64,000 bases of DNA from an uncultured Gammaproteobacteria bacterium (GCA_963764725.1 CAVXTM010000012.1:320001-384000); one strand, 5' to 3'; shown: positions 1 to 64,000, counted from the stretch's first letter. The notes: a model not told the origin generated them from the letters alone. Translations and numbers: made by a program.

Positions 1-800
1 ACAGACGAATCTATCTGCCAAGCCATAGTATTTAAGTCTGATGAGCAGATAAGTGAAAATTCCCAAAACCGCTGTTGTGGTAGTGCTCATTACCAAGGTG
101 ACCAATAAAAACCCCTGAACGGCAGTTCGTTTGGTATGCAAGGCATATATCCAAAAAGGGAGGATTGTGAACGCATACATTGAAGGTTCTTGCGTTAGAC
201 TTTTGAGCCTCTGGAGCGTTAATGGTCCCATATGGATCGTTTGAAACCAGCTGCCAGTACGCTTCTCACCGAATAACTGTCCGGTGTCAAAACCTCGGTT
301 ACTAAGAAAGTCGCCGCTGCTTCCAATCACCAAAAAATAAACACATTCATAAACACCATACAAACCTAAGACTGTGGCCCCGACAAAAATATATTTGTCC
401 CATGCCTCGCAATATAAATGTTTCACGAAAAAAAAAGCGACGCACCCGCCAGCAAATACAGAGACTGGGTGAACATCGTTTTTCTCATTAATATGCTGGT
501 ATCAGTATCCAATGAATCCGTTAGCGGTAAATGGACCGGAAAATAGGTGATGGATGAAAACGCCAGGCTTAATTGCGCGAGTGCATTAAGGGCCACAAAC
601 CAAAAGGAAGCTAAAGCTAAATCATAAAAGAACGGTAATATCTTCTCTCTAGGAATGATGAGCAGACTTACCGGCGGAGATATAGCGGCGAGCGCGAATA
701 AATAGCCGGGCGTCGTCCCTTGCATAGTGGGTAATAGCACTACTGACGTTATCGGTAGCACTATTGCCCAAGCAGCAAAATAAATATCATGTCGAGACAT
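1..800 (-). pseudogene. Wzy/O-antigen polymerase-like multi-TM protein, frameshifted in an A9 run; runs off the window edge
   Basis: Hydrophobic ORF 423..800 stops just after the A9 tract at 428-436. One extra base restores a frame open to position 1 (FFVKHLYCEAWDK...RLKSLTQEPSMYAFTILPFWIYAL), with the R..S...EPS motif typical of Wzy/O-antigen ligase-like proteins. Confidence 0.6.
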
Positions 801-807
801 AGATTAT

Positions 808-920
808 CTTCAAAAATGCTGTGTTCTCAGGTAATCCGCGTAGCGTGAGAGCTATGAGCGCAAGAATCGGGTTAGCGTAACTGCCTGCGGGAGATACGGA
901 ACTTCCGGCAACAAGCAAGC
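808..920 (-). pseudogene. C-terminal remnant of a GMC-family oxidoreductase
   Basis: Minus strand reads LLVAGSSVSPAGSYANPILALIALTLR, matching the GMC C-terminal motif (VAGSSVFP.G..NPTLT..AL..R). Confidence 0.55.
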
Positions 921-990
921 AAGAAGTAAACGCGAATTTTCCATACCGGCGCAGCAAACTACAGAGCTCCGACGCGAGTATGGCAGCCTA

Positions 991-2067
991 TTAATGCGCG
1001 TGAAAGTCGCGTTTTAATAAAGTGGCATGTAGCGCGGTCGCTTCGGCGACCAACACGTCAGGGAACATGTCCGTTTCCGTAGGCTCTTTTGCTTCTTTGA
1101 AGAGTTGTATGCTTGGATCCAGGTCGGGAGTATGCCCACCAATTACCTCGAAAATCCTGTGTAATGATTCGTCAGGGAAAGCGCATAAGCGTTCAAAAGA
1201 AATAAAATGGACGTTTCCAAAGGATTGCTGTGCAAGATGCGTGAAGGCAATGAGCCAGTATTTCAGCCAATAGGTCGGGTTTAGGGGATCAAGTGCCTTC
1301 AGGGATTCACTGCCCGGAAACAGCAAGGGGCGATGCAGATCACCAAATTCCAGATGTCCAATGTCTTCCATGTAGGTCTTGACGAAACGGTTTTTGGCAT
1401 GCAACTCGGTAAAATTCAGATGCTGCTTGTGCAGGGAAAACGCGTGGCTGATGGGGTTTCTGACGGGAATGAAAATCACGCTCCCTGGCAGTAGGTTGGA
1501 GAGGTAGGCTATACGACTAATATTCGCATTATTTTTAGAAGTATAACGCTTTGCAAGGCCTTTCGCTGCTTCAGAGAAAATTATTTTCTTCATGTGCTGC
1601 ATGAAAAAGTCTTCAAAATCAGCGTTGTGTTCCTGCCCAGTGATGAGGTGAATGTTTTCTGGTGGGAATTTTTCCTTCCAGAAATACTTCCATATCATTT
1701 CCTCAAACGCCTCCGGGCTGTCGAACCCAATAAAAATGCCATCGCCGTGGGCACGCTCGTGCATATCGCTATTTTTCTGAAAGTTGCGGAACATTTTTTG
1801 CCACAGTATCGGGCATAACACGAAAGGCATGTTGCGGTACGTGTGGGTAGCAAACAGCCCGGTTTTATAGAGTGCTTCGAGCAGAATCGTGGTGCCTGCC
1901 CGTGGCAGGGAGGTGATAAATACCGGCTTGGATGCATCGATGAACTCAAGGTCTTTCCTGTAGAGCGTATCTTCGATTTCCGAGAGACTGCGTTGCAGCG
2001 CAACTTTGCGAAACGCCAGACCGTGGATGAGTTTATCAAACGTTGAATAGTTGCTGCCGGCACTCAT
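991..2067 (-). CDS. PAPS-dependent sulfotransferase
   Basis: 5'-PSB motif PVFITSLPRAGTTILLE, YTSKNNAN and RNP. Likely start MSAGSNY at 2067 overlaps the upstream stop codon (ATGA). Confidence 0.85.
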   Translation of the reverse strand: MSAGSNYSTFDKLIHGLAFRKVALQRSLSEIEDTLYRKDLEFIDASKPVFITSLPRAGTTILLEALYKTGLFATHTYRNMPFVLCPILWQKMFRNFQKNSDMHERAHGDGIFIGFDSPEAFEEMIWKYFWKEKFPPENIHLITGQEHNADFEDFFMQHMKKIIFSEAAKGLAKRYTSKNNANISRIAYLSNLLPGSVIFIPVRNPISHAFSLHKQHLNFTELHAKNRFVKTYMEDIGHLEFGDLHRPLLFPGSESLKALDPLNPTYWLKYWLIAFTHLAQQSFGNVHFISFERLCAFPDESLHRIFEVIGGHTPDLDPSIQLFKEAKEPTETDMFPDVLVAEATALHATLLKRDFHAH

Positions 2068-2438
2068 CCTTTGCGCCACGGATAAAAGATTACAAGCGTC
2101 AACAATGATGAGAAAACGATTCCCTCCCATGTTTGAAAATAGTCGATGACGTGCTGAGCGTAAGGTAGCTCCAACAAATGGATAATGATGAGGGGGAGGC
2201 TCGCGAGCAATGCGGATAAGACGAACACTCCTAGGACGTTGAGCAGGGCCCGGAAAAGTTTTAGAAGAAAGACCTGGACGGCTTTTTCTTTCTGTTCGTC
2301 AGTAAGATTATGATCCCGTATGCAGGCTAGGGAGGCGTTCATGACCTGAAACATCGTTGATACCGCCGCAACGATTTTAAAATAACGCAAGAGGAGAGAG
2401 AAGGACAGAACGACAAGAGTGCAAAGAGCGAGTGTCAC
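2064..2438 (-). CDS. Small membrane protein (~3 TM) coupled to the sulfotransferase
   Basis: Hydrophobic 124-aa ORF that overlaps both neighbours at start/stop. Confidence 0.7.
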   Translation of the reverse strand: MTLALCTLVVLSFSLLLRYFKIVAAVSTMFQVMNASLACIRDHNLTDEQKEKAVQVFLLKLFRALLNVLGVFVLSALLASLPLIIIHLLELPYAQHVIDYFQTWEGIVFSSLLTLVIFYPWRKG

Positions 2439-2719
2439 TATTTTTGGGCAGGTTCTACGGGGTGTTCTCTCCTTTTTCCAGCGTGTTTCTCACGCGGGAC
2501 GGTTCCGACGGGCTCTGATTGTTTGCGTTTAGTGATCAGCCGCTTTATGGGGTACCAAAGGAAGCCGAAGATGGCGAGAAAGATCAGGCCAAGAAACGCA
2601 AGGACACTGCCGATAACGGTAAGGCCTGCGCCTGGCCCAACATATGCCAATGCTGGTTCCGCGGTTAAGAGTGACAAAAGTAAAAAGCATAAAAATGGAG
2701 ATGTTAATTGTCCTGTCAT
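2438..2719 (-). CDS. Small signal-peptide/TM protein with AYVGPGAG motif
   Basis: Signal peptide ending in ALA, then YVGPGAG, a TM helix and WYPIKR. Operonic position. Confidence 0.7.
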   Translation of the reverse strand: MTGQLTSPFLCFLLLSLLTAEPALAYVGPGAGLTVIGSVLAFLGLIFLAIFGFLWYPIKRLITKRKQSEPVGTVPREKHAGKRREHPVEPAQK

Positions 2720-2728
2720 GGCTGTTTC

Positions 2729-4018
2729 CTATTTTGCAGTACTTGCACATTCGGGTAGTTCTCTTTCAAAAAAATCATCTGCCACCCACGTAGCCTTGTT
2801 TATCACGCCATTATTCTGTTCATCATAGATATTTTGATATTCCCACACAATCTGTGAATCGCCATTGACCTCAAACGCACGGCCATCCTGGGGCTCCGTA
2901 ATAAAAATATTTCCGTTAGGAAGATATTCATGTACCCCACGCATATAAGTATAAAAAGGCTGTTCATCCGTTCCTGCAAACACGGTTTCGATTGCCCTTG
3001 TTTTAGGATCAACCGTTACAATGCTGGAATGTTTTCCATACATGTTGTTGTCGAATACGGAGATTACCCCGGTTGCCAAAAAAACTGGATCATGCTGGCG
3101 ATGCCAAGGACCAGCTTGCCACCATTTCGTGACGCCTGTCTCAGCATCAATCACGCTTACGAGGTTGATATTTCTGAAACTGAGCATCAGATCACCCACG
3201 TTAAACATCGGGAAAGCTTCGGACAATTCGGGGGTCAACACATCAATGTCATTGGGGTGGAATGGGTTTTCCAGCATCGGGGCACTCGCACTTTCATCCG
3301 ACTTACGCGCACCGTATATCCCCCATGCGTCATGTTTAAGAATAATGTCATCAAACAAGGATAGTTCTTTCAACACCTTCCCCGTGGCAAGATCTACATT
3401 GACCAGGAAGCTTTTGGGTTCGCCCAAGTATCGCTCTTCGCTGTTTCGCCATGCCCAGACAGTGCCGTTCAGTCCTACCGAAACAATATGGTGATACTGC
3501 CCTGGAATATTCCAGATGATTTTTCCGCACGCATCCAAGTGTGCCAGAACATTACCGCCGTCAAAGGTAACAATGATGGAGCCGTTAGGGAACACCTGGA
3601 ACCCATGTAAAAACACATTTGTAGCCGACCTTCCGCTGCGATCAAGCGTTTCATAGTCGATCGGCCAGTAATGCAAGACCTTACCCGCATGGTCCATGAG
3701 GTAGGCGCCGTTAAGGGCGGATTCTGTTGGTGTTAGACCTGCGATGATTCGAAAACCCTGTTCCAAATGCCCTTCAGAGGCTTTAAGGCGTATTCTTTCT
3801 TGGTGGTGAGGTAACACTAAGTGGCGCGTGGGGCGACCACCAAGATCATTCTTGAGATGTTCGAACTGATCCCGAAGCTCGTTCCTGGTTTCTCTGATCA
3901 GATAGAACGGAAATACCTGATAAGTGCCAACAAATAGTCCGTAGAAAAAGACTACCACAAACGTGAGCAAGGAAAAGAAAATGATCGAAAATTTAAAAAG
4001 CGTTTTGCTAAGATCCAT
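2729..4018 (-). CDS. Arylsulfotransferase (ASST)-like beta-propeller, membrane anchored
   Basis: N-terminal TM anchor and ASST-type His motifs YHH, FHPNDID, RQHDP, FDNN, PNGNIFITE. Confidence 0.8.
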   Translation of the reverse strand: MDLSKTLFKFSIIFFSLLTFVVVFFYGLFVGTYQVFPFYLIRETRNELRDQFEHLKNDLGGRPTRHLVLPHHQERIRLKASEGHLEQGFRIIAGLTPTESALNGAYLMDHAGKVLHYWPIDYETLDRSGRSATNVFLHGFQVFPNGSIIVTFDGGNVLAHLDACGKIIWNIPGQYHHIVSVGLNGTVWAWRNSEERYLGEPKSFLVNVDLATGKVLKELSLFDDIILKHDAWGIYGARKSDESASAPMLENPFHPNDIDVLTPELSEAFPMFNVGDLMLSFRNINLVSVIDAETGVTKWWQAGPWHRQHDPVFLATGVISVFDNNMYGKHSSIVTVDPKTRAIETVFAGTDEQPFYTYMRGVHEYLPNGNIFITEPQDGRAFEVNGDSQIVWEYQNIYDEQNNGVINKATWVADDFFERELPECASTAK

Positions 4019-4039
4019 CGTTACGCCTTGGTTCGTTAG

Positions 4040-4200
4040 TATGAGGTGGCTCCGGTTGTCTGAAGGGAAATGGGGTTTAGTAGGTGGAACCGCTGCCGCA
4101 GGTTGTTGATGACCGCCGCCGCGCCTCTACCACGGTGTATTACCCGGGGTCTTTACTCCACCGCGCCCTCCGAGTACAAGACGGAAGTAAGAGATCCGAA
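4040..4200 (-). mobile_element. Possible IS3-family terminal remnant
   Basis: Minus strand ends ...ttcagacaaccggagccacctca, resembling an IS3-family right end. No intact ORF. Confidence 0.25.
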
Positions 4201-4204
4201 AAAT

Positions 4205-5160
4205 CTAAGGTGACATTCTGCGAGCCGGATGATGGCGTGCTTCCCGTCCACGGCGCGGAGTCTCCCTCTCCGCCGCCTGAAACGCTGCAAAGCTCGGCTT
4301 CTTGGTATTGTTGCTCCGTAGCAGGCCAAAATTCCCTTTCTTTGCATCTTTTAACTGAAACCACCAGATGCCTTCAAGAAACGGCACCGACGGCGCCCGC
4401 TTGAAGAGTTCAGTGATATAGTCGGCCCCAAGCTGCTCACTTGCTGGCGTGGCGTTATTGTGAAACCCAGCTTCACTCACCAGGATAGGTATAGTCCTCC
4501 CAGTCTTTTGTTTGACGAGGTCCTCTCTGGCGTTGATAACTTCAAAAAACTTATCAACGCCGACCGATGCGGGTGCAGCGGATGGAACATGGCCCGGCCA
4601 GTTTTGCCGGTAGACGTAGAGGTGCAAGGACAACATATCCATGCAATCCCCCGCACCAGCGTCGAGCATTCCTCTAACAAAAGGTTCGTTCGCTCCCGCA
4701 ACGGAACCGCCGACAACTATGGCATTCGGCCGAACCGCCTTGATAGCATTGTAGGTTCTGCAGAGCAGGTCGGTATACATGGCGGCATCGTTGCAGGGCG
4801 GCTCCTTCCAATTGCAACCGAGACCGAACCCTCCATTCCATTCGTTCCAAACTTCGTAATATTTGACTTTGCTACCGTATGTTTGAACGAGTTGAGCAGA
4901 GCGGTCAGCGTAACACTGCCTTCCGCTTGCCGTTTTCGCGTTGCATCCAACGCCGTAACCAAGCATAAAAAGAACCGACTTGCCGTTTTGAGCAGCCCAA
5001 TTGACGCCGAAATCGTGGTTCCCGTGGTTGTACGCTAGCCGTATAGAGTGAGCGCCGAGCTCCTTGGTAAACTGCTGGCCTGCCGCGTCAAAGGTGCCTG
5101 CGTGCTGTTGGACATTGAGGCCGACGACAGGTTGCCCAGGGGGTGGACGGGGTGTTGATG
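4205..5160 (-). CDS. Clan GH-A glycoside hydrolase (GH5/GH39-like), copy 1; N-terminus lost, possibly a pseudogene
   Basis: Motifs YYEVWNEWN (acid/base), LSLHLY, VSEAGF (nucleophile), FGLLR..KPSF. Only a Pro-linker stub (PRPPPGQPVVGLN) remains; the ORF start at 5272 lies in unrelated duplicated DNA. Confidence 0.75.
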
Positions 5161-5162
5161 AT

Positions 5163-5600
5163 GTGCATGCCGTCATGCTCAAGATCACCTCCAGAACGGC
5201 CCATCGAGAACTCCTGGACTGAATAGACTCCCCTTTCTTAAGGCATTTCTTTAAAATATTAGTTAATAGCATTGTCTACAGAGGGTTTTTCTACGCTAGT
5301 GGTCTTCCTACTCGCATGATGCTCACTTCGCTATTAGTTTCTCGACAACGGCCCATACGCTGATGTCGCAGCCTTGTCCCAACTGTACTTGGCGCTTGTT
5401 TCAATCCTTTACGCCCGCATGTCGTCCTGTTTTCCGCGGTCATGTAACACTTGCGCAATTTTTTTCTGCGATATCTGTAGGGTCGTAAGGATATCAAATT
5501 TCGCCGAGCCGATTATTCCAATGCCACGGGCCACTGCTTATTGGGTGGTCAGACTGCTTACAGCGAGAACGAATGGCCCATCCCCAGTCCCCGTTCTTTG
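5163..5600 (-). pseudogene. Glycosyltransferase family 4 remnant; 5163-5492 is a diverged duplicate of ~19343-19690
   Basis: PYDPTDIAEK...MRRKGLKQA-type C-terminus and a PFVLAVSSL fragment. Visible nucleotide similarity to the 19.3-19.7 kb segment. Confidence 0.6.
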
Positions 5601-5746
5601 TAATATCGTGTTATCGGGCGTTTGCGCTGAGAGTCAGCCCCTGCAGGCAGACCTCGGAGGGCCAGACGCAGCCTCCATCTCCTATGCAGCTTCCACAAGA
5701 AAGCTCATCCCTCCATGAGCCTCCTTCCTGTTCCTCTGCGGCACAC

Positions 5747-5903
5747 TGATATTTGCAGTCCCATCTCGTATGACTGAAACTTTGATATTTTTTCATCTGT
5801 GAATCCCCTTCCTTGGCGGAGATCGGAGATTCACACCGACCGTAGTACCGGTCAAACCGCGGTGAGTCCCCCGGCAAAGCCGGGAGCTTACCTCACTGAG
5901 TTA
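5747..5903 (-). mobile_element. IS200/IS605-family left-end remnant with tnpA start
   Basis: Encodes MKKYQSFSHTRWDCKY and has the hairpin cccccggcaaagccggga. Nearly identical to 53779-53936. Confidence 0.8.
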
Positions 5904-5913
5904 ACTGGTAACA

Positions 5914-5955
5914 GGTGCGAGGGATTCAGTCGATTCCTGAAGGGCCCCTCGCACC
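5914..5955. terminator. Hairpin downstream of GH copy 2
   Basis: 10-bp inverted repeat ggtgcgaggg / ccctcgcacc. No clear U-tract. Confidence 0.3.
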
Positions 5956-6114
5956 ATACATAATACCAGCCACGATAGGTTAACGAAACCGCCTTATTTC
6001 GCTGCTTCCGTGATATTGATATTGGCAACGGAGGACCGGATGATCCGAGGGGTACTCGAGCCGGCCACATTGATCGCATTACTACCGGTGTAATGCGTCA
6101 TAGAGGTCCAATGA

Positions 6115-7362
6115 TCAATAGATACTAATATCGCGTGCAACTGCCTTATATGCATCAAAGGCCGGCTTTTTGGTGTCATTGCCACGTAGTAGGCCGAACG
6201 TGGTCCCTATAATTGGGTTATCCTTCAGCTGAAACCACCAGATCCCTTCAAGAAACGGCACCGCCGCCGCTCGCCTATAGAGTTCGGTGAGAAACTCTGC
6301 CTCAAGCCTGTCGGGCCCATCGCCATTGCCGTGGAACCCGGTTTCAGTCAGGATGACGGGGATATCCTTCCCTGTCCTTGCTTTGAAAAGGTTATATCTG
6401 GCGGTCATGATGTCAATTACACTCTGGGCGCCAACCGCTCCGGGCGCGTTGGCCGGAACATGACCCGGTAGGTTTTGCCGGTATGGGTAGTAGTGCAAGG
6501 ACAGCACATCCATGCAGTCTCCCGCGCCGTTATCAAGTATTCCTCTCAAAGCAGTCTCGCTCGCTCCCGCAATTACCCCGCCGGCTACTCTGGCATTCGG
6601 CGCAACTGCCTTGATTGCATCATAGGTCCGGCAGAGGAGATCTGTATACTCGGCGGAGCGCGGTTGGTTCTGTTTCCAATCGCCATACGGGCCGAACTGG
6701 CCATGCCATTCGTTCCAGACTTCGTAGTATTCGACCTTGTTGCCGTATGTTTGAACGAGTTGAGCGGAGCGGTCCGCGTAACACTGCCTCCCGCTTGCCG
6801 TTTTCGCATTACACCCTTTGCCGTAACCGAGCATGAGAACAACCGACTTGCCGTTTTGAGCAGCCCACTCGATGTTATTTTTTTCGTGAGGAAACTCTGT
6901 GCGCACGGAATGCGCCCCCAGCTCGAGAGTGAACGACTTAAAGGCGTCGTCAATCACCCTCGCCGGCGCCGGATTGAGGCCGACGACAATCTGTGGAGGG
7001 GGTGGAGGGGGTGGAGGAAGTGCGACTAGCACTTTAACCGCCGCCGAGACGTTCTTAGTAGTCCCGGCACAAGTCAATTTATAGGTTTGGCTGGAGGTGA
7101 TATTCTTAACGGTCTGGCTACCCGACGTGCCTTTGCTTCCCGACCATCCGCCGCTCGCCGTACATGATTTGGTATTTTGAGAGGCCCACGATAACGTTGC
7201 GTTGCCGCCTTTGCCTACCTTTACGGGGTTCGCTTTCAATGATAAAGCGGGAAGCGGCGCTGCGTAGGTAGCCGCCGGTAAAAAGAGAAATAACATGATT
7301 CCCAACATCACCGTTGAACCTAAAGTCCTGGTGACGTTGAGGCGTGATGTAATATCAAACAT
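6115..7362 (-). CDS. Secreted clan GH-A glycoside hydrolase, copy 2: signal peptide, Ig-like domain, poly-Pro linker, catalytic domain
   Basis: ATG at 7362 follows the SD AAGGAGG. Signal peptide ends ...AATYA. Two-Cys Ig-like domain (ATLSWASQNTKSCTASGGWSG..YKLTC), P8 linker, then WNEW, LSLHYY and LTETG motifs. Confidence 0.85.
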   Translation of the reverse strand: MFDITSRLNVTRTLGSTVMLGIMLFLFLPAATYAAPLPALSLKANPVKVGKGGNATLSWASQNTKSCTASGGWSGSKGTSGSQTVKNITSSQTYKLTCAGTTKNVSAAVKVLVALPPPPPPPPQIVVGLNPAPARVIDDAFKSFTLELGAHSVRTEFPHEKNNIEWAAQNGKSVVLMLGYGKGCNAKTASGRQCYADRSAQLVQTYGNKVEYYEVWNEWHGQFGPYGDWKQNQPRSAEYTDLLCRTYDAIKAVAPNARVAGGVIAGASETALRGILDNGAGDCMDVLSLHYYPYRQNLPGHVPANAPGAVGAQSVIDIMTARYNLFKARTGKDIPVILTETGFHGNGDGPDRLEAEFLTELYRRAAAVPFLEGIWWFQLKDNPIIGTTFGLLRGNDTKKPAFDAYKAVARDISIY

Positions 7363-7364
7363 TT

Positions 7365-7425
7365 CAGTACCTCCTTGTTTTGCTGATAGGTGCCTGACGA
7401 AACGCCCAGCACACAGGAGGTACTG
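7365..7425 (-). promoter_or_regulatory. Anti-SD/SD sequestering hairpin (riboswitch expression platform)
   Basis: Perfect 11-bp inverted repeat cagtacctcct (7365-7375) / aggaggtactg (7415-7425). One arm is the SD of the 7362 ATG. Confidence 0.75.
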
Positions 7426-7432
7426 TTGGATC

Positions 7433-7525
7433 GCCTGGCAACCCTGCGACCATGCCCTCATCCATGGAGGGGTTAGGCCAGTAGTTTTGCGTCCCATCCT
7501 TTCGGATGGTTTGCCTTTTTCAGTG
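7433..7525 (-). ncRNA. c-di-GMP-I (GEMM-I) riboswitch aptamer
   Basis: Minus strand GGCAAACCATCCGAAAGGATGGGACGCAAAACTACTGGCCTAA...GGTCGCAGGGTTGCCA matches the GEMM consensus: GAAA tetraloop, GACGCAAA junction, CCTAA/ATGG receptor and 3' GTTGCC. Confidence 0.9.
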
Positions 7526-7733
7526 CTGTCTATATCTCTTGAGGTGTTGATCCACCTCGCGAGAAACATCGCTCGAACGCGAATCTATCGGCGCTCGCTT
7601 CTGAAGCTTTAGTAGCGGTTCCTGGGCCGTTGTCCGATGAAAACGTTTCTGGTCTTACGGTACGCCGCGGCTGTTAACCGGACTTGTAACCGATCATAAG
7701 CACAGTATAATGCTTTAGTTAAACGTGCAAGAA

Positions 7734-7761
7734 TCTCCCTGAACGGAGCGGTTCAGGGAGA
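7734..7761. terminator. Perfect 11-bp hairpin upstream of the riboswitch leader
   Basis: tctccctgaac-ggagcg-gttcagggaga, followed by aaaat (a U-rich run precedes it on the minus strand). Confidence 0.35.
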
Positions 7762-7959
7762 AAATGTGTGATCTGAATTAAGGTTGTGACCTCGGGGTGC
7801 TAGTAGAGAGACTGCTCGACGGCGGGAAACCGAGGGACGTGAGCCAATCGCCCGCGGCTTGCTCGTCACACAGTGGTGGGCGGAGGTTCCCCTCTCCACT
7901 ATCTTCATTCCCGTGCTTGCTAACCGTGTTTCGAAATACCCATCCGTCCAAAACTCTCC

Positions 7960-8130
7960 TCCCCATAGCTCTGATCTTTAATCGGAGGAGATAAGCCGGA
8001 TGGAACACGGGCAAGTGGAAGCGACGATTGCGCAGGAGGGCAACGAGCTGCTCAGTCGTTTGCTGCATGGGCATACGGATTTAGGGGCAAAGACCGAGGA
8101 GAGATGCTTGGAGGTAGTAGGGGCCGACTT
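7960..8130 (+). mobile_element. ISKra4-like transposase N-terminal remnant
   Basis: MEHGQVEATIAQEGNELLSRLLHGHTDL...ERCLEVVGAD resembles ISKra4-family N-termini. Truncated. Confidence 0.5.
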
Positions 8131-8350
8131 CGAAGCGATCGACCTCGACTGGTGGATAGATCACCACCGACGTGCCGCCGTAGCACGTGCGTATCCGCTC
8201 CTGCACACATTTAGAGTTCTGAATGAAGAAGTCCATTCCTGTGCGGCGCGATAGTCCGAGGCACGTAGCCACGGAATGAAAAGCTTCGCGACGCCTCTTA
8301 GCGCAGCGCTTTGCACTTCGTTTGCGAGATAATGGTCTGCCAAAAAAACG
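8120..8350 (-). pseudogene. GT4 internal fragment
   Basis: DFFIQNSKCVQERIRTCYGGTSVVIYPPVEVDRF motif. Confidence 0.65.
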
Positions 8351-8688
8351 CGGTGGCGTGTGGCAGGGCGAGGATGATCCTCTTGTCATCTACCGGACTG
8401 GTGTCAGTATGGTGCCGATCTATGAATGGCGATGTAGTTCAAAATAAACCTCTTAGAAGTATGCTGGCTATGACAGGAACAACGCCGTAAAGCACGATAA
8501 ATTTGCGATAAAAGCGTATCGTGACACATAGCTGCTCCTTCACGATAGAATTTACGCGACGACGCAGGACGTGGGAATGAGAGGACGCTTATAAGATATG
8601 GCGGGCAGACGGTCAGGCATTCTTCCAAGTACACATACTCCGAAGCCTAGCAGGAACTATACGACATCTCCAAGTCTATCTCCTCTTA

Positions 8689-10547
8689 TTGTCCAATCGG
8701 TTCCGACTGACGCTCAAGCTCTACGATAAGGGACCCCGGGTCCTGCGGATGGAGGCCATCGCGCACAATATCAAAGGGCTGCGCTGCGGGGGGCGGTGGA
8801 GAAGCTCTCGATCATGCTGGGCAAGCTTCAGCGTATACTTTCTCAACGTGCTCCAGGCCCCGCATCTCAGCTTTTTACCAGACGGCGTGCTCAATGCATT
8901 GGGCGAACCGGCTCAACGCGGCTCGCGGCGGCTCGCCGATGTAGATCTGCAAAAACCACGGATGCGGGCGGTCGCTGAGGCGGTGCTGGCCCCCCAACCC
9001 GAAGGCTTTACGGTGACCGAGATCGCGGGGAAGGTGCGAGAGACAACCCGCCAAAGCGTCTCCCTACGCTACTCGTCTGGCCACCTACGATCTGATAGAA
9101 CTGCGAGGCAGGCGTTGGTCTAGGGCATCGACAACGCGCGACGCTATCGCCTCCTTCCGGCGGGTTTCCGAACCTTGGCGGAGTGGCTGATTTTGCGCGA
9201 GAAGTTTTTCAACCGGTATTGGCCAGTACTGTATAAGTTATAATCTTATCTGACAGTTAGTATTCTCTGCGTGTTAGTCATATAAAAGTGACGACAGAGG
9301 AGAACGACGATGACTCAGAGTGAGAGAATCATTCGACCGAAGCTAGGCTTGTTGGAGCTGGCGAAGCAATTGGGGAATGTCTCGAGGGTCTGCCAGATCA
9401 TGGGCTACAGCCGGGACAGTTTTTATCGGTATAAGGAGTTATACGAGACCGGTGGGGAGTTGGCGCTGCAATGAGCTTTCCAGGCGCAAGCCGAACATCA
9501 AGAACCGGGTGGCGCTGGAGGTGGAGGAAGCGGTAGTGCGGCTGGCGATTGAGCAGCCGGCCTGGGGCCAGGTGCGGGTTTCGAACGAACTGAGGAAAGA
9601 CGGACTGGTGTCTCCCCGGCGGGGGTACGCTGTATGTGGCAACGGCATGATTTAGAGAATATGGACAAACGCTTGAAGGCTTTGGAAGCGAAGATGGCCC
9701 AGGAAGGGGTGGTGCTGACCGAGGCGCAGGGGCGCTCGAGCGGGCCAAGCAAGAGAAGGAAGCCCATGGGGAATTTGGGAGCGAATGCCCAGGCTGCTGC
9801 GGTACCCAGGATACGTTTTATGTCGGGATGCTCAAGGGGGTGGGCCGGATCTATCAGCAGACGTTCATCGACACCTACAGCAAGGTGGCGATGGCGAAAC
9901 TCTATGATCGGAAGACTCCGCTGACAGCGGCCGATTTACTGAACGACCGGGTGGTCCCCGTTTTTGCTGAACACGGCATCGCGCTCCTGCGGGTGTTGAC
10001 TGATCGGGGCACGGAATATTGCGGCAATCCCGAGCATCACGAATATGAGCTGTACCTCGGTGGAAAACATCGACCACACCCGCACCCAAACGAAAAGCCC
10101 CCAGACCAACGGGATCTGCGAGCGCTTCCATAAAACCGTGCTTAACGAATTCTACCGGGTGCAGTTCCGAAAGAAGATCTACACGACCATCGAGGAATTG
10201 CAAAGCGATTTGGATGCCTGGCTGATTAGCTACAACGAACAACGCCCCCATCAAGGCCGGTGGTGTTATGGGAAAACCCCTAGGCACACGTTTCTCGATA
10301 GTCTATCTTTAGCGAAAGAGAAGCTCCTGGCGGCGTAAGTGACAACCGACAGTTTTAACCCGACTAACAACTTGCAGACACATACAGTGGACTGTCAAAT
10401 CAGGTATTGACTTTTACACCAGTACCGACAAACCGCGGGCCGGTTAACCGCCAGACCGCCAACCCAGATCCATCCCCTGGACCAGCACTATATAAACCTC
10501 CAACGCGAAATGTATCGCACGTTTAAAACGCTTGCGCTCGCCGCTTG
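8689..10547 (+). pseudogene. Decayed putative transposase-like gene, interrupted by IS481
   Basis: LKLYDKGPRVLRMEAIAHN...CG and a wHTH-like YDL..LRG..RRYR segment before 9229. It resumes after 10419 as ...HPLDQHYINLQREMYRTFKTLALAA*. Confidence 0.5.
9230..10418 (+). mobile_element. IS481-family element, transposase frameshifted (~9310-10338)
   Basis: TGT...ACA ends with imperfect 28-bp IRs (tgtataagttataatcttatctgacagt vs tgtaaaagtcaatacctgatttgacagt). 7-bp target duplication ccagtac at 9223-9229 and 10419-10425. Motifs TDRGTEY, SPQTNGICERF and YNEQRPHQG are split over several frames. Confidence 0.9.
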
Positions 10548-10599
10548 AAAGCCCGACCTTACGACCACCATGTTCGTTTTAACGCAGAGCGGTAAGCGG

Positions 10600-11523
10600 T
10601 TATCGTGCAACTGCCTGATATGCATCAAAGGCCGGCTTCTTGGTGTTATCGCTCTGTACTAGGCCGAACGCGGTCCCTCTTTTCGGGTTATCCTTCAGCT
10701 GAAACCACCAAATCCCCTCAAGAAACGGCACCGCCGCCGCTCGCCTATAGAGTTCGGTGACAAACTCGACCTCAAGCTGATCATTATTGCCGTGGAACCC
10801 GGCCTCAGACACGATGATGGGAATGGTTCTCCCCGCCATTGCCCTAACAAGGTCCTGTCTGTCTTTGATGACCTGAATGAACTTATCGGCCCCGACCGAT
10901 CCGGGCGCGTCGGCATCGACATGGCCCGGCCAGTTTTGCCGGTAGACGTACAAGTGCACGGACAACACGTCCATGCAGTCTCCCGCGCCGGCATCGAGCA
11001 TGCCACGAATAAACTTTTCGTTCGCTCCTGCTACTGCGCCACCGGCAATTTTGGCCTTCGGCTCAACCGCCTTGATTGCATCGTAGGTCCTGCAGAGCAG
11101 GTCGGTATACATGGCGGCATCGTTGCAGGGGGGCTCCTTCCAATTGCAACCGAGACCGATCCCTCCGTTCCATTCGTTCCAGACTTCGTAATATTCGACT
11201 TTGCTGCCGTATTCTTGGGCGAGATCGGCGGAGCGGTCCGCGTAACACTGCCTCCCGCTTTCCGTTGTCGGATTACACCCTCTGGCGTAACCGAGCATGA
11301 AAGCAACCCGCTTGCCGTTTTGAAAAGCCCATTCGATGGCGCTCTTTTGGAAAGGATAGTCTGTGCGTACGGAGTGTGCGCCAAGCTCGGCGGTGAACGC
11401 CTTATGGGTGTTTTGCATCCCCCCTCCAGGGACTGGATTGAGACCGACATCAAACGCGGAAGCAATAGACGGAACGCTTATAAAAAACACTCCTGCTGCA
11501 AGGATGAGAGATTTGAAAAACAT
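10600..11523 (-). CDS. Secreted clan GH-A glycoside hydrolase, copy 3 (signal peptide plus catalytic domain)
   Basis: Signal peptide MFFKSLILAAG...ASA, then WNEWN, LSVHLY and VSEAGF. The start may instead be 11559. Confidence 0.85.
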   Translation of the reverse strand: MFFKSLILAAGVFFISVPSIASAFDVGLNPVPGGGMQNTHKAFTAELGAHSVRTDYPFQKSAIEWAFQNGKRVAFMLGYARGCNPTTESGRQCYADRSADLAQEYGSKVEYYEVWNEWNGGIGLGCNWKEPPCNDAAMYTDLLCRTYDAIKAVEPKAKIAGGAVAGANEKFIRGMLDAGAGDCMDVLSVHLYVYRQNWPGHVDADAPGSVGADKFIQVIKDRQDLVRAMAGRTIPIIVSEAGFHGNNDQLEVEFVTELYRRAAAVPFLEGIWWFQLKDNPKRGTAFGLVQSDNTKKPAFDAYQAVAR

Positions 11524-11832
11524 TTTCACGGCCCCCCTGAAGAAAAATTTGTAGCACATAAAAGCGCCTTCTTTTTGTAAGCACACGACACGCCACCCTT
11601 TTGGAAGGCGGCATGGACGAGGTACTGTAATCCTTGCCACATCTTAACCACAATAGCGAACTCGCTCGGAGCGCGAGAAGTGTGACACGGTTATCAAATT
11701 CCTCGCCATCTTTCTGGGTTGCGGTTACATGAACTTGTACCATGCCCTGAAAATTGCACTGTAGGCGTGCGGAACTGCATACGCGGCATCTTTATGAAAT
11801 ATGACAAGCTGCTGCATTTTTGGGAGCGGAGC

Positions 11833-12000
11833 GCTGGTGCCTTCGATGATCGATTCCGTTATGGTACTGTGACGACCCTCGCCGACACGCTGCCCCATGC
11901 AAGCGTGGCCTTGATCGGTCCGTATCCAAAGGATGCAAATAAGCTATTAGGCACAAGAGGCAACCTGCATTTGCTTGGACCGAGGAGTTATGCGCGACTC
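11833..12000 (+). repeat. Truncated duplicate of the GT gene interior at ~20905-21072
   Basis: Near-identical DNA encoding AGA.DDRF.YGTVTTLADTLPHA.VALIGPYPKDAN.LLG...LHLLGPRSYARL. Confidence 0.8.
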
Positions 12001-12009
12001 ATAAGTTAG

Positions 12010-13279
12010 GTACTTAAGCCCTGGTCGAAAACTGGTTCCAAACCCAGTTAGAGGCGTCCGATGCGCCTATCGCGTTGAGGGTGGGCACGGAGAGCGTTGG
12101 TTGCAAGAAAGGCGACGGCATTGTGCGCCGCTACCATGGCTCCCATCACATGTTCATAGAGGCCCAAAAAACTGTGCGAACTGCTGGGGCTGCCCATGGG
12201 CGAGGAGCCCTTGCGATGAACACCGCCAGGGAGTTCGCCCCGCAGATCGGCATTGCGGCCGCCTGCGTAGGGCTCGGGGTGGCCCGTGCGACGTTCTACC
12301 GCGCGCAGCGTCCGGTGTCGGTGCAAGCAGCCCAATGTCCCGCATGCATCCTCGCCCCGGGCACTGAGCGTACCGGAACAGCACACGATCCTCGAGTGGC
12401 TGCACGCCCCGCCGTACGCGGATCTCAGCCCCCACACCGTGTTCGCCCTGCTGCTCGATGCGGGTCGCTACCTCGCCTCGGTGTCCACCTTCTACCGGCT
12501 GCTGCGCGCCTCGGGCGAGACCCGCGGGCGGCGCAATGAGCTCACCCACCCCGCCTACGCCAAGCCCGAGCTGCTCGCCAGCGGCCCGCGCGAGCTGTGG
12601 TCCTGGGATATCACCAAGCTCAAGGGGCCGGCCAAGTGGGTGTGCTTTCACCTCTACGTGATCCTCGACGTCTTCTGCCGCTACGTGGTCGGCTGGATGA
12701 TCGCGCCGCGGGAGTCGGCCGAGCTCGCCCATCAACTCATCGCCGCCACCTGCGACAAGGAAGACATCGTCGCGGGCAACTCACCCTGCATGCCGACCGC
12801 GGCACCTCGATGCGCTCCAAGCCCGTGGCGCTTTTGCTCGCCGATCTCGGTGTCACCAGAAGCCACAGCCGGCCGCATGTCAGCGATGACAATCCGTACT
12901 CGGAAGCGCACTTCAAGACCCTGAAGTACCAGCCCGACTTCCCGGCGCGCTTTGACTCCATCGAGCACGCCCGTGCCTTCTGTCAGGGGTTCTTCGCCTG
13001 GTACAACCACGCCCATCGGCACTCCGGCATCGGCTACATGACGCCAGCGGCGGTGCACACCGGCCAGGCGCCGCGGCTCTACGCCGCCCGCCAACAGGTG
13101 CTCGATCAGGCGTTCGTCGCGCATCCCGAACGCTTCACACGCCGTCATCAGACACCACCCGCTCTTCCGGTGCAGGTCGGCATCAACCTTCCAAAACCCA
13201 CGCTGCGCGTACCCGGGGAAACCCAGCGTCCGACACTAAAATCCCCGCAACTGGTGTCTCAGAGATGTTGACACATTCC
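12010..13279 (+). mobile_element. IS3-family element, degenerate orfA and frameshifted orfB
   Basis: WSWDITKLKGP, LHADRGTSM, NPYSEAHFKTLKY and WYNHAHRHSGI spread over several frames. Right end ...gtctcagagatgttgacacattccg. Confidence 0.85.
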
Positions 13280-13369
13280 GGCCCCGCTCGCACTATTGGC
13301 CACCGCGCGTTTCTGGGATTGCTTAATGGCGAATTTGCACAAACGTGAAACTTTTTTGGGGGGCGTAGC

Positions 13370-14224
13370 ATGGAGTGGATTGCGATTGTTGGCGAAATGA
13401 AGGCTGCGACAAGCTCAGTACACGCCGCGCTGTCTAGGCACCCCGACGTTGTTGGGACCGAGCCAAAAGAAACCGAGTTTTGGCGATATTCGCGCATGAA
13501 TCCCCGTCTCTATGCGCGGAGGTTTCTGCCTGACCGAATTATCCCGGAGCAGGGCCAGGTGTTGGACGGTAGTGTAAGGGCCACTAGGAGCGCCCGAGAT
13601 GCCCAAGATTTTTTAAATGGCTGTCGTCGAGTTGGTCCTCCTAAGTGCCTTGTACTGGTACACCGTAATGAAGCGGACCGTTTGAAGAGTTTTTCAGCGC
13701 ACGTATTGCAGCTAGAGTACTGGCGTTCAACCGAGGGCCAAGTCCCCCGCGCTATTGAGGCTGGGCTTGCGGCGCTTAACCTGAAAAAAACGTTTGGCCT
13801 GATATCTGACTCATTGCCAAAAACCAAGGTGGTTATCGTGAGCTTTAAAGCTTTGGGATCAAACTTTGAGGATACAATTGCGCGCCTGCATAAAGCTCTG
13901 GGCTTGGCTCCCGGTCCCAAAAACGCGGTTTGGGAAAACGCAAAATCGGGGCAGCGTAGACTCTATTTTCCAATTAGGGTACTTCCAGGGAGAGCACGCG
14001 CGCTTCGAATTGTCAGACAAATGCTCGGCAAGGATCGCGCAGCAAAACTTCGACTATTTCTGTCTGGACGCGGGCGGATTTGGGATTCCAACGCGAGTCT
14101 GAAACAGGCTTTGGACGCAGCGCAACCACAAATTAGCATAATTCAAAAGGAAAATCTGGCGTTTCTCAAGAAATTGGCGACCAATGGGAATACTGAATTC
14201 GTGGGTTTTGAGGGCGGACCATGA
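13370..14224 (+). CDS. Divergent sulfotransferase-domain protein
   Basis: IVGEMKAATSSVHAALSRHPDV...KETEFW resembles the GxxKxGTTxL..HP..KE motif of heparan-type sulfotransferases. Confidence 0.6.
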   Translation: MEWIAIVGEMKAATSSVHAALSRHPDVVGTEPKETEFWRYSRMNPRLYARRFLPDRIIPEQGQVLDGSVRATRSARDAQDFLNGCRRVGPPKCLVLVHRNEADRLKSFSAHVLQLEYWRSTEGQVPRAIEAGLAALNLKKTFGLISDSLPKTKVVIVSFKALGSNFEDTIARLHKALGLAPGPKNAVWENAKSGQRRLYFPIRVLPGRARALRIVRQMLGKDRAAKLRLFLSGRGRIWDSNASLKQALDAAQPQISIIQKENLAFLKKLATNGNTEFVGFEGGP

Positions 14225-15300
14225 GTTCGGCAAATCCGCAGCTTAGTCCTCCAGGATTTCGTGGGCCGGATTATTGCTTTGTTGCGGAAACGGTACGGCC
14301 GGGGGGTAAATTTCAGGTAATGCTTGAACAAATGCGTGTTCTGCTTTCACGCGGCGATATAGTCGAGGTTGTCGCGGGAGAAATTAGCCCTGAGATAACC
14401 AATGACCTGACCTCGCAAGGAATTTTGGTCCATCCCCTCCGGCCCTACCAAGGGGGAAGTGTCACCAACTGTGGGGCATGGTTTTTTCGACAAAGGGAAC
14501 TTGTTTCAAATCACATTCCCAACGCTGCTGTCGTGGTAAATCATACCAATTTGCCCCAGTACTTCCCTCGGCTAAGGCGATGCCTCCATTATGTACATAG
14601 GCCCCCAGTGGCCCGCGCGACTTCGGCGTACGCGCATTTTGTGCTCGGCATAGTGGCGGGTCGGCCCAGGTCGAATCAAGCCGGGTTGATTGTGGCCAAC
14701 AGCCGGTTTACCGCCGAAATTTTGCATTCGCAGGGGTGGACTTCTGTAGCGCCAGCGGTTTTGTATCCCCCCGTGCCCCAGGCCCCTCTGGTCACATCTA
14801 TGCGCAAGCAAAAAATGGTCTTGTCCCTAGGGCTCCTGACGCCAGGCAAGAACCACCATCTCCTGGCTGACTTGGCCAAGAAAATGCCGGATTATTGTTT
14901 TGTAGTGGCCGGTCGAGGGCAACGCCCCCGGTACGTTGCCCATTTGAAAGGTCTGGCCCGCAAAATTGGTAACCTCGAGATTGAGGTTGATATTTCTTCG
15001 GTGCGCAAACGCCAATTGTTGGAAACAAGTGAGGTGCTGGTCCACTTGAAAACTTTTGAGCACTTTGGAATTGCTCCGGTCGAAGCAATGGCGCATGGCA
15101 CGCGGGCTCTAGCTTTTGACGCGGGCGGCCCTCGCGAAACACTGCCATGGGCTTCGCACCGGTTCAAAGCGGTAAATGAGCTTCCATTGATGATTCGGAG
15201 CGGCGAATGCAGGCAGACGGCCGAGTACGTATCAAACGCGCGGCGGTTCGCTCCAGATATACATCGGCATGGGTTTGAGGCCTTGTTGCACGACATATGA
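14221..15300 (+). CDS. Glycosyltransferase family 4
   Basis: ANSRFT, LYPPV, KNH and EHFGIAPVEAMAHG (EX7E) motifs. Confidence 0.85.
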   Translation: MSSANPQLSPPGFRGPDYCFVAETVRPGGKFQVMLEQMRVLLSRGDIVEVVAGEISPEITNDLTSQGILVHPLRPYQGGSVTNCGAWFFRQRELVSNHIPNAAVVVNHTNLPQYFPRLRRCLHYVHRPPVARATSAYAHFVLGIVAGRPRSNQAGLIVANSRFTAEILHSQGWTSVAPAVLYPPVPQAPLVTSMRKQKMVLSLGLLTPGKNHHLLADLAKKMPDYCFVVAGRGQRPRYVAHLKGLARKIGNLEIEVDISSVRKRQLLETSEVLVHLKTFEHFGIAPVEAMAHGTRALAFDAGGPRETLPWASHRFKAVNELPLMIRSGECRQTAEYVSNARRFAPDIHRHGFEALLHDI

Positions 15301-15419
15301 AGCCCCTGAAATATTGGCCAGTGAGGTTCTGGTGCTAGCCCAGCTAAGAGCGGTAGTCTTCGATTAACTTTGCGTGACCCGCCACCATGTCTTCCCACTG
15401 GGGCTGTATGGGTGGACGA

Positions 15420-15646
15420 TATTGTCGAAGTATAGCTTTTCATACATCTTCATGGTTGCCGAGCGGCACAACCGCAGCGAAATGAGTTTCGCCAACCGCG
15501 TTCAACCCGGGCGCAGGTCCGCACAAAACACTTGATGCTGCCTTGACGGCTTCAAGGGCCACGTAGGGAATTCCCGCCTCGTAAGTTAATGAGATGACGA
15601 GCGCGCCAGCATGTTCGAATACGTACGTTGGCAGGTTTTTCGACAT
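15420..15646 (-). pseudogene. GT4 C-terminal fragment
   Basis: SLTYEAGIPYVALEA, an EX7E-like motif. The 5' part is replaced by an IS200 remnant. Confidence 0.45.
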
Positions 15647-15689
15647 ATCCTAGGAGCTGCACATTCGTAGTGCCGCAAGCATAACGCTG

Positions 15690-15905
15690 GACCTTGTCCC
15701 ATAATGGGCCTGACCCGGCCAGCGCAAACTTCAGGTGCTGATTGAAGGAACTCTATGCTATTGGTTAAACAGGTCTTCTTGGCGATCGAGATCGTCCTGA
15801 TTCTTTACGTAAGCACGGAGCATCTATTCGTCCAATCCCACCGTACTGATGCAGTATCCCCTCGACCAGAAATGCTTCCCGGGAAAGCCTTGCTTCACAC
15901 GCATC
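15690..15905 (-). mobile_element. IS200/IS605 tnpA C-terminal remnant
   Basis: GFPGKHFWSRGYCISTVGLDE*MLRAYVKNQ, containing an internal stop. Confidence 0.75.
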
Positions 15906-15945
15906 GAGCGTGAGATAAGCCTTCCACCTGCTTGACACATCTGTG

Positions 15946-16932
15946 TCAAGAGAAGTCTGCTGGTGCCATCGTCCGCCAGTGGTGGAGAGAGCTCGAGAAA
16001 TCGTACTTGAATTCGAAACCGCTGCGGATCAAATAGTCCGGCTTGATGTTGGTCGGGAAAGCGGCCTTGCGCACGCGCATCGGGTGGATGGCGCTCGCCT
16101 TGCCACAGGCCGCTTGAGCGGCCTGGATCACCGCCGCCGATGCTACAAGCACCGCCATCGGAATCCGCGGCGTCGGTCGTCGAATGTTGAAGAAGGACTT
16201 GATTTCAGCGACCAGCTCGCCAAGCGGTTGCGCGGGATATTCAGCGTAGTTGTACACGATGAAGCGGGCGGTTTTCGCCATTACGAACTCCATGCTGTCG
16301 ACCAGTCCGTACACATACCCGTATGCTTTGACGACGCTCGGCGGCCCTGGGAAAACGAATGTGCCCCGTCGAAGAGCTTTTATCATGCGTAGCACGTTGC
16401 CGGGATCTCCAGGGCCGTACACGACCCCTGGTCTGCATATGACTACGCGGCGGGCCGGGTCTCGGGCAAGCCAAACCTCGTGGATCTTCTCCGCCAGCGC
16501 TTTTGAGATCCCATACGGGGTCTCCGCGTACAACGGTGATGCCTCCGTTCTCTCCTCCAACGACCTCCCGTACGGCGCGATGCTACTCATGAAGAACAGT
16601 TTCTTAAAACCTAGCCGCTCGGCAAAGCTCGTGACTGAGTAAGCCCCTGTGACGTTGGTGTCGAAGTACTCTCGCGGCTCGTGTCCGGGCTCCCGGTGTA
16701 CTGCCGCCAGATCCACGACCCAGCTCGAATCTGGATCGAAATCGTCGATCTCCTGCTCGATGGGACGCCGGACATCGGCGATCTTGCTGACCAACCGTTC
16801 GCCAGTAAGGTCGCTCGGGTTTAGATCGAACACATACAATCGGTCGAAGCTCTTGTTCTGTAGGAGTCGCTCGGCTAGCTTCGTCCCGATGTAGCCGGAC
16901 CCACCGAAAACCACACAGGTTCGCGTCTTCAT
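15946..16932 (-). CDS. NAD-dependent epimerase/dehydratase (extended SDR)
   Basis: GGSGYIG, YGISK (YxxxK) and RPGVVYGPG motifs. Confidence 0.9.
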   Translation of the reverse strand: MKTRTCVVFGGSGYIGTKLAERLLQNKSFDRLYVFDLNPSDLTGERLVSKIADVRRPIEQEIDDFDPDSSWVVDLAAVHREPGHEPREYFDTNVTGAYSVTSFAERLGFKKLFFMSSIAPYGRSLEERTEASPLYAETPYGISKALAEKIHEVWLARDPARRVVICRPGVVYGPGDPGNVLRMIKALRRGTFVFPGPPSVVKAYGYVYGLVDSMEFVMAKTARFIVYNYAEYPAQPLGELVAEIKSFFNIRRPTPRIPMAVLVASAAVIQAAQAACGKASAIHPMRVRKAAFPTNIKPDYLIRSGFEFKYDFSSSLHHWRTMAPADFS

Positions 16933-17499
16933 AACTCTTACTCTCCGAGCCGTGACGCGGGACCCGCGCCTTCCAGAGCCTCTTGAACCCCTCCTTTCAT
17001 GGCTTCGAGAATGCGTCCTGGTTGAAGCGTATCACGCGCTCGCAGATCCACGCGGGAACGCAGTCGTCCATCACGGGCCGAGATCGATCGATCAAGTTAT
17101 CGAGGAACGCCACTGTCGCGTCGAGGGACGAATACCCCTCGCGCGTGAGGCGTCGGAGACCTTCGCTGCCGCTCCACCTCGGCTGTGGAGCGCGTCGCTA
17201 TTACCTCGGCCAACACCCTAGCCAGGTCCGCCTGGCCCAGAAACATTCGCGCGTTCGCTCTTAGCATAACATCACGAAGCTAGGGGAGCGACCGTCCGGT
17301 GAAACGCAATCCGTACCCCCCGGCACGCCTCGGCTTACGCCTTCCCCGCCGCCGGAGGGCGCTCCTGTGACGGACTCCCACGGGGTAAAATGCCTAGCGG
17401 CGCGCCATCGCAATGGCCAAGTTCGGCATCAAAAGAATGAAGGACAACTCCATAGTAAGACCTCCGCAACTTTCTAAGAATCGCGCCTAGGCGTGCAAC

Positions 17500-18029
17500 A
17501 ACGTCAAAATCGCGGCCACGACGTCATCGCCACGCTGCACGAGGCGTGCGCGAGGTTACACGCGCTACAGCGGCGACGGGGCGTCGGCCCGCTACGCAGT
17601 CGAATGTGGCGAGTTCGACACCTTGCAGATGTCGATCAACATCGCCGATCATGAGGCCCTGGACCTGGTGCTGCGCTTGGCGCGCGCGGACAAGCTCAGC
17701 GTGATCGCAAAACGGCCCGTGGCTAACGCTGCGTGGCGTAGCGATCAGAAGCCCCGGAATTCGTATCACCATACCTATTGGAAGCGATTACGAAAGCTGG
17801 ATTACGATTTTTTGGAGGGCGATCTCGCAAGCGCCATCGGCACGGTACTGTGCTTCACGCTGAGCCACAGCTGTGCACACGGCCATCATCAGCACGGCCG
17901 AGCCCGGGGGGCGGTGGCGCGAGAACGCCGGACTCCTGGAAGCCGGGACCCCTGCCGCTCGAAGAGATAGAGCGGGTCCGGGCGCGCTGGCGTGTCGTCG
18001 CCGACCCGAGCTGGGCGCGGCAAGTCTGA
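17500..18029 (+). pseudogene. Aldo/keto reductase remnant
   Basis: FDTLQMSINIADHEAL...VIAKRPVANAAW. No N-terminus; frameshifted. Confidence 0.65.
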
Positions 18030-18089
18030 TTTCGGGTGCGCCGTTCGACGGCGGCGCGAGCACCGGCGCCGGCCCATCGGAAGCCTGGC

Positions 18090-19220
18090 CTATGCAGCCC
18101 CTAACGCTCTCCGATAGCCTGCTAGGGTCTCTTCTGCCATGCGCTCGATGGTGAAGCTCGCCGCACGCTGCCGTGCGACCTCGCCACAGCGCGCGCGCAA
18201 GGCGTCATCGGTTAACAGCCGCACGCAGGCATCGGCGAGAGCCGCTGCGTCGTCGGGTACCATGAAACCCGCCTCGCTATCTGCCAGCAGGTCAGGGGCG
18301 ATCCCGACCGGGGTGCTGACCGCCGGCACCCCTGCTTGCGCCGCCTCAACCAACACATAACCGAAGCTTTCGTAGGCGCTCGTGAGCAGCAGTACGTCGA
18401 AGGCTTTCATCAAAGCTGACGCCTCTTCCGTGTGGGTGAGCATCACGTTGCCGCAGGTCGCCTTTGTCGTTTCGGTTAGCAACTCGCCATCTCCGATCAT
18501 GCAGAGAACTGCGTCGGGCAGGCGTTGCCGGATCCGGGCATGGGTATGCACTGCGAGTAGGGGATTCTTCTGGAGGCACAAGCGGCCTACGAAACCGACC
18601 ACCGGGGCCGTCTCGGGCAAGCCCAACAGGCGCCGAGCGTCGCTGCGCGAGCGATAAGCGATGGCCGGCAGCCCGTTGTGCACCACTGTGAGGCGGTGCT
18701 CGGGCAAACCTATGTCCACGGCATGTCGCCGTTCGTATTCTGAGTTCACGATGATCATCTCGGCACGCCAGGCGAGGATCCGCTCTAGCGTGGAGTAAAG
18801 CCGCCGGGATCTGCAACTCTGATGCACATTGAGTGTGTACAAGGCATGAGGGGTGTATACGCGCGCTCCGCTGGAGCGGCCGAACGCCAGACGAACCAGC
18901 GCGCCGCCTTTGCTGCTATGCCCGTGCAGCACATCGTAAGGCCCGTTCTCGCGCAGCTTCTGCCGAAAGGCGGCCATCATGCACACATCCCGTGGACTGG
19001 GCCCGGTCGTCGTCGCAAAACCCCAGGTACGCACGCCACGCGCGGCCAGCCCCTTTAATTGCTGCTCGAACAAGGACATCAGGCGCGGCGTGCCGTACCA
19101 CAGGTCCGCCGCGTGGCCGCGGTCGAGCAAGCCATGGGCCAGCTCGTGCACATGACGTGCGACGCCTGTCGCAGTGGCTTCGATGACGAGCAAGATGCGT
19201 AGCGAGCTTGGATCTGCCAT
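18090..19220 (-). CDS. Glycosyltransferase family 4
   Basis: HGHSSKGG, VYTPH, VGRL..QKNP and YESFGYVLVEAAQAG motifs. Confidence 0.9.
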   Translation of the reverse strand: MADPSSLRILLVIEATATGVARHVHELAHGLLDRGHAADLWYGTPRLMSLFEQQLKGLAARGVRTWGFATTTGPSPRDVCMMAAFRQKLRENGPYDVLHGHSSKGGALVRLAFGRSSGARVYTPHALYTLNVHQSCRSRRLYSTLERILAWRAEMIIVNSEYERRHAVDIGLPEHRLTVVHNGLPAIAYRSRSDARRLLGLPETAPVVGFVGRLCLQKNPLLAVHTHARIRQRLPDAVLCMIGDGELLTETTKATCGNVMLTHTEEASALMKAFDVLLLTSAYESFGYVLVEAAQAGVPAVSTPVGIAPDLLADSEAGFMVPDDAAALADACVRLLTDDALRARCGEVARQRAASFTIERMAEETLAGYRRALGAA

Positions 19221-19342
19221 GCGTTCGGTGTCGGTCAGGGTGCGGAGGCGGTGAGAATATTCGCGTCGTCTTGATTTGGTTAGAGCTGGTTGACCCCGGA
19301 GAATGGCTTAAGCGCGGATCGCACAGGCGGCAAAGGCGGTGA

Positions 19343-19760
19343 TGTGCATGCAGTCATGCTCAAGATCAACCCCCAAAGCGGCCAATCGAGAGATCCCGGA
19401 CTGGGTAGACTCCGCTTTCATAGGCGTTTCTCACAACATTAGTTCATGGCATCGTTTAATTTCCATAATGCAAGGTACAGGGGGTTTCTACGCTCGTGGT
19501 CCTGCCTTCTCGCATGATGCTCGCCTCGTTATTATTTTTTTGACAACGTCCCATACGCTGAGCGCAGACTTTTCCCAACTGTACTTGGCCGCTTGCTTCA
19601 ATCCTTTGTGCCGCATGTCGTCCTGTTTACCGCAGTCATGCAACACTTGCACAATTTTTTCTGCTATATCCGTAGGGTCGTACGGATCACAGTATAGTGC
19701 AGCATCGCCGCATACCTCAGGAAGCGAAGCCGCCTTCGACACAATCACTGGGCATCCGAG
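19343..19760 (-). pseudogene. GT4 C-terminal remnant, paralogous to 5163-5492
   Basis: GCPVIVSKAASLPEVCGDAALYCDPYD...YSWEKSA. Confidence 0.7.
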
Positions 19761-19882
19761 TAAAGAAACGCCCGTTAATGACCACGAACATATTATAAGG
19801 CAAACCTCTTTCGGTTATGGGTTAAATTAGCCTATCATTCTTGAGCGCGCCGGCTGGCGAAAGTTAGCTTGGTTCGTGGATT

Positions 19883-20150
19883 AAGGAACTTCTGCAAAAG
19901 CGCCGCATACAGCCGAGGACGACGATGCGCACAGATGGCACTGGGCACGGGCTTCGAGAAATACAGCAAGGCCACGCGCCGGGAGAATTTTCTCACGGAG
20001 ATGGGCCACGTTGTGCCGTGGAAGGATCTGTGCGCGCTTATAGCCCAGTGTATGCGAAAGCCGGTGATGGGCGCCCGCCGAAGGAGCTGTAGATGATGCT
20101 ACGGGTGTACTTTCTGCAGCACTCGGACCCAGGGGTGGAGGAGCGACTGA
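19883..20150 (+). mobile_element. IS5-family 5' remnant
   Basis: FEKYSKATRRENFLTEM..VVPW..L..LI and MLRVYFLQ...DPGVEE fragments. Confidence 0.75.
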
Positions 20151-20178
20151 AAGCGAAGTGGGCGGGGGGATTTGAGAT

Positions 20179-21423
20179 GTGGCACTCCTCACCTATCAAG
20201 AACTGCCTGCCCTTGGAGGCTGCTTGACCGTCGTTCCAAAAAAGCCGCACCCTTTGAATATCGTCTTTGGCAGCCACACGCCTATGGGTGATGTGTTTGT
20301 AGTCGGTTCTCATCATCTGGCCCATGAATTCACAAAGTATGGACATAGAGTGCTACATCTGAGCACACCCGTAACCATCGCGCACTTGCTCAGATGGGCC
20401 AACCCGCGAGTCCAGTTTCGATTTAGAAACTGGCTTGATAATGGATATGTCGTTAACAAAGATCTTATCGATTACGTGCCGCTAAGTTTGGTGCCCTGGC
20501 AAGTCGCTCGTCGCCTCGGGAAAATGCATCTTTTCCTAACTACGTTACCATCCATCAAGTATTGCCTAAGAAGATTTGGATTTTCCGAGGTAGATGTGCT
20601 CTTAATTGATTCGCCGAGCCTTGCAGGGCTTCAGAAGTATGTGAAAGCAAGGGTGATGGGGTATCGGGCTACAGACCTGTATAGCGAGCAAATTGGAGTT
20701 GATATCGACAACGTAGAACGAGAGCTTGCGCACCAGGCCGACTTTCTGATCGGAACCTCAGTGCCGGTAATGAATCATCTTAGTAGCCTCGCGCCGAGCA
20801 AGCCGCTATATCTACTTGAAAACGGGGTCGATTATGATTTTTTCTCAAAGCCGACGAATCCACCGCCGGAATACGAAAAGATCTCATCCCCTCGTTTGGT
20901 GTACGCTGGTGCCCTCGATGATCGATTCGGTTATGGCACTGTGACGACCCTCGCCGACACGCTGCCCCATGCAAACGTGGCCTTGATCGGTCCGTATCCA
21001 AAGGATGCAAATAGGCTATTGGGCGGAAGAAGCAACTTACATTTGCTTGGACCGAGGAGTTATGCGCGACTACCAGCCTATTTCCAACACTCCGATATCG
21101 GATTGTTACCGCTAAGCAATCACCCGGCAAACGATGGGCGCAGTCCTATGAAACTATTCGAATATGGTGCCAGTGGTTTGCCGGTTGTTGCCAGCTGCAC
21201 TATCGAACTCGCGCGGCGAAAGTTGGATTTCATCCGGCTCGCGAACAGTCCTCGAGAATTTGCCGAGCTAGTTGGCAGGCTGCTCGAAAATTCGGAGGAG
21301 CGATTTGAGATAAGCAGAATCGCGAAGACCGCTTCAGCTTCACATTCGTGGACACGGATAGCGGAGCGGCTCGTCCAAGATATTTGTATCAAGGCCTTGG
21401 ACGAACGAGAGGCTTGCGCCTAG
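20179..21423 (+). CDS. GT-B glycosyltransferase (TuaH/GumK-like); true start probably somewhat downstream
   Basis: VGSHHLA, YRATD, LENGVDYDFF and SPMKLFEYGASGLPVV motifs. Confidence 0.85.
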   Translation: MALLTYQELPALGGCLTVVPKKPHPLNIVFGSHTPMGDVFVVGSHHLAHEFTKYGHRVLHLSTPVTIAHLLRWANPRVQFRFRNWLDNGYVVNKDLIDYVPLSLVPWQVARRLGKMHLFLTTLPSIKYCLRRFGFSEVDVLLIDSPSLAGLQKYVKARVMGYRATDLYSEQIGVDIDNVERELAHQADFLIGTSVPVMNHLSSLAPSKPLYLLENGVDYDFFSKPTNPPPEYEKISSPRLVYAGALDDRFGYGTVTTLADTLPHANVALIGPYPKDANRLLGGRSNLHLLGPRSYARLPAYFQHSDIGLLPLSNHPANDGRSPMKLFEYGASGLPVVASCTIELARRKLDFIRLANSPREFAELVGRLLENSEERFEISRIAKTASASHSWTRIAERLVQDICIKALDEREACA

Positions 21424-21806
21424 GCAGTTTCATGCCTCTTGCTATCCCTTGCATAAGGCTGCTGCCGGACTACGCATGCACTTGGTCCGGAAGGAACTGC
21501 ACCCAGCAAACTTTGCAAGCGCAAAATATCGGGCTGAAATAGAGCGGTCAACCGCTCTTGGGCATCCATCTTAGGCCGCTCATGTTGGCGATAAGGCATG
21601 TATCGTCATGCTAAAATATCTTGCGAGGTTGGCGCCAGATTGAGCAAGCCGTGCCAACAGATAACGATAAATAGCTCATGGAAATTCCCGATTTTGTAGA
21701 CACTGCTATTCCTCAAGCGACTACCTTCTCATACTGGACGAGTGATAGGTACCCAAATGATGAGTGAACGCCGTCTCTCATTTATTCGAAACTTACTTTA
21801 GATCAC

Positions 21807-23042
21807 CTATGAGTATATCCGCACCTTTGGAATCGGTGTCACGAATGAGCACCGCCATTCGCACACGTGCGTCATTTGACTCATGATTTCATCACGGAGA
21901 TTCCACGCAAGTAGCAACAGATAATCGGGTTTGGTTTCATTGATCTTGTCGGGATGAAAGATCGGGATATGTGTCCCCGGTAAGTAACGTCCCTGCTTGT
22001 AGGGGCTTCTGTCCACTACATAATCGATAAAATCAGAACGGATGCCGCAGTAGTTCAAAAGTGTGTTACCCTTGGCTGGCGCGCTATAGGCCACGATCGA
22101 TTTACCGTCCTCTTTGGCATTGATCAAAAAGCGGAGCAGATCACGCTTGGTCGCCTTTACCTGCTCGGTAAATGCAAGATACGGATCGAGCGACGTGAGC
22201 CTAGCGTTGTCTTCGCGCTCTAATAAACTCGTGACTCTCGATCTTACGGGTTTAGATTCGTCTCCTGTGTGCCGTGCGTAAACCCTGAGCGAGCCACCAT
22301 GGGTGAGGAGATCCTCGACATCGAAGATCGTCAGGCCGTGGTGTACGAAGACTTTGTTTACCGTGATAAATGAGAAGTAGGAGAAGTGCTCGTGATAGAT
22401 GGTATCAAACTGTTGCTCTTCCATCAGACGCAACAAATGAGGGAACTCCATCGTGACTACGCCTTTGTGGCTAAGCAGGATCTTTAGTCCTTCCACAAAA
22501 TCGTTTAGAGCTGGAACATGCGCAAGGACGTTATTACCGATGATCAGATCGGCGCGCATCCCGTCTGCCACGAGTTCTTTAGCTGTCGCCGTACCGAAAA
22601 ATTTTACGAGTGTGGAGACCCCTTTCTCGACCGCGCGCGATGCTACATTGGCGGCGGGTTCTATGCCGAGCACCGGGATCCCGCTGGCGACAAAAAACTG
22701 AAGAAGATAACCGTCATTGCTTGCAATCTCGACCACCTGGCTGCGCCGATTCAAGCTCAGGCGTTCCACGATCATTTCAACGTAGTTCTTCGCATGCTGT
22801 ACCCAAGAATCGGAGAAAGACGAGAAATAGACATAGTCGCTGAAGATATGCTTCGGGGTCTCGAACTCCTCTAGCTGGACTAAGAAGCATTGCTCGCATA
22901 CAAAGGCGTGCAGAGGATAGAAGGGCTCCATCTGGTTGAGCCCATCAGGCTCGACATTTGAGTTTGCAAGAGGAGACATCCCTAGATCGGCAAAGCTGTG
23001 TTTCAAGCCGGCACCGCAAAAGCGACACTTCTTATGATTCAT
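21807..23042 (-). CDS. NDP-sugar C-methyltransferase (Zn-binding, SAM-dependent)
   Basis: CRFCG, CEQCFLVQL, EIASNDGYLL, FDTIYHEH, HGGSLR, PAKGNTLLNYCG and LAWNL motifs. Confidence 0.92.
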   Translation of the reverse strand: MNHKKCRFCGAGLKHSFADLGMSPLANSNVEPDGLNQMEPFYPLHAFVCEQCFLVQLEEFETPKHIFSDYVYFSSFSDSWVQHAKNYVEMIVERLSLNRRSQVVEIASNDGYLLQFFVASGIPVLGIEPAANVASRAVEKGVSTLVKFFGTATAKELVADGMRADLIIGNNVLAHVPALNDFVEGLKILLSHKGVVTMEFPHLLRLMEEQQFDTIYHEHFSYFSFITVNKVFVHHGLTIFDVEDLLTHGGSLRVYARHTGDESKPVRSRVTSLLEREDNARLTSLDPYLAFTEQVKATKRDLLRFLINAKEDGKSIVAYSAPAKGNTLLNYCGIRSDFIDYVVDRSPYKQGRYLPGTHIPIFHPDKINETKPDYLLLLAWNLRDEIMSQMTHVCEWRCSFVTPIPKVRIYS

Positions 23043-23245
23043 AATCGTCTTGACACCATTTAACGATAACAATAATTATAGATTCTTCTCGATCACCGAC
23101 TGAGAGGTTGTGAATTAATCGCCGCCAGCAGCCCCGAGCGCCGGGAGCCGCGCAGCGAGCAGCGAGAGATATCAACTCGATAGGCGAGGAGCGAGCGAGC
23201 ACCCGAGGCGATCGGGATGCTCACAACCGGCGATGCCATTTGCCT

Positions 23246-24025
23246 TCAACCCGCCGTTAAGCGAAGAGCTTCCTCGGCAATCGCAGTGCTGCACGCGCAC
23301 AGTATATCCATCTCGATGCAACGCCAGTCAATTCCGGCACCATTGAGGCGTTTTACAACACCGCCCGCCTCCTCGACGGCTAAAGCCCCAGCCGCAAAGT
23401 CCCAGATCCTACCCCCCTTGCAGTTTACGTATAGGCTTGTTCGACCCAATATTAACTCGGCAAAGCCGGCAGCACCGCAAGCCAAACATCTCGTGGTTAG
23501 CGTTTTGCTGGACAATGGATCGATGATCCGACGACGATGTTCGTCCGTCAGGCGCGGATTCAGTTCTGTACCGAGCACTATTTCATTAAAAGCGACTGAC
23601 GCGCTAAAGCGGACTGTCTCACCATTAACCCAGCAACCCTTGCTGCGTTCTGCTGCTATAAGTAGATTCCAGGCGGGTAGAAAGATTACACCATGGGTCG
23701 GATGACCTTCGATGCGCGCTAATAATACACCCCAATCCCTCATGCCTCTGGCGAAGGGGATTGTGCCATCTAGTTCATCAGCAACAATACATGCGGTATC
23801 GGGAATAATTGCGTTCGCTTGTTCTTCTAGAATCAAAGGGAGGTCTGGGAAGCAGTTTGCGAGTTCCGACTGCAGAAAGGCGTGAGATGCTAGATCCGCT
23901 CGTGTTAATAGATCTCCCGGACCTTTGAGGGTTTCATTGAGCCGCTGTCCCTGGAGTGCGGTTAGGAGGTTTCCAGCCTTTCTTGCGATAGAGCTGAGGC
24001 TTTCCAGGATTGTTGTCATCGACAA
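23246..24025 (-). CDS. Inositol monophosphatase/CysQ (PAP phosphatase) family
   Basis: LTRAD, EE, DELDGT (DPLDGT variant) and IWDFAAG..VEEAGG motifs. Confidence 0.8.
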   Translation of the reverse strand: MSMTTILESLSSIARKAGNLLTALQGQRLNETLKGPGDLLTRADLASHAFLQSELANCFPDLPLILEEQANAIIPDTACIVADELDGTIPFARGMRDWGVLLARIEGHPTHGVIFLPAWNLLIAAERSKGCWVNGETVRFSASVAFNEIVLGTELNPRLTDEHRRRIIDPLSSKTLTTRCLACGAAGFAELILGRTSLYVNCKGGRIWDFAAGALAVEEAGGVVKRLNGAGIDWRCIEMDILCACSTAIAEEALRLTAG

Positions 24026-24136
24026 GAGGCCTGAGATGAATCCGCAGGCGCGACAGGCGCCTCAAGGCCTGGAACGGGATAGCAAACGTCCGTGGCGGAC
24101 ACGACGGTAATTGCTTGAACAGGCAATACCGGCTTT

Positions 24137-24682
24137 TTAAAAGTACCGTTCGGTAACTTCGATTACATCCCCCGGCAACACCGGCGTATCTTGATCCGCC
24201 GATTGTTTGGTTTTTCCTTTATCCGTGGTTCGAGTAATATAGACTTCATCGGTATCCGCACGGTAGGTAAAACCGCCGGCCAAAGCGACTGCGGTCACGA
24301 CCGTCATATCATTCACATAAGGATAGCTACCGGGCTTTGCTACCTCTCCAAGAATGAAGAACGGGCGGTTATCAATGACCTCAACGCTAACACGTGGATT
24401 TTTAATGTAATCTGGCGATAGCTTGGCCACAATGGACCGCTCCAGCTCTTGTACCGTGAGACCACTCGCCTTAACGGACTGGATAAGCGGCAATGCTAGG
24501 TTTCCTGTGCTGTCTATATTCGATTCTCCCGAAAGGTTCTCATGTCCAAACACGGTCACCTTTACTTTGTCACCCGTCCCTAAACGGTAACCCTTTTGGT
24601 CACCTTGGGCGCTTGCAACAGCGACTGACAAGACCAAGACCATTATTAACGTGATAAACCGAAAGAATTGATGACTAACCAT
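24137..24682 (-). CDS. Polysaccharide export protein (Wza/OPX-like; Poly_export + SLBB)
   Basis: YRLGTGD.VKVTVFG, PLI..V...GLT, ILGEVAKPGSY and AGGFT motifs, with a signal peptide. Confidence 0.9.
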   Translation of the reverse strand: MVSHQFFRFITLIMVLVLSVAVASAQGDQKGYRLGTGDKVKVTVFGHENLSGESNIDSTGNLALPLIQSVKASGLTVQELERSIVAKLSPDYIKNPRVSVEVIDNRPFFILGEVAKPGSYPYVNDMTVVTAVALAGGFTYRADTDEVYITRTTDKGKTKQSADQDTPVLPGDVIEVTERYF

Positions 24683-25209
24683 GGATGCAGCCTCTTGTTC
24701 CGAACAACGTTCGTCATTATTTAATAGCTAATCGAGATAATGTCAAACGTTGTTTTGGGGCATGAATATGACGCTACATCCGCGCTTGCTAAGTGCCAGC
24801 ACGATCAACCGATGGTTGTCGTGCAGCCCGCCGCAAAGTCGCCTTCAGAGTCTAATAGGGTGCGCGAGCTCGCCGCTCGTGGCACAACGTTGCGGCCTGG
24901 TTCCTCAAAGCTATCCTGGAATTGAAAATATAGGAATTCACTGACGTTTCACATTTGGCTTATTGATCGGCCGGTAGGTTCAAAGATCTTCAAGCCGCCC
25001 GCCCAGAAAATGGCTAGAAAGACGATGACCCAGGGTACGAGAGCGGCATTATAAACGCGCGCTTTATCATAAACGGGAACGTTCGTGAAGCGTGGGAACC
25101 GGTCTATGCTTCCGCTCGCAAGCGCCTCCTCGAACGATGTCCTAACCGAGCTTGCCTAGCAAGCTGATGTTGTTACTGTCCCAATCCGCGACACTAAGGT
25201 GCATGAAGC

Positions 25210-26469
25210 CTAAAGTTTTAGGTTAAATGTTAGCGTCGCCGTATTCTGCGAGTAGGGATTACCGTCAGGAGAGTCAGAGCTCCGATCCGTATAGCCATAA
25301 CCGATGGATATGTCAAGGTAACGATTCATCAAGTACTTAGCCCCTACGGTGGCCCGCAGAACGTCGTCGGTACGAGGAACACCGACGAAATCGTCTTGAA
25401 TACCGAAAAGGCTCGCTTGCAGCAGCAGATTTCTAAGGAGTTCGTGGTCTACGATAGCGCCATAGCGGGTGCGAAAGTATCCCGATGCCGGTATGTTGTC
25501 CTCATCTGTAAGGAAGGTCGTCTCTTCAATCGTACGTTCCACTTTGCCTGTAATCGTCGTCAGAGTGGTGACATTCCAGTAGATGGATGCGCCTCCTTGG
25601 GGGCCCTCGATCGTGGGTAAGGTTGGGTCATCGTAGAATTGCGAACGATAACCAACATAGAGGTCTCCGGTAGTCACCCCGGTAAGCGTAAGGTCCATGC
25701 CTACGACGACTTCGTAGCCGTCTGAACTCCGTAGAGTGCCGTCCTGTTGACGCTCGTCGTATGAGCGGTTGATATAGCTACCCAGCAGAAAGGCGGCGTA
25801 CCCCGGGGTGAGCTCATAGGCGGCGCGGAGCGTCCCGATGGCGTCAGTGCGGTCACGCGTTGATTGAATGATCGTTGACCCGTCATCAGCGGTGATATTG
25901 TCATAGTCGTACCGGGCTCCGGTACCTTCGAGCGTGACGGACAGGCGATTGAAGACGTGGTTATAGCCGCCGGTTACCGTAGAGACGTCATAGAAGCCCT
26001 GATTTCTCCCCTTTGGATCGTCCGGATCCCCACGCTCTTGATGAAGATGGGAATATAGAGCGTTTACAAACAGCGATTGGTTGCGGGTAATGTCTAGGCG
26101 TCCGTCCGTTCCAAAAGCATAATCTTCAAAGTCCTCATCTCCGTTGTCGATATATCTGCCGATATTCGCATCCGCTCTAAAATTTAAAGCGTGATTGTTC
26201 CAGTCCGATTTCACCTTAACACCCGGCGTGATAAAGGTAATAAAAGCGTCTACTTCCCCCGTGTCTTCCGCGAAGATATTGTCGTTGTACTGCTCGCTAA
26301 GGGCAAGTGATGGATAAATCAGGAATCCGGCTGCTCGAATACCGAGTGGATCCAGCTCTGGCCGCTGACGCGACGTGACTGTCTCGCCGTAGCGTAACTG
26401 CTGTGCTTGTGCGGCTGGCATTAGCAGCAACATTAGCCAACAAGACGCAACGCGTGTACTAATTTTCAT
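25210..26469 (-). CDS. EPS-associated outer-membrane beta-barrel protein
   Basis: Signal peptide, PLGIRAAGFLIYP, YNDNIFA and amphipathic strands. Adjacent to the Wza-like gene. Confidence 0.8.
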   Translation of the reverse strand: MKISTRVASCWLMLLLMPAAQAQQLRYGETVTSRQRPELDPLGIRAAGFLIYPSLALSEQYNDNIFAEDTGEVDAFITFITPGVKVKSDWNNHALNFRADANIGRYIDNGDEDFEDYAFGTDGRLDITRNQSLFVNALYSHLHQERGDPDDPKGRNQGFYDVSTVTGGYNHVFNRLSVTLEGTGARYDYDNITADDGSTIIQSTRDRTDAIGTLRAAYELTPGYAAFLLGSYINRSYDERQQDGTLRSSDGYEVVVGMDLTLTGVTTGDLYVGYRSQFYDDPTLPTIEGPQGGASIYWNVTTLTTITGKVERTIEETTFLTDEDNIPASGYFRTRYGAIVDHELLRNLLLQASLFGIQDDFVGVPRTDDVLRATVGAKYLMNRYLDISIGYGYTDRSSDSPDGNPYSQNTATLTFNLKL

Positions 26470-27206
26470 TAGAGACCCCTATTCTTAGACCGTAGATGGA
26501 CACAACTTTGTGCAAATCGGAGTATGCCCATTGTCCGTCTTGTTGAGAAATGCGCCTTTGGTCTGCCACCATTATCATTTACCCAGAAAGAAAGTCGACC
26601 ACCGCGAATAGATCGGCGTTGGGGAACATCTTCAATAGCTGTTCCAACACCCGCTCGGAACCAGAATAATCAACCAACCATTCATGAACAACCGCAACTT
26701 TCAGCATAAGAATGAGGATAAAGGGTATAAGATAAGGATACAAAATTCAAGGCATTGTCCTGACTCCAGGCAGAGTGATCGTGCATCCGTCCACGATGAA
26801 CCACGCGGCTTTAGCGCTCTGCCGGTCAGTTACCACCTGAGGGTTCCTCAGCGCCAAGGACGTTTTGCTATGAAACGAGATGCGAGTGCGCCGATACTCA
26901 CCACTGTGCCACGTCCGTGGAAGGCGCTGATACTCACGGGCGACGAAAACCTGCATTAGCGTAGCGGCGATGGCACGACGACTCTTGATCCCCTGAAACA
27001 GACTTTTTCTACCCAGAGCCAGGAGCGCGACATCGAGTACCTCGCCTACCAGACTCGTTTTAATGAGGAAAAGGGCCCCAGTATATGACAGCACTCCCTT
27101 ATGACTCAGTGCGGCCAGCATCGGGGGAGTGGCGGCGGCTATACCGTGTGTCGATGCCACTTGCTTCAATCTGCTTACGAATGGGAACATGAGGTGACTA
27201 CGCTAG

Positions 27207-27221
27207 GCAGGAGTTGTGCCA
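27207..27221 (-). promoter_or_regulatory. Candidate sigma-54 (-24/-12) promoter
   Basis: TGGCACAACTCCTGC (GG-N10-GC), pointing toward the export genes. Confidence 0.3.
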
Positions 27222-27287
27222 CGAAATCCATTGCCCGCAAACACAGTGTCTGTAACGGAGCAAAACGAACATCGAAGATCAGCCCGG

Positions 27288-28604
27288 CTACAACCGCGGA
27301 CGCTCCTCGAGCAGCTCGTGAGACAGTAGGGCGTCGGCTGTCTCCTTGAGCACTTGGAGCGCAATGCCGGATCGCTCTGCAATGTCCAGGAGCGAGTGCT
27401 GGCCGTCAGACAGGTTCAAAATCCAGAGGAACGCCATTTGCTTGGTCCCGGCGTCTTTATGTCCCCCGATCGCCTTGTACAAACCCCTCTTGCCGAGTTG
27501 GGGCTCGCATTTTGGGTTCCGGTTCACATAGGTCTTGTTGTGCTCCAGGGCTTCGAAGACCGATAGGCAGGTGGCGTAGGACTGAGCCAAGTACTGCGGC
27601 CGGACGAAGTCCAGATTATCCGCGGAGGTGTGATACTCCGGAAACTGTCCGTGCTGCGAACGCATTAAGCAACCGACGGCGAGGTTGAACCCCGGAGAAC
27701 AAAACTGACGTTCATCATAGCCATAGGGATAGAAATCGATCACCTGGTGAGTTTGGCCGGAATTTTTCAGGATATGGGCCACCGTCCGGTCGATCTCGGC
27801 ATCCCCGCGCCGGGTTTTCTTGTACGTGAATCCGCCTTCGTCGCCGACGCAGGTGAGCACCAAGCCATGTTTGACCCTGGGCACTCGATGTTCGTTTCTG
27901 GCGAGCCAGGTGATCGAGCCGATGGTGCCGGGAATAAATAGAAACCGGTACGAGTACCAGTGAGGCGCCCGGCTCATCGCGCGCGCGAGATGGATCGCAA
28001 CGGCTATCCCCGAGAGGTTATCGTTGCAGAGCGAGGGGTGGCAGGTATGACAGGATATGAGTATCTCATCAGTACTCTCTCCAGGTAGATAACACTCGCC
28101 ATAGCTTAGAGACCCCTCCGCGAGCGTGGCATCGATACAGATCTCGTACTCATCGTCCAGCATCTGCGCGAGTTGATTGTGTGTCAGACAAAAGCCCCAG
28201 GTGTCGTTGTAGTAGGAGGTTCTATACGGGATCCAATCCGGCCGATCCGGCAGCGTAAAGAGGTGCGGCTTTAGCTCATCCAAGCGGAGCCGCCCTTTCA
28301 CCGGCATGCTGTAGCCGACCACGTGGAGATTACACCGACCGAAATCGACGATGCGCCGGCCTCGTGAGTCTTTAATATAGGCGTCTCGGATGTTCCACTC
28401 CCGAGGCACCGTCCAGTCGAAGACAACCGTTCCCGTGGGAACCTCATGGACGTCCAGAGGAATCGTCCGCTTGATGATGCCGAGCGTCTCGCGGACGCCA
28501 TCGCCCGTGATGCTCCGGCAGATCGGATATAACTCGGACACCAGCCGGTGCATCTCCTGGCCGAGCGTCTCTGGCGCCTCGGTGGGGCTCTGGTGGAGCG
28601 GCAT
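27288..28604 (-). CDS. DUF4910/DUF2172 M28-peptidase-like protein associated with polysaccharide loci
   Basis: CRSITGDGVRETL, DWTVPREW, HPSLCNDNLSG, YGYDERQFCSPG, EYHTSAD and a C-terminal wHTH. SD aaggag precedes ATG 28604. Confidence 0.85.
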   Translation of the reverse strand: MPLHQSPTEAPETLGQEMHRLVSELYPICRSITGDGVRETLGIIKRTIPLDVHEVPTGTVVFDWTVPREWNIRDAYIKDSRGRRIVDFGRCNLHVVGYSMPVKGRLRLDELKPHLFTLPDRPDWIPYRTSYYNDTWGFCLTHNQLAQMLDDEYEICIDATLAEGSLSYGECYLPGESTDEILISCHTCHPSLCNDNLSGIAVAIHLARAMSRAPHWYSYRFLFIPGTIGSITWLARNEHRVPRVKHGLVLTCVGDEGGFTYKKTRRGDAEIDRTVAHILKNSGQTHQVIDFYPYGYDERQFCSPGFNLAVGCLMRSQHGQFPEYHTSADNLDFVRPQYLAQSYATCLSVFEALEHNKTYVNRNPKCEPQLGKRGLYKAIGGHKDAGTKQMAFLWILNLSDGQHSLLDIAERSGIALQVLKETADALLSHELLEERPRL

Positions 28605-28731
28605 CTCCTTCTCTTTCATGCTTGCGGCAACGGTGGAAACTCGCGCTGCGGATGCAAGGGCTTCTGGTATCGTTCCGGTGTGGCGTGAGCGGCAGTCGCT
28701 CGAGCACAACCGGCATCATATAGGCCGACAG

Positions 28732-29418
28732 CTACGACCAGTCGAAGCATCGCAATCGCCAATCGCTGCCTTCGACGGCTAGCGCCCCGGCGTAGCCTTC
28801 GTCGAGATGCAAGCTGCATAAGGTCCAACGCGCGGCCTCGCGCTCGTCGTCGTGGACGCGCAGCGACACGCGCGACTCGTTCGGTGCGAGCGAAACGGTG
28901 AAGCAATCGAGCGGGGCGAACAATCCGGTCCCGGTTGCCTTGATATAGGATTCCTTGCGCGTCCAGCCCGCAAAGAATGCCGCGCGCTGTTGTTCCCGAG
29001 GCAGAGCACGGAGTTCGGCGATTTCGGCGGCAGAAAAGAAACGCTCGGCGATTTCCGGACCTATTGATGCTTTGATGAATTCGACATCGATGCCGAGCTC
29101 GCGTTTTTTGGTCACGGCAAGCAAGACGAGATCATGGGAGTGCGAAAGGTTGAAGCGGAGATCACAGCCTGTGGAAAGCACGGGTTTGCCGCGCACGCCA
29201 TAATCGAAGCGGAGATCGGCGGGCGACGTGTCGAGGTAGCGTGCGAGCACTGTTCGCAGCCAGCCGCGAGCCGCGATGAAATGCCTGCTGTCTTTCTCGA
29301 AATGAAAACGCGCCGCGCGGTCCAATTCATCGGGCGAGAGCTGGGCTTGCAGAGCGGGCAAAGCGGGAAGCGACGCGCGCCAGAGGTCGACTCGATCCGC
29401 CGCAATGCGAAGCCTCAC
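28732..29418 (-). CDS. sfp: Sfp-type 4'-phosphopantetheinyl transferase
   Basis: GKP, FNLSHS, LGIDVE and WTRKESYIKA.G.GL motifs. Confidence 0.92.
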   Translation of the reverse strand: MRLRIAADRVDLWRASLPALPALQAQLSPDELDRAARFHFEKDSRHFIAARGWLRTVLARYLDTSPADLRFDYGVRGKPVLSTGCDLRFNLSHSHDLVLLAVTKKRELGIDVEFIKASIGPEIAERFFSAAEIAELRALPREQQRAAFFAGWTRKESYIKATGTGLFAPLDCFTVSLAPNESRVSLRVHDDEREAARWTLCSLHLDEGYAGALAVEGSDWRLRCFDWS

Positions 29419-30521
29419 GCCAAGGACGCTCGTTGAATGCTGGGTTTGTGAGCTAGGCTTCCAGTGGCATCGTCTTGGACCCCGGGGGAGGTGTGCGGCG
29501 CCCTTCGCGCCTCGGCCAGGCAGATCTTCATTTGTTCGGCCAGCGGCCCGACATAAGGATCTTGAAACAGTTCGACATGCATGCCTGGGACCAGGCGATG
29601 GGTTGCTTGCGCGGCAAGCCGGGACCAGGCGTTTTGAATTTCGCGGCGCCGCACCTCGTCCATATCGTCGGCCGCCCAGATAAACCAGATCTTGCCGGCA
29701 TAGGCTCTCGGCACATAGTTCTTTTTCGCGCGCCGATGCGAATCAATAGTATAGCGCGACAAAAGACCGCGCGACAAAGGCAGTCTGCACGCCAGGAAAA
29801 TAGGAAGCGCGATTCTCCTACAGAGGACGTTCAACCCGTACCACACACGCGCCCACACATAGGCGAGCTGCTCGATGACATTTTTATTGACCAGGCTGCG
29901 TAAATGCCTTTCGACACGGTTGCGAGAACGATCGCGTGCCATTGGCGTCTTCGGCGGTGGGGGATCGATCAACACCAGCGCCGCGATCTCTTCGCCTTGG
30001 GCGAGCAACTGCTGCGCCATTTCCAGCGCGATCAGCGTCGACACGCAGTCACTGCTCAAATAATAAGGTCCGTGCGGCTGTACCTTGCGCAGGTGAGTCA
30101 GATTAAAAGCGGCCATTTCTTCAATGCGCGTCATGCGCATCTGCCTCGGGTCCCAGTGAGAGCTGATTCCGTACAGACGCTGATCAGGCCCGAGGCAGCG
30201 GCACAACTCGCGCAGCATCAGTTGCGATGCCCAGCCATACACTGAATAGCGGCGGGGTCGTGCCGTGGGGGTTGAGCGGCACGATCACATCCGAGTCATT
30301 GAGAGAATCTCCCGCCGCCAGGATTCGGCCGATCTGTTCTACGGTCGGTGCCTGGAACAGCGTCGCGACCGACAAACGCCGGCCGCAAGTCTTTTCGATT
30401 TCGGCCAACACGCGCAACACCAGAAACGAATGCCCGCCGAGATCGAAGAAGTTGTCGCGTATGCCAACCTGGTCGAGCTTTAGTACCGAGGCGAAGATCG
30501 CGGCGAGTTGCTGCTCGAGCG
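29390..30521. repeat. Direct repeat copy 1 (PCP-TE plus first bases of sfp); partner 43387-44517
   Basis: Near-identical by direct reading: scattered SNPs, one clustered patch and a 1-nt insertion. Confidence 0.95.
29415..30242 (-). pseudogene. Thioesterase domain separated from the PKS-NRPS by a 1-nt insertion near 30218
   Basis: Almost identical to the TE of 43412..47590 but out of frame with 30184..39363. Confidence 0.85.
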
Positions 30522-33500
30522 TGGTGCGTGGTGCAACGTAAGCCGCTTCGAGTTCCGGCCGAGAATCATCGGGGGCCGGCAAAGCCTTGCGGTCGAGCTT
30601 GCCGTTCGGCGACAAGGGCAGCGCATCGAGTAGAACGAATGCTGAAGGGACCATGTAGTCGGGCAACTTGGCTTGCAGCTGCGCGCGCAGTTCGGCCGTT
30701 AGCTTCGGCTGCTCGCCCGCGTCTGGGGACGCGGCGGCGCCGTCGGCTTTTCGCACCGGAACCAGATAGGCGACGAGCCGTTTGTCGCCGGGCACATCTT
30801 CTCTGGCGAGGACGACGCTCTCGCGCACGTGCGGGTGCTGAGTCAATACCGCTTCGATTTCGCCTAGTTCGATGCGAAAGCCTCTGATCTTGACCTGGTG
30901 GTCGAGCCGGCCCAGATACTCGATCTCGCCCTGCGGCAGGTAGCGCGCCAAATCGCCGGTCTTATACAGCCGCTCGCCGGCATGAAACGGATTCGGGATG
31001 AATTTCTCGGCGGTCAACTCCGCCCGGTTCAGATAACCGCGCGCGAGCCCCACGCCGCCGATGTGGAGCTCGCCCGGCACTCCGATGGGGACCGGCTGCA
31101 GATTACGGTCTAAAATGTAGATCTGGGTGTTGGCGATCGGGTGGCCAATGGGAACGATTTGGTGCTTGCTCGCAGGATCGCACGCCCAGAACGTCACATC
31201 GACGGCGGCCTCGGTCGGCCCATAAAGGTTGTGCAGATCGACTGCCGGAAGGCGCTCGAAAGAGCGTTGCTGGAGGTCGAACGGCAAGGCCTCGCCGCTG
31301 CAGATCACGCGTTTCAGGCTAGTGCAGTTCTGCACCCACCGCTCGTCCAGAAACACCTGCAGCATGGAGGGCACGAAATGCAACGTGGTGATCTCGTGCT
31401 CGATGATGGTGTTGACCAGATAAGCGCTGTCCTGATGCCCGCCGGGGCGCGCCACTACTAACTGCGCGCCGCTCAAAAGCGGCCAGAAGAATTCCCAGAC
31501 CGATACGTCGAAGCTGAAAGGCGTCTTTTGCAGCACTCGGTCGGCGCTGTTCAGCCGATATGCATCCTGCATCCACAACAGGCGATTGACGATGGCGCGA
31601 TGCGTGTTCATCGCGCCCTTCGGCTGGCCGGTGGAGCCGGAGGTGTAGATCACATACGCGAGGTTATCGGGAGCAAGATCAGGACTCGGGTTGCTCACCG
31701 GATAGCCGCTGAAGTCCTCAGCGTCGAGCAGCACAAGCTGGGCGCCGTGCTCGGGCAGTCCGCGCCGCAGGCGTTGCTGCGTGAGTAGCACCGGCGCCTT
31801 GGCATCGCTCAGCATGAACGCGAGCCGCTCTTTCGGATAAGCGGGATCGAGCGGCACGTAAGCGCCACCAGCTTTCAGAATCCCATATAGGCCGACGACC
31901 ATGTCCACCGAGCGTTCAGCGCAGATGGCAACCAGAACGTCGGGACCCATGCCGAGGCCGATCAAATGATGCGCGAGCTGGTTGGCGCGGCTATTCAGTT
32001 CGGCGTAGCTCAATTGTTCGTGTCCGAAGATCAGCGCAGTCGCGCTCGGCGTACGGCGAACTTGCGCTTCGAACAATTCGTGGAGCAGCGCATCGGCGGG
32101 ATAGTCGGTCGCCGTGTTGTTCCACTCCATTAGCACCTCACGCTGAGCAATTGATATGACCTCAAGTGAACCGATGCCCGATTCTGTGTCAGAGGCCATG
32201 ACATTCAGTATGGAGGAATAAGTGTCGAGCCAGCTCTCTACGGACTCTCGGCTATAGAGCTTTTCGTTATGCCAGCAGACCAGCTGAATCTCGCCCTTGC
32301 ATTCACTAAGATTAAAGGCGAGCTCGTGTATGTGAAATGCTCGCTGGATATTTTCAACAGAGACATCCAGATCGCCGAAGCTGAAGTCCTCCCGAGCCTG
32401 CTCGAAGTTGAACTGCACTGCGAACAGCGGATTTCGATCTGCCCTTCTCGGCAGCTTCAGCTTGGGGAGGAGCGCGCCAAATGTGTAGTGCCCGTGCTCC
32501 TGCATATCCAACACGGCGCTTTGCACTTGGCGAACAAACTCTGAACTGGTCTTCGAACCGTCAATATGCACCCGCAGGGGATGCATGTTTACACAATGAC
32601 CTAGGACGCTGTCGAAGCCGAGCAGCGCCTGACCAGCCACGGGAACTCCAACGACGATATCGTCTTGACCGCTTACTCGCCCAAGTAGCAGGTACAGACC
32701 ACTCAAAAGAGCGGTGAAAAAGCTGCAACCGTTTGATTGACTGAAGAGTCTGAGGCCGGCCACAGTATTCGCGCTTATGCAAGTACGAATTTCCCCGCAG
32801 CGAAAAGATTTGACCCCACTTCTCTTTCCATCGACTGGCAGGATTAGATCCTCCGGCAAAGTCGAGAACACCGACAAATAATGCGCTTCAGCGGCCCGAC
32901 CTTCCGGGCCGTCTTCGAAGTCCCGCTGCTCCCTCATATAGTCGGTGTATCTGGGAGCGGAAGCGGCGGTTGGAGCTTTTCCCACGGAGCACAAGGAATA
33001 TCCCTGGCTAAACTCGTTCAGCAGCGTTCTTATAGAAAAGCCGTCGCATATCAGGTGATGAATGGTCAACAGAAGAGTGTGATTATTCTTGTCAAAAGAA
33101 AGCAACTGAGCACGAAAAAGCGGTTCCTGGTCTATCTCGAATGGGATAGAAGCTTCCATTCGAGCCAGCTCGTCGATCTGTATGGGATCATCGACCGCGA
33201 TGGATCGAACCGAAAGCTCAGCGAGTGTACGAGAGTGCAGGTAACTGATCGGTTCCTTCAGATCAAAGCTCATGCGCAGGGTTTCATGACGGTTAACCAG
33301 CCACTGCAGTGCTTCTTTCAGTGCGCCAACGTCCAACGGACCGCGCAATTCAATGCGATACGGGAGATTCAATGAGCACGATGCTTCAGGGCCAAATTGA
33401 ACGCCGAGCCACAACTCCATCTGTGCCTCGGTAAGCGGCATCGCCACCGGACGGTCACCGGCAGCGCCACTCTCAGGCCGCAACAGCAACAGGCGCGAAT

Positions 33501-36500
33501 CGTGCCTATCATTAGCAGGAGTCATCGGGAACCATTCGAAGCTCTCGGGCTTGAGAGGCTCGACGGCGCGCTGCCACTCAGCCAGGTCCATTAACGGGCT
33601 GTCCTTTCGAATCGAGTCCTCGAACAACCACCATTGCGGCGTGAGTCCCCAGATCATCTGATCCCAGCGGTAAGTGCCGACATGCTCGATTGCACAGACG
33701 ACGCCGCCGGGCGCCAGCGCCACAAACAGATTTCCGAGTACGTTGGCGACGTCTGGCGTCGCGTGGATAACGTTTAGCGCAACTACTACGTCAAAAGACG
33801 CAGATTCGATTCCCTGCTCCAATAAGCTCTTGGTGACGTCGACGACACTGTAAGACATTCTTGCACCATCAACGCTGCTGCCGCGGCTACGAGCATCCTC
33901 CACCAGAGTCGGCGACAAGTCTGTAAAGTGGTAGTGGGCGCCGGCCGGCAGCTGCGACGCGATACGCCAAGTTAGATCACCTCCTCCTCCGCCTACTTCG
34001 AGAATTCTTATGGGCCTTATGGCCGCCAATTTCAATAGCTCCCGTGCAAGTGCATCTTGAACATCGGCAACACCTCGATAGTCGGGCGTCTGTGTCTGCA
34101 GGACCTCCTTTATCATGGTCCGTGTGCCATCGGGGAGAAGAACAGACACGCCCGGGAGCTCCCCCCGCAAAACTCTCGGCAGGGCAGCCGCGCAGTTTGC
34201 CAACAGTTCGCAGAGCGCGCTAAAGGAAGGGTGCCGCTGCTCGATTTCGTTCGCGAGAGCCCGCGGAGTCTTAACGGCCGATATCGCACCGGTCACTGTC
34301 AGCTCGTCTTGCGAATCACCCTCAACCAAGCCATCGTCCCGTAGCATTTTGAAAAAGTAATTGATCAATTTGCCGTAGGGAGAACGCACCGCCAGGGCGG
34401 CCATGACCTGATCCCTGGAGAGCGTCGTACGTGCCTCCAGCTGAATACCGCTGCTTCTAAAAAGGTCCACTACCAAAGCTGTACAGAGACTATCCAGGTC
34501 CGCCCGCACACGCCCAAACTCTTCCCTATGGGCTGCCGTCGTAGTCAAAGACGCATTTCGCATATTCGCCGCGAGAGAATGCGCAACCGATTGTTGATCC
34601 GCTTCCCCGGCACTACCCGCGGCGACCGATATCGCTGTTCGGGCGGGCTCGGACGCCTCGCCCAGCAGGCCAATACCGGCGAGCTCGTCACAGGCCTCCA
34701 CGATTCGCTCGCATATCGCATCGACATCCGCAGCGGTATGGGCGGTGGAAAGGTAACAAGGGAAATCTTCGTAACAGTGGACACCCTTGCTTCGGAGTAG
34801 AGGGAACAACAACCCGGAATAAGTGAACTCCTCCTGGCAATGCAAATTAAACAAGGAACTGAAGTGATCAATTTTGATTGGATACTGATGGTCACGGAAG
34901 TGAGTATTCAGCCGGTCCGCGAAACTCTGGGTTAGAGCGTTCAGATCGTTTTGAAGTTGTGGGCCGCTGTCTGCCATATGTCGAAGCGCCGCATGCATCG
35001 CTGCGACTGACAGGGGATGCCGAATGAACGTACCGCCCAAATACGTTACCCCGGCTTGTGGGAATGACCCATCACCGAAGTGCCATGACCCGCCGTCGAA
35101 GGCATCCAGGTACTCCGGCTTGCCGGCAACGACTGACAGCGGCATTCCGGCGGCGACCGCTTTACCGTAGGTGGCGATGTCGGCTGTTACTCCATACCAA
35201 GCCTGCGCACCACCCGGATGCGTGCGAAAGCCCGTGACTATTTCGTCGAAAACCAGGGCTATATTATGCTGCTCAGTTACAGCTCGCAGCTGATGAAGGA
35301 ATTCTCTGGGTTGATTGGAGGGGTTACGGCTCTGAACGGGTTCCACGAGAACCGCCGCCAACTCATCCGCGAAGTTCCGAATGATCTTCACAGAAGCGGG
35401 ATCACCATAGTCCAGTATCAGAACGTCGGAGACCATGTGATCTGGTATTCCAGGCACCTGCGGTACGGCGTGGATTTTTCCGTTAATAACCGTGGGTCGG
35501 GCAACGACACAATCCACCCTGCCGTGGTAAGAACCGGAGAACATGGCGATTCGATCCTTCCCTGTCACCGTGCGGGCTATACGCAACGCTCCCAGAACCG
35601 CCTCCGACCCTCCCTGGGCATAAGTCATTCGGCCAGCACCGGTCGTACGGCAAAGGAGTTCGGCCGCCTCGCCGGCGAGCACGGACTGTGGTCCAAGGGA
35701 TATGTCGGTATCCACGGCGTTTGCCAGGGCTTTGCGCAAGAATGCCGGAGAATGGCCGAAAAGGTGTGCGCCAAATCCCATTAGAATGTCGAGGTATTCG
35801 TTCCCATCCGCGTCGACGATCCTGCATCCCTGGCTGCTCTGGGAAACAATCGGATAAACAGCCTCCTTCCATTCGCGCCGAAACCCGGCAACGGTTCGCG
35901 GATCCGAGAGGCAAGCGCGATATCGCTCCGCGTGGCTCTTGGAACTACGAGTCCTTTCGTTGTAGCCGGTAATAAATTCATTGATATATTTCTGTTGGGC
36001 ATTGGAGAGTGGCGTGGTCTGTGCCCGCTTGACTGGCTTGAACGGACCAAAGCCCTTGACGCTACGGCCAAATGTTTTAGGTGCGTCGGCTAAACGCACC
36101 GATCTTTCCCCACCCCCACCGTCGGAGATTGCCGATGTTGCACCGGGAACCTGCTGGCTGAGAATGTCGACCTGCTGCTTCACGAGCTCCAGCTGGCGCT
36201 GAATCAGTAGGCCCATTTCCGCAAGGCTGCCGGGCACCTCGCCCTGTCCCGTCGGTGTCCCTTGGGCCGGAATAGTTTCGATGGCACGGGTGGCCCTGGA
36301 CGGCGCGGCGGGCGGCGCAAACCGGCTCGGCGCCTCCCGAGCGAGGTGACTGGCGATCTGCTCGATTGTCGTGAGGTCTTCGAAGAGCCGTCTGAACAGC
36401 ACTCGGACACCGAAGCGTTTCTTCATCTCAGCGACCAGCCGGGTCATCAACAGAGAATCGAATCCAAGTTCAACGAGCGTCTTCGATTTCTGCAGACTCC

Positions 36501-39363
36501 CCTCATCGATGCCCGTGAGCTCATTGAGGAGGGCCTTTAGCTCCGCGATCGCTGCCCCAGTAGGATTAGGCGGACTGCCTGTGGCGAGAGGTAACATGGC
36601 AACAGAGGGATTAGGTATCGCCGCGGGCGGCGGGGCAGCGTTGACGATGTCGGGAATCTGACTCGCTAGCGATACAGCCAGGCTACGGAGGGTCGGCGTA
36701 GCGCTTGCCTCATCGGAGGAAAGCCAATATCTCTGGCGTTCGAATGGGTAAGTCGGCAAAGACACCTTGGAACGGTCGCTGCCGGAAAACAGTAGACGAG
36801 TCTCCAGATCCGCACCATTGGCCCAAAGGTCACCATAGGCCGCCAATAGCATGAGCTGATCGTCGGCATCCATTCGGGCACCACGGACGCAACTGATAAT
36901 CGGGTATGACGACGTCAGTCCAACTTTTTGCCTGACGAAACTCGCCAGTGTGCTCCCGGGCCCCACCTCCATGAATGCGGGATCGTTTAGTTCCAGCAGT
37001 GAATCCAGACAGTGATTGAACAGCACGGGCTGGCGTATATGCTTGCCCCAGTAGGCTGGCTGTGTGGCCTCTTCATCCCGGAGCCACGATCCAGTGACGT
37101 TGGAAACTATTGGGACTGCGGGCGGGTTGAGCGTAAACCGGCCTACGAACTCGGTGAAAGGATCAACGGCGGATTCCATCAGCCGACTATGAAATGCATG
37201 GGAAGTACGAACCGGCCGCCAGCCCACTTCTCTTTCGTCAAGCACGCCTTGAAAAGCGATAACGTCCTTGTCCGCGCCAGCTACAACCACCAGCTCCGGC
37301 GCGTTGACGGCCGCGATCTCCAACTCCGGCGGCAAAAGTCGCTCTACGTCCTCCGCGGAGAGCTGCACCGCTACCATTTTTCCCGTTGGAACGGCCTGCA
37401 TCAGAGCAGCTCGCGTGGCAACAATCGCCATTGCGTCGTCGAACTTGAACACCCCGGCCAGGGTTGCTGCAACTAGCTCCCCGATACTGTGTCCCACCAG
37501 TGCTGCCGGCGTTACGCCTCGCGCCTGGAGCGATCTAGCTACGGAGTACTCCACGGCAAACAAAGCCGCTTGTGTTACATGCGTTTTGTTGAGCGCCTTT
37601 TCCGCACGCTCCAGGTCGCTGTCGGGGCAGAAGATAATCGCCCTAAGGTCGAGACCCAAATGGGACTGCAACCCCTCGCAACAATCGTCAAAGGCCCGTC
37701 TGAACACCGGATCCTGATCGTAGAGCCCGATGGTCATCCGAGGATACTGACTACCCTGACCCGTGAACATGAAGATTGTGTTGCTGACGTGGCGCGTCCC
37801 TAGCGAAGGCGAATTGCTGGCCACCGCACTCTGCTCGAGCTTCGAAATGGCTCCCGACAAGTCCTGACAAGCAACGAATTGCCTGACCGGCAGGGACTGA
37901 CGACCAGTGGCCAACGAAAACGCCACATCCGAAAAATTGAGGGTGGGGGAAGACACGAGAAAGCGCACCAGATTCTCGGCGCTGCGTGCCAAGGCCGCCG
38001 GCGTCTTGGCCGACAGCAATAGCAGCTCGGCAGCTCGTGCGGGTGCTGAGCCCTCTGGCTCGGGCGGCTCCTCCAGAATGGCGTGGAAGTTGGTCCCACC
38101 GAGCCCAAAAGAACTGATTCCGCCACGCCGCGGTCGCTGCTCGCCGGGCCAATCCTTTAAGTCCGTATTGACATAGAAGGGACTGGTCGCCAAGTCGAGC
38201 TCTGGGTTAGGCCTCGAGAAGTTTATGCTTGGCAGCAACTTTCGGCGGCTCAACATTAAGCTCAACTTTATCAGTCCGGCGACGCCGGCGCCGGCATCCA
38301 AATGACCAATGTTTCCCTTCAATGAACCTAGAGCGCAGTACTGGACAGCGTTTGTTCTCTGCCTGAAGGCTCGGGTCAAGGCTGCGACTTCGATAGGGTC
38401 TCCGAGGGTCGTTCCGGTCCCGTGAGCTTCTACATATTGAATAGAATCCGGGTCAATGTCCCCGACCGCCAGAGCTTCAGCGACTACGCGCGCCTGCCCG
38501 GAAACACTCGGTGCGGTGAAGCCGGCCTTGTCCGCCCCGTCGTTGTTCAAGGCTGAGGCCAAGATGACGGAATAAATGCGATCACGATCCTCAATCGCAT
38601 CCTCGAGGCGCTTAAGTACCACGGTTGCTACACCGCTGCTATAGATGCAGCCTTGCGCACGTTCATCGAACGGCCTGCAATGCCCGTCCCGGGACGGTAT
38701 GCCGCCCTCCACCCAGTGGTATCCGGCAGTTTGTGGCACATGGACTCGTGCACCCCCTACAATGGCTGCATCACACTCGCCGTTGAGCAGGGATTGGCAG
38801 GCTAGGTGCAGGGCAACCCCTGAACTGGAGCACGCCGACTGCACGGAGAAGGCGGGCCCGGTGAGATTCAGCTTATAGGCTACCCGGGTCGCCGGGAAAT
38901 CCTTGTCGCTACCGAGCGTCGCTTCATAGGTGGCTCCACTCTCTACCAAGTCTCTATAGACCAGGGCGTTGTGCAGGAAATACGTATTCCTAGCTACACC
39001 ACCGAAAACACCAATCTGACCATCGAATCGAGTTGGGTCACAGCCTGCGTCTTCCAGCGCCGTCCAGGCCGACTCCAGAAAAATTCGGTGTTGCGGATCC
39101 ATGAGCTCCGCTTCCCGCGGAGTAATACCGAAAAAAGAGGCGTCAAACCCATCGGCATCGTCGAGCGGCGCACCAGCATTGACGTAGTCCGGGTCGTTAG
39201 TCACCTGAGGATCCACACCCGCTTGCCGCAACTCCTCCTCCGAAAAAGGACGAACCGACTCCACACCGCGGCACAAATTGCGCCATAGGGCTTCAATATT
39301 GGGCGCTCCTGGGAACCGCCCCGCCATACCGACAATCGCGATCCGGTGCGTGGCAGTTGTCAT
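30184..39363 (-). CDS. Hybrid PKS-NRPS: KS-AT-ACP-aminotransferase-MT-C-A(Ser)-PCP
   Basis: KS: SACSS, HGTGT, IGH. AT: GHSIG and HAFH (malonyl type). ACP: GFDSLL. Class-III aminotransferase: FDEIVTGFR...TYGK. MT: LEVGGGGG, NVIHAT. C: HHLICDG. A: FDVSVWE, HFVPSM, SGEAL, AAVDV (Ser code). PCP: GGHSF. Confidence 0.93.
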   Translation of the reverse strand: MTTATHRIAIVGMAGRFPGAPNIEALWRNLCRGVESVRPFSEEELRQAGVDPQVTNDPDYVNAGAPLDDADGFDASFFGITPREAELMDPQHRIFLESAWTALEDAGCDPTRFDGQIGVFGGVARNTYFLHNALVYRDLVESGATYEATLGSDKDFPATRVAYKLNLTGPAFSVQSACSSSGVALHLACQSLLNGECDAAIVGGARVHVPQTAGYHWVEGGIPSRDGHCRPFDERAQGCIYSSGVATVVLKRLEDAIEDRDRIYSVILASALNNDGADKAGFTAPSVSGQARVVAEALAVGDIDPDSIQYVEAHGTGTTLGDPIEVAALTRAFRQRTNAVQYCALGSLKGNIGHLDAGAGVAGLIKLSLMLSRRKLLPSINFSRPNPELDLATSPFYVNTDLKDWPGEQRPRRGGISSFGLGGTNFHAILEEPPEPEGSAPARAAELLLLSAKTPAALARSAENLVRFLVSSPTLNFSDVAFSLATGRQSLPVRQFVACQDLSGAISKLEQSAVASNSPSLGTRHVSNTIFMFTGQGSQYPRMTIGLYDQDPVFRRAFDDCCEGLQSHLGLDLRAIIFCPDSDLERAEKALNKTHVTQAALFAVEYSVARSLQARGVTPAALVGHSIGELVAATLAGVFKFDDAMAIVATRAALMQAVPTGKMVAVQLSAEDVERLLPPELEIAAVNAPELVVVAGADKDVIAFQGVLDEREVGWRPVRTSHAFHSRLMESAVDPFTEFVGRFTLNPPAVPIVSNVTGSWLRDEEATQPAYWGKHIRQPVLFNHCLDSLLELNDPAFMEVGPGSTLASFVRQKVGLTSSYPIISCVRGARMDADDQLMLLAAYGDLWANGADLETRLLFSGSDRSKVSLPTYPFERQRYWLSSDEASATPTLRSLAVSLASQIPDIVNAAPPPAAIPNPSVAMLPLATGSPPNPTGAAIAELKALLNELTGIDEGSLQKSKTLVELGFDSLLMTRLVAEMKKRFGVRVLFRRLFEDLTTIEQIASHLAREAPSRFAPPAAPSRATRAIETIPAQGTPTGQGEVPGSLAEMGLLIQRQLELVKQQVDILSQQVPGATSAISDGGGGERSVRLADAPKTFGRSVKGFGPFKPVKRAQTTPLSNAQQKYINEFITGYNERTRSSKSHAERYRACLSDPRTVAGFRREWKEAVYPIVSQSSQGCRIVDADGNEYLDILMGFGAHLFGHSPAFLRKALANAVDTDISLGPQSVLAGEAAELLCRTTGAGRMTYAQGGSEAVLGALRIARTVTGKDRIAMFSGSYHGRVDCVVARPTVINGKIHAVPQVPGIPDHMVSDVLILDYGDPASVKIIRNFADELAAVLVEPVQSRNPSNQPREFLHQLRAVTEQHNIALVFDEIVTGFRTHPGGAQAWYGVTADIATYGKAVAAGMPLSVVAGKPEYLDAFDGGSWHFGDGSFPQAGVTYLGGTFIRHPLSVAAMHAALRHMADSGPQLQNDLNALTQSFADRLNTHFRDHQYPIKIDHFSSLFNLHCQEEFTYSGLLFPLLRSKGVHCYEDFPCYLSTAHTAADVDAICERIVEACDELAGIGLLGEASEPARTAISVAAGSAGEADQQSVAHSLAANMRNASLTTTAAHREEFGRVRADLDSLCTALVVDLFRSSGIQLEARTTLSRDQVMAALAVRSPYGKLINYFFKMLRDDGLVEGDSQDELTVTGAISAVKTPRALANEIEQRHPSFSALCELLANCAAALPRVLRGELPGVSVLLPDGTRTMIKEVLQTQTPDYRGVADVQDALARELLKLAAIRPIRILEVGGGGGDLTWRIASQLPAGAHYHFTDLSPTLVEDARSRGSSVDGARMSYSVVDVTKSLLEQGIESASFDVVVALNVIHATPDVANVLGNLFVALAPGGVVCAIEHVGTYRWDQMIWGLTPQWWLFEDSIRKDSPLMDLAEWQRAVEPLKPESFEWFPMTPANDRHDSRLLLLRPESGAAGDRPVAMPLTEAQMELWLGVQFGPEASCSLNLPYRIELRGPLDVGALKEALQWLVNRHETLRMSFDLKEPISYLHSRTLAELSVRSIAVDDPIQIDELARMEASIPFEIDQEPLFRAQLLSFDKNNHTLLLTIHHLICDGFSIRTLLNEFSQGYSLCSVGKAPTAASAPRYTDYMREQRDFEDGPEGRAAEAHYLSVFSTLPEDLILPVDGKRSGVKSFRCGEIRTCISANTVAGLRLFSQSNGCSFFTALLSGLYLLLGRVSGQDDIVVGVPVAGQALLGFDSVLGHCVNMHPLRVHIDGSKTSSEFVRQVQSAVLDMQEHGHYTFGALLPKLKLPRRADRNPLFAVQFNFEQAREDFSFGDLDVSVENIQRAFHIHELAFNLSECKGEIQLVCWHNEKLYSRESVESWLDTYSSILNVMASDTESGIGSLEVISIAQREVLMEWNNTATDYPADALLHELFEAQVRRTPSATALIFGHEQLSYAELNSRANQLAHHLIGLGMGPDVLVAICAERSVDMVVGLYGILKAGGAYVPLDPAYPKERLAFMLSDAKAPVLLTQQRLRRGLPEHGAQLVLLDAEDFSGYPVSNPSPDLAPDNLAYVIYTSGSTGQPKGAMNTHRAIVNRLLWMQDAYRLNSADRVLQKTPFSFDVSVWEFFWPLLSGAQLVVARPGGHQDSAYLVNTIIEHEITTLHFVPSMLQVFLDERWVQNCTSLKRVICSGEALPFDLQQRSFERLPAVDLHNLYGPTEAAVDVTFWACDPASKHQIVPIGHPIANTQIYILDRNLQPVPIGVPGELHIGGVGLARGYLNRAELTAEKFIPNPFHAGERLYKTGDLARYLPQGEIEYLGRLDHQVKIRGFRIELGEIEAVLTQHPHVRESVVLAREDVPGDKRLVAYLVPVRKADGAAASPDAGEQPKLTAELRAQLQAKLPDYMVPSAFVLLDALPLSPNGKLDRKALPAPDDSRPELEAAYVAPRTTLEQQLAAIFASVLKLDQVGIRDNFFDLGGHSFLVLRVLAEIEKTCGRRLSVATLFQAPTVEQIGRILAAGDSLNDSDVIVPLNPHGTTPPLFSVWLGIATDAARVVPLPRA

Positions 39364-42300
39364 GGCTTGCTCTTTCGATGATGCAATCGCCGCTCACGAA
39401 TCGCGTTCCGATTCCTCTGGGCTTTGATCGAAATCCGATCAGACCCCGGTTGATCAGCGTCTGCTGGGTCATAGCCCAGTTGGCGAGCAAGATCCCAGGT
39501 TGCCGGCGCAAGAGCGTATTTCGTTTGGGCCGCCTTCCAACTGTCGGCGACATCCGGCCGGATCTCGGAGAATGTCAGGAATCGAACGTCGCCCATGGGG
39601 GTCGATTCTGGATACAGACCAGTCGTCATTTTGCTCTCTTTGTTCCGGTAGGGTTCAACCAATTCCTCTATGTAGGGTAAGTCCAGCATTGTGCAGGCGC
39701 GCTCCATTGCCGTACGGGGATCTGCAACCAAGTCTTCGAACCGAAGGCGGCACTGCCGTTCCTCGGGAACCTTTGTAAGCAGCTCGAGTATATTGAAATG
39801 GCTGCGCAGCCAAACCAGTTCGCCCAACTGACGGGTATTATAAGGATGATCCTTGAGTAAGAGGATCTGGTCCATATGCATTTTCTCGAAGGACCGTGTC
39901 GCCGCCAAGGGATGGCGGACGAGATGGATAAACTTAGCCTCTTCGAAGTCCAGCTCGGCATGTTCTAAGGCGACCGGGTCGAGGGCATATGAGGGGGTCT
40001 TATCTAATAGGAGCCGTTCACCGATCGCGTCTTGAAGTAGCTTGTAGAATTCGATGGTTGTCAGGTCTTTGCTTTCGTACTCCTCCATCAGACGCCTGGC
40101 CGCATCAGCGTCGACCCCGCGTAACTCCATCAGTACCCGGATCGTTCCCTCTAACCAGGCCTCAAATTTCCCCTGGAATGCCGCCCGGCGACTCCGAAGC
40201 GTCTCAAAGTGTAGTAGCTGCAGCTCCGGTGCGGCGAACAGATCCGGATGTCCAGCCAGCATTACCCGCAACAAGGTGGTTCCGGACCGTGGGGGAGCCA
40301 GTATGAACACCGCGGGCGGATTTAGGGGCGACGCAGAGTCGCGACCGGTAGACCGGAAGATAGGTACCCGCCCCTGAAATCGGCCAATCTCTGCATCGGT
40401 CAAAACGCGAGCGTCAGCAACGCGGCGCGTGTCGTCACGCCCCAGGCCCTTGACGCCGGTGAACAATTCGCGTATCCGATGTGGATACTGCCGCTTCAAT
40501 AACTCGGCGTATTCGGCAATCGTCGGCGCCTCGAATACGGTAACAACGTAGACGAACTCGTTCAGGCGTTGTTGTAGCCGCTGAACCAGCCGCGCCGCCC
40601 GCAGCGAGGTGCCGCCTGCGTCAAAGAATCCGACATGAATTCCGAAATCTTCACGACCGAGGATGGCCGCCCAACTGGCGTGCAGCCAACGCTCCAGCTC
40701 ATCCCGGGGTGGGGCTTCCTGGCCGTTGCGGCGAATCGTGGCTTTCTCCGGCAGGTGCAGCGCCGGGCGATCGAGTTTGCCGTTCGGAGTCAAAGGGTAC
40801 TCATCCAGCATAACAATCACATCGGGAACCATGTAGTCGGGAAGCCATTTGGCGCAGTGTTCACGTATGCTGGACTGCAAGTCCTGAACGGAATACCAGT
40901 TTTCCGATGCAGGTAGTCGGGATATGGCGGATGAGCAAACGCTGGCTCGCCGCGCAAAAACTAGCTTCAGTGATGTATCTGCGAGAGGGTCCGCCTGGTC
41001 TTCGACGTACTGGAACCCCTTGTCATCCAGAAGCTGCTTGAACTGCCTAAGGCGATCCCCTGTGTCGTGAACTTCCGCTACGATCTGCCGGATTTTTGGC
41101 CAGTCGTCATCCTCGAGTCCCTGCAGGACCTCGAGTTCGCTTCGCTCTACGTCAATCTTCAGCAGATCGACATGGTCGATTCCCAGGTCAGCTATGGCAC
41201 CCGATAGCGTTTTGATCGGACAAGTGAAGGATTCTGTCGTCAGCCGTGCCGCCACCAGTTCATCGAGGACCCGGTGTGACACGCTCCCGGAAAGAGAGGA
41301 GTCTGAGGCCGCCAGGTAACGTGCCACGGTATCTCGGTCTTCCTGCAAATTCGCCTTTGCGCCTGACAATATCGACGCGTGCTCGTAGAACGTAAAGCTG
41401 GCGGTCTCCGGGATCCGCCCCACACCATATCCCAATGGCTGGATCGATTCTCCGTAGAGCTCCGCATTGGTCGTCAGTATCTCCAGCAGCGGCGGGATGG
41501 GCTCAAACGCGAAGACCTTGGAACCCGGGATCTCGGTAGCAACCAGGATCGAAAATAAGCCAATGTTAGCTCCCACATCGAAAACGCAAGCTCCGTGCCC
41601 CAGCTCGATACCATGTTGGAAATAACATCGGTCTCGAAATATTTCGTCGTACATGAAATCGGTTTCTGATTTGTTCAAGTGGCGCACCACGAGGCCATTA
41701 GGGAGCTCGTACAAATCTGCAGCGCCGTTGCATTTCGAACGATAGCGTATCGTGACAACAGCGGCCGTTCGGTCTGGATCAGCCAGCAGATGGGCCGCCA
41801 GTTTCTGTTCTTGATCGTCGCTTGAAAATGTCGTCACAACAGCATCGCGCACGCCGGGATGACGACGTAACGTTTCCTCGATTTCTCCCAGCTCAATCCG
41901 AAAGCCCCGAATTTTGACTTGATGATCCAGCCGCCCCAGGAACTCGATGGACCCATCCTTGCGCCATCGCGCAAGATCACCCGTCTTGTAGAGCAACGCC
42001 TTTGAATCACCGGCAAAAGGGTCTGTGATGAATCGTTCTGCCGTCAGCTCGGGGCGGTTGTGATATCCACGTCCCACCTGAACGCCGCCAATGTGCAGCT
42101 CCCCCGCGTCTCCGTTGCCAACTGGCTGAAGGTCTTTATCCAGTATGTATAGCTTCGTGTTCAACACGGGCCGCCCGATTGGCACTACCCTGTCCTCTCC
42201 ACCGGGCTCACACTTCCAGTGAGTAACGTCAACCGCGGCTTCCGTCGGTCCATAAAGATTATGTAGTTCCGCGTCTAGGGTACTGAAGAACCGCTCCTTC

Positions 42301-43163
42301 AAGTCGTAGGATAAAGCCTCGCCGCTACACACGACCGCACGCACCGAACCACAATATTCATTTAGGCTTGGCTGGCCCAAGAACACCGCCAACATGGACG
42401 GAACAAAGTGCAACAGCGAGATCTTCTGCGCGTCGATGAGCCTCGCCAGATACGCCGGGTCTCTATGCCCGCCAGGCCGAGCCAACACCAGCCGGGAGCC
42501 GGTCATGAGCGGCAGGAAAAATTCCCAGACAGAAACGTCAAAGCTAAAAGGTGTCTTCTGCAGTACCGCGTCGTTTACAGATAGCTGAAAAATACCCTGC
42601 ATCCAGATCAGGCGGTTCACAATCGCGCGATGGGTATTCATCGCCCCTTTCGGTTTGCCGGTCGATCCGGAGGTATAAATCATATAGGCGAGATCTTCCG
42701 GAGCCAGCTCTACCGCTGGCGGATTAGTGGGAAGCGTCTCGACCTTTTTCCAATCGGAATCGAGCCTGAAGACAGCCGCATCGGTCGATGGTAATCGGCG
42801 AAAGAGGTGCCGCTGGGTAAGCAGGACAGGGGGGCTTGCATCCCGGAGCATGAAGTCGATCCGCTCACCTGGATAGTCCGGGTCTATCGGGACATACGCA
42901 CCACCGGCTTTGATAATGGCCAGCAACCCCACCACCATTTCCAATGATCGCTCCGTGCAGATCCCGACCATCACATCCGGCCCAACGCCCATCGATCGCA
43001 GATGATGCGCCAACTGGCTCGAGCGAGCCTCGAGCTCAGCCCGACTCAGGCTAGCCTCCGCCGTCCACACGGCCTCCCCACCGGGGTTCATACGGCGGCC
43101 GCTCTCAAGATGCGTCAGCAATAGGTCCTGAGCGTTTATCAACGCCAAGTCTTTTCCGACCAT
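39360..43163 (-). CDS. NRPS: A(Ser) interrupted by an FkbM-type methyltransferase, then PCP and sulfotransferase
   Basis: Ser-type A motifs; inserted FDVGANIG...LLKIDVERSE; PCP GGTSL; sulfotransferase motifs APPRSGTTLLR, DKTPSY and RHP. Confidence 0.9.
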   Translation of the reverse strand: MVGKDLALINAQDLLLTHLESGRRMNPGGEAVWTAEASLSRAELEARSSQLAHHLRSMGVGPDVMVGICTERSLEMVVGLLAIIKAGGAYVPIDPDYPGERIDFMLRDASPPVLLTQRHLFRRLPSTDAAVFRLDSDWKKVETLPTNPPAVELAPEDLAYMIYTSGSTGKPKGAMNTHRAIVNRLIWMQGIFQLSVNDAVLQKTPFSFDVSVWEFFLPLMTGSRLVLARPGGHRDPAYLARLIDAQKISLLHFVPSMLAVFLGQPSLNEYCGSVRAVVCSGEALSYDLKERFFSTLDAELHNLYGPTEAAVDVTHWKCEPGGEDRVVPIGRPVLNTKLYILDKDLQPVGNGDAGELHIGGVQVGRGYHNRPELTAERFITDPFAGDSKALLYKTGDLARWRKDGSIEFLGRLDHQVKIRGFRIELGEIEETLRRHPGVRDAVVTTFSSDDQEQKLAAHLLADPDRTAAVVTIRYRSKCNGAADLYELPNGLVVRHLNKSETDFMYDEIFRDRCYFQHGIELGHGACVFDVGANIGLFSILVATEIPGSKVFAFEPIPPLLEILTTNAELYGESIQPLGYGVGRIPETASFTFYEHASILSGAKANLQEDRDTVARYLAASDSSLSGSVSHRVLDELVAARLTTESFTCPIKTLSGAIADLGIDHVDLLKIDVERSELEVLQGLEDDDWPKIRQIVAEVHDTGDRLRQFKQLLDDKGFQYVEDQADPLADTSLKLVFARRASVCSSAISRLPASENWYSVQDLQSSIREHCAKWLPDYMVPDVIVMLDEYPLTPNGKLDRPALHLPEKATIRRNGQEAPPRDELERWLHASWAAILGREDFGIHVGFFDAGGTSLRAARLVQRLQQRLNEFVYVVTVFEAPTIAEYAELLKRQYPHRIRELFTGVKGLGRDDTRRVADARVLTDAEIGRFQGRVPIFRSTGRDSASPLNPPAVFILAPPRSGTTLLRVMLAGHPDLFAAPELQLLHFETLRSRRAAFQGKFEAWLEGTIRVLMELRGVDADAARRLMEEYESKDLTTIEFYKLLQDAIGERLLLDKTPSYALDPVALEHAELDFEEAKFIHLVRHPLAATRSFEKMHMDQILLLKDHPYNTRQLGELVWLRSHFNILELLTKVPEERQCRLRFEDLVADPRTAMERACTMLDLPYIEELVEPYRNKESKMTTGLYPESTPMGDVRFLTFSEIRPDVADSWKAAQTKYALAPATWDLARQLGYDPADADQPGSDRISIKAQRNRNAIRERRLHHRKSKP

Positions 43164-43386
43164 AGACTCTTTTTAATTGCCGACTCCTTCACAACAGAAA
43201 CGGCTACGTAGGATGCAGCGTAGCGACAAAAGCTATGTCCGGGATTTTCGATCCTTGTAACCATGACTTGGCGTCCGTGCCTAGGCTCCGTCTCTGGAGC
43301 GTCGTCGAACAATGGCTTGATAGAGGCAGGGTCCTAGCGGAATTGCGGGCTGCGATAGCGGGCAAAGCGTCCCGGGAGCCATAATC

Positions 43387-44517
43387 ACTCGATCCGCCGC
43401 AATGCGAAGCCTCACGCCAAGGACGCTCGTTGAATGCTGGGTTTGTGAGCTAGGCTTCCAGTGGCATTGTCTTGGGCCCCGGGGGAGGTGTGCGGCGCCC
43501 TTCGCGCCTCGGCCAGGCAGATCTTCATTTGTTCGGCCAGCGGCCCGACATAAGGATCTTGAAACAGTTCGACATGCATGCCTGGGACCATGCGATGGGT
43601 TGCTTGCGCGGCAAGCCGGGACCAGGCGTTTTGAATTTCGCGGCGCCGCACCTCGTCCATATCGTCGGCCGCCCAGATAAACCAGATCTTGCCGGCATAG
43701 GCTCTCGGCACATAGTTCTTTTTCGCGCGCCGATGCGAATCAATAGTATAGCGCGACAAAAGACCGCGCGACAAAGGCAGTCTGCACGCCAGGAAAATAG
43801 GAAGCGCGATTCTCCTACAGAGGACGTTCAACCCGTACCACACACGCGCCCACACATAGGCGAGCTGCTCGATGACATTTTTATTGACCAGGCTGCGTAA
43901 ATGCCTTTCGACACGGTTGCGAGAACGATCGCGTGCCATTGGCGTCTTCGGCGGTGGGGGATCGATCAACACCAGCGCCGCGATCTCTTCGCCTTGGGCG
44001 AGCAACTGCTGCGCCATTTCCAGCGCGATCAGCGTCGACACGCAGTCACTGCTCAAATAATAAGGCCCGTGCGGCTGTACCTTGCGCAGGTGAGTCAGAT
44101 TAAAAGCGGCCATTTCTTCAATGCGCGTCATGCGCATCTGCGTCGGGTCCCAGTGAGAGCTGATTCCGTACAGACGCTGATCAGGCCCGAGGCAGCGGCA
44201 CAACTCCCTCAACTCGGTGGCGATGCCCAGCCATACACTGAATAGCGGCGGGGTCGTGCCGTGGGGGTTGAGCGGCACGATCACATCCGAGTCATTGAGA
44301 GAATCTCCCGCCGCCAGGATTCGGCCGATCTGTTCCACGGTCGGTGCCTGAAACAGCGTCGCGACCGACAAACGCCGGCCGCAAGCCTTTTCGATTTCGG
44401 CCAACACGCGCAACACCAGAAACGAATGCCCGCCGAGATCGAAGAAGTTGTCGCGTATGCCAACCTGGTCGAGCTTTAGTACCGAGGCGAAGATCGCGGC
44501 GAGTTGCTGCTCGAGCG
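43387..44517. repeat. Direct repeat copy 2 (PCP-TE plus decayed sfp 5' end)
   Basis: Matches 29390-30521 at an offset of 13,997/13,996. Confidence 0.95.
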
Positions 44518-47500
44518 GCGTGCGCGGAGCCGCATAAACCGCGGCGTCAGAGCGTGCGCTGTCAGGCTTGGGCAGCGCCTTCCGGTCGAGCTTGCCGTTC
44601 GGGGTGAGCGGCATCTCGTCGAGCACGACAAAAGCCAATGGCAGCATGTAATCGGGCAGACGCTCTTTCAGATACTTCCGCAGGTCAGCGCCGCTCAAGG
44701 CAGTTGTGGAAGATGCCCCCACCACATAGGCGACCAAGCGCTTGTCGCCGGATGAGTCTTCTCGCGCAATGACTACAGCTTCCTTGACGTCTGCGTGTTG
44801 CGATAACATGGCCTCGATCTCCCCCAGCTCGATCCGGAAACCTCGAATCTTCACTTGATGGTCGATGCGCCCCAGGTATTCGATATCCCGCTCTGGCAGA
44901 TAGCGCGCCAGGTCCCCGGTCTTGTACAGGCGCGCCCCTGGTTCGCTGCTGAAGGGATGGGCGATGAAGCGCTCGGCGGTCAGTTCAGGGCGATTCAGAT
45001 AGCCCCTGGCAAGCCCCGCACCCCCGACATAGAGTTCGCCGGCGATGCCGATGGGGACCGGTTGCAGGTAGGGATCGAGGATGTAAAGCTCTAGATCGGG
45101 AATCGGAACACCGATCAAGCTGCCCTTGGACGCCTCGATGTCGGCCCGGGCGAGCGGCCGGTAGGTGACGTGCACGGTCGTCTCGGTGATGCCGTACATG
45201 TTGATCAAGCGCGGACGCGCATCGCTGTGGACATCGATCCAGGGCTTCAGACTGTGCAGTTCCAACGGCTCGCCGCCGAAGATCACATAGCGTAAAGCCA
45301 GCGCCTTTCTCCTCGCGCTCTGCTCGACGTCGATCAGCGGGCGGAAGGCCGAGGGTGTCTGATTCAGTACCGACACCCGCTGCTGGACGAGCAGGTCGTA
45401 GAAGGCCTCCGGGGAACGGCTAACCCAGTACGGTACCACCACCAGGCGTCCGCCGTAGAGCAAGGCGCCCCAAATCTCCCAGGTCGAGAAGTCAAACGCA
45501 TAGGAATGGAACAAGGTCCACACGTCGCTTGCCTGGAAGTCAAACCAGACTTCGGTTGCCGCCAACAGGCGGGTGACATTGCCGTGCGTGACCAGGACAC
45601 CTTTTGGCCGGCCGGTCGAGCCCGAGGTGTAGATGACATAGGCGAGGTTGTCCGGCTTAAGCGCGGATTCAGGGTCGCTATCGGGATAGTTTTCGAAATC
45701 GTGCTCGAAGGCGTCAACAAATACGAGCTTGGCGTGATGCGCAGGCAAGCGTTCTTCGAGGTTTCGCTGCGTGAGCAACACGGGGATTTTCGCGTCTTCG
45801 AGCATGAACGCCAGGCGCTCTTCAGGGTAGTCAGGGTCGAGCGGCAGGTAGGCGCCGCCGGCTTTCAAGATCGCGAGCAGCGCGACCACCATCTCGATCG
45901 AGCGCTCGACGCATAGTCCGACCAGTGCTTCCGGGCCGACGCCTAACGAAATGAGTTGATGGCTGAGTTGATTCGCGCATGCATTGAGTTCCCGATAAGA
46001 AAGCTTCCGGCCCTCGAACACGAGCGCGATGTTGTCGGGCGTTTTTTCGACTTGTTGTTCGAACAGCTCGACGATCGTCTTGTCTTTCGGATAATCGATC
46101 CGAGTTTGGTTCCAGTCGTGGATCAAGGCATGGCGTTCGGCGTCGGGCAGAAGCGCCAGCCGCGATATCTTCTTCTCGGGGTTCTTGACGATACTTTTGA
46201 GCAGCGTTTCGAAGTGCCCGACCATGCGGACGATGGTCGCCGCATCGAACAAATCGCTGCTGTATTCGACACTGATCTTCAGGCCTTCGCTGGTTTCAAT
46301 CGCATAAAGGGTCAGATCGAATCTGCTGGTTTCGCGACCCAAGTCCATGCGCTCGACCTCGAGACCGGGAAGCAGAAGCGGCACTTGCGTCGTGTTCTGC
46401 AGCGCGAACATCACTTGGAACAACGGCGAGTACGACAGGCTGCGCTCAGGCTTCAACTCTTCGACCAACTTCTCGAAAGGCAGGTCTTGGTGCGAATAGG
46501 CGGAAAGCGCCATCTCGCGCACTCGCGAGAGGTACTCACGAAAGCTCGGATCGCCGGACAAATCAGTCCGCAGCGTCAGGGTATTGACGAAAAAGCCGAT
46601 CAGGTGCTCGGTTTCAGTGCGCGTGCGCCCGGCAATCGGCGAGCCTATGACGATATCATCGGAGCGGCAATACCTTGACAGCAGCACCGAAAACGCCGCG
46701 AGCAGCGTCATGAATAGCGTTGCGCGATCGGCTTGACCGACTGTTTTAACAGCGTCGAGCAGCGCGTTATCAAGCATCCGGTTCAAGCGCGCGCCCTTGA
46801 AGCTTTGCAGCGCTGGACGCGGCCGGTCGGTCGGCAGCTCCAAAAGCGGTGGCGCACCTGACAGTTGCTTCTTCCAGTACGCGAGCTGGGGCTTGAGCAC
46901 TTCCTCGGACAGATGGCCGCGCTGCCAGACTGCGTAATCCGGGTACTGGATCGGAAGCTCGGGGAGCGATACCGCCTTGGAATTTGCAAGAGCCTGATAG
47001 AGGGCGGCGACTTCGCGATAGAAAACTCCGATCGACCAGCCGTCAGAAATAATGTGATGCAGCGTCGTCAGCGTGACATGCCGCGTATCCTCCAATTGCA
47101 GCAGCAAGACCCGAATCAGCGGCGCGCGCGACAGATCGAATGGACGCTCTGACTCTTCGGCGGCGAGCCTGCGCATCTCGGCGTCGCGCTCGGATGGTGA
47201 GAAGCCGCGCAGATCAACGAACGAAACTTTGGCGTCGGCCGACGGGTGGATGATCTGGACGGCTTCGTTTTCCTGCGTCGTGAAAGACGTGCGCAGCGAT
47301 TCGTGGCGCTTGACGATTTCGTTGATGCAGCGTTCAAAGGCCGCAACATCGAGCTCGCCTTCGAGCTTGAGCGCCGAACTGATGTTGTAGAACGCACTGT
47401 GCGGCTCCCATTGACAGAGAAACCACAGCCGTTGCTGGGCAAACGACTGCGCAAAGGCCGGCGCCTCCCCGCTGCGCGGGAGAGTGGGAATGGTGTGCTT

Positions 47501-47590
47501 GTTGGCGCGCGTTTTTTGCCTGAGCTTCGCTTCGAAAAGCGCACGCGCTTCGGGAGGAAGATTAGCGATGCGATTGACAAGGTCGTTCAT
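43412..47590 (-). CDS. NRPS termination module C-A(Thr)-PCP-TE
   Basis: C: HHIISDGWS. A: FDFSTWE, LNQTPSAF, NMYGITETTVHV (Thr code). PCP: GGHSF. TE: YLSSDCVS...LID...PGMH. Confidence 0.93.
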   Translation of the reverse strand: MNDLVNRIANLPPEARALFEAKLRQKTRANKHTIPTLPRSGEAPAFAQSFAQQRLWFLCQWEPHSAFYNISSALKLEGELDVAAFERCINEIVKRHESLRTSFTTQENEAVQIIHPSADAKVSFVDLRGFSPSERDAEMRRLAAEESERPFDLSRAPLIRVLLLQLEDTRHVTLTTLHHIISDGWSIGVFYREVAALYQALANSKAVSLPELPIQYPDYAVWQRGHLSEEVLKPQLAYWKKQLSGAPPLLELPTDRPRPALQSFKGARLNRMLDNALLDAVKTVGQADRATLFMTLLAAFSVLLSRYCRSDDIVIGSPIAGRTRTETEHLIGFFVNTLTLRTDLSGDPSFREYLSRVREMALSAYSHQDLPFEKLVEELKPERSLSYSPLFQVMFALQNTTQVPLLLPGLEVERMDLGRETSRFDLTLYAIETSEGLKISVEYSSDLFDAATIVRMVGHFETLLKSIVKNPEKKISRLALLPDAERHALIHDWNQTRIDYPKDKTIVELFEQQVEKTPDNIALVFEGRKLSYRELNACANQLSHQLISLGVGPEALVGLCVERSIEMVVALLAILKAGGAYLPLDPDYPEERLAFMLEDAKIPVLLTQRNLEERLPAHHAKLVFVDAFEHDFENYPDSDPESALKPDNLAYVIYTSGSTGRPKGVLVTHGNVTRLLAATEVWFDFQASDVWTLFHSYAFDFSTWEIWGALLYGGRLVVVPYWVSRSPEAFYDLLVQQRVSVLNQTPSAFRPLIDVEQSARRKALALRYVIFGGEPLELHSLKPWIDVHSDARPRLINMYGITETTVHVTYRPLARADIEASKGSLIGVPIPDLELYILDPYLQPVPIGIAGELYVGGAGLARGYLNRPELTAERFIAHPFSSEPGARLYKTGDLARYLPERDIEYLGRIDHQVKIRGFRIELGEIEAMLSQHADVKEAVVIAREDSSGDKRLVAYVVGASSTTALSGADLRKYLKERLPDYMLPLAFVVLDEMPLTPNGKLDRKALPKPDSARSDAAVYAAPRTPLEQQLAAIFASVLKLDQVGIRDNFFDLGGHSFLVLRVLAEIEKACGRRLSVATLFQAPTVEQIGRILAAGDSLNDSDVIVPLNPHGTTPPLFSVWLGIATELRELCRCLGPDQRLYGISSHWDPTQMRMTRIEEMAAFNLTHLRKVQPHGPYYLSSDCVSTLIALEMAQQLLAQGEEIAALVLIDPPPPKTPMARDRSRNRVERHLRSLVNKNVIEQLAYVWARVWYGLNVLCRRIALPIFLACRLPLSRGLLSRYTIDSHRRAKKNYVPRAYAGKIWFIWAADDMDEVRRREIQNAWSRLAAQATHRMVPGMHVELFQDPYVGPLAEQMKICLAEARRAPHTSPGAQDNATGSLAHKPSIQRASLA

Positions 47591-47599
47591 CTCGACGTT

Positions 47600-48002
47600 T
47601 TCATTCCGTTGCTGTCAAGCCCTAACTGCGCTGCCCACGTCTGACCGCCGCAGCCGACCGAGTTCAGACTTTGTCGTTGGGCAGCATAACCGACTTCTGC
47701 ACTGAATGCCAATTTCGGTGCGACTCGAATACCCGCGCCTGGCGCGCACCCCTGCTGCATGGCGGCAACTGACGTGCCACTTCCTCGATAATGCGGCCAA
47801 CGAGGCACAATATCGTTGTCTCTCAGGTACGGCGATGCGAGGTAATGCAGACGATCACAATTTTGCTCGTCGGGTCCGAATACAAGCTGCAGGCTGGCGA
47901 GCGCTGCTCTAAATCGCTGATCCCGTACTCATAAATGGTTTTCAAAAACTCAGCCGAAGCCGAAGGCCCCATGCCGCCCAGAATACCCAGAAGCTTTATC
48001 AC
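47600..48002 (-). pseudogene. Aspartate/glutamate racemase relic
   Basis: GTG start overlaps the upstream stop. Reads IKLLGILGGMGPSASAEFLKTIYE...LYSDPT, then a deleted middle, IVIVCITSH and a stop. Confidence 0.75.
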
Positions 48003-50007
48003 GATCGCCCCTCGAGATTTTGCGCCTGCGATCCCTCTCCTTGCGCCTCGGTAAGAAGCTGCGCCAGCTCATCGTCACTGAGCGCTTCGGCCTGCTTTCG
48101 CACGATTAACGCCGACATGCCTGCCACGGTAGGCGACTCGAACACAGCGCGCAGCGGGATGTCGGCGTCCAAGGTCTTTTTCACGCGCGAAATGACCTGT
48201 GTCGCCAGCAGCGAATCTCCGCCCAACCGGAAAAAATCATCGTGTATGCCGACCCGCGCCAAGTTCAGCACTTCAGCGAAAATGTCCGCGATAAGCTGCT
48301 CATTCGGCGTCCGTGGAGCGATATGTTCGAGGCGGTTCTGTCAGGATCGGGCGCCGGCAAAGCCTGGCGATCGACTTTGCCGTTGCGAGTCAGCGGCAAA
48401 GCAGAGAGGGGCACATAAGCGGCCGGTACCATGTAGTGCGGCAATTTCTCGCCGAGGAAGGCGCGCAAATCGTCGGTGGAGGGCAACGCCTCTCCCGTCA
48501 GATAAGCAACCAGCCTTTTCTCGTCGGGTTTATCTTCGCGCGTCGAGACCACGGCTTGCCGCACGGCCGGGTGCGATCTCAACGCCGCTTCGATCTCGCC
48601 GGGTTCGATTCGAAAGCCGCGAATCTTCACCTGGTCATCGGTTCGCCCGAGAAACTCGATGTCGCCGGTTGTAAGATAGCGAGCCCGGTCGCCTGTTTTG
48701 TACAGTCGCCCCGCCGAGCCGGCCGCATAGGGATCGGCGATGAAGCGATCGGCGGTCTGCTCCGGCTCATTAATGTAGCCGCGCGCAACCCCGGCGCCGC
48801 CGATGTAGAGTTCTCCGGGTTCCCCTATAGCTACGGGCTGCAGGTCTTCACCGAGAATATAAGCGCGCGTATTCGCGATCGGCCGACCGATTGGGACGGT
48901 TGCGCAGCGATCGGTGCGGGAGCCGTGGTCCACATCGAGAGTCAACGCGCCTATTGTCGTTTCAGTGGGTCCATAGTGATTGATGATTCGGCAGGCAGCG
49001 CCGGTCTGCTCGATGCGGCGGACGAGTTGCCAAGGCAAAGCCTCGCCGCCGAATATCAGGTACTTTCCTGGCAGGATGTCGTTTCCATCGCCTCCATCGC
49101 GCGATGCAAGCAAGGCGGCAAAGTGAGACGGTACGATTTTCAGCACATCGATCGGATGCCTCGAGAAATAGTCCGCCAACCTGTCCGCATCGGTGACCGT
49201 CTCATAGTCAAGAATATGCAGACAACCGCCGGAAATGAGGCTAGTGAAAATGCAGGTATTGCCCAGATCGGCGGTCAGCGTCGTCACCGTCGCAAAGTGA
49301 AAAGGAGCGATTTTCTGCAACTGCAGCCTGGTACGTATGAAGTGAGCATAGTTGACGATATTGGAATGGGTGATGGCCACGCCTTTCGGATTGCCGGTGG
49401 AGCCCGAAGTGAAGATGATGTAGGCGAGGTGGTTTGCGGCAACCTCGGCTTCGGGATTTTCGGTGGACTCGCTTTCACCCGACTCGCGATCGAGGTACAA
49501 CACGCGGCCGCCGAAATCCGGTAAATCACTGAACAGCTTCTCCTGAGTCAACAAGATCGAAGCCTTGACTTGCTCAAGTTGCCGCGCCAACCGGCTTTTC
49601 GGGTATTCCGGATTCAGAGGGACATACGCGCCTCCCGCCTTCAATATGCCGAGCAGCCCTACCAGCATGGCGGAAGAGCGATCGGTGCACAGACCGACCG
49701 GTATATCCGCAGTCACGCCCAAACCTTGCAGATGATGAGCGAGTTTGTTGGCTTTGGCGTTTAACTCTGCGTAACACCACCGTCCGTCGCCGCAAACGAG
49801 CGCGATCGCGCCGGGCGTCTTTTCAACCTGCGCTTCGAACAATTGATGGAGGCATCTATCGCGCGGAAAGTCCGCTTCGGTCGCATTCCATTCAACGAGC
49901 AAGCGATGGCGCTCGGCTTCAGTCAATATCGATCCTGAAAGCTGCTGCTCACAGTTGCGTGGATCCGATTTCGGTGCGGAAGAATCGCCGACGCAAACGT
50001 CATTCAT
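47999..50007 (-). pseudogene. NRPS A(Asp-type)-PCP, frameshifted near 48340
   Basis: A motifs ADLGNT, LKIVPSH and NHYGPTETTIG. The PCP (APRTPNEQ..GGDSLLA) is in another frame. Confidence 0.85.
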
Positions 50008-50293
50008 TTATTGTCTCCCTTCAGATCGAGTGCCTGTGCCTAAAAAACTTCCAAAGTCTGTTGTTCTCTTTTGCGAAGAAAAACCTTGCGCCAAATATGA
50101 GCTTGCAGGAAGGGCCATATAGCTTGCCCATCTCCCCAGACCCATGCGTTCGCGTGCTGCTTCGCTTCCACGAAGGTGCGTATCGCGCGGCCGTAACCGG
50201 GCGAGACGATCGATTTGAGGCGCTTTGCCTTTATCGTCTGTTAGCAAAGGCGATTGCGACAACCGCGCACTACTCGTTTGCCCAGCGTCTATG

Positions 50294-51589
50294 GGGCACT
50301 TCGATAAATTCGTTTCCAGTGGTAGCTAACCGTTAAATAACCAAGGATGATTAAAGTCGGGTAAGTGGTGTTTTGTACACGGCTACCGCTTGCCTTATAG
50401 GATGCCGTTTACCATCGCTGCTTTAGGTTGCGTGGGCAAGCCGATTTCCTGGCTTGCGTCGCTCCAGTTGCAGATAGCGCATGATGTTGTAGGTGAGGTT
50501 CATCAGCGCGATCATGGTCTTGGCCCTAGCCAGTCCTATGGTGCGGATGAGTTTGCCGCCCATGGAGTTATGCTGAAAGCCAAAGACATGCTCGACCCGG
50601 GCGCGGATGGTGGAGCGCAGGCGGTTGAGGCGCTTTTTGTGCGCACTCAGCGGTTTGCCCCGCTGGCCTTTGTAGTGGATCTGGCTCTTGAAGCCAGCCT
50701 CCCCAAGCCGCTGTTCGGTTTCCTCGGACCGATAGGCACTGTCGGCCCAGACAGAGGCTCCGGTGTTGGCTTCATCGAGCACCTCCGCTAAGAGCTGGCT
50801 ATCGTGGATGGCGGCATCGGTGACGGTAAAGTTGCGGATGAGCTTGTGCTTGTTGTCCACGTTGATGTGGTTCTTGTACCCAAAGTAGCTCTTGCCGTGT
50901 TTCTTGGTCCAACGGACGTCGGTGTCCTTCTGCCGGCGCATCGCGGGGTTGTTTTCCCAGTCCTCAGGCAGCTCGCCGCCTTTGATCGCCGCATTCTCTT
51001 CCCGAGTATTCCTCTGGCGGGGCACCGGCACGATGCTGGCATCGATGATCTGCCCGGCTTTTGCCTGATAGCCGCGCTCGCTGAGATAGGCATTGAAGCG
51101 CTCAAAGAGCCCCTCCAAGAGGCCTTGCTCGGCCAACACCTGCCTATAGGCCCACAGCGTGGTGGCATCGGGCACGTTGTCCTGCAGGTTGAGCCCGAGA
51201 AAGCGCATGAACGACATCCGTCTTTGATTTGATACTCCATCTGCTGATCGGAGATGTTATACAGACTCTGCAACACTAACGCCTTGAACATCATCACCGG
51301 GTCCAAAGGCTTGCGACCGGCGGGTGATTTACGCTCCTTCTCATGGATCTTGGCGCATAGCGGACGAAATTCCTCCCACGGGACCGACTCCTTGAGCACC
51401 ACCAACGGGTCACCCATCGCGTCCAGTGCGTCATAGCGCTCCTCTACATCAAACAACCCCGGTTGCCCCATGATCATCTCCCCTTGCTGCTCTTATGGAT
51501 GAGGGCCCATATTCTAACACGAGTTATATATCCGATCAGCTACTAAAAGCTATACTAAGGCCCGAGTCGAGGAATTAATCGAAGTGCCC
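50294..51589 (-). mobile_element. IS5-family element, transposase frameshifted near 51220
   Basis: IRs gggcacttcgataaattc and gggcacttcgattaattc. Motifs GRKPLDPVMMFK, IIDASIV, FGYKNH, ADSAY and RARVEHVFG. Confidence 0.9.
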
Positions 51590-51683
51590 TATATGGTGGG
51601 CTCCTGTTTCAACGCACTTTCTCTCCCGGTCTATCGCTGTCGGAACGGGATTCAAGTGACGATCGAGAACATGGATCCGAGTG

Positions 51684-53936
51684 TTAAATCACCCCCGGCA
51701 AAGCCGGGGGCTTATTGGGTGAGCGCCTCAAAGGCGCCATAACAGCATGAGCCGCCCAAGGCGGCGGGTCTACATTCCAAGCTTCATCTGCTCGTAGCGC
51801 TCGTCTTCTTCCTCTTGGTTGCGGATATAGGCTCGGACCATGTTTTCCTCCAAACCCACGGTGGAGACGAAGTAACCGCGTGCCCAAAAGTTCTCGCCGG
51901 TGAAATTGCGCTGTCGACCACCAAACGTCTTGGCTATCTGAATGGCACTCTTCCCCTTGATGTACCCGACCACATTCGCCACCGCATACTTCGGCGGAAT
52001 ACTCAGACACACATGCACGTGATCCCCCATCAGGTGCCCTTCGACAATCTTCGATTCCTTGTGCCTCGCTAGCTCGTGGAATATCTCCCGCAACTGTCGT
52101 CGCAGCACCCCGAAAATCTGCTTCCTCCTTCGCTTCGGTATAAACCTTCCAGTTGCATAAATTTCTGCGGTTAACCGCAAAAAATGGCGTGAAGGCGGGG
52201 GGTTCGTCGAGTTTTGCGTTGTCCTCTGGATTTCACCAGGGGTGAAATCCAGCGATTCAGTTAAAGAGGCTGATCTTGCGATCAGCTAAGTAGAAGAAGC
52301 GGTCTGCACGTTGCGGTATAATATGTTTGCTAAAACAAAACGATCCGCAAAGGAGACCGCTCCCGTGAAGTGTAGCAGAACCGATGTTCACTGCAAGACC
52401 CACAGCCTTCCAGTACTCCGATTCGAAGAGAGCCAACTCACTTCGTTCTCGGGCTTGGTCCTTATCCAAGAGCTCTTTCGCCGTCTGGATCTCAAGGAGC
52501 GGTTACGCCGGTGTTTTGAGCATCTTGTTGTCAGTCCCATCTTTGGGCACGCCACCGTTGTGCTCTCTCTGGTGCTGCACCTGCTGATGGGGTTTCGGGA
52601 ATTGCGCGATATTCGGTATTATGCCGATGACCCGTTGGTCCGACGCACTCTGGGCCTGCGCCGGCTGCCCGACGTGGCCACCCTCAGTCGGGCCTTGGCA
52701 CAGGCCGACCCGAAGAGTGTCGAGCAGCTGCACCGCCTGCTGCGCGAGTTGGTGGTGGCTCGGCTGGCGAAGCTTGATCTCCCACGGGTCACCTTGGAGG
52801 CTCGGTCATCGGTACTGGAAGATTCGCCGAGGGGACGGCCGTGGGATTCAACCGTAAGAAGAAAGGACAGCGCAGTTATTACCCGTTGTTTTGCACGGTG
52901 GCCCAAACCGGGCAAGTGCTCGATGTGCTGCACCGCTCCGGTAATGTCCATGACTCCCATGGCGCGCAGGCCTTTATCCGCGACTCTATCGCCACCGTGC
53001 GTTCGGCCCTCCCCGGGGTCTGCATCGAGGTACGCGTGGATAGCGCCTTCTTCAGTGACGCGATCATCACGAGCCTCGATGCCCAGGGCGTTGAGTATAC
53101 GGTCAGCGTCCCCTTCGAGCGCTTCGGAGAACTCAAAGAACGCATTGAAGCGCGTCGATGGTGGCATCGGATCGAGGCGGGATGCGCCTACTTTGAGGCG
53201 CAGTGGAAGCCCAAGGCTTGGAATGTTCGCCATCGCTTCCTCTTCATTCGCACTCGGGTCAAACAGCAACACAAAGACCCCGTGCAGCTCGATCTCTTTA
53301 TCCCCCAAGCCTATGGCTACGAGTTCAAGGTTATCCTCACCAACAAGCCCCTCCGCGCCCGCAAGGTGCTCGCCTTCCATAACGGGCGGGGCAGCCAGGA
53401 GGGTATCTTCGCCGAGCTCAAATCCGACAACCAGCTCGACTATGTCCCCACGCGTACTTGGGTCGGCAATCAGATCTACCTGCTCTCAGTCCTCCTGGCT
53501 CACAACTTCGGCCGAGAGCTGCAAATGATCGCCCATCCTCCTTCGCGTACTACCCTTGAGAAGCGCCCGGCGTTTTGGGACTTCGCACGCCTTGACACCC
53601 TGCGGCGTCGCCTTATTCAGCGTGCAGGCCGTTTGATCCGGCCGCAGGGACAGCTCACGCTCAGTATGGCTGTAAACCCAGTCGTTCGCGACGAGCTGTT
53701 GCATTACCTGGAGACTTTGAAAGCCGCATGAGTTCGCCAAACAACCGGATTTTTTGCAACGCTAGGGTAAACACTACGTGATATTTGCAGTCCCATCTCG
53801 TATGACTCAAACTCTGATATTCTTTCATCTGTGAATCCCCTTCTCTTGGCGGAGATCGGAGATTCACACCGACCGTAGTACAGGTCAAACCACGGTGAGT
53901 CCCCCGGCAAAGCCGGGGGCTTACCTCACTGAGTTA
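51684..53936 (-). mobile_element. tnpA: IS200/IS605-family (tnpA-only) element split by IS1380
   Basis: Hairpins cccccggcaaagccggggg at both ends. TnpA reads MKEYQSLSHTRWDCKYHVVF | IPKRRRK...DHVH...FWARGYFVSTVG...YIRNQ. Confidence 0.9.
52145..53767 (+). mobile_element. IS1380-family element, transposase frameshifted near 52800
   Basis: Imperfect IRs ccttccagttgcataaa and ccctagcgttgcaaaaa. 4-bp duplication taaa at 52141-52144 and 53768-53771. Motifs LTSFSGL, YYPL, RVDSAFF and RGSQEGIFAELK. Confidence 0.88.
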
Positions 53937-54261
53937 CTCGCAAACTGCGTTCATCTCGGATACGGCGAATCGGGATTCACGCGAACGTTTATACCGCCAG
54001 ACGGCAAAATCGGCATATTGGATCGCAAGCCTGGGGAGCGGCGACTCGTGGCCTGTCCGATAGGCGCGGTGGCGCTTTACGATTTCGTTCAAGCTCCACG
54101 TCAACGCGGCGACGTCAAGCGGACCTCGTAGATGCACGACATTGGCGATGTTGTAGGAGCCACTCCCCGCTGCCTGGTGGCCGTTTTCCGCCTGAGCTTC
54201 GCTTCGAAAAGCGCACGCGCTTCCGGAGAAAGATTGGCGATATGCTCCTTGAAATCGTTCA
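53936..54261 (-). pseudogene. Internally deleted C-domain NRPS start, fused to a copy of the ThDP-enzyme 3' end
   Basis: MNDFKEHIANLSPEARALFEAKLR is paralogous to the 47590 start. Fragments YNI..V.HLRGPLD..AL..SLNEIVKRH and IQYADFAVW follow. ~53936-53990 matches ~59962-60016. Confidence 0.75.
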
Positions 54262-57200
54262 TTCTCGCAATGCTTGTTCTTGGGCATCGGTAAGAAGCTG
54301 CGCTAGCTCATCGTCACTGAGCGCTTCGGCCTGCTTTCGCAAGATTAACGCCGACAGGCCGGCCACGGTAGGCGACTCGAACAGGGCGCGCAGCGGAATG
54401 TCGAGCTCGAAGGTCTTTTTCACGCGCGAAACGACCTGCGTTGCAAGCAGCGAATGACCGCCGAGATCAAAAAAGTTGTCGTGAATGCCAACCCGGTCGC
54501 GCTGCAGCACCTCCGCCCAGATGGCGGCGAGCGTTTCTTCATTGGCCGTGCGCGCTGCAACGAAAGACTCAATCGATCGCGTGTTGTCCGACGCCGGCAG
54601 CGCTTTGCGGTCAACCTTGCCATTAGCCGTGAGTGGCAGCGAATCAAGAAACACGAAAGCCGAGGGCACTGCAGGCGCAGGTAGTTTAGAGCTCAGGAAG
54701 GCTCGAAGTTGGGAGGTGTTAACCTCGCGTTTGGCGACGACATACGCGGCCAGAAAAATCTCGCCTCGATCGTCCTTGCGCGCCATGACAAAGCACGCTT
54801 CCAGCGCTTCGTGCTGGGCGAGGAGCGCGCCGGCTTCACCCGGTTCGACGCGCACGCCGTTGATCTTGACCTGATCGTCGAGCCGGCCTTCCATCATCAG
54901 CGCTCCATCGGGACGGTAGCGCCCGCGATCTCCGGTCAAATACAGCAGATCCTGCTCGTCATCGCGAAACGGATTCCTGATGAAACGTTTTTGGTTCTCG
55001 TCAAGCGCGTTGATATACCCCAGAGTGCGAAACGGAGTTCGGATCGCGATCTCGCCGGGCTCGCCGATTCCGCATCGTTGGTTGCCTGTCCTCATGACCA
55101 GCACCTGGGTCTGCGGGAGCGGACGGCCCACTGGCTGTATGCCCAACGGCTCTTCGTCTATGACCCGGTGGAAACACTTGGCCATCGTCGTCTCCGTCGG
55201 ACCGTAAAGATTGACGATGGCGCCGGTGTGCGAGAACGCCCTGCGCCAGCGCTCGATGAGTGTGTCCTGCAGCGGCTCTCCCGAGAAGAAAACCCAGCGC
55301 AAATCGGAAAGCGAGAGATCGTGCGGCACATCCGCGAGCCACGATTGCGCGAGCGCCGGAACGGTGTGCAACACGCTGATTCGCTCACGCACGAGCCACG
55401 GCAGAATGTAACCCGGCGCCAAACCTTCGGCTTCGTCCGGCAGGTGCAAACTTGCGCCGCTGGTCAACGGCAGGAAAACATCGCGCAGTAACACGTCGAA
55501 CGACAGCGCTGTCAGTTGCGCGACCCGATCATCCGGACCGATTGCGAACGTCTCGCGCTGCCACGCGAGAAAATGACTCAAGCTCTTATGCGATCCTAAA
55601 ATTCCCTTGGGCACGCCGGTCGTTCCCGAAGTAAAGAAGATGTAAGCGGGATCGTCTGGCGCCAGCTTTGGTAGACCGCTCGCCCCGCGATCTATAGTGG
55701 CAAGCGGATGCACTGGAAGCGCACCGCCCGCATCGATCTCGATGATCGTTGCAGCATCCAGCTCGCGGATCCACGCATCTTCGCGTTGGAAATCGCCGAT
55801 ATAAAGAATCTGTTTGGCGCCCGTTTCGCGCACCAGCAGCCGCTGCCGCTCGGCCGGAAATCGGCGATCGACCGTCAGCATCACCCCGCCGCTCAACAAG
55901 ACTGCAACCATACAGGCGATCAAGCCGAAGCTTTTGGGACCGCTGATCGCGACAACATCCGAGCGTTTTAGTCCATGTGCGCGCATCTCCGATGCGATCG
56001 CCTGCGCCGCCTGCCAAAGCTCACCGTAGCTCAACGCTTTCCCGTCGTGATAAAGCGCAGTCTTGGCGGGGGTACGGTGCGCCCAATCGGCGATGGCGTC
56101 GGCCGTCAATCCATGGAGCGGCTCATGAATTTGCACCGACGGATCAGGCAGCAGCACGCGCGATGCCGGGTCCACAAGCGAATACGCAAGCAGCGGCCGC
56201 GCTGGGTCTGCGCAAATCTGCTCGAGCAAAGTGCAGTAGTGGCCGATCAGACGGCTTATCGTCTCCGCCGCGAACAAGTTGGTGTTGTACTCGATGACGA
56301 GCTTGAATGCCTCATCGCTCTCGATAAAGGTGAAACTCAAGTCGAATTTGGCGCTATCGCGCTCGAATTCAAAAGGAACGATCTCGAGCCCTGATAAATT
56401 CAATTCGCCCCAGCCTCGGTGATGCAGCACGACCAGCACCTGGAACAGCGGCGGATAGCTCAGGCTGCGTTGGGGCTTCAGTTCTTCGACGAGTTTCTCG
56501 AACGGCAGGTCCTGGTGCGCATACGCTTCGACCGCGCTCGCGCGCACGCGCGCCAGAAGTTCGAGGAAGGTCGGGTCGCCCGAGCAATCGGTGCGCAGAA
56601 CGAGGGTATTGACGAAAAGCCCGATTAGGTTTTCAGTGCTCGTGTGAGTGCGGCCGGCGATCGGCGAACCGACGACGGTGTCGTCGCTGCGCGCATAGCG
56701 TGCCAGCAAGAGCTTCACGACCGAGAGCAGTGCCATGAACAACGTCGCGCCCTTAGCCCGCGCCAGTGCGCGCAAGTCTGAGATCAAACGCTTCGGCAGC
56801 AGCCTGGTTCGGCGCGCGCCATTGAAGGTTTGAGCTGCAGGGCGCGGATAGTCGGTCGGTAATTCGAGAAGCGGCGGCGCACCGGCCAAGTAATTCTTCC
56901 AATGGGTGACCTGCTGGTCCAGCACTTCGCCTCTTAACCGCTCCCGCTCCGAGATCGCGTAATGCGCGTACTGCATCGGAAGCTCCGCGAGTGGAGATGG
57001 TGCACCTTCGGCATAGGCTTGGTATAGCGCGCCCAGCTCGCGATAAAGGATGCTCATCGACCAGCCGTCGGAGACGATATGATGAAGGTTGACGATCAGC
57101 ACGTGGTGGCCGGGAGCGAGGCGCAGCAGGCTCGCGCGCAGCAAGGGCGCGCGCGCCAGATCGAACGCGCTGCCTGCTTCCTCGGTTGCCAGACGCATGG

Positions 57201-57618
57201 CCTCGATTTCACGCGTGGCCGGCGCGAAATGCGTCAGGTCGATGATGGGTAGCGCAAAGGGGACGCTGTCATGAATGGTCTGAACGGGCTCGTCATCAAC
57301 TGCGGCGAAGCTGGCACGCAGCACGTCATGGCGCCGCAGGATTTCCACGAAGCATCGTTCCAGAGCGCCCGCATCGAGCGCCCCTTTCACGCTGAAGGCG
57401 TCGGGTATGTTGTAAAACGGACTGCCGGGCTCCAACTGGTGGAGGAACCACATGCGCTGCTGCGCGAAGGACAAGCAGTTCGGATCCCTCTCAGCTTTTT
57501 CCGAGACGATGGGCGTTTTTGCTGTTCTAATTCCTGCGCGCAGCCAGCGATCGAGCAGCGTCTGCTTGATCGACGTGAGCTCGGTGCGCTGCACCGGAAG
57601 ATTCTCTCGTTCGGACAC
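54259..57618 (-). CDS. NRPS C-A-PCP with an atypical A domain
   Basis: C: HHIVSDGWS. A: FTSGTTGVPKG, FDVLLRD, YGPTETTMAKC. PCP: GGHSLL. Confidence 0.9.
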   Translation of the reverse strand: MSERENLPVQRTELTSIKQTLLDRWLRAGIRTAKTPIVSEKAERDPNCLSFAQQRMWFLHQLEPGSPFYNIPDAFSVKGALDAGALERCFVEILRRHDVLRASFAAVDDEPVQTIHDSVPFALPIIDLTHFAPATREIEAMRLATEEAGSAFDLARAPLLRASLLRLAPGHHVLIVNLHHIVSDGWSMSILYRELGALYQAYAEGAPSPLAELPMQYAHYAISERERLRGEVLDQQVTHWKNYLAGAPPLLELPTDYPRPAAQTFNGARRTRLLPKRLISDLRALARAKGATLFMALLSVVKLLLARYARSDDTVVGSPIAGRTHTSTENLIGLFVNTLVLRTDCSGDPTFLELLARVRASAVEAYAHQDLPFEKLVEELKPQRSLSYPPLFQVLVVLHHRGWGELNLSGLEIVPFEFERDSAKFDLSFTFIESDEAFKLVIEYNTNLFAAETISRLIGHYCTLLEQICADPARPLLAYSLVDPASRVLLPDPSVQIHEPLHGLTADAIADWAHRTPAKTALYHDGKALSYGELWQAAQAIASEMRAHGLKRSDVVAISGPKSFGLIACMVAVLLSGGVMLTVDRRFPAERQRLLVRETGAKQILYIGDFQREDAWIRELDAATIIEIDAGGALPVHPLATIDRGASGLPKLAPDDPAYIFFTSGTTGVPKGILGSHKSLSHFLAWQRETFAIGPDDRVAQLTALSFDVLLRDVFLPLTSGASLHLPDEAEGLAPGYILPWLVRERISVLHTVPALAQSWLADVPHDLSLSDLRWVFFSGEPLQDTLIERWRRAFSHTGAIVNLYGPTETTMAKCFHRVIDEEPLGIQPVGRPLPQTQVLVMRTGNQRCGIGEPGEIAIRTPFRTLGYINALDENQKRFIRNPFRDDEQDLLYLTGDRGRYRPDGALMMEGRLDDQVKINGVRVEPGEAGALLAQHEALEACFVMARKDDRGEIFLAAYVVAKREVNTSQLRAFLSSKLPAPAVPSAFVFLDSLPLTANGKVDRKALPASDNTRSIESFVAARTANEETLAAIWAEVLQRDRVGIHDNFFDLGGHSLLATQVVSRVKKTFELDIPLRALFESPTVAGLSALILRKQAEALSDDELAQLLTDAQEQALRE

Positions 57619-57620
57619 TT

Positions 57621-59786
57621 TCAGGCTTCCTTTTGCATGCTGTTCATCAGCGTTGTTGATCCGCGCTTTGCGCCCGCGTCGACATCGTTTTGCAGCAGAG
57701 ACTCCGCCTCACGCTCGGATAGTCCCTGGAGTTTTTCGATCAGCGTTTCTTCGATGACTTCGGCAAGCTTGGCAATCGTCGAACATTCGAGAAGAATGCG
57801 GCCTAGCGGTATTTCGACCGGGAAAGCATCGCGCAGCCGACCCCAAATCTGCATGGCTTTCAGCGAATCGCCGCCGCGATCCAAGAAGTCGTCGTGAATT
57901 CCGATCTGCCTCACATCCAGTGCCTGTTCCCAAATTTCGGCCAGCCAAGACTCCAGTTCGGTGCGCGGCGCAACGCGGGCCGCGCTGGCCTCGCGCGCCG
58001 CAATAGTTTTCAAGATCTCGTTGAAATCACCAGCGGCGAGCCCGGTCTTTAGTTGCGTGCGCTGGATTTTGCCGCTGGTTGTCTTGGGAAATGCCGCTTT
58101 TGCGATTGGAACAAAGTAGCGTGGGTTCACACCCAGCTCGCGAGCGACGTTGGCGCGGATGTTCTTGATCACTTCAAGCTGCCGCTCGATGCCTTCGTGC
58201 CGGCACGAGAAAAAAATCGCCAGCTCTTCGGTGCCGGCGCGAGCATCCGCGATGCCGCAAGCAGCGGCATAGGTAGATACAACGCCTTCGGTCCGATTGA
58301 CGATATCTTCGATCTCGTGACTGTAATAATTGACGCCGTAGAGAACGATCATCTCCTTTTCTCTGCCGGTGATGGTCAGGCGGTGATCGAGGATGAAACC
58401 GAGATCGCCGGTGTTGAACCAGCCGTCGCCAACGAACGCCTCCTGATTGGCAGCAGCATTGTTCAAATAGCCGGGCGTTACGATATCGCCTTCGATCTGC
58501 AAACGGCCGATGACGGCTTCGGGCAGCACGCGGCCGTGCTTATCGACGATTCGAATCCGTACGCCCGGAATCGGCGGTCCGAGATCGATGAAATCGATCG
58601 CGTTCTGGTCGCCGTCGCTGGCCCTGACCAGCTTGCCGCCGAGCGACGATTTCCTGAAACGATGAACGCCGGTTACGAAATCGAAATGGTTCTGGTACGT
58701 TATGCAGGTGGCGACTTCGGCCATGCCGAAGGCCGGCTGCATGACGCGCGGCGGAACGTTAAAGCAGGCAAGCGACCGCAACAACGCGTGCACGACCAAC
58801 AGCGTGACCTGCTCGCCCGCGTTCATGAAATACTTGAGTGACGAAAGCCGCCAGGTCCTGTTTCCGGATCTTGCCAATGCGTCGCTGAGTAGTTTGTAGC
58901 CGAAATTCGGCGACCACGAATGCGTGACCCGATGCCGGTCGATCAAATCGAGCCAGGTCAGCGGATCCTCGAGGATCGAAGCCGGCGGAGCCTGGATCTG
59001 CTGAATGCCGAGGTAGACATCCTTGACGTGAAAGGTCAGCAAAGGGACGACGTGGTCCATGGCAAGCCAGTTGAGCGTAACGTCGTCCGGCCCATACCCA
59101 TTGAACTGCCGTGAGGCTTGGATATGAGAAATGACAGCGCGATGCGTTTCCTTAATGCATTTCGGCATCGCGGTGCTGCCCGAGCTCAACTGTAAAAATG
59201 CTGTATCGTCGGGGCTTACCGGCGCTGTCGATTGCACAGGCGGATGAGCGCGCAGCGCGGAGACGGACAGCAGCTTCGGCCGGTCGGCCTGCGCGACACC
59301 CGCAATCCGAGACAGCGGCGCCATCAGGCTTTCGCTGGCAATGATGGACGGACGACCTAGCGATTTCCAGGCGTTCAGCATTTTCAGGACGACGCTGTTT
59401 TCCACGTCGTACGTGGGAGCAACCGCGACGCTGACCGGCGTGATCCCTCCCAGGATGCACGCCCAGAAGGCGGGGAAAAAATCCTGCAGCGATTCTATCT
59501 GCAGAATCGCCCGGTCTTTGGCTACCAAGCCCTCACTGTACAAACCGCTGAGTAAGCGTCTTGCATCTTGCAGAAGCGCCGGATAGCTCTGGAACACTTC
59601 AGACCCATTGAATTGAACGTGCACGATGCCTTTAGCCGGCTCGTTCGCGCTCGTCCTGAGCAGGGCTTCGGAAAGCGTTTTAGGCATGCCGTCTTCCGAA
59701 ACTAATGGGCCGCCGTCGCTGAAGGCGGCGGGCTCATCCGGTACCACTCCGAACTCTTCAACCACTCGCATTGTTCTTCCGGCCAT
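57621..59786 (-). CDS. Acyl-AMP ligase (FAAL/CAL-type loading domain) fused to ACP
   Basis: AFWACILGG, QLSSGST, WLAMDHV, WSPNFGY, FGMAE, PKTTSGKIQR; ACP GGDSL. Confidence 0.85.
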   Translation of the reverse strand: MAGRTMRVVEEFGVVPDEPAAFSDGGPLVSEDGMPKTLSEALLRTSANEPAKGIVHVQFNGSEVFQSYPALLQDARRLLSGLYSEGLVAKDRAILQIESLQDFFPAFWACILGGITPVSVAVAPTYDVENSVVLKMLNAWKSLGRPSIIASESLMAPLSRIAGVAQADRPKLLSVSALRAHPPVQSTAPVSPDDTAFLQLSSGSTAMPKCIKETHRAVISHIQASRQFNGYGPDDVTLNWLAMDHVVPLLTFHVKDVYLGIQQIQAPPASILEDPLTWLDLIDRHRVTHSWSPNFGYKLLSDALARSGNRTWRLSSLKYFMNAGEQVTLLVVHALLRSLACFNVPPRVMQPAFGMAEVATCITYQNHFDFVTGVHRFRKSSLGGKLVRASDGDQNAIDFIDLGPPIPGVRIRIVDKHGRVLPEAVIGRLQIEGDIVTPGYLNNAAANQEAFVGDGWFNTGDLGFILDHRLTITGREKEMIVLYGVNYYSHEIEDIVNRTEGVVSTYAAACGIADARAGTEELAIFFSCRHEGIERQLEVIKNIRANVARELGVNPRYFVPIAKAAFPKTTSGKIQRTQLKTGLAAGDFNEILKTIAAREASAARVAPRTELESWLAEIWEQALDVRQIGIHDDFLDRGGDSLKAMQIWGRLRDAFPVEIPLGRILLECSTIAKLAEVIEETLIEKLQGLSEREAESLLQNDVDAGAKRGSTTLMNSMQKEA

Positions 59787-59976
59787 TCATGATCGCTTGC
59801 CTGCGATCTGGAAACGACGGTCCGAATGATGCTCCGGACGGATTCGGCATTTCGCCTCGCAAATGCCGAGAGAACGCCTGCTTGGCGCCGCGACGCGCTC
59901 CAACCATTTACCGCCGGTTCTCAATTCCAAGCGGTAGGTCGCATTTTCGATTCTCATATTCACTCGCAAATTGCAT

Positions 59977-61653
59977 TCATCTCGGATACGGCGAATCGGG
60001 ATTCACGCGGACGTTGATGCACGCCGCCAGGCCCGATGCCGCGGCACGCGCTAGTGCGGGTTTGATCTGTTCCGCCCGATCGACGTATTCGCCGTGCCCG
60101 CCAAAAGCCCGCATCATCTGGTCGTAATGAATGTCCGGCGCGAACATGGTGACGCGATCGGGATAATCTTCCGCATAGAACATTTTTTCGTTGGCCGTGC
60201 CCCCGTTGCCGTCGTTATTCGCCACCACGATAATCACTGGAACGCGCAGTCTGACCGCGGTCTCCATTTCCATCGCGCTGAGACCAAAAGCAAAGTCGCC
60301 GCAGATCGCGATTACCATGCGCGTCGGCAAAGCCAGTTTGGCAGCGATTCCGAATGGGACGCCGACACCCATGCAGCCGTTATTGCCCGCTGTTAATCGC
60401 GAAACCGGAAGATAGCTCGGCAAGAGATGCTGCGCCGCGGCCAGTATGATGTTCCCATCAATGACGCAGATCGCATCACGCGGAATGAAATCGCGGATTT
60501 CGGCGATCAAACGAAGCGGTGAAATCGGGCCACCCTGTTTCGCCAGCGTTTCCCATTTGGCAGCGCTTTCATCGCGTTTCTGATCGAGAGGCACACGCCA
60601 GGAAAGATGAGGCGCAGCCGCCTCGCGTGTGTTCCGCACGCGATCGATTTCCTTCACCAAGCGCCGCAACACCTGCTTGATGTCACCGACGATGGCGACT
60701 TCCGGCGTAACGTTGGCCCCGATCTCGTTTTCGTGAATCGCGATCTGAACCAGTTTTGCATCGCGCGCGATTTCGGCGCCGAAGCGGAAGGTCCAGTCGA
60801 GTCTTGCACCGATGAGCAAAACGGCATTCGCCGCGGAAAGCAGATACGATCGTGCATTGCTATAACATCGCGGATGATCGTCAGGCACGTAGCCCCGTCC
60901 CATAGGCGAAGCCGCGAACGGGGCATCCAGATAATCCACCAACTGATTAAGCTCGGCATACGGCTCGGACCAGCGAATCGCTTCACCGATAACGATTGCC
61001 GGGCGCGTCGCTTGCGCCAGCAGCTCAGCCGCGCGGCGGATCGCATCTTCATCGAACTGGCGCGCCATCGGCGTAAGACGCTGGGGTCGGCACAGCGCTA
61101 TGTCCTTCTGATTCAGAATTTCCTCCACCAAATCCAAATATACCGGTCCTGGCCGACCGCCTGTGGCGACTTCAACTGCGTTTTCAAGGGCCGGGCAGAT
61201 GGCGCCGGCGGATTTCACCGTTCCGCAAAACTTGGTGATCGATTGAAAAATCGGGATCGCATCGAGGTACTGGAAGCCCCCCATTGCATGCATGACCTCT
61301 GCGCGCCTGGCACCCAACGCGACCAGCGGCCAACCGTTGTCGCGTGCAACCAGGATCGCGGTCGTAAGATTGGTGATTGCCGGGCCGCTCGAAACGAGCG
61401 CCACTGCGCTCACCCGGCCTTCGATATAGTTCTGTGCGGCTGCCATCAGACCTGCTGCCTGTTGGTGCCGCACGCCGATCACCCGAATGCCGTTTTTGGC
61501 ACACGCGGAGAGTGTTTCGTGAATCGGGATGCCGGCGACGCCATAAACATGGTTGATGCCGAGTTCTTGCAGGCTGAACGCGATCAAGGCATGGCCATCG
61601 GCCTCCCGGCCTTGCAATGTTTGCACGCGCTTACCGGGCCCGGCGGCGCTCAT
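59977..61653 (-). CDS. ThDP-dependent enzyme, oxalyl-CoA decarboxylase / 2-hydroxyacyl-CoA lyase-like
   Basis: YGVAGIP, GVRHQQAA, GRPGPVYLD, GARLDW, GCMGVG and GDFAFGLSAMEMET...NN. Confidence 0.8.
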   Translation of the reverse strand: MSAAGPGKRVQTLQGREADGHALIAFSLQELGINHVYGVAGIPIHETLSACAKNGIRVIGVRHQQAAGLMAAAQNYIEGRVSAVALVSSGPAITNLTTAILVARDNGWPLVALGARRAEVMHAMGGFQYLDAIPIFQSITKFCGTVKSAGAICPALENAVEVATGGRPGPVYLDLVEEILNQKDIALCRPQRLTPMARQFDEDAIRRAAELLAQATRPAIVIGEAIRWSEPYAELNQLVDYLDAPFAASPMGRGYVPDDHPRCYSNARSYLLSAANAVLLIGARLDWTFRFGAEIARDAKLVQIAIHENEIGANVTPEVAIVGDIKQVLRRLVKEIDRVRNTREAAAPHLSWRVPLDQKRDESAAKWETLAKQGGPISPLRLIAEIRDFIPRDAICVIDGNIILAAAQHLLPSYLPVSRLTAGNNGCMGVGVPFGIAAKLALPTRMVIAICGDFAFGLSAMEMETAVRLRVPVIIVVANNDGNGGTANEKMFYAEDYPDRVTMFAPDIHYDQMMRAFGGHGEYVDRAEQIKPALARAAASGLAACINVRVNPDSPYPR

Positions 61654-61669
61654 CCGATTGTCTCCGCCA

Positions 61670-63553
61670 TTATCTGTCGCCCTCGCGCGTTTCATCCGCG
61701 AGCAGTTGCTCGATCTCGGCGTCGCTGAGATTTTCCAGCCCAGCCGGAATTTCCTCGGCGTTGCCGATCAATCCGCCGATCTCGCCGGCGAGCTCGGCGA
61801 CCGTCGGTTTCCGAAACACGGCGACGTTGGGCAGATCGACACCGAAGACTGCGAAAACGCGCACCATGACTTGCGTGGCTCGCAGCGAATCGCCGCCCAA
61901 AGCGAAAAAGTTGTCATCGATTCCGAAGCCGTCGATCTTCAGGACTTCGGCAAAAACCTTTGCCACGGCGTGTTCTATTTCATTTCTCGGCGCAACCGGT
62001 GCTGGCTGTAGAAATTCGCCCAGTTTGTCGGCGAGGCCAATGCGTTGCAATTTTCCGGTCGGGCCTTTCGGAATCGCAGGCACGATGACGACTTGACTGG
62101 GGATCTTGAAGTCGGTTAGGCGCTCGAACAAGAATTCGCGGATAGCATTCGGCTCCATCGAATTTTTCTCCTTCAGCACCACGGCCGCGGCGATATCCTC
62201 GCCGAGGGTCGGGTGCGGCAGCGCGAAGGCGACCGCCTGCGCCACCGCTGGATGTTCGAGCAACGCTTCATCGACTTCGCGCGGAGAAATTTTTTCGCCC
62301 CCGCGATTGATGATTTCCTTCAGCCGTCCGGTTAGGAACAGATAGCCGGCGGCGTCGAGATAGCCCTGATCACCGGTGCGAAACCACCCATTGCTGAAGC
62401 TCGCGCGATTGGCGGGCGCGTTATTTTCGTAACCCGGTGTCACGTTGGCGCCGCGAATCACGACCTCACCGCTTTGCTCTTGCGGGAGCTGCGCTCCCGC
62501 AGCGTCCATGATTGCGATTTCCGGACCTGCTGCGACACCGACCGAGCGCGGCTTACGCTGCGCTGGAGGCAAGGGATTGCTCGCCATCTGATGCGCGGCT
62601 TCGGTCATACCGTAGGATTCGATGACCGGCACCCCGAAAAGCCGTTCGAGCTCCGTCATCACCGGTGCTGGCAGCGCAGCTGACGACGAACGGATGAAGC
62701 GCAGACGATGATCCGCGATGACGTCGGCGTGTTCTTTGGCGCGCGCCAGGACCGCCTGATGGATGGTCGGCACCGCCGTATACCAGCTTGGGCTAAATTC
62801 GGACATCCACTCGAAAAATCCCCAGTCATAAAAATCGGGCGCACACACAACGCGTGCGCCGGCCGCGAGCGACGACAGCAAAGCCGCAACGAGCCCGTGA
62901 ATGTGAAACAAGGGCATCACGTTCAGGCAGCAATCGTCCGGGGAAAGCCGCAGCGTGCGGCTAATGTTGAACGCCGATGCGCAGAGATTCTTGTGCAGCA
63001 GGGGTACGAGCTTAGGCCGCGAGGTCGTGCCCGAGGTGTGCAGCAGCAAAGCGACATCCTCGCCTTGCGCTGGCCTCGAATCGACGGCTTGTCCCGCACG
63101 ACCATGCAATGAGAAAACCCCGGCCCGAGCGTCGCCCGTGGGCGCGAGTTCGATCACCTCAATCCCCCGCGAGCGCGCCACGGCGCATGCCGCAGAATCA
63201 CTGCCGGCCTCGACGATCAGTGCTTTGACCCCCAAGTCGGACAGGTAAAAATCGAATTCCTCGACGCGGTAGTGGGGATTCAGAGGCGCGCAGACCGCGC
63301 CGCCGGCAACGGCGAGAAATGCCACCGCCATCTCGGGCCCGTTCGGCAGCACGAGCGCGATGCGATCGCCGTGGCCCAGACCGCACTCCCTCAAAGCAGC
63401 TTGCGCACAACCAATATGAGCCGCCAAGGCTCGGTAGCTAAGCCACGTCCTCTCCGGCGCCGCCAGTGCTGGTCTACCGGGAAATTTTGTCGCGAGGCTG
63501 TGCAGCAACTCGGGCAGTGTTACCGCCAATCCGTGGGTTGATGTGTTATTCAC
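61670..63553 (-). CDS. Oxalate-CoA ligase-like (AAE3/PCS60-type) adenylating enzyme fused to a carrier domain
   Basis: LHTSGTTSRPKLVPL, WYTAVPTIHQ, LRFIRSSSAAL, YGMTEAAHQMASNPLPP and KEIINRGGEKISPRE; carrier GGDSL. GTG start at 63553 follows the SD gaggag. Confidence 0.8.
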   Translation of the reverse strand: MNNTSTHGLAVTLPELLHSLATKFPGRPALAAPERTWLSYRALAAHIGCAQAALRECGLGHGDRIALVLPNGPEMAVAFLAVAGGAVCAPLNPHYRVEEFDFYLSDLGVKALIVEAGSDSAACAVARSRGIEVIELAPTGDARAGVFSLHGRAGQAVDSRPAQGEDVALLLHTSGTTSRPKLVPLLHKNLCASAFNISRTLRLSPDDCCLNVMPLFHIHGLVAALLSSLAAGARVVCAPDFYDWGFFEWMSEFSPSWYTAVPTIHQAVLARAKEHADVIADHRLRFIRSSSAALPAPVMTELERLFGVPVIESYGMTEAAHQMASNPLPPAQRKPRSVGVAAGPEIAIMDAAGAQLPQEQSGEVVIRGANVTPGYENNAPANRASFSNGWFRTGDQGYLDAAGYLFLTGRLKEIINRGGEKISPREVDEALLEHPAVAQAVAFALPHPTLGEDIAAAVVLKEKNSMEPNAIREFLFERLTDFKIPSQVVIVPAIPKGPTGKLQRIGLADKLGEFLQPAPVAPRNEIEHAVAKVFAEVLKIDGFGIDDNFFALGGDSLRATQVMVRVFAVFGVDLPNVAVFRKPTVAELAGEIGGLIGNAEEIPAGLENLSDAEIEQLLADETREGDR

Positions 63554-64000
63554 ACATTTCTCTCCTCTCTTTGACACCACCGTGCCCACCTTCGTCCTAA
63601 TCCGAAGCTTCTGTACCCGTCTGCCGTTAACGTGGCGTGGTCAACGCTTTTCGGCCGCGTTCCGGTTATGACGGGAAAAGGCCGAAGCTCTGCGTAATAC
63701 TACACTACTAAACGACCAAGCAGGTGGCATGAACCGAACGTTTCAGACAACCCATTGATTCAATGGGAAAAACAGGGGTGATCAAACCCTCAAATTGAGG
63801 AAACGTATCAGTCGGTCCGATGCCTTACGCGATCTCATGCAGCCTGCTAGAGGGGATAATGAGTGGGCCTTTTGGATGTTCAAATCGAACAAACTCAATG
63901 ATCCGTCCGGCGACGGAGGCCGCGCCCGGATGGCGGTCCGCGCCGTCGATGCTGAACTCAAAGCGGTACCAGCGGTGCACTAAGAGATGGCCTCGCGCGT

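Follow-up and report, generated by a model that had tools for sequence, protein, structure and literature searches.

Organization of the gene cluster

The analyzed window, i.e. the whole stretch of 64,000 nt from an uncultured Gammaproteobacteria bacterium (GCA_963764725.1 CAVXTM010000012.1:320001-384000), contains an NRPS assembly line headed by three consecutive minus-strand ORFs, encoding a ligase-carrier protein (P0001), a ThDP enzyme (P0002) and a fatty-acyl-AMP-ligase-like protein fused to an ACP (FAAL-ACP, P0003). This layout had been proposed in a first-pass annotation and was recovered at the same place (Table 1). Upstream of the first gene, a spacer of approximately 400 bp is followed by genes for an SRAP peptidase, a hydrolase and an ABC transporter, which are unrelated, so the ligase-carrier gene lies at the edge of the cluster.

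Table 1. Features of the cluster, with positions counted from the first nucleotide of the window.
Feature	Positions	Strand	Evidence
Oxalate-type (AAE3/OCS-like) ligase fused to peptidyl carrier domain, P0001	61670..63589	-	domains, solved relatives, pocket residues
P0001, probable start GTG (GGAGAG ahead of it)	63553	-	
P0001, A domain	about 62024-63493	-	
P0001, oxalate-pocket codon S303	62681-62683	-	
P0001, oxalate-pocket codon H333	62591-62593	-	
P0001, carrier domain	about 61784-61969	-	
P0001, codon of predicted Ppant Ser568	61886-61888	-	
OXC/HACL-like ThDP enzyme, Gln clade, P0002, 572 aa	59977..61695	-	domains, solved relatives, alignment
P0002, alternative start M15	61653	-	
P0002, Gln78 codon CAA	61462-61464	-	
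P0002, Gln422 codon	60430-60432	-	
Fatty-acyl-AMP-ligase-like domain fused to ACP, P0003, 721 aa	57621..59786	-	domains, NCBIfam matches
First NRPS module C-A-PCP, 1119 aa, presumed starter acceptor	54259..57618	-	domains, C-domain comparison
Remnant of next condensation domain N-terminus, gene cut by insertion sequences	54054..54262	-	78% identity to first 27 residues of C-A-PCP-TE
Three transposase genes or fragments within assembly line	50423..53731	both	domain scan
DDE_Tnp_1 in two ORFs	50423-51477	-	
IS200-like Y1 transposase	51770-52180	-	
DDE_Tnp_1_4 in two ORFs	52311-53731	+	
Rest of broken module: A domain ORF 48265-50007; carrier 48041-48322, other frame	48041..50007	-	
Terminal NRPS module C-A-PCP-TE, 1392 aa	43412..47590	-	domains, C-domain comparison

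The C domains of the terminal and first modules were sisters, and the module lying between them had no C domain of its own. The assembly line is broken by insertion sequences and, in consequence, may be inactive in this genome. The FAAL-ACP contained AMP-binding and PP-binding domains. Its best NCBIfam matches were to models of fatty-acyl-AMP or long-chain ligases, namely PRK07768, the N-terminal part of PRK05691 and PRK09192 (a fatty acyl-AMP ligase), none of which reached its cut-off. The acyl-AMP ligase-ACP of the first-pass annotation is thus present, yet it falls outside the conserved cassette, since among the surveyed loci it was found only in the window and in a near-identical relative (L089). 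In the gene order it follows the ThDP gene and precedes the first C domain, so that this C domain has two potential donors in competition.

Sequence features of the ligase and the ThDP enzyme

The product of the first gene (639 aa counted from GTG 63589) comprised AMP-binding (residues 33-387, E 7e-75), AMP-binding_C (438-513, E 2e-15) and PP-binding (541-602) domains, with the P-loop TSGTTSRPK and the catalytic Lys513. Its best solved relatives were oxalate-CoA ligases (AtAAE3 5ie0, E 2.7e-120; Lathyrus 6qjz, 5.3e-118; 8aff, 1.5e-106), the first non-oxalate solved matches being LgrA (1.8e-65) and malonyl-CoA synthetase (9e-61), and its A domain shared 56-65% identity with stand-alone bacterial ligases of AAE3 type. 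Ser289 and His319 of AtAAE3, reported as specific to oxalyl-CoA synthetases (PMC8905533), correspond to S303 and H333 in P0001; among 30 partner ligases, all had the Ser and 29 the His. With respect to AtAAE3, conservative changes were seen at three of the eight positions of the pocket (V215I, C288S, A313G), and all NCBIfam scores were below curated cut-offs, FadD7-family ligase being the best name. The oxalate-CoA ligases (AAE3 5ie0-5ie3, LsOCS 6qjz, 8aff) share with P0001 the ANL fold, TSGTTSRPK, the pocket Ser/His and the catalytic Lys; P0001 departs from their stand-alone, free-CoA type in that Ser568 of its fused carrier would replace CoA as thiol acceptor, in the three pocket positions, and in its biosynthetic rather than catabolic setting. 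The carrier Ser was present in all 31 ligase-carrier proteins aligned. Solved relatives, pocket residues and the PP-binding domain agree with the annotation of the gene as an AAE3-type oxalate ligase ending in a carrier, and P0001 most likely loads oxalate onto this domain.

The second gene encodes TPP_enzyme_N/M/C domains, with HACL/S and OXC as best solved relatives (E 1e-87 to 1e-66). NCBIfam scores were below cut-off for PRK05858 (353 bits against 587), PRK09259 (336/557), TIGR03254 (315/739) and the actinobacterial HACL model (274/600), the best name being PRK05858/OXC. The canonical ThDP-activating Glu (standard position 51) was replaced by Gln78. The first-pass annotation had noticed RHQQ in place of RHEQ, which the codon CAA confirms, and had suspected an altered or inactive copy; instead, Gln occupied the Glu column in 119/119 readable rows (121 homologue rows in the alignment), and the ThDP motif GD...NN was intact (D467, N493/N494). 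In a tree of 77 rows, the Gln-type sequences (n = 30) formed a single clade (local support 1.0), neighboured by Glu-type Dehalococcoidia enzymes and E. coli OXC. On the basis of these comparisons, Gln is a conserved hallmark of the whole clade and not a defect.

Among 20 diverse clade members (51-78% identity), G466, D467, N493 and N494 were invariant, and the G-I-P loop and Phe-Gln pair were invariant or nearly so. This HACL-type pair (F141-Q142 in P0002) aligns to Tyr-Glu of E. coli OXC. The proton-relay Tyr of OXC had no equivalent in the Gln clade (NNDG-NGG aligns to NNGGIY of E. coli OXC), the C-terminus was approximately 15 residues shorter than that of E. coli OXC, ending in PYPR in P0002, and the Ser-bearing lid was absent. 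Arg400 of ApbHACL/S, which binds acyl-CoA (PMC11271303), corresponds to the invariant Gln422, while the equivalent of Arg260, also acyl-CoA-binding, was kept. P0002 thus shares with OXC/HACL the three-domain ThDP fold, GD...NN, the G-I-P loop, the ADP-site Arg residues and one CoA-site Arg, with Phe-Gln as in HACL, and differs in Gln for Glu, Gln for Arg400 and the missing Tyr and lid; its partner substrate is presumably on a carrier. According to PMC7154664, removing the proton-relay Tyr from OXC moves the balance approximately 400-fold towards carboligation, and the HACL-like lower active site of the Gln clade (Phe-Gln, no OXC Tyr) may lean the same way.

Conservation and linkage of the pair

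Among 80 genome loci, 29 were of Gln type, and a ligase-carrier gene (at least 50% identity) was nearby in 28 of these and in none of the 46 Glu-type loci. In 22 of the 28 paired loci it lay upstream of the ThDP gene, at a distance of about 410 bp at most; in L011 it was directly downstream, and in the others one or two genes intervened. The remaining Gln-type locus (L068) offered an MbtH-carrier protein alone, with no oxalate ligase in range. The pair was also found in 8/8 metagenome loci. In a separate set of 80 loci found with the ligase, the carrier domain was fused in 12 and absent in 68; Gln-type enzymes occurred in 1/12 and 0/68, respectively. The cassette was distributed in Pseudomonadota, Nitrospirota, Acidobacteriota, Gemmatimonadota, Chloroflexota, Cyanobacteriota and Binatia, mostly uncultured. 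The conservation of the pair inside NRPS loci of other genomes, a check proposed with the first-pass annotation, was thus observed across many phyla, with the pair placed ahead of C domains. A full-text literature search found no published description of the ligase-carrier/Gln-type ThDP cassette.

Natural fusions followed the same linkage. Four ligase-carrier-ThDP fusions (P0131, P0134, P0146, P0226) had Gln both at the Glu column and at the Arg400 position, and so, at the Glu column, did the ligase-ThDP protein P0222, for which the threshold applied gave no carrier match. Glu and Arg were found in two fusions that lack a carrier (P0210, P0236) and in the fragment P0216. Together with the active-site changes, this pattern indirectly favours the view that the ThDP enzyme acts on a carrier rather than on CoA.

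C domains following the ThDP gene formed no special clade in the C-domain comparison, so nothing marks an adaptation to a particular small donor. Docking-like termini were frequent, with an LSDEE..LL-type helix ending many ligase-carrier tails and LSPxKRxLL in many ThDP N-termini. Five cassettes (L015, L016, L025-L027) included a PEP-mutase/ICL-family lyase, a possible source of oxalate that has petal death protein and oxaloacetate acetylhydrolase among its solved relatives. No oxalate-forming lyase was found in the cluster of the window; in the genome, the PEP-mutase family was represented at best by a 30% identical match on another contig. Some cassettes (L010, L014) carried extra A-carrier proteins.

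Proposed starter chemistry and alternatives

We lean slightly towards reading the first two genes as a conserved starter cassette in which an oxalyl-S-carrier is decarboxylated on the carrier, formyl release and carboligation being roughly even as outcomes. The ligase would adenylate oxalate and form the thioester on its own carrier (Ser568). The ThDP enzyme, a putative specialised OXC/HACL offshoot with Gln for Glu, a lidless, open active site and one CoA-binding Arg lost, would then add ThDP to the carbonyl of the carrier-bound oxalyl thioester; CO2 would leave, and the hydroxy(thio)methyl carbanion that stays on ThDP would be a C1 acyl-anion equivalent. Protonation would give formyl-S-carrier, while reaction with a carbonyl electrophile would give 2-hydroxyacyl-S-carrier, or a 2-oxoacyl product if a thioester were attacked; the first condensation domain would take the unit onward. 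We infer the oxalate substrate, the action on the carrier, the decarboxylation and the fate of the carbanion.

A narrower and more tentative version is that Gln-type enzymes are natural carrier-dependent C1 carboligases building starters one carbon longer than the partner. Because proton relay and lid are gone, the carbanion would attack a carbonyl partner without formyl release; a fatty acyl-S-ACP, as encoded next door, would give a 2-oxoacyl starter, and other partners 2-hydroxyacyl starters. Several points count against the main proposal of decarboxylation on the carrier. Glu-to-Gln changes usually cripple ThDP enzymes. Human HACL, which shares Phe-Gln, shows hardly any decarboxylation of oxalyl-CoA (kcat under 1 per min; PMC7154664). 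The lack of a special clade among the C domains, locus L068, the lack of an oxalate-forming lyase in the cluster of the window, the competing FAAL-ACP and the insertion sequences weigh in the same direction.

Known systems offer partial parallels to the proposed chemistry. NRPS F domains are formyl-THF-dependent. Glyoxylate carboligase decarboxylates a C2 acid with its carboxylate on the reactive carbonyl, and the C1 carbanion forms a C-C bond. In lactacystin biosynthesis, LctF and LctA AT1-ACP1 supply a formyl starter from 10-formyl-tetrahydrofolate (PMC11730586); these routes likewise place a C1 acyl group on a carrier at the head of the line, but here formyl would come from oxalate decarboxylation. 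Glyoxylate carboligase is a documented ThDP family without the canonical Glu (PMC3534367); the E. coli enzyme (2pan) has Val instead of Gln, uses free glyoxylate and not a thioester, and is distant from P0002 (E 1e-39). Another parallel, from Burgener et al. 2020 (PMC7154664), is an engineered cascade of OXS (the bacterial enzyme of Methylorubrum), OXC(Y497A) and a thioesterase, in which oxalate, activated with ATP to a thioester, undergoes ThDP-dependent decarboxylation to a C1 nucleophile; carboligation, which yields 2-hydroxyacyl thioesters, is favoured once the proton-relay Tyr is removed. That cascade is man-made and CoA-based, whereas the natural cassette would act on a carrier domain and deliver its product to an NRPS.

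Other explanations differ in what they leave to the ThDP enzyme. Since 11 of the 12 carrier-fused ligase loci lack a ThDP gene and lie directly ahead of C domains, the line can probably take over the oxalyl group without change, which would yield an N-oxalyl peptide. The Gln-type enzyme would then perform separate chemistry, e.g. the synthesis or trimming of a second building block derived from a 2-oxo acid or an aldehyde, which might sit on a different carrier such as the extra A-carrier proteins of L010 and L014 or the FAAL-ACP of the window. We regard this as unlikely, given the adjacency of both genes in 28/29 genome and 8/8 metagenome loci, the four fusions with a detected carrier domain, and the fact that the nearest characterised ThDP relatives all use the thioester that the ligase would make. 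The loss of the canonical Glu and the docking-like motifs of many members would also suit a non-catalytic protein that serves to dock or scaffold the carrier domain. However, near-invariance of the diphosphate/Mg2+ motif, G-I-P loop and Phe-Gln across the 20 members (51-78% identity) fits selection on the cofactor site, and glyoxylate carboligase is active with Val at the Glu position (PMC3534367), which makes a mere scaffold quite improbable.

The identity of the loaded acid is a further point, as the three of eight divergent pocket positions and the sub-cut-off NCBIfam scores might indicate glyoxylate, oxamate, glycolate or malonate, with the ThDP enzyme using that thioester. This substitution seems doubtful to a similar degree: both residues described as oxalyl-CoA-synthetase-specific are kept throughout, the one His exception aside, the margin over malonyl-CoA synthetases is wide (E 1e-120 vs 1e-60), and a PEP-mutase/ICL-type lyase occurs in five cassettes. 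It is highly improbable that the two genes are simply a CoA-dependent pair for the breakdown of oxalate (oxalyl-CoA synthetase and OXC) lying by chance beside an NRPS cluster. Both families perform this breakdown in primary metabolism, and the best NCBIfam names are those of a FadD7-family ligase and PRK05858/OXC; nevertheless, the ligase bears a carrier domain with a Ppant Ser, the ThDP enzyme lacks the CoA-binding Arg, the lid and the Tyr-Glu and Tyr of OXC, the pair precedes C domains in many phyla, and no formyl-CoA transferase was seen among the scanned cluster ORFs.

The three-way link of Gln, loss of the CoA-binding Arg and carrier-fused ligase, set against the Glu/Arg carrier-less fusions, makes the proposal testable with few proteins. 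If true, the cassette would be a widespread, unstudied way to start non-ribosomal peptides, in which oxalate supplies a C1 or C2 head group; its ThDP enzymes would be a natural clade with Gln where Glu is thought nearly indispensable, and hence a test bed for cofactor activation, and they would give biocatalysis carrier-linked relatives of the OXC/HACS enzymes that are being engineered to extend substrates by one carbon. Should the carboligase reading hold, they would represent a natural counterpart of the engineered oxalate/OXC C1-extension cascade, a second natural ThDP family that is active in the absence of the canonical Glu, and a way for C1 units to enter assembly lines independently of folate.

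The ligase and the ThDP enzyme at the cluster head

ORF and domain searches resolved four consecutive minus-strand genes at the right end of the window, the outermost being that of P0001, a ligase fused to a carrier domain. On its upstream side a spacer of ~400 bp was followed by SRAP peptidase, carboxylesterase and ABC transporter genes, unrelated to the cluster, so the ligase gene stands at the cluster head, where the first-pass annotation had placed it; its likely start was a GTG at 63553 with GGAGAG ahead, the same position as assigned in that annotation.

Features of the biosynthetic cluster in the window (nucleotide positions)
Feature	Position	Strand	Basis
P0001, ligase-carrier: AMP-binding, AMP-binding_C, PP-binding	61670-63589	-	domain search
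P0002, ThDP enzyme: TPP_enzyme_N/M/C	59977-61695	-	domain search
P0003, FAAL-ACP: AMP-binding + PP-binding	57621-59786	-	domain search
C-A-PCP module	54259-57618	-	domain search
N-terminal remnant (~70 codons) of the second module's C domain	54054-54262		
Three transposase genes or fragments, two split into two ORFs	50423-53731		
A domain past the transposases	to 48322		
Carrier domain in a different reading frame (change near 48322)	48041-48322		
Span of the destroyed NRPS module	48041-54262		
Starter-like protein	39360-43163	-	
3059-aa hybrid	30184-39363	-	
Genes at the cluster end	27288-30242	-	

Among solved structures, P0001 was closest to oxalate-CoA ligases (AtAAE3 5ie0, E 2.7e-120; Lathyrus OCS 6qjz, 5.3e-118; oxalate-CoA ligase 8aff, 1.5e-106), the next families being NRPS A-PCP (1e-65) and malonyl-CoA synthetase (1e-60). 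Its A domain shared 56-65% identity with stand-alone bacterial ligases of the same type, and NCBIfam returned a FadD7-family ligase (421 bits, below the cut-off of 650). According to the Lathyrus paper (PMC8905533), the oxalate pocket of AtAAE3 comprises Val215-His216, Cys288-Ser289, Ala313-Met314, His319 and Lys500, positions aligned in P0001 with I230-H231, S302-S303, G327-M328, H333 and K513. In other loci, ligases beside Gln-type ThDP genes retained the pocket Ser (30/30), His (29/30) and Met (30/30), and the carrier-domain Ser was found in 31/31. With oxalate-CoA ligases as its closest solved relatives and the pocket Ser and His kept, P0001 is predicted from its sequence to be an oxalate-type ligase, as first proposed; a carrier domain instead of CoA is the defining difference from the oxalate-CoA ligases.

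The top solved relatives of P0002 were 2-hydroxyacyl-CoA lyase/synthases (8vzj, 2.8e-87; 6xn8, 2e-86) and the OXCs of E. coli (2q27, 7e-70) and O. formigenes (2c31, 2e-66). In alignments with solved relatives and the OXC of E. coli K-12, the canonical ThDP-activating Glu of R-x-E-Q corresponded to Gln78 (RHQQ, codon CAA), as had been read initially. The accompanying suggestion that RHQQ marks an altered copy was not borne out: homologues were sought in 5.8 billion proteins, and in a MAFFT alignment of P0002 with the 120 listed (51-95% identity; 121 rows, two truncated at the column), Gln occupied this column in 119/119 rows with a residue there. The substitution is thus clade-wide and no private defect; given its conservation, neither sequencing error nor decay of this copy was accepted as an explanation. 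The ThDP/Mg2+ motif (G466, D467, N493, N494), the G-x-P loop (G55, P57) and F141-Q142 were invariant across A1, an alignment of 20 members with 51-78% identity to P0002, so the cofactor site is seemingly under selection. Gln-type sequences (n = 30) formed a single clade with local support of 1.0 in a FastTree tree (77 rows kept, five partial rows left out), with E. coli OXC and a Dehalococcoidia clade of Glu type as its neighbours.

The Tyr-Glu of OXC is replaced in the Gln clade by Phe-Gln, the HACL state; PMC7154664 describes how, in OXC, the Tyr and a lid Ser position the water that protonates the carbanion. Aligned with E. coli OXC and Glu-type relatives, the Gln clade had no equivalent of this proton-relay Tyr. 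P0002 ended in a conserved PYPR ~15 residues short of the end of E. coli OXC, so the C-terminal lid is absent. Residue numbers in PMC11271303 were carried over to chain 8vzf by a shift of 5, which put F116, I475-G476 and four Arg on the expected letters; on this basis, R156 and R276 (ADP site) and R260 (acyl-CoA site) of ApbHACL/S were Arg in the Gln clade too, and R400 (acyl-CoA site) corresponded to Gln422, invariant in A1. A predicted complex of P0002 (with A1), taken as a monomer although ThDP sites lie at dimer interfaces, and residues 528-639 of P0001 scored zero with no folded controls to compare, and so speaks neither for nor against docking.

Linkage across genomes and natural fusions

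P0002 alone retrieved one locus from genome contigs, and with A1, 80 loci were fetched, in each of which the Glu column was read and the flanks were searched with the window proteins. The column held Gln in 29, Glu in 46, and was unreadable in five (four truncated, one frameshifted). A ligase with ≥50% identity to P0001 and a carrier domain after it was present in 28/29 Gln-type loci and in 0/46 Glu-type loci, four of the latter carrying unrelated ligases (26-29% identity); since the loci are related, these counts are not independent events. A scan of metagenomes with P0002 gave eight loci, with the ligase-carrier gene directly upstream in all eight (8/8), so that the pair noticed in the window does recur in other genomes. 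Gln-type loci were labelled as Gammaproteobacteria, Burkholderiales, Beijerinckiaceae, delta proteobacteria, Nitrospirales, Acidobacteriota, Gemmatimonadales, Chloroflexota, Binatia and cyanobacteria, among others.

In 22 of the 28 paired loci, the ligase lay upstream, with no more than ~410 bp between its end and the ThDP gene. Other arrangements comprised a ligase directly downstream of the ThDP gene (L011), or an intervening PEP-mutase-family gene (L025-L027), free-standing C domain (L013) or lyase plus NRPS gene (L016). The sole unpaired Gln-type locus, L068 (9185-11638), had an MbtH-carrier fusion upstream and ordinary NRPS domains, without an oxalate ligase-carrier, and probably arose by deletion from the Nitrospirales arrangement. 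Many pairs showed docking-like motifs, LSDEE..LL in the tail and LSPxKRxLL in the head, the latter not evident in P0002.

In the reverse direction, a profile of 13 ligase-carrier proteins (A2) was used, and the best 80 of at least 591 confirmed genome loci were examined. Sixty-eight were without a carrier domain, and a Gln-type ThDP neighbour was found in 0/68, one having a Glu-type gene (31% identity). Of the 12 carrier-fused loci, one (L126) had a Gln-type ThDP gene and several others had C domains after the ligase, so carrier-fused oxalate-type ligase starters occur both with and without the ThDP enzyme. Among these best 80 loci, the Gln-type enzyme stood beside the carrier-fused form only.

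A ThDP profile search of 1.84 billion representatives showed, in the best 150 matches listed, Gln (45), Glu (94), a gap (9), Gly (1) or Asp (1) at the Glu column. Four natural fusions with the order AMP-binding, PP-binding, ThDP (P0131, P0134, P0146, P0226) had Gln both at this column and at the Arg400 position. P0222 (872 aa; AMP-binding followed by ThDP N/M, with no carrier match at threshold) had Gln at the column and a gap at the Arg400 position. The ligase-ThDP fusions without a carrier domain (P0210, P0236 and the fragment P0216) had Glu (FRNEQ), Arg at the Arg400 position and an AtAAE3-like pocket, CS/AM. Of the indirect evidence, this contrast speaks most strongly for a carrier as the substrate donor of the Gln clade, and for CoA as that of the Glu forms. 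P0210 (1105 aa) and P0236 (1615 aa), which join an AAE3-type ligase to a Glu-type OXC/HACL, are presumably single-chain oxalate-to-formyl-CoA enzymes. Another fusion, P0175 (842 aa), joined a short-chain dehydrogenase to a Glu-type ThDP enzyme of the OXC/HACL-like family.

Downstream genes and cassette neighbours

Among the fetched loci, the FAAL-ACP gene separated the ThDP gene from the first C domain in the window and in metagenome locus L089 only, the latter near-identical to the window (five segments, 91-100% identity), and it therefore drops out of the conserved cassette; a C domain started ≤600 bp after the ThDP gene in 19 loci with enough sequence. In 15 same-order genomes a relative was found in one other genome only (57% identity), so close kin offer no synteny test of the FAAL-ACP. 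In G009, a genome of the same genus (L017/L088), the SRAP gene and the ligase were syntenic with the window and 92-93% identical, but identity fell to 73% in the carrier domain and to 56-57% in the ThDP enzyme, which suggests that the downstream part of the cassette was swapped by recombination near the ligase/carrier junction. In a quick tree built from 56 condensation domains, those right after the ThDP gene formed no special starter clade (19 "first" rows, 12 changes), and this criterion was set aside as a discriminator.

The assembly line in the window is broken within its second module, by a region containing transposases, so the product is possibly not made by this strain. A C-A-PCP-TE module lies beyond the break. 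The quick tree paired its C domain with that of the first module as sisters (SH-aLRT 96), which places the two halves in one line. Further along, the starter-like protein comprised an A domain, an FkbM-type methyltransferase, a carrier domain and a sulfotransferase, in that order, and presumably resembles the glyceric-acid-loading, O-methylating, sulfating starts of some cyanobacterial depsipeptides. The hybrid combined KS, AT, class-III aminotransferase, methyltransferase, C, A and two carrier domains, which we take to be the beta-amino-fatty-acid logic of iturin-type lipopeptides; the FAAL-ACP could equally be its primer. The cluster closed with a type II thioesterase, an Sfp-type PPTase and an aminopeptidase-like protein (DUF4910/DUF2172) that ends in a winged helix.

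A Pfam scan of 59 of 195 extracted flanking ORFs, picked by adjacency and strand, placed a PEP_mutase/ICL-family protein within the cassette in L015, L016, L025, L026 and L027. Solved structures related to it are, among others, methylisocitrate lyases, oxaloacetate acetylhydrolase (3lye, E 2e-21), petal death protein and an entry under the name carboxyvinyl-carboxyphosphonate phosphorylmutase; it is plausibly an oxalate-forming lyase. In the window's genome, a search for such a lyase gave a PEP-mutase-family gene (30% identity) on another contig and one weak match; the window cluster thus encodes no lyase as an oxalate source. At its most minimal, in L025 (7089-13245) and L027 (7068-13157), the set had four genes (ligase-carrier, lyase, Gln-type ThDP enzyme, free-standing C domain) and no A domain, and its acceptor may be a soluble amine; in L027, trpE preceded the set and trpG, trpD and trpC followed it. 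Just upstream of the ligase-carrier gene, loci from Nitrospirales and other Nitrospirota (L019, L021, L022, L059, L064, L065, L074) had a conserved fusion protein of ~200 aa that begins with an MbtH domain and towards its C-terminus weakly matches Pfam CBF_beta (E 1e-6 to 1e-8); further upstream, L019, L064 and L074 carried acetyl-CoA-synthetase-like and pyrophosphatase genes. In the cyanobacterial locus L024, a ComA-type phosphosulfolactate synthase gene (4495-5286) lay between NRPS and ligase-carrier genes.

Proposed starter route

In the best-supported of the proposed routes, oxalate would be adenylated and transferred as a thioester to Ser568 of P0001, and the loaded carrier would be bound by the Gln-type enzyme, two steps resting on sequence, linkage and fusions. 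By analogy with OXC and HACS, ThDP would then attack the thioester carbonyl with loss of CO2, the C1 carbanion would either be protonated to formyl-S-carrier or add to a carbonyl partner, and the product would be accepted by the first C domain. In OXC without the proton-relay Tyr, formyl-CoA formation falls 20-50-fold and the balance shifts ~400-fold towards carboligation, according to PMC7154664; as the Gln clade has neither this Tyr nor the lid, the analogy leans towards carboligation. HACLs likewise have neither the OXC Tyr nor the lid, yet formyl-CoA is still released; oxalyl-CoA is hardly decarboxylated by human HACL in the same paper.

Glyoxylate carboligase, with Val at the canonical Glu (PMC3534367), is the sole ThDP family documented in the literature examined without that residue, the Gln clade having Gln instead. 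Its reaction, too, is a decarboxylating carboligation of a C2 acid, a parallel to be taken as a lead, not evidence. A formyl-carrier starter is known from lactacystin, where it derives from formyl-tetrahydrofolate (PMC11730586) and not from oxalate as in the route proposed here.

The first-pass reading of a ligase-carrier/ThDP starter accordingly holds for the oxalate-type ligase, as judged by sequence, and for the conserved pair, and fails for RHQQ as an altered copy. A full-text literature search found no description of an oxalate ligase-carrier plus ThDP cassette; undescribed within the literature searched, the cassette of ligase-carrier and Gln-type ThDP enzyme is real and widespread.
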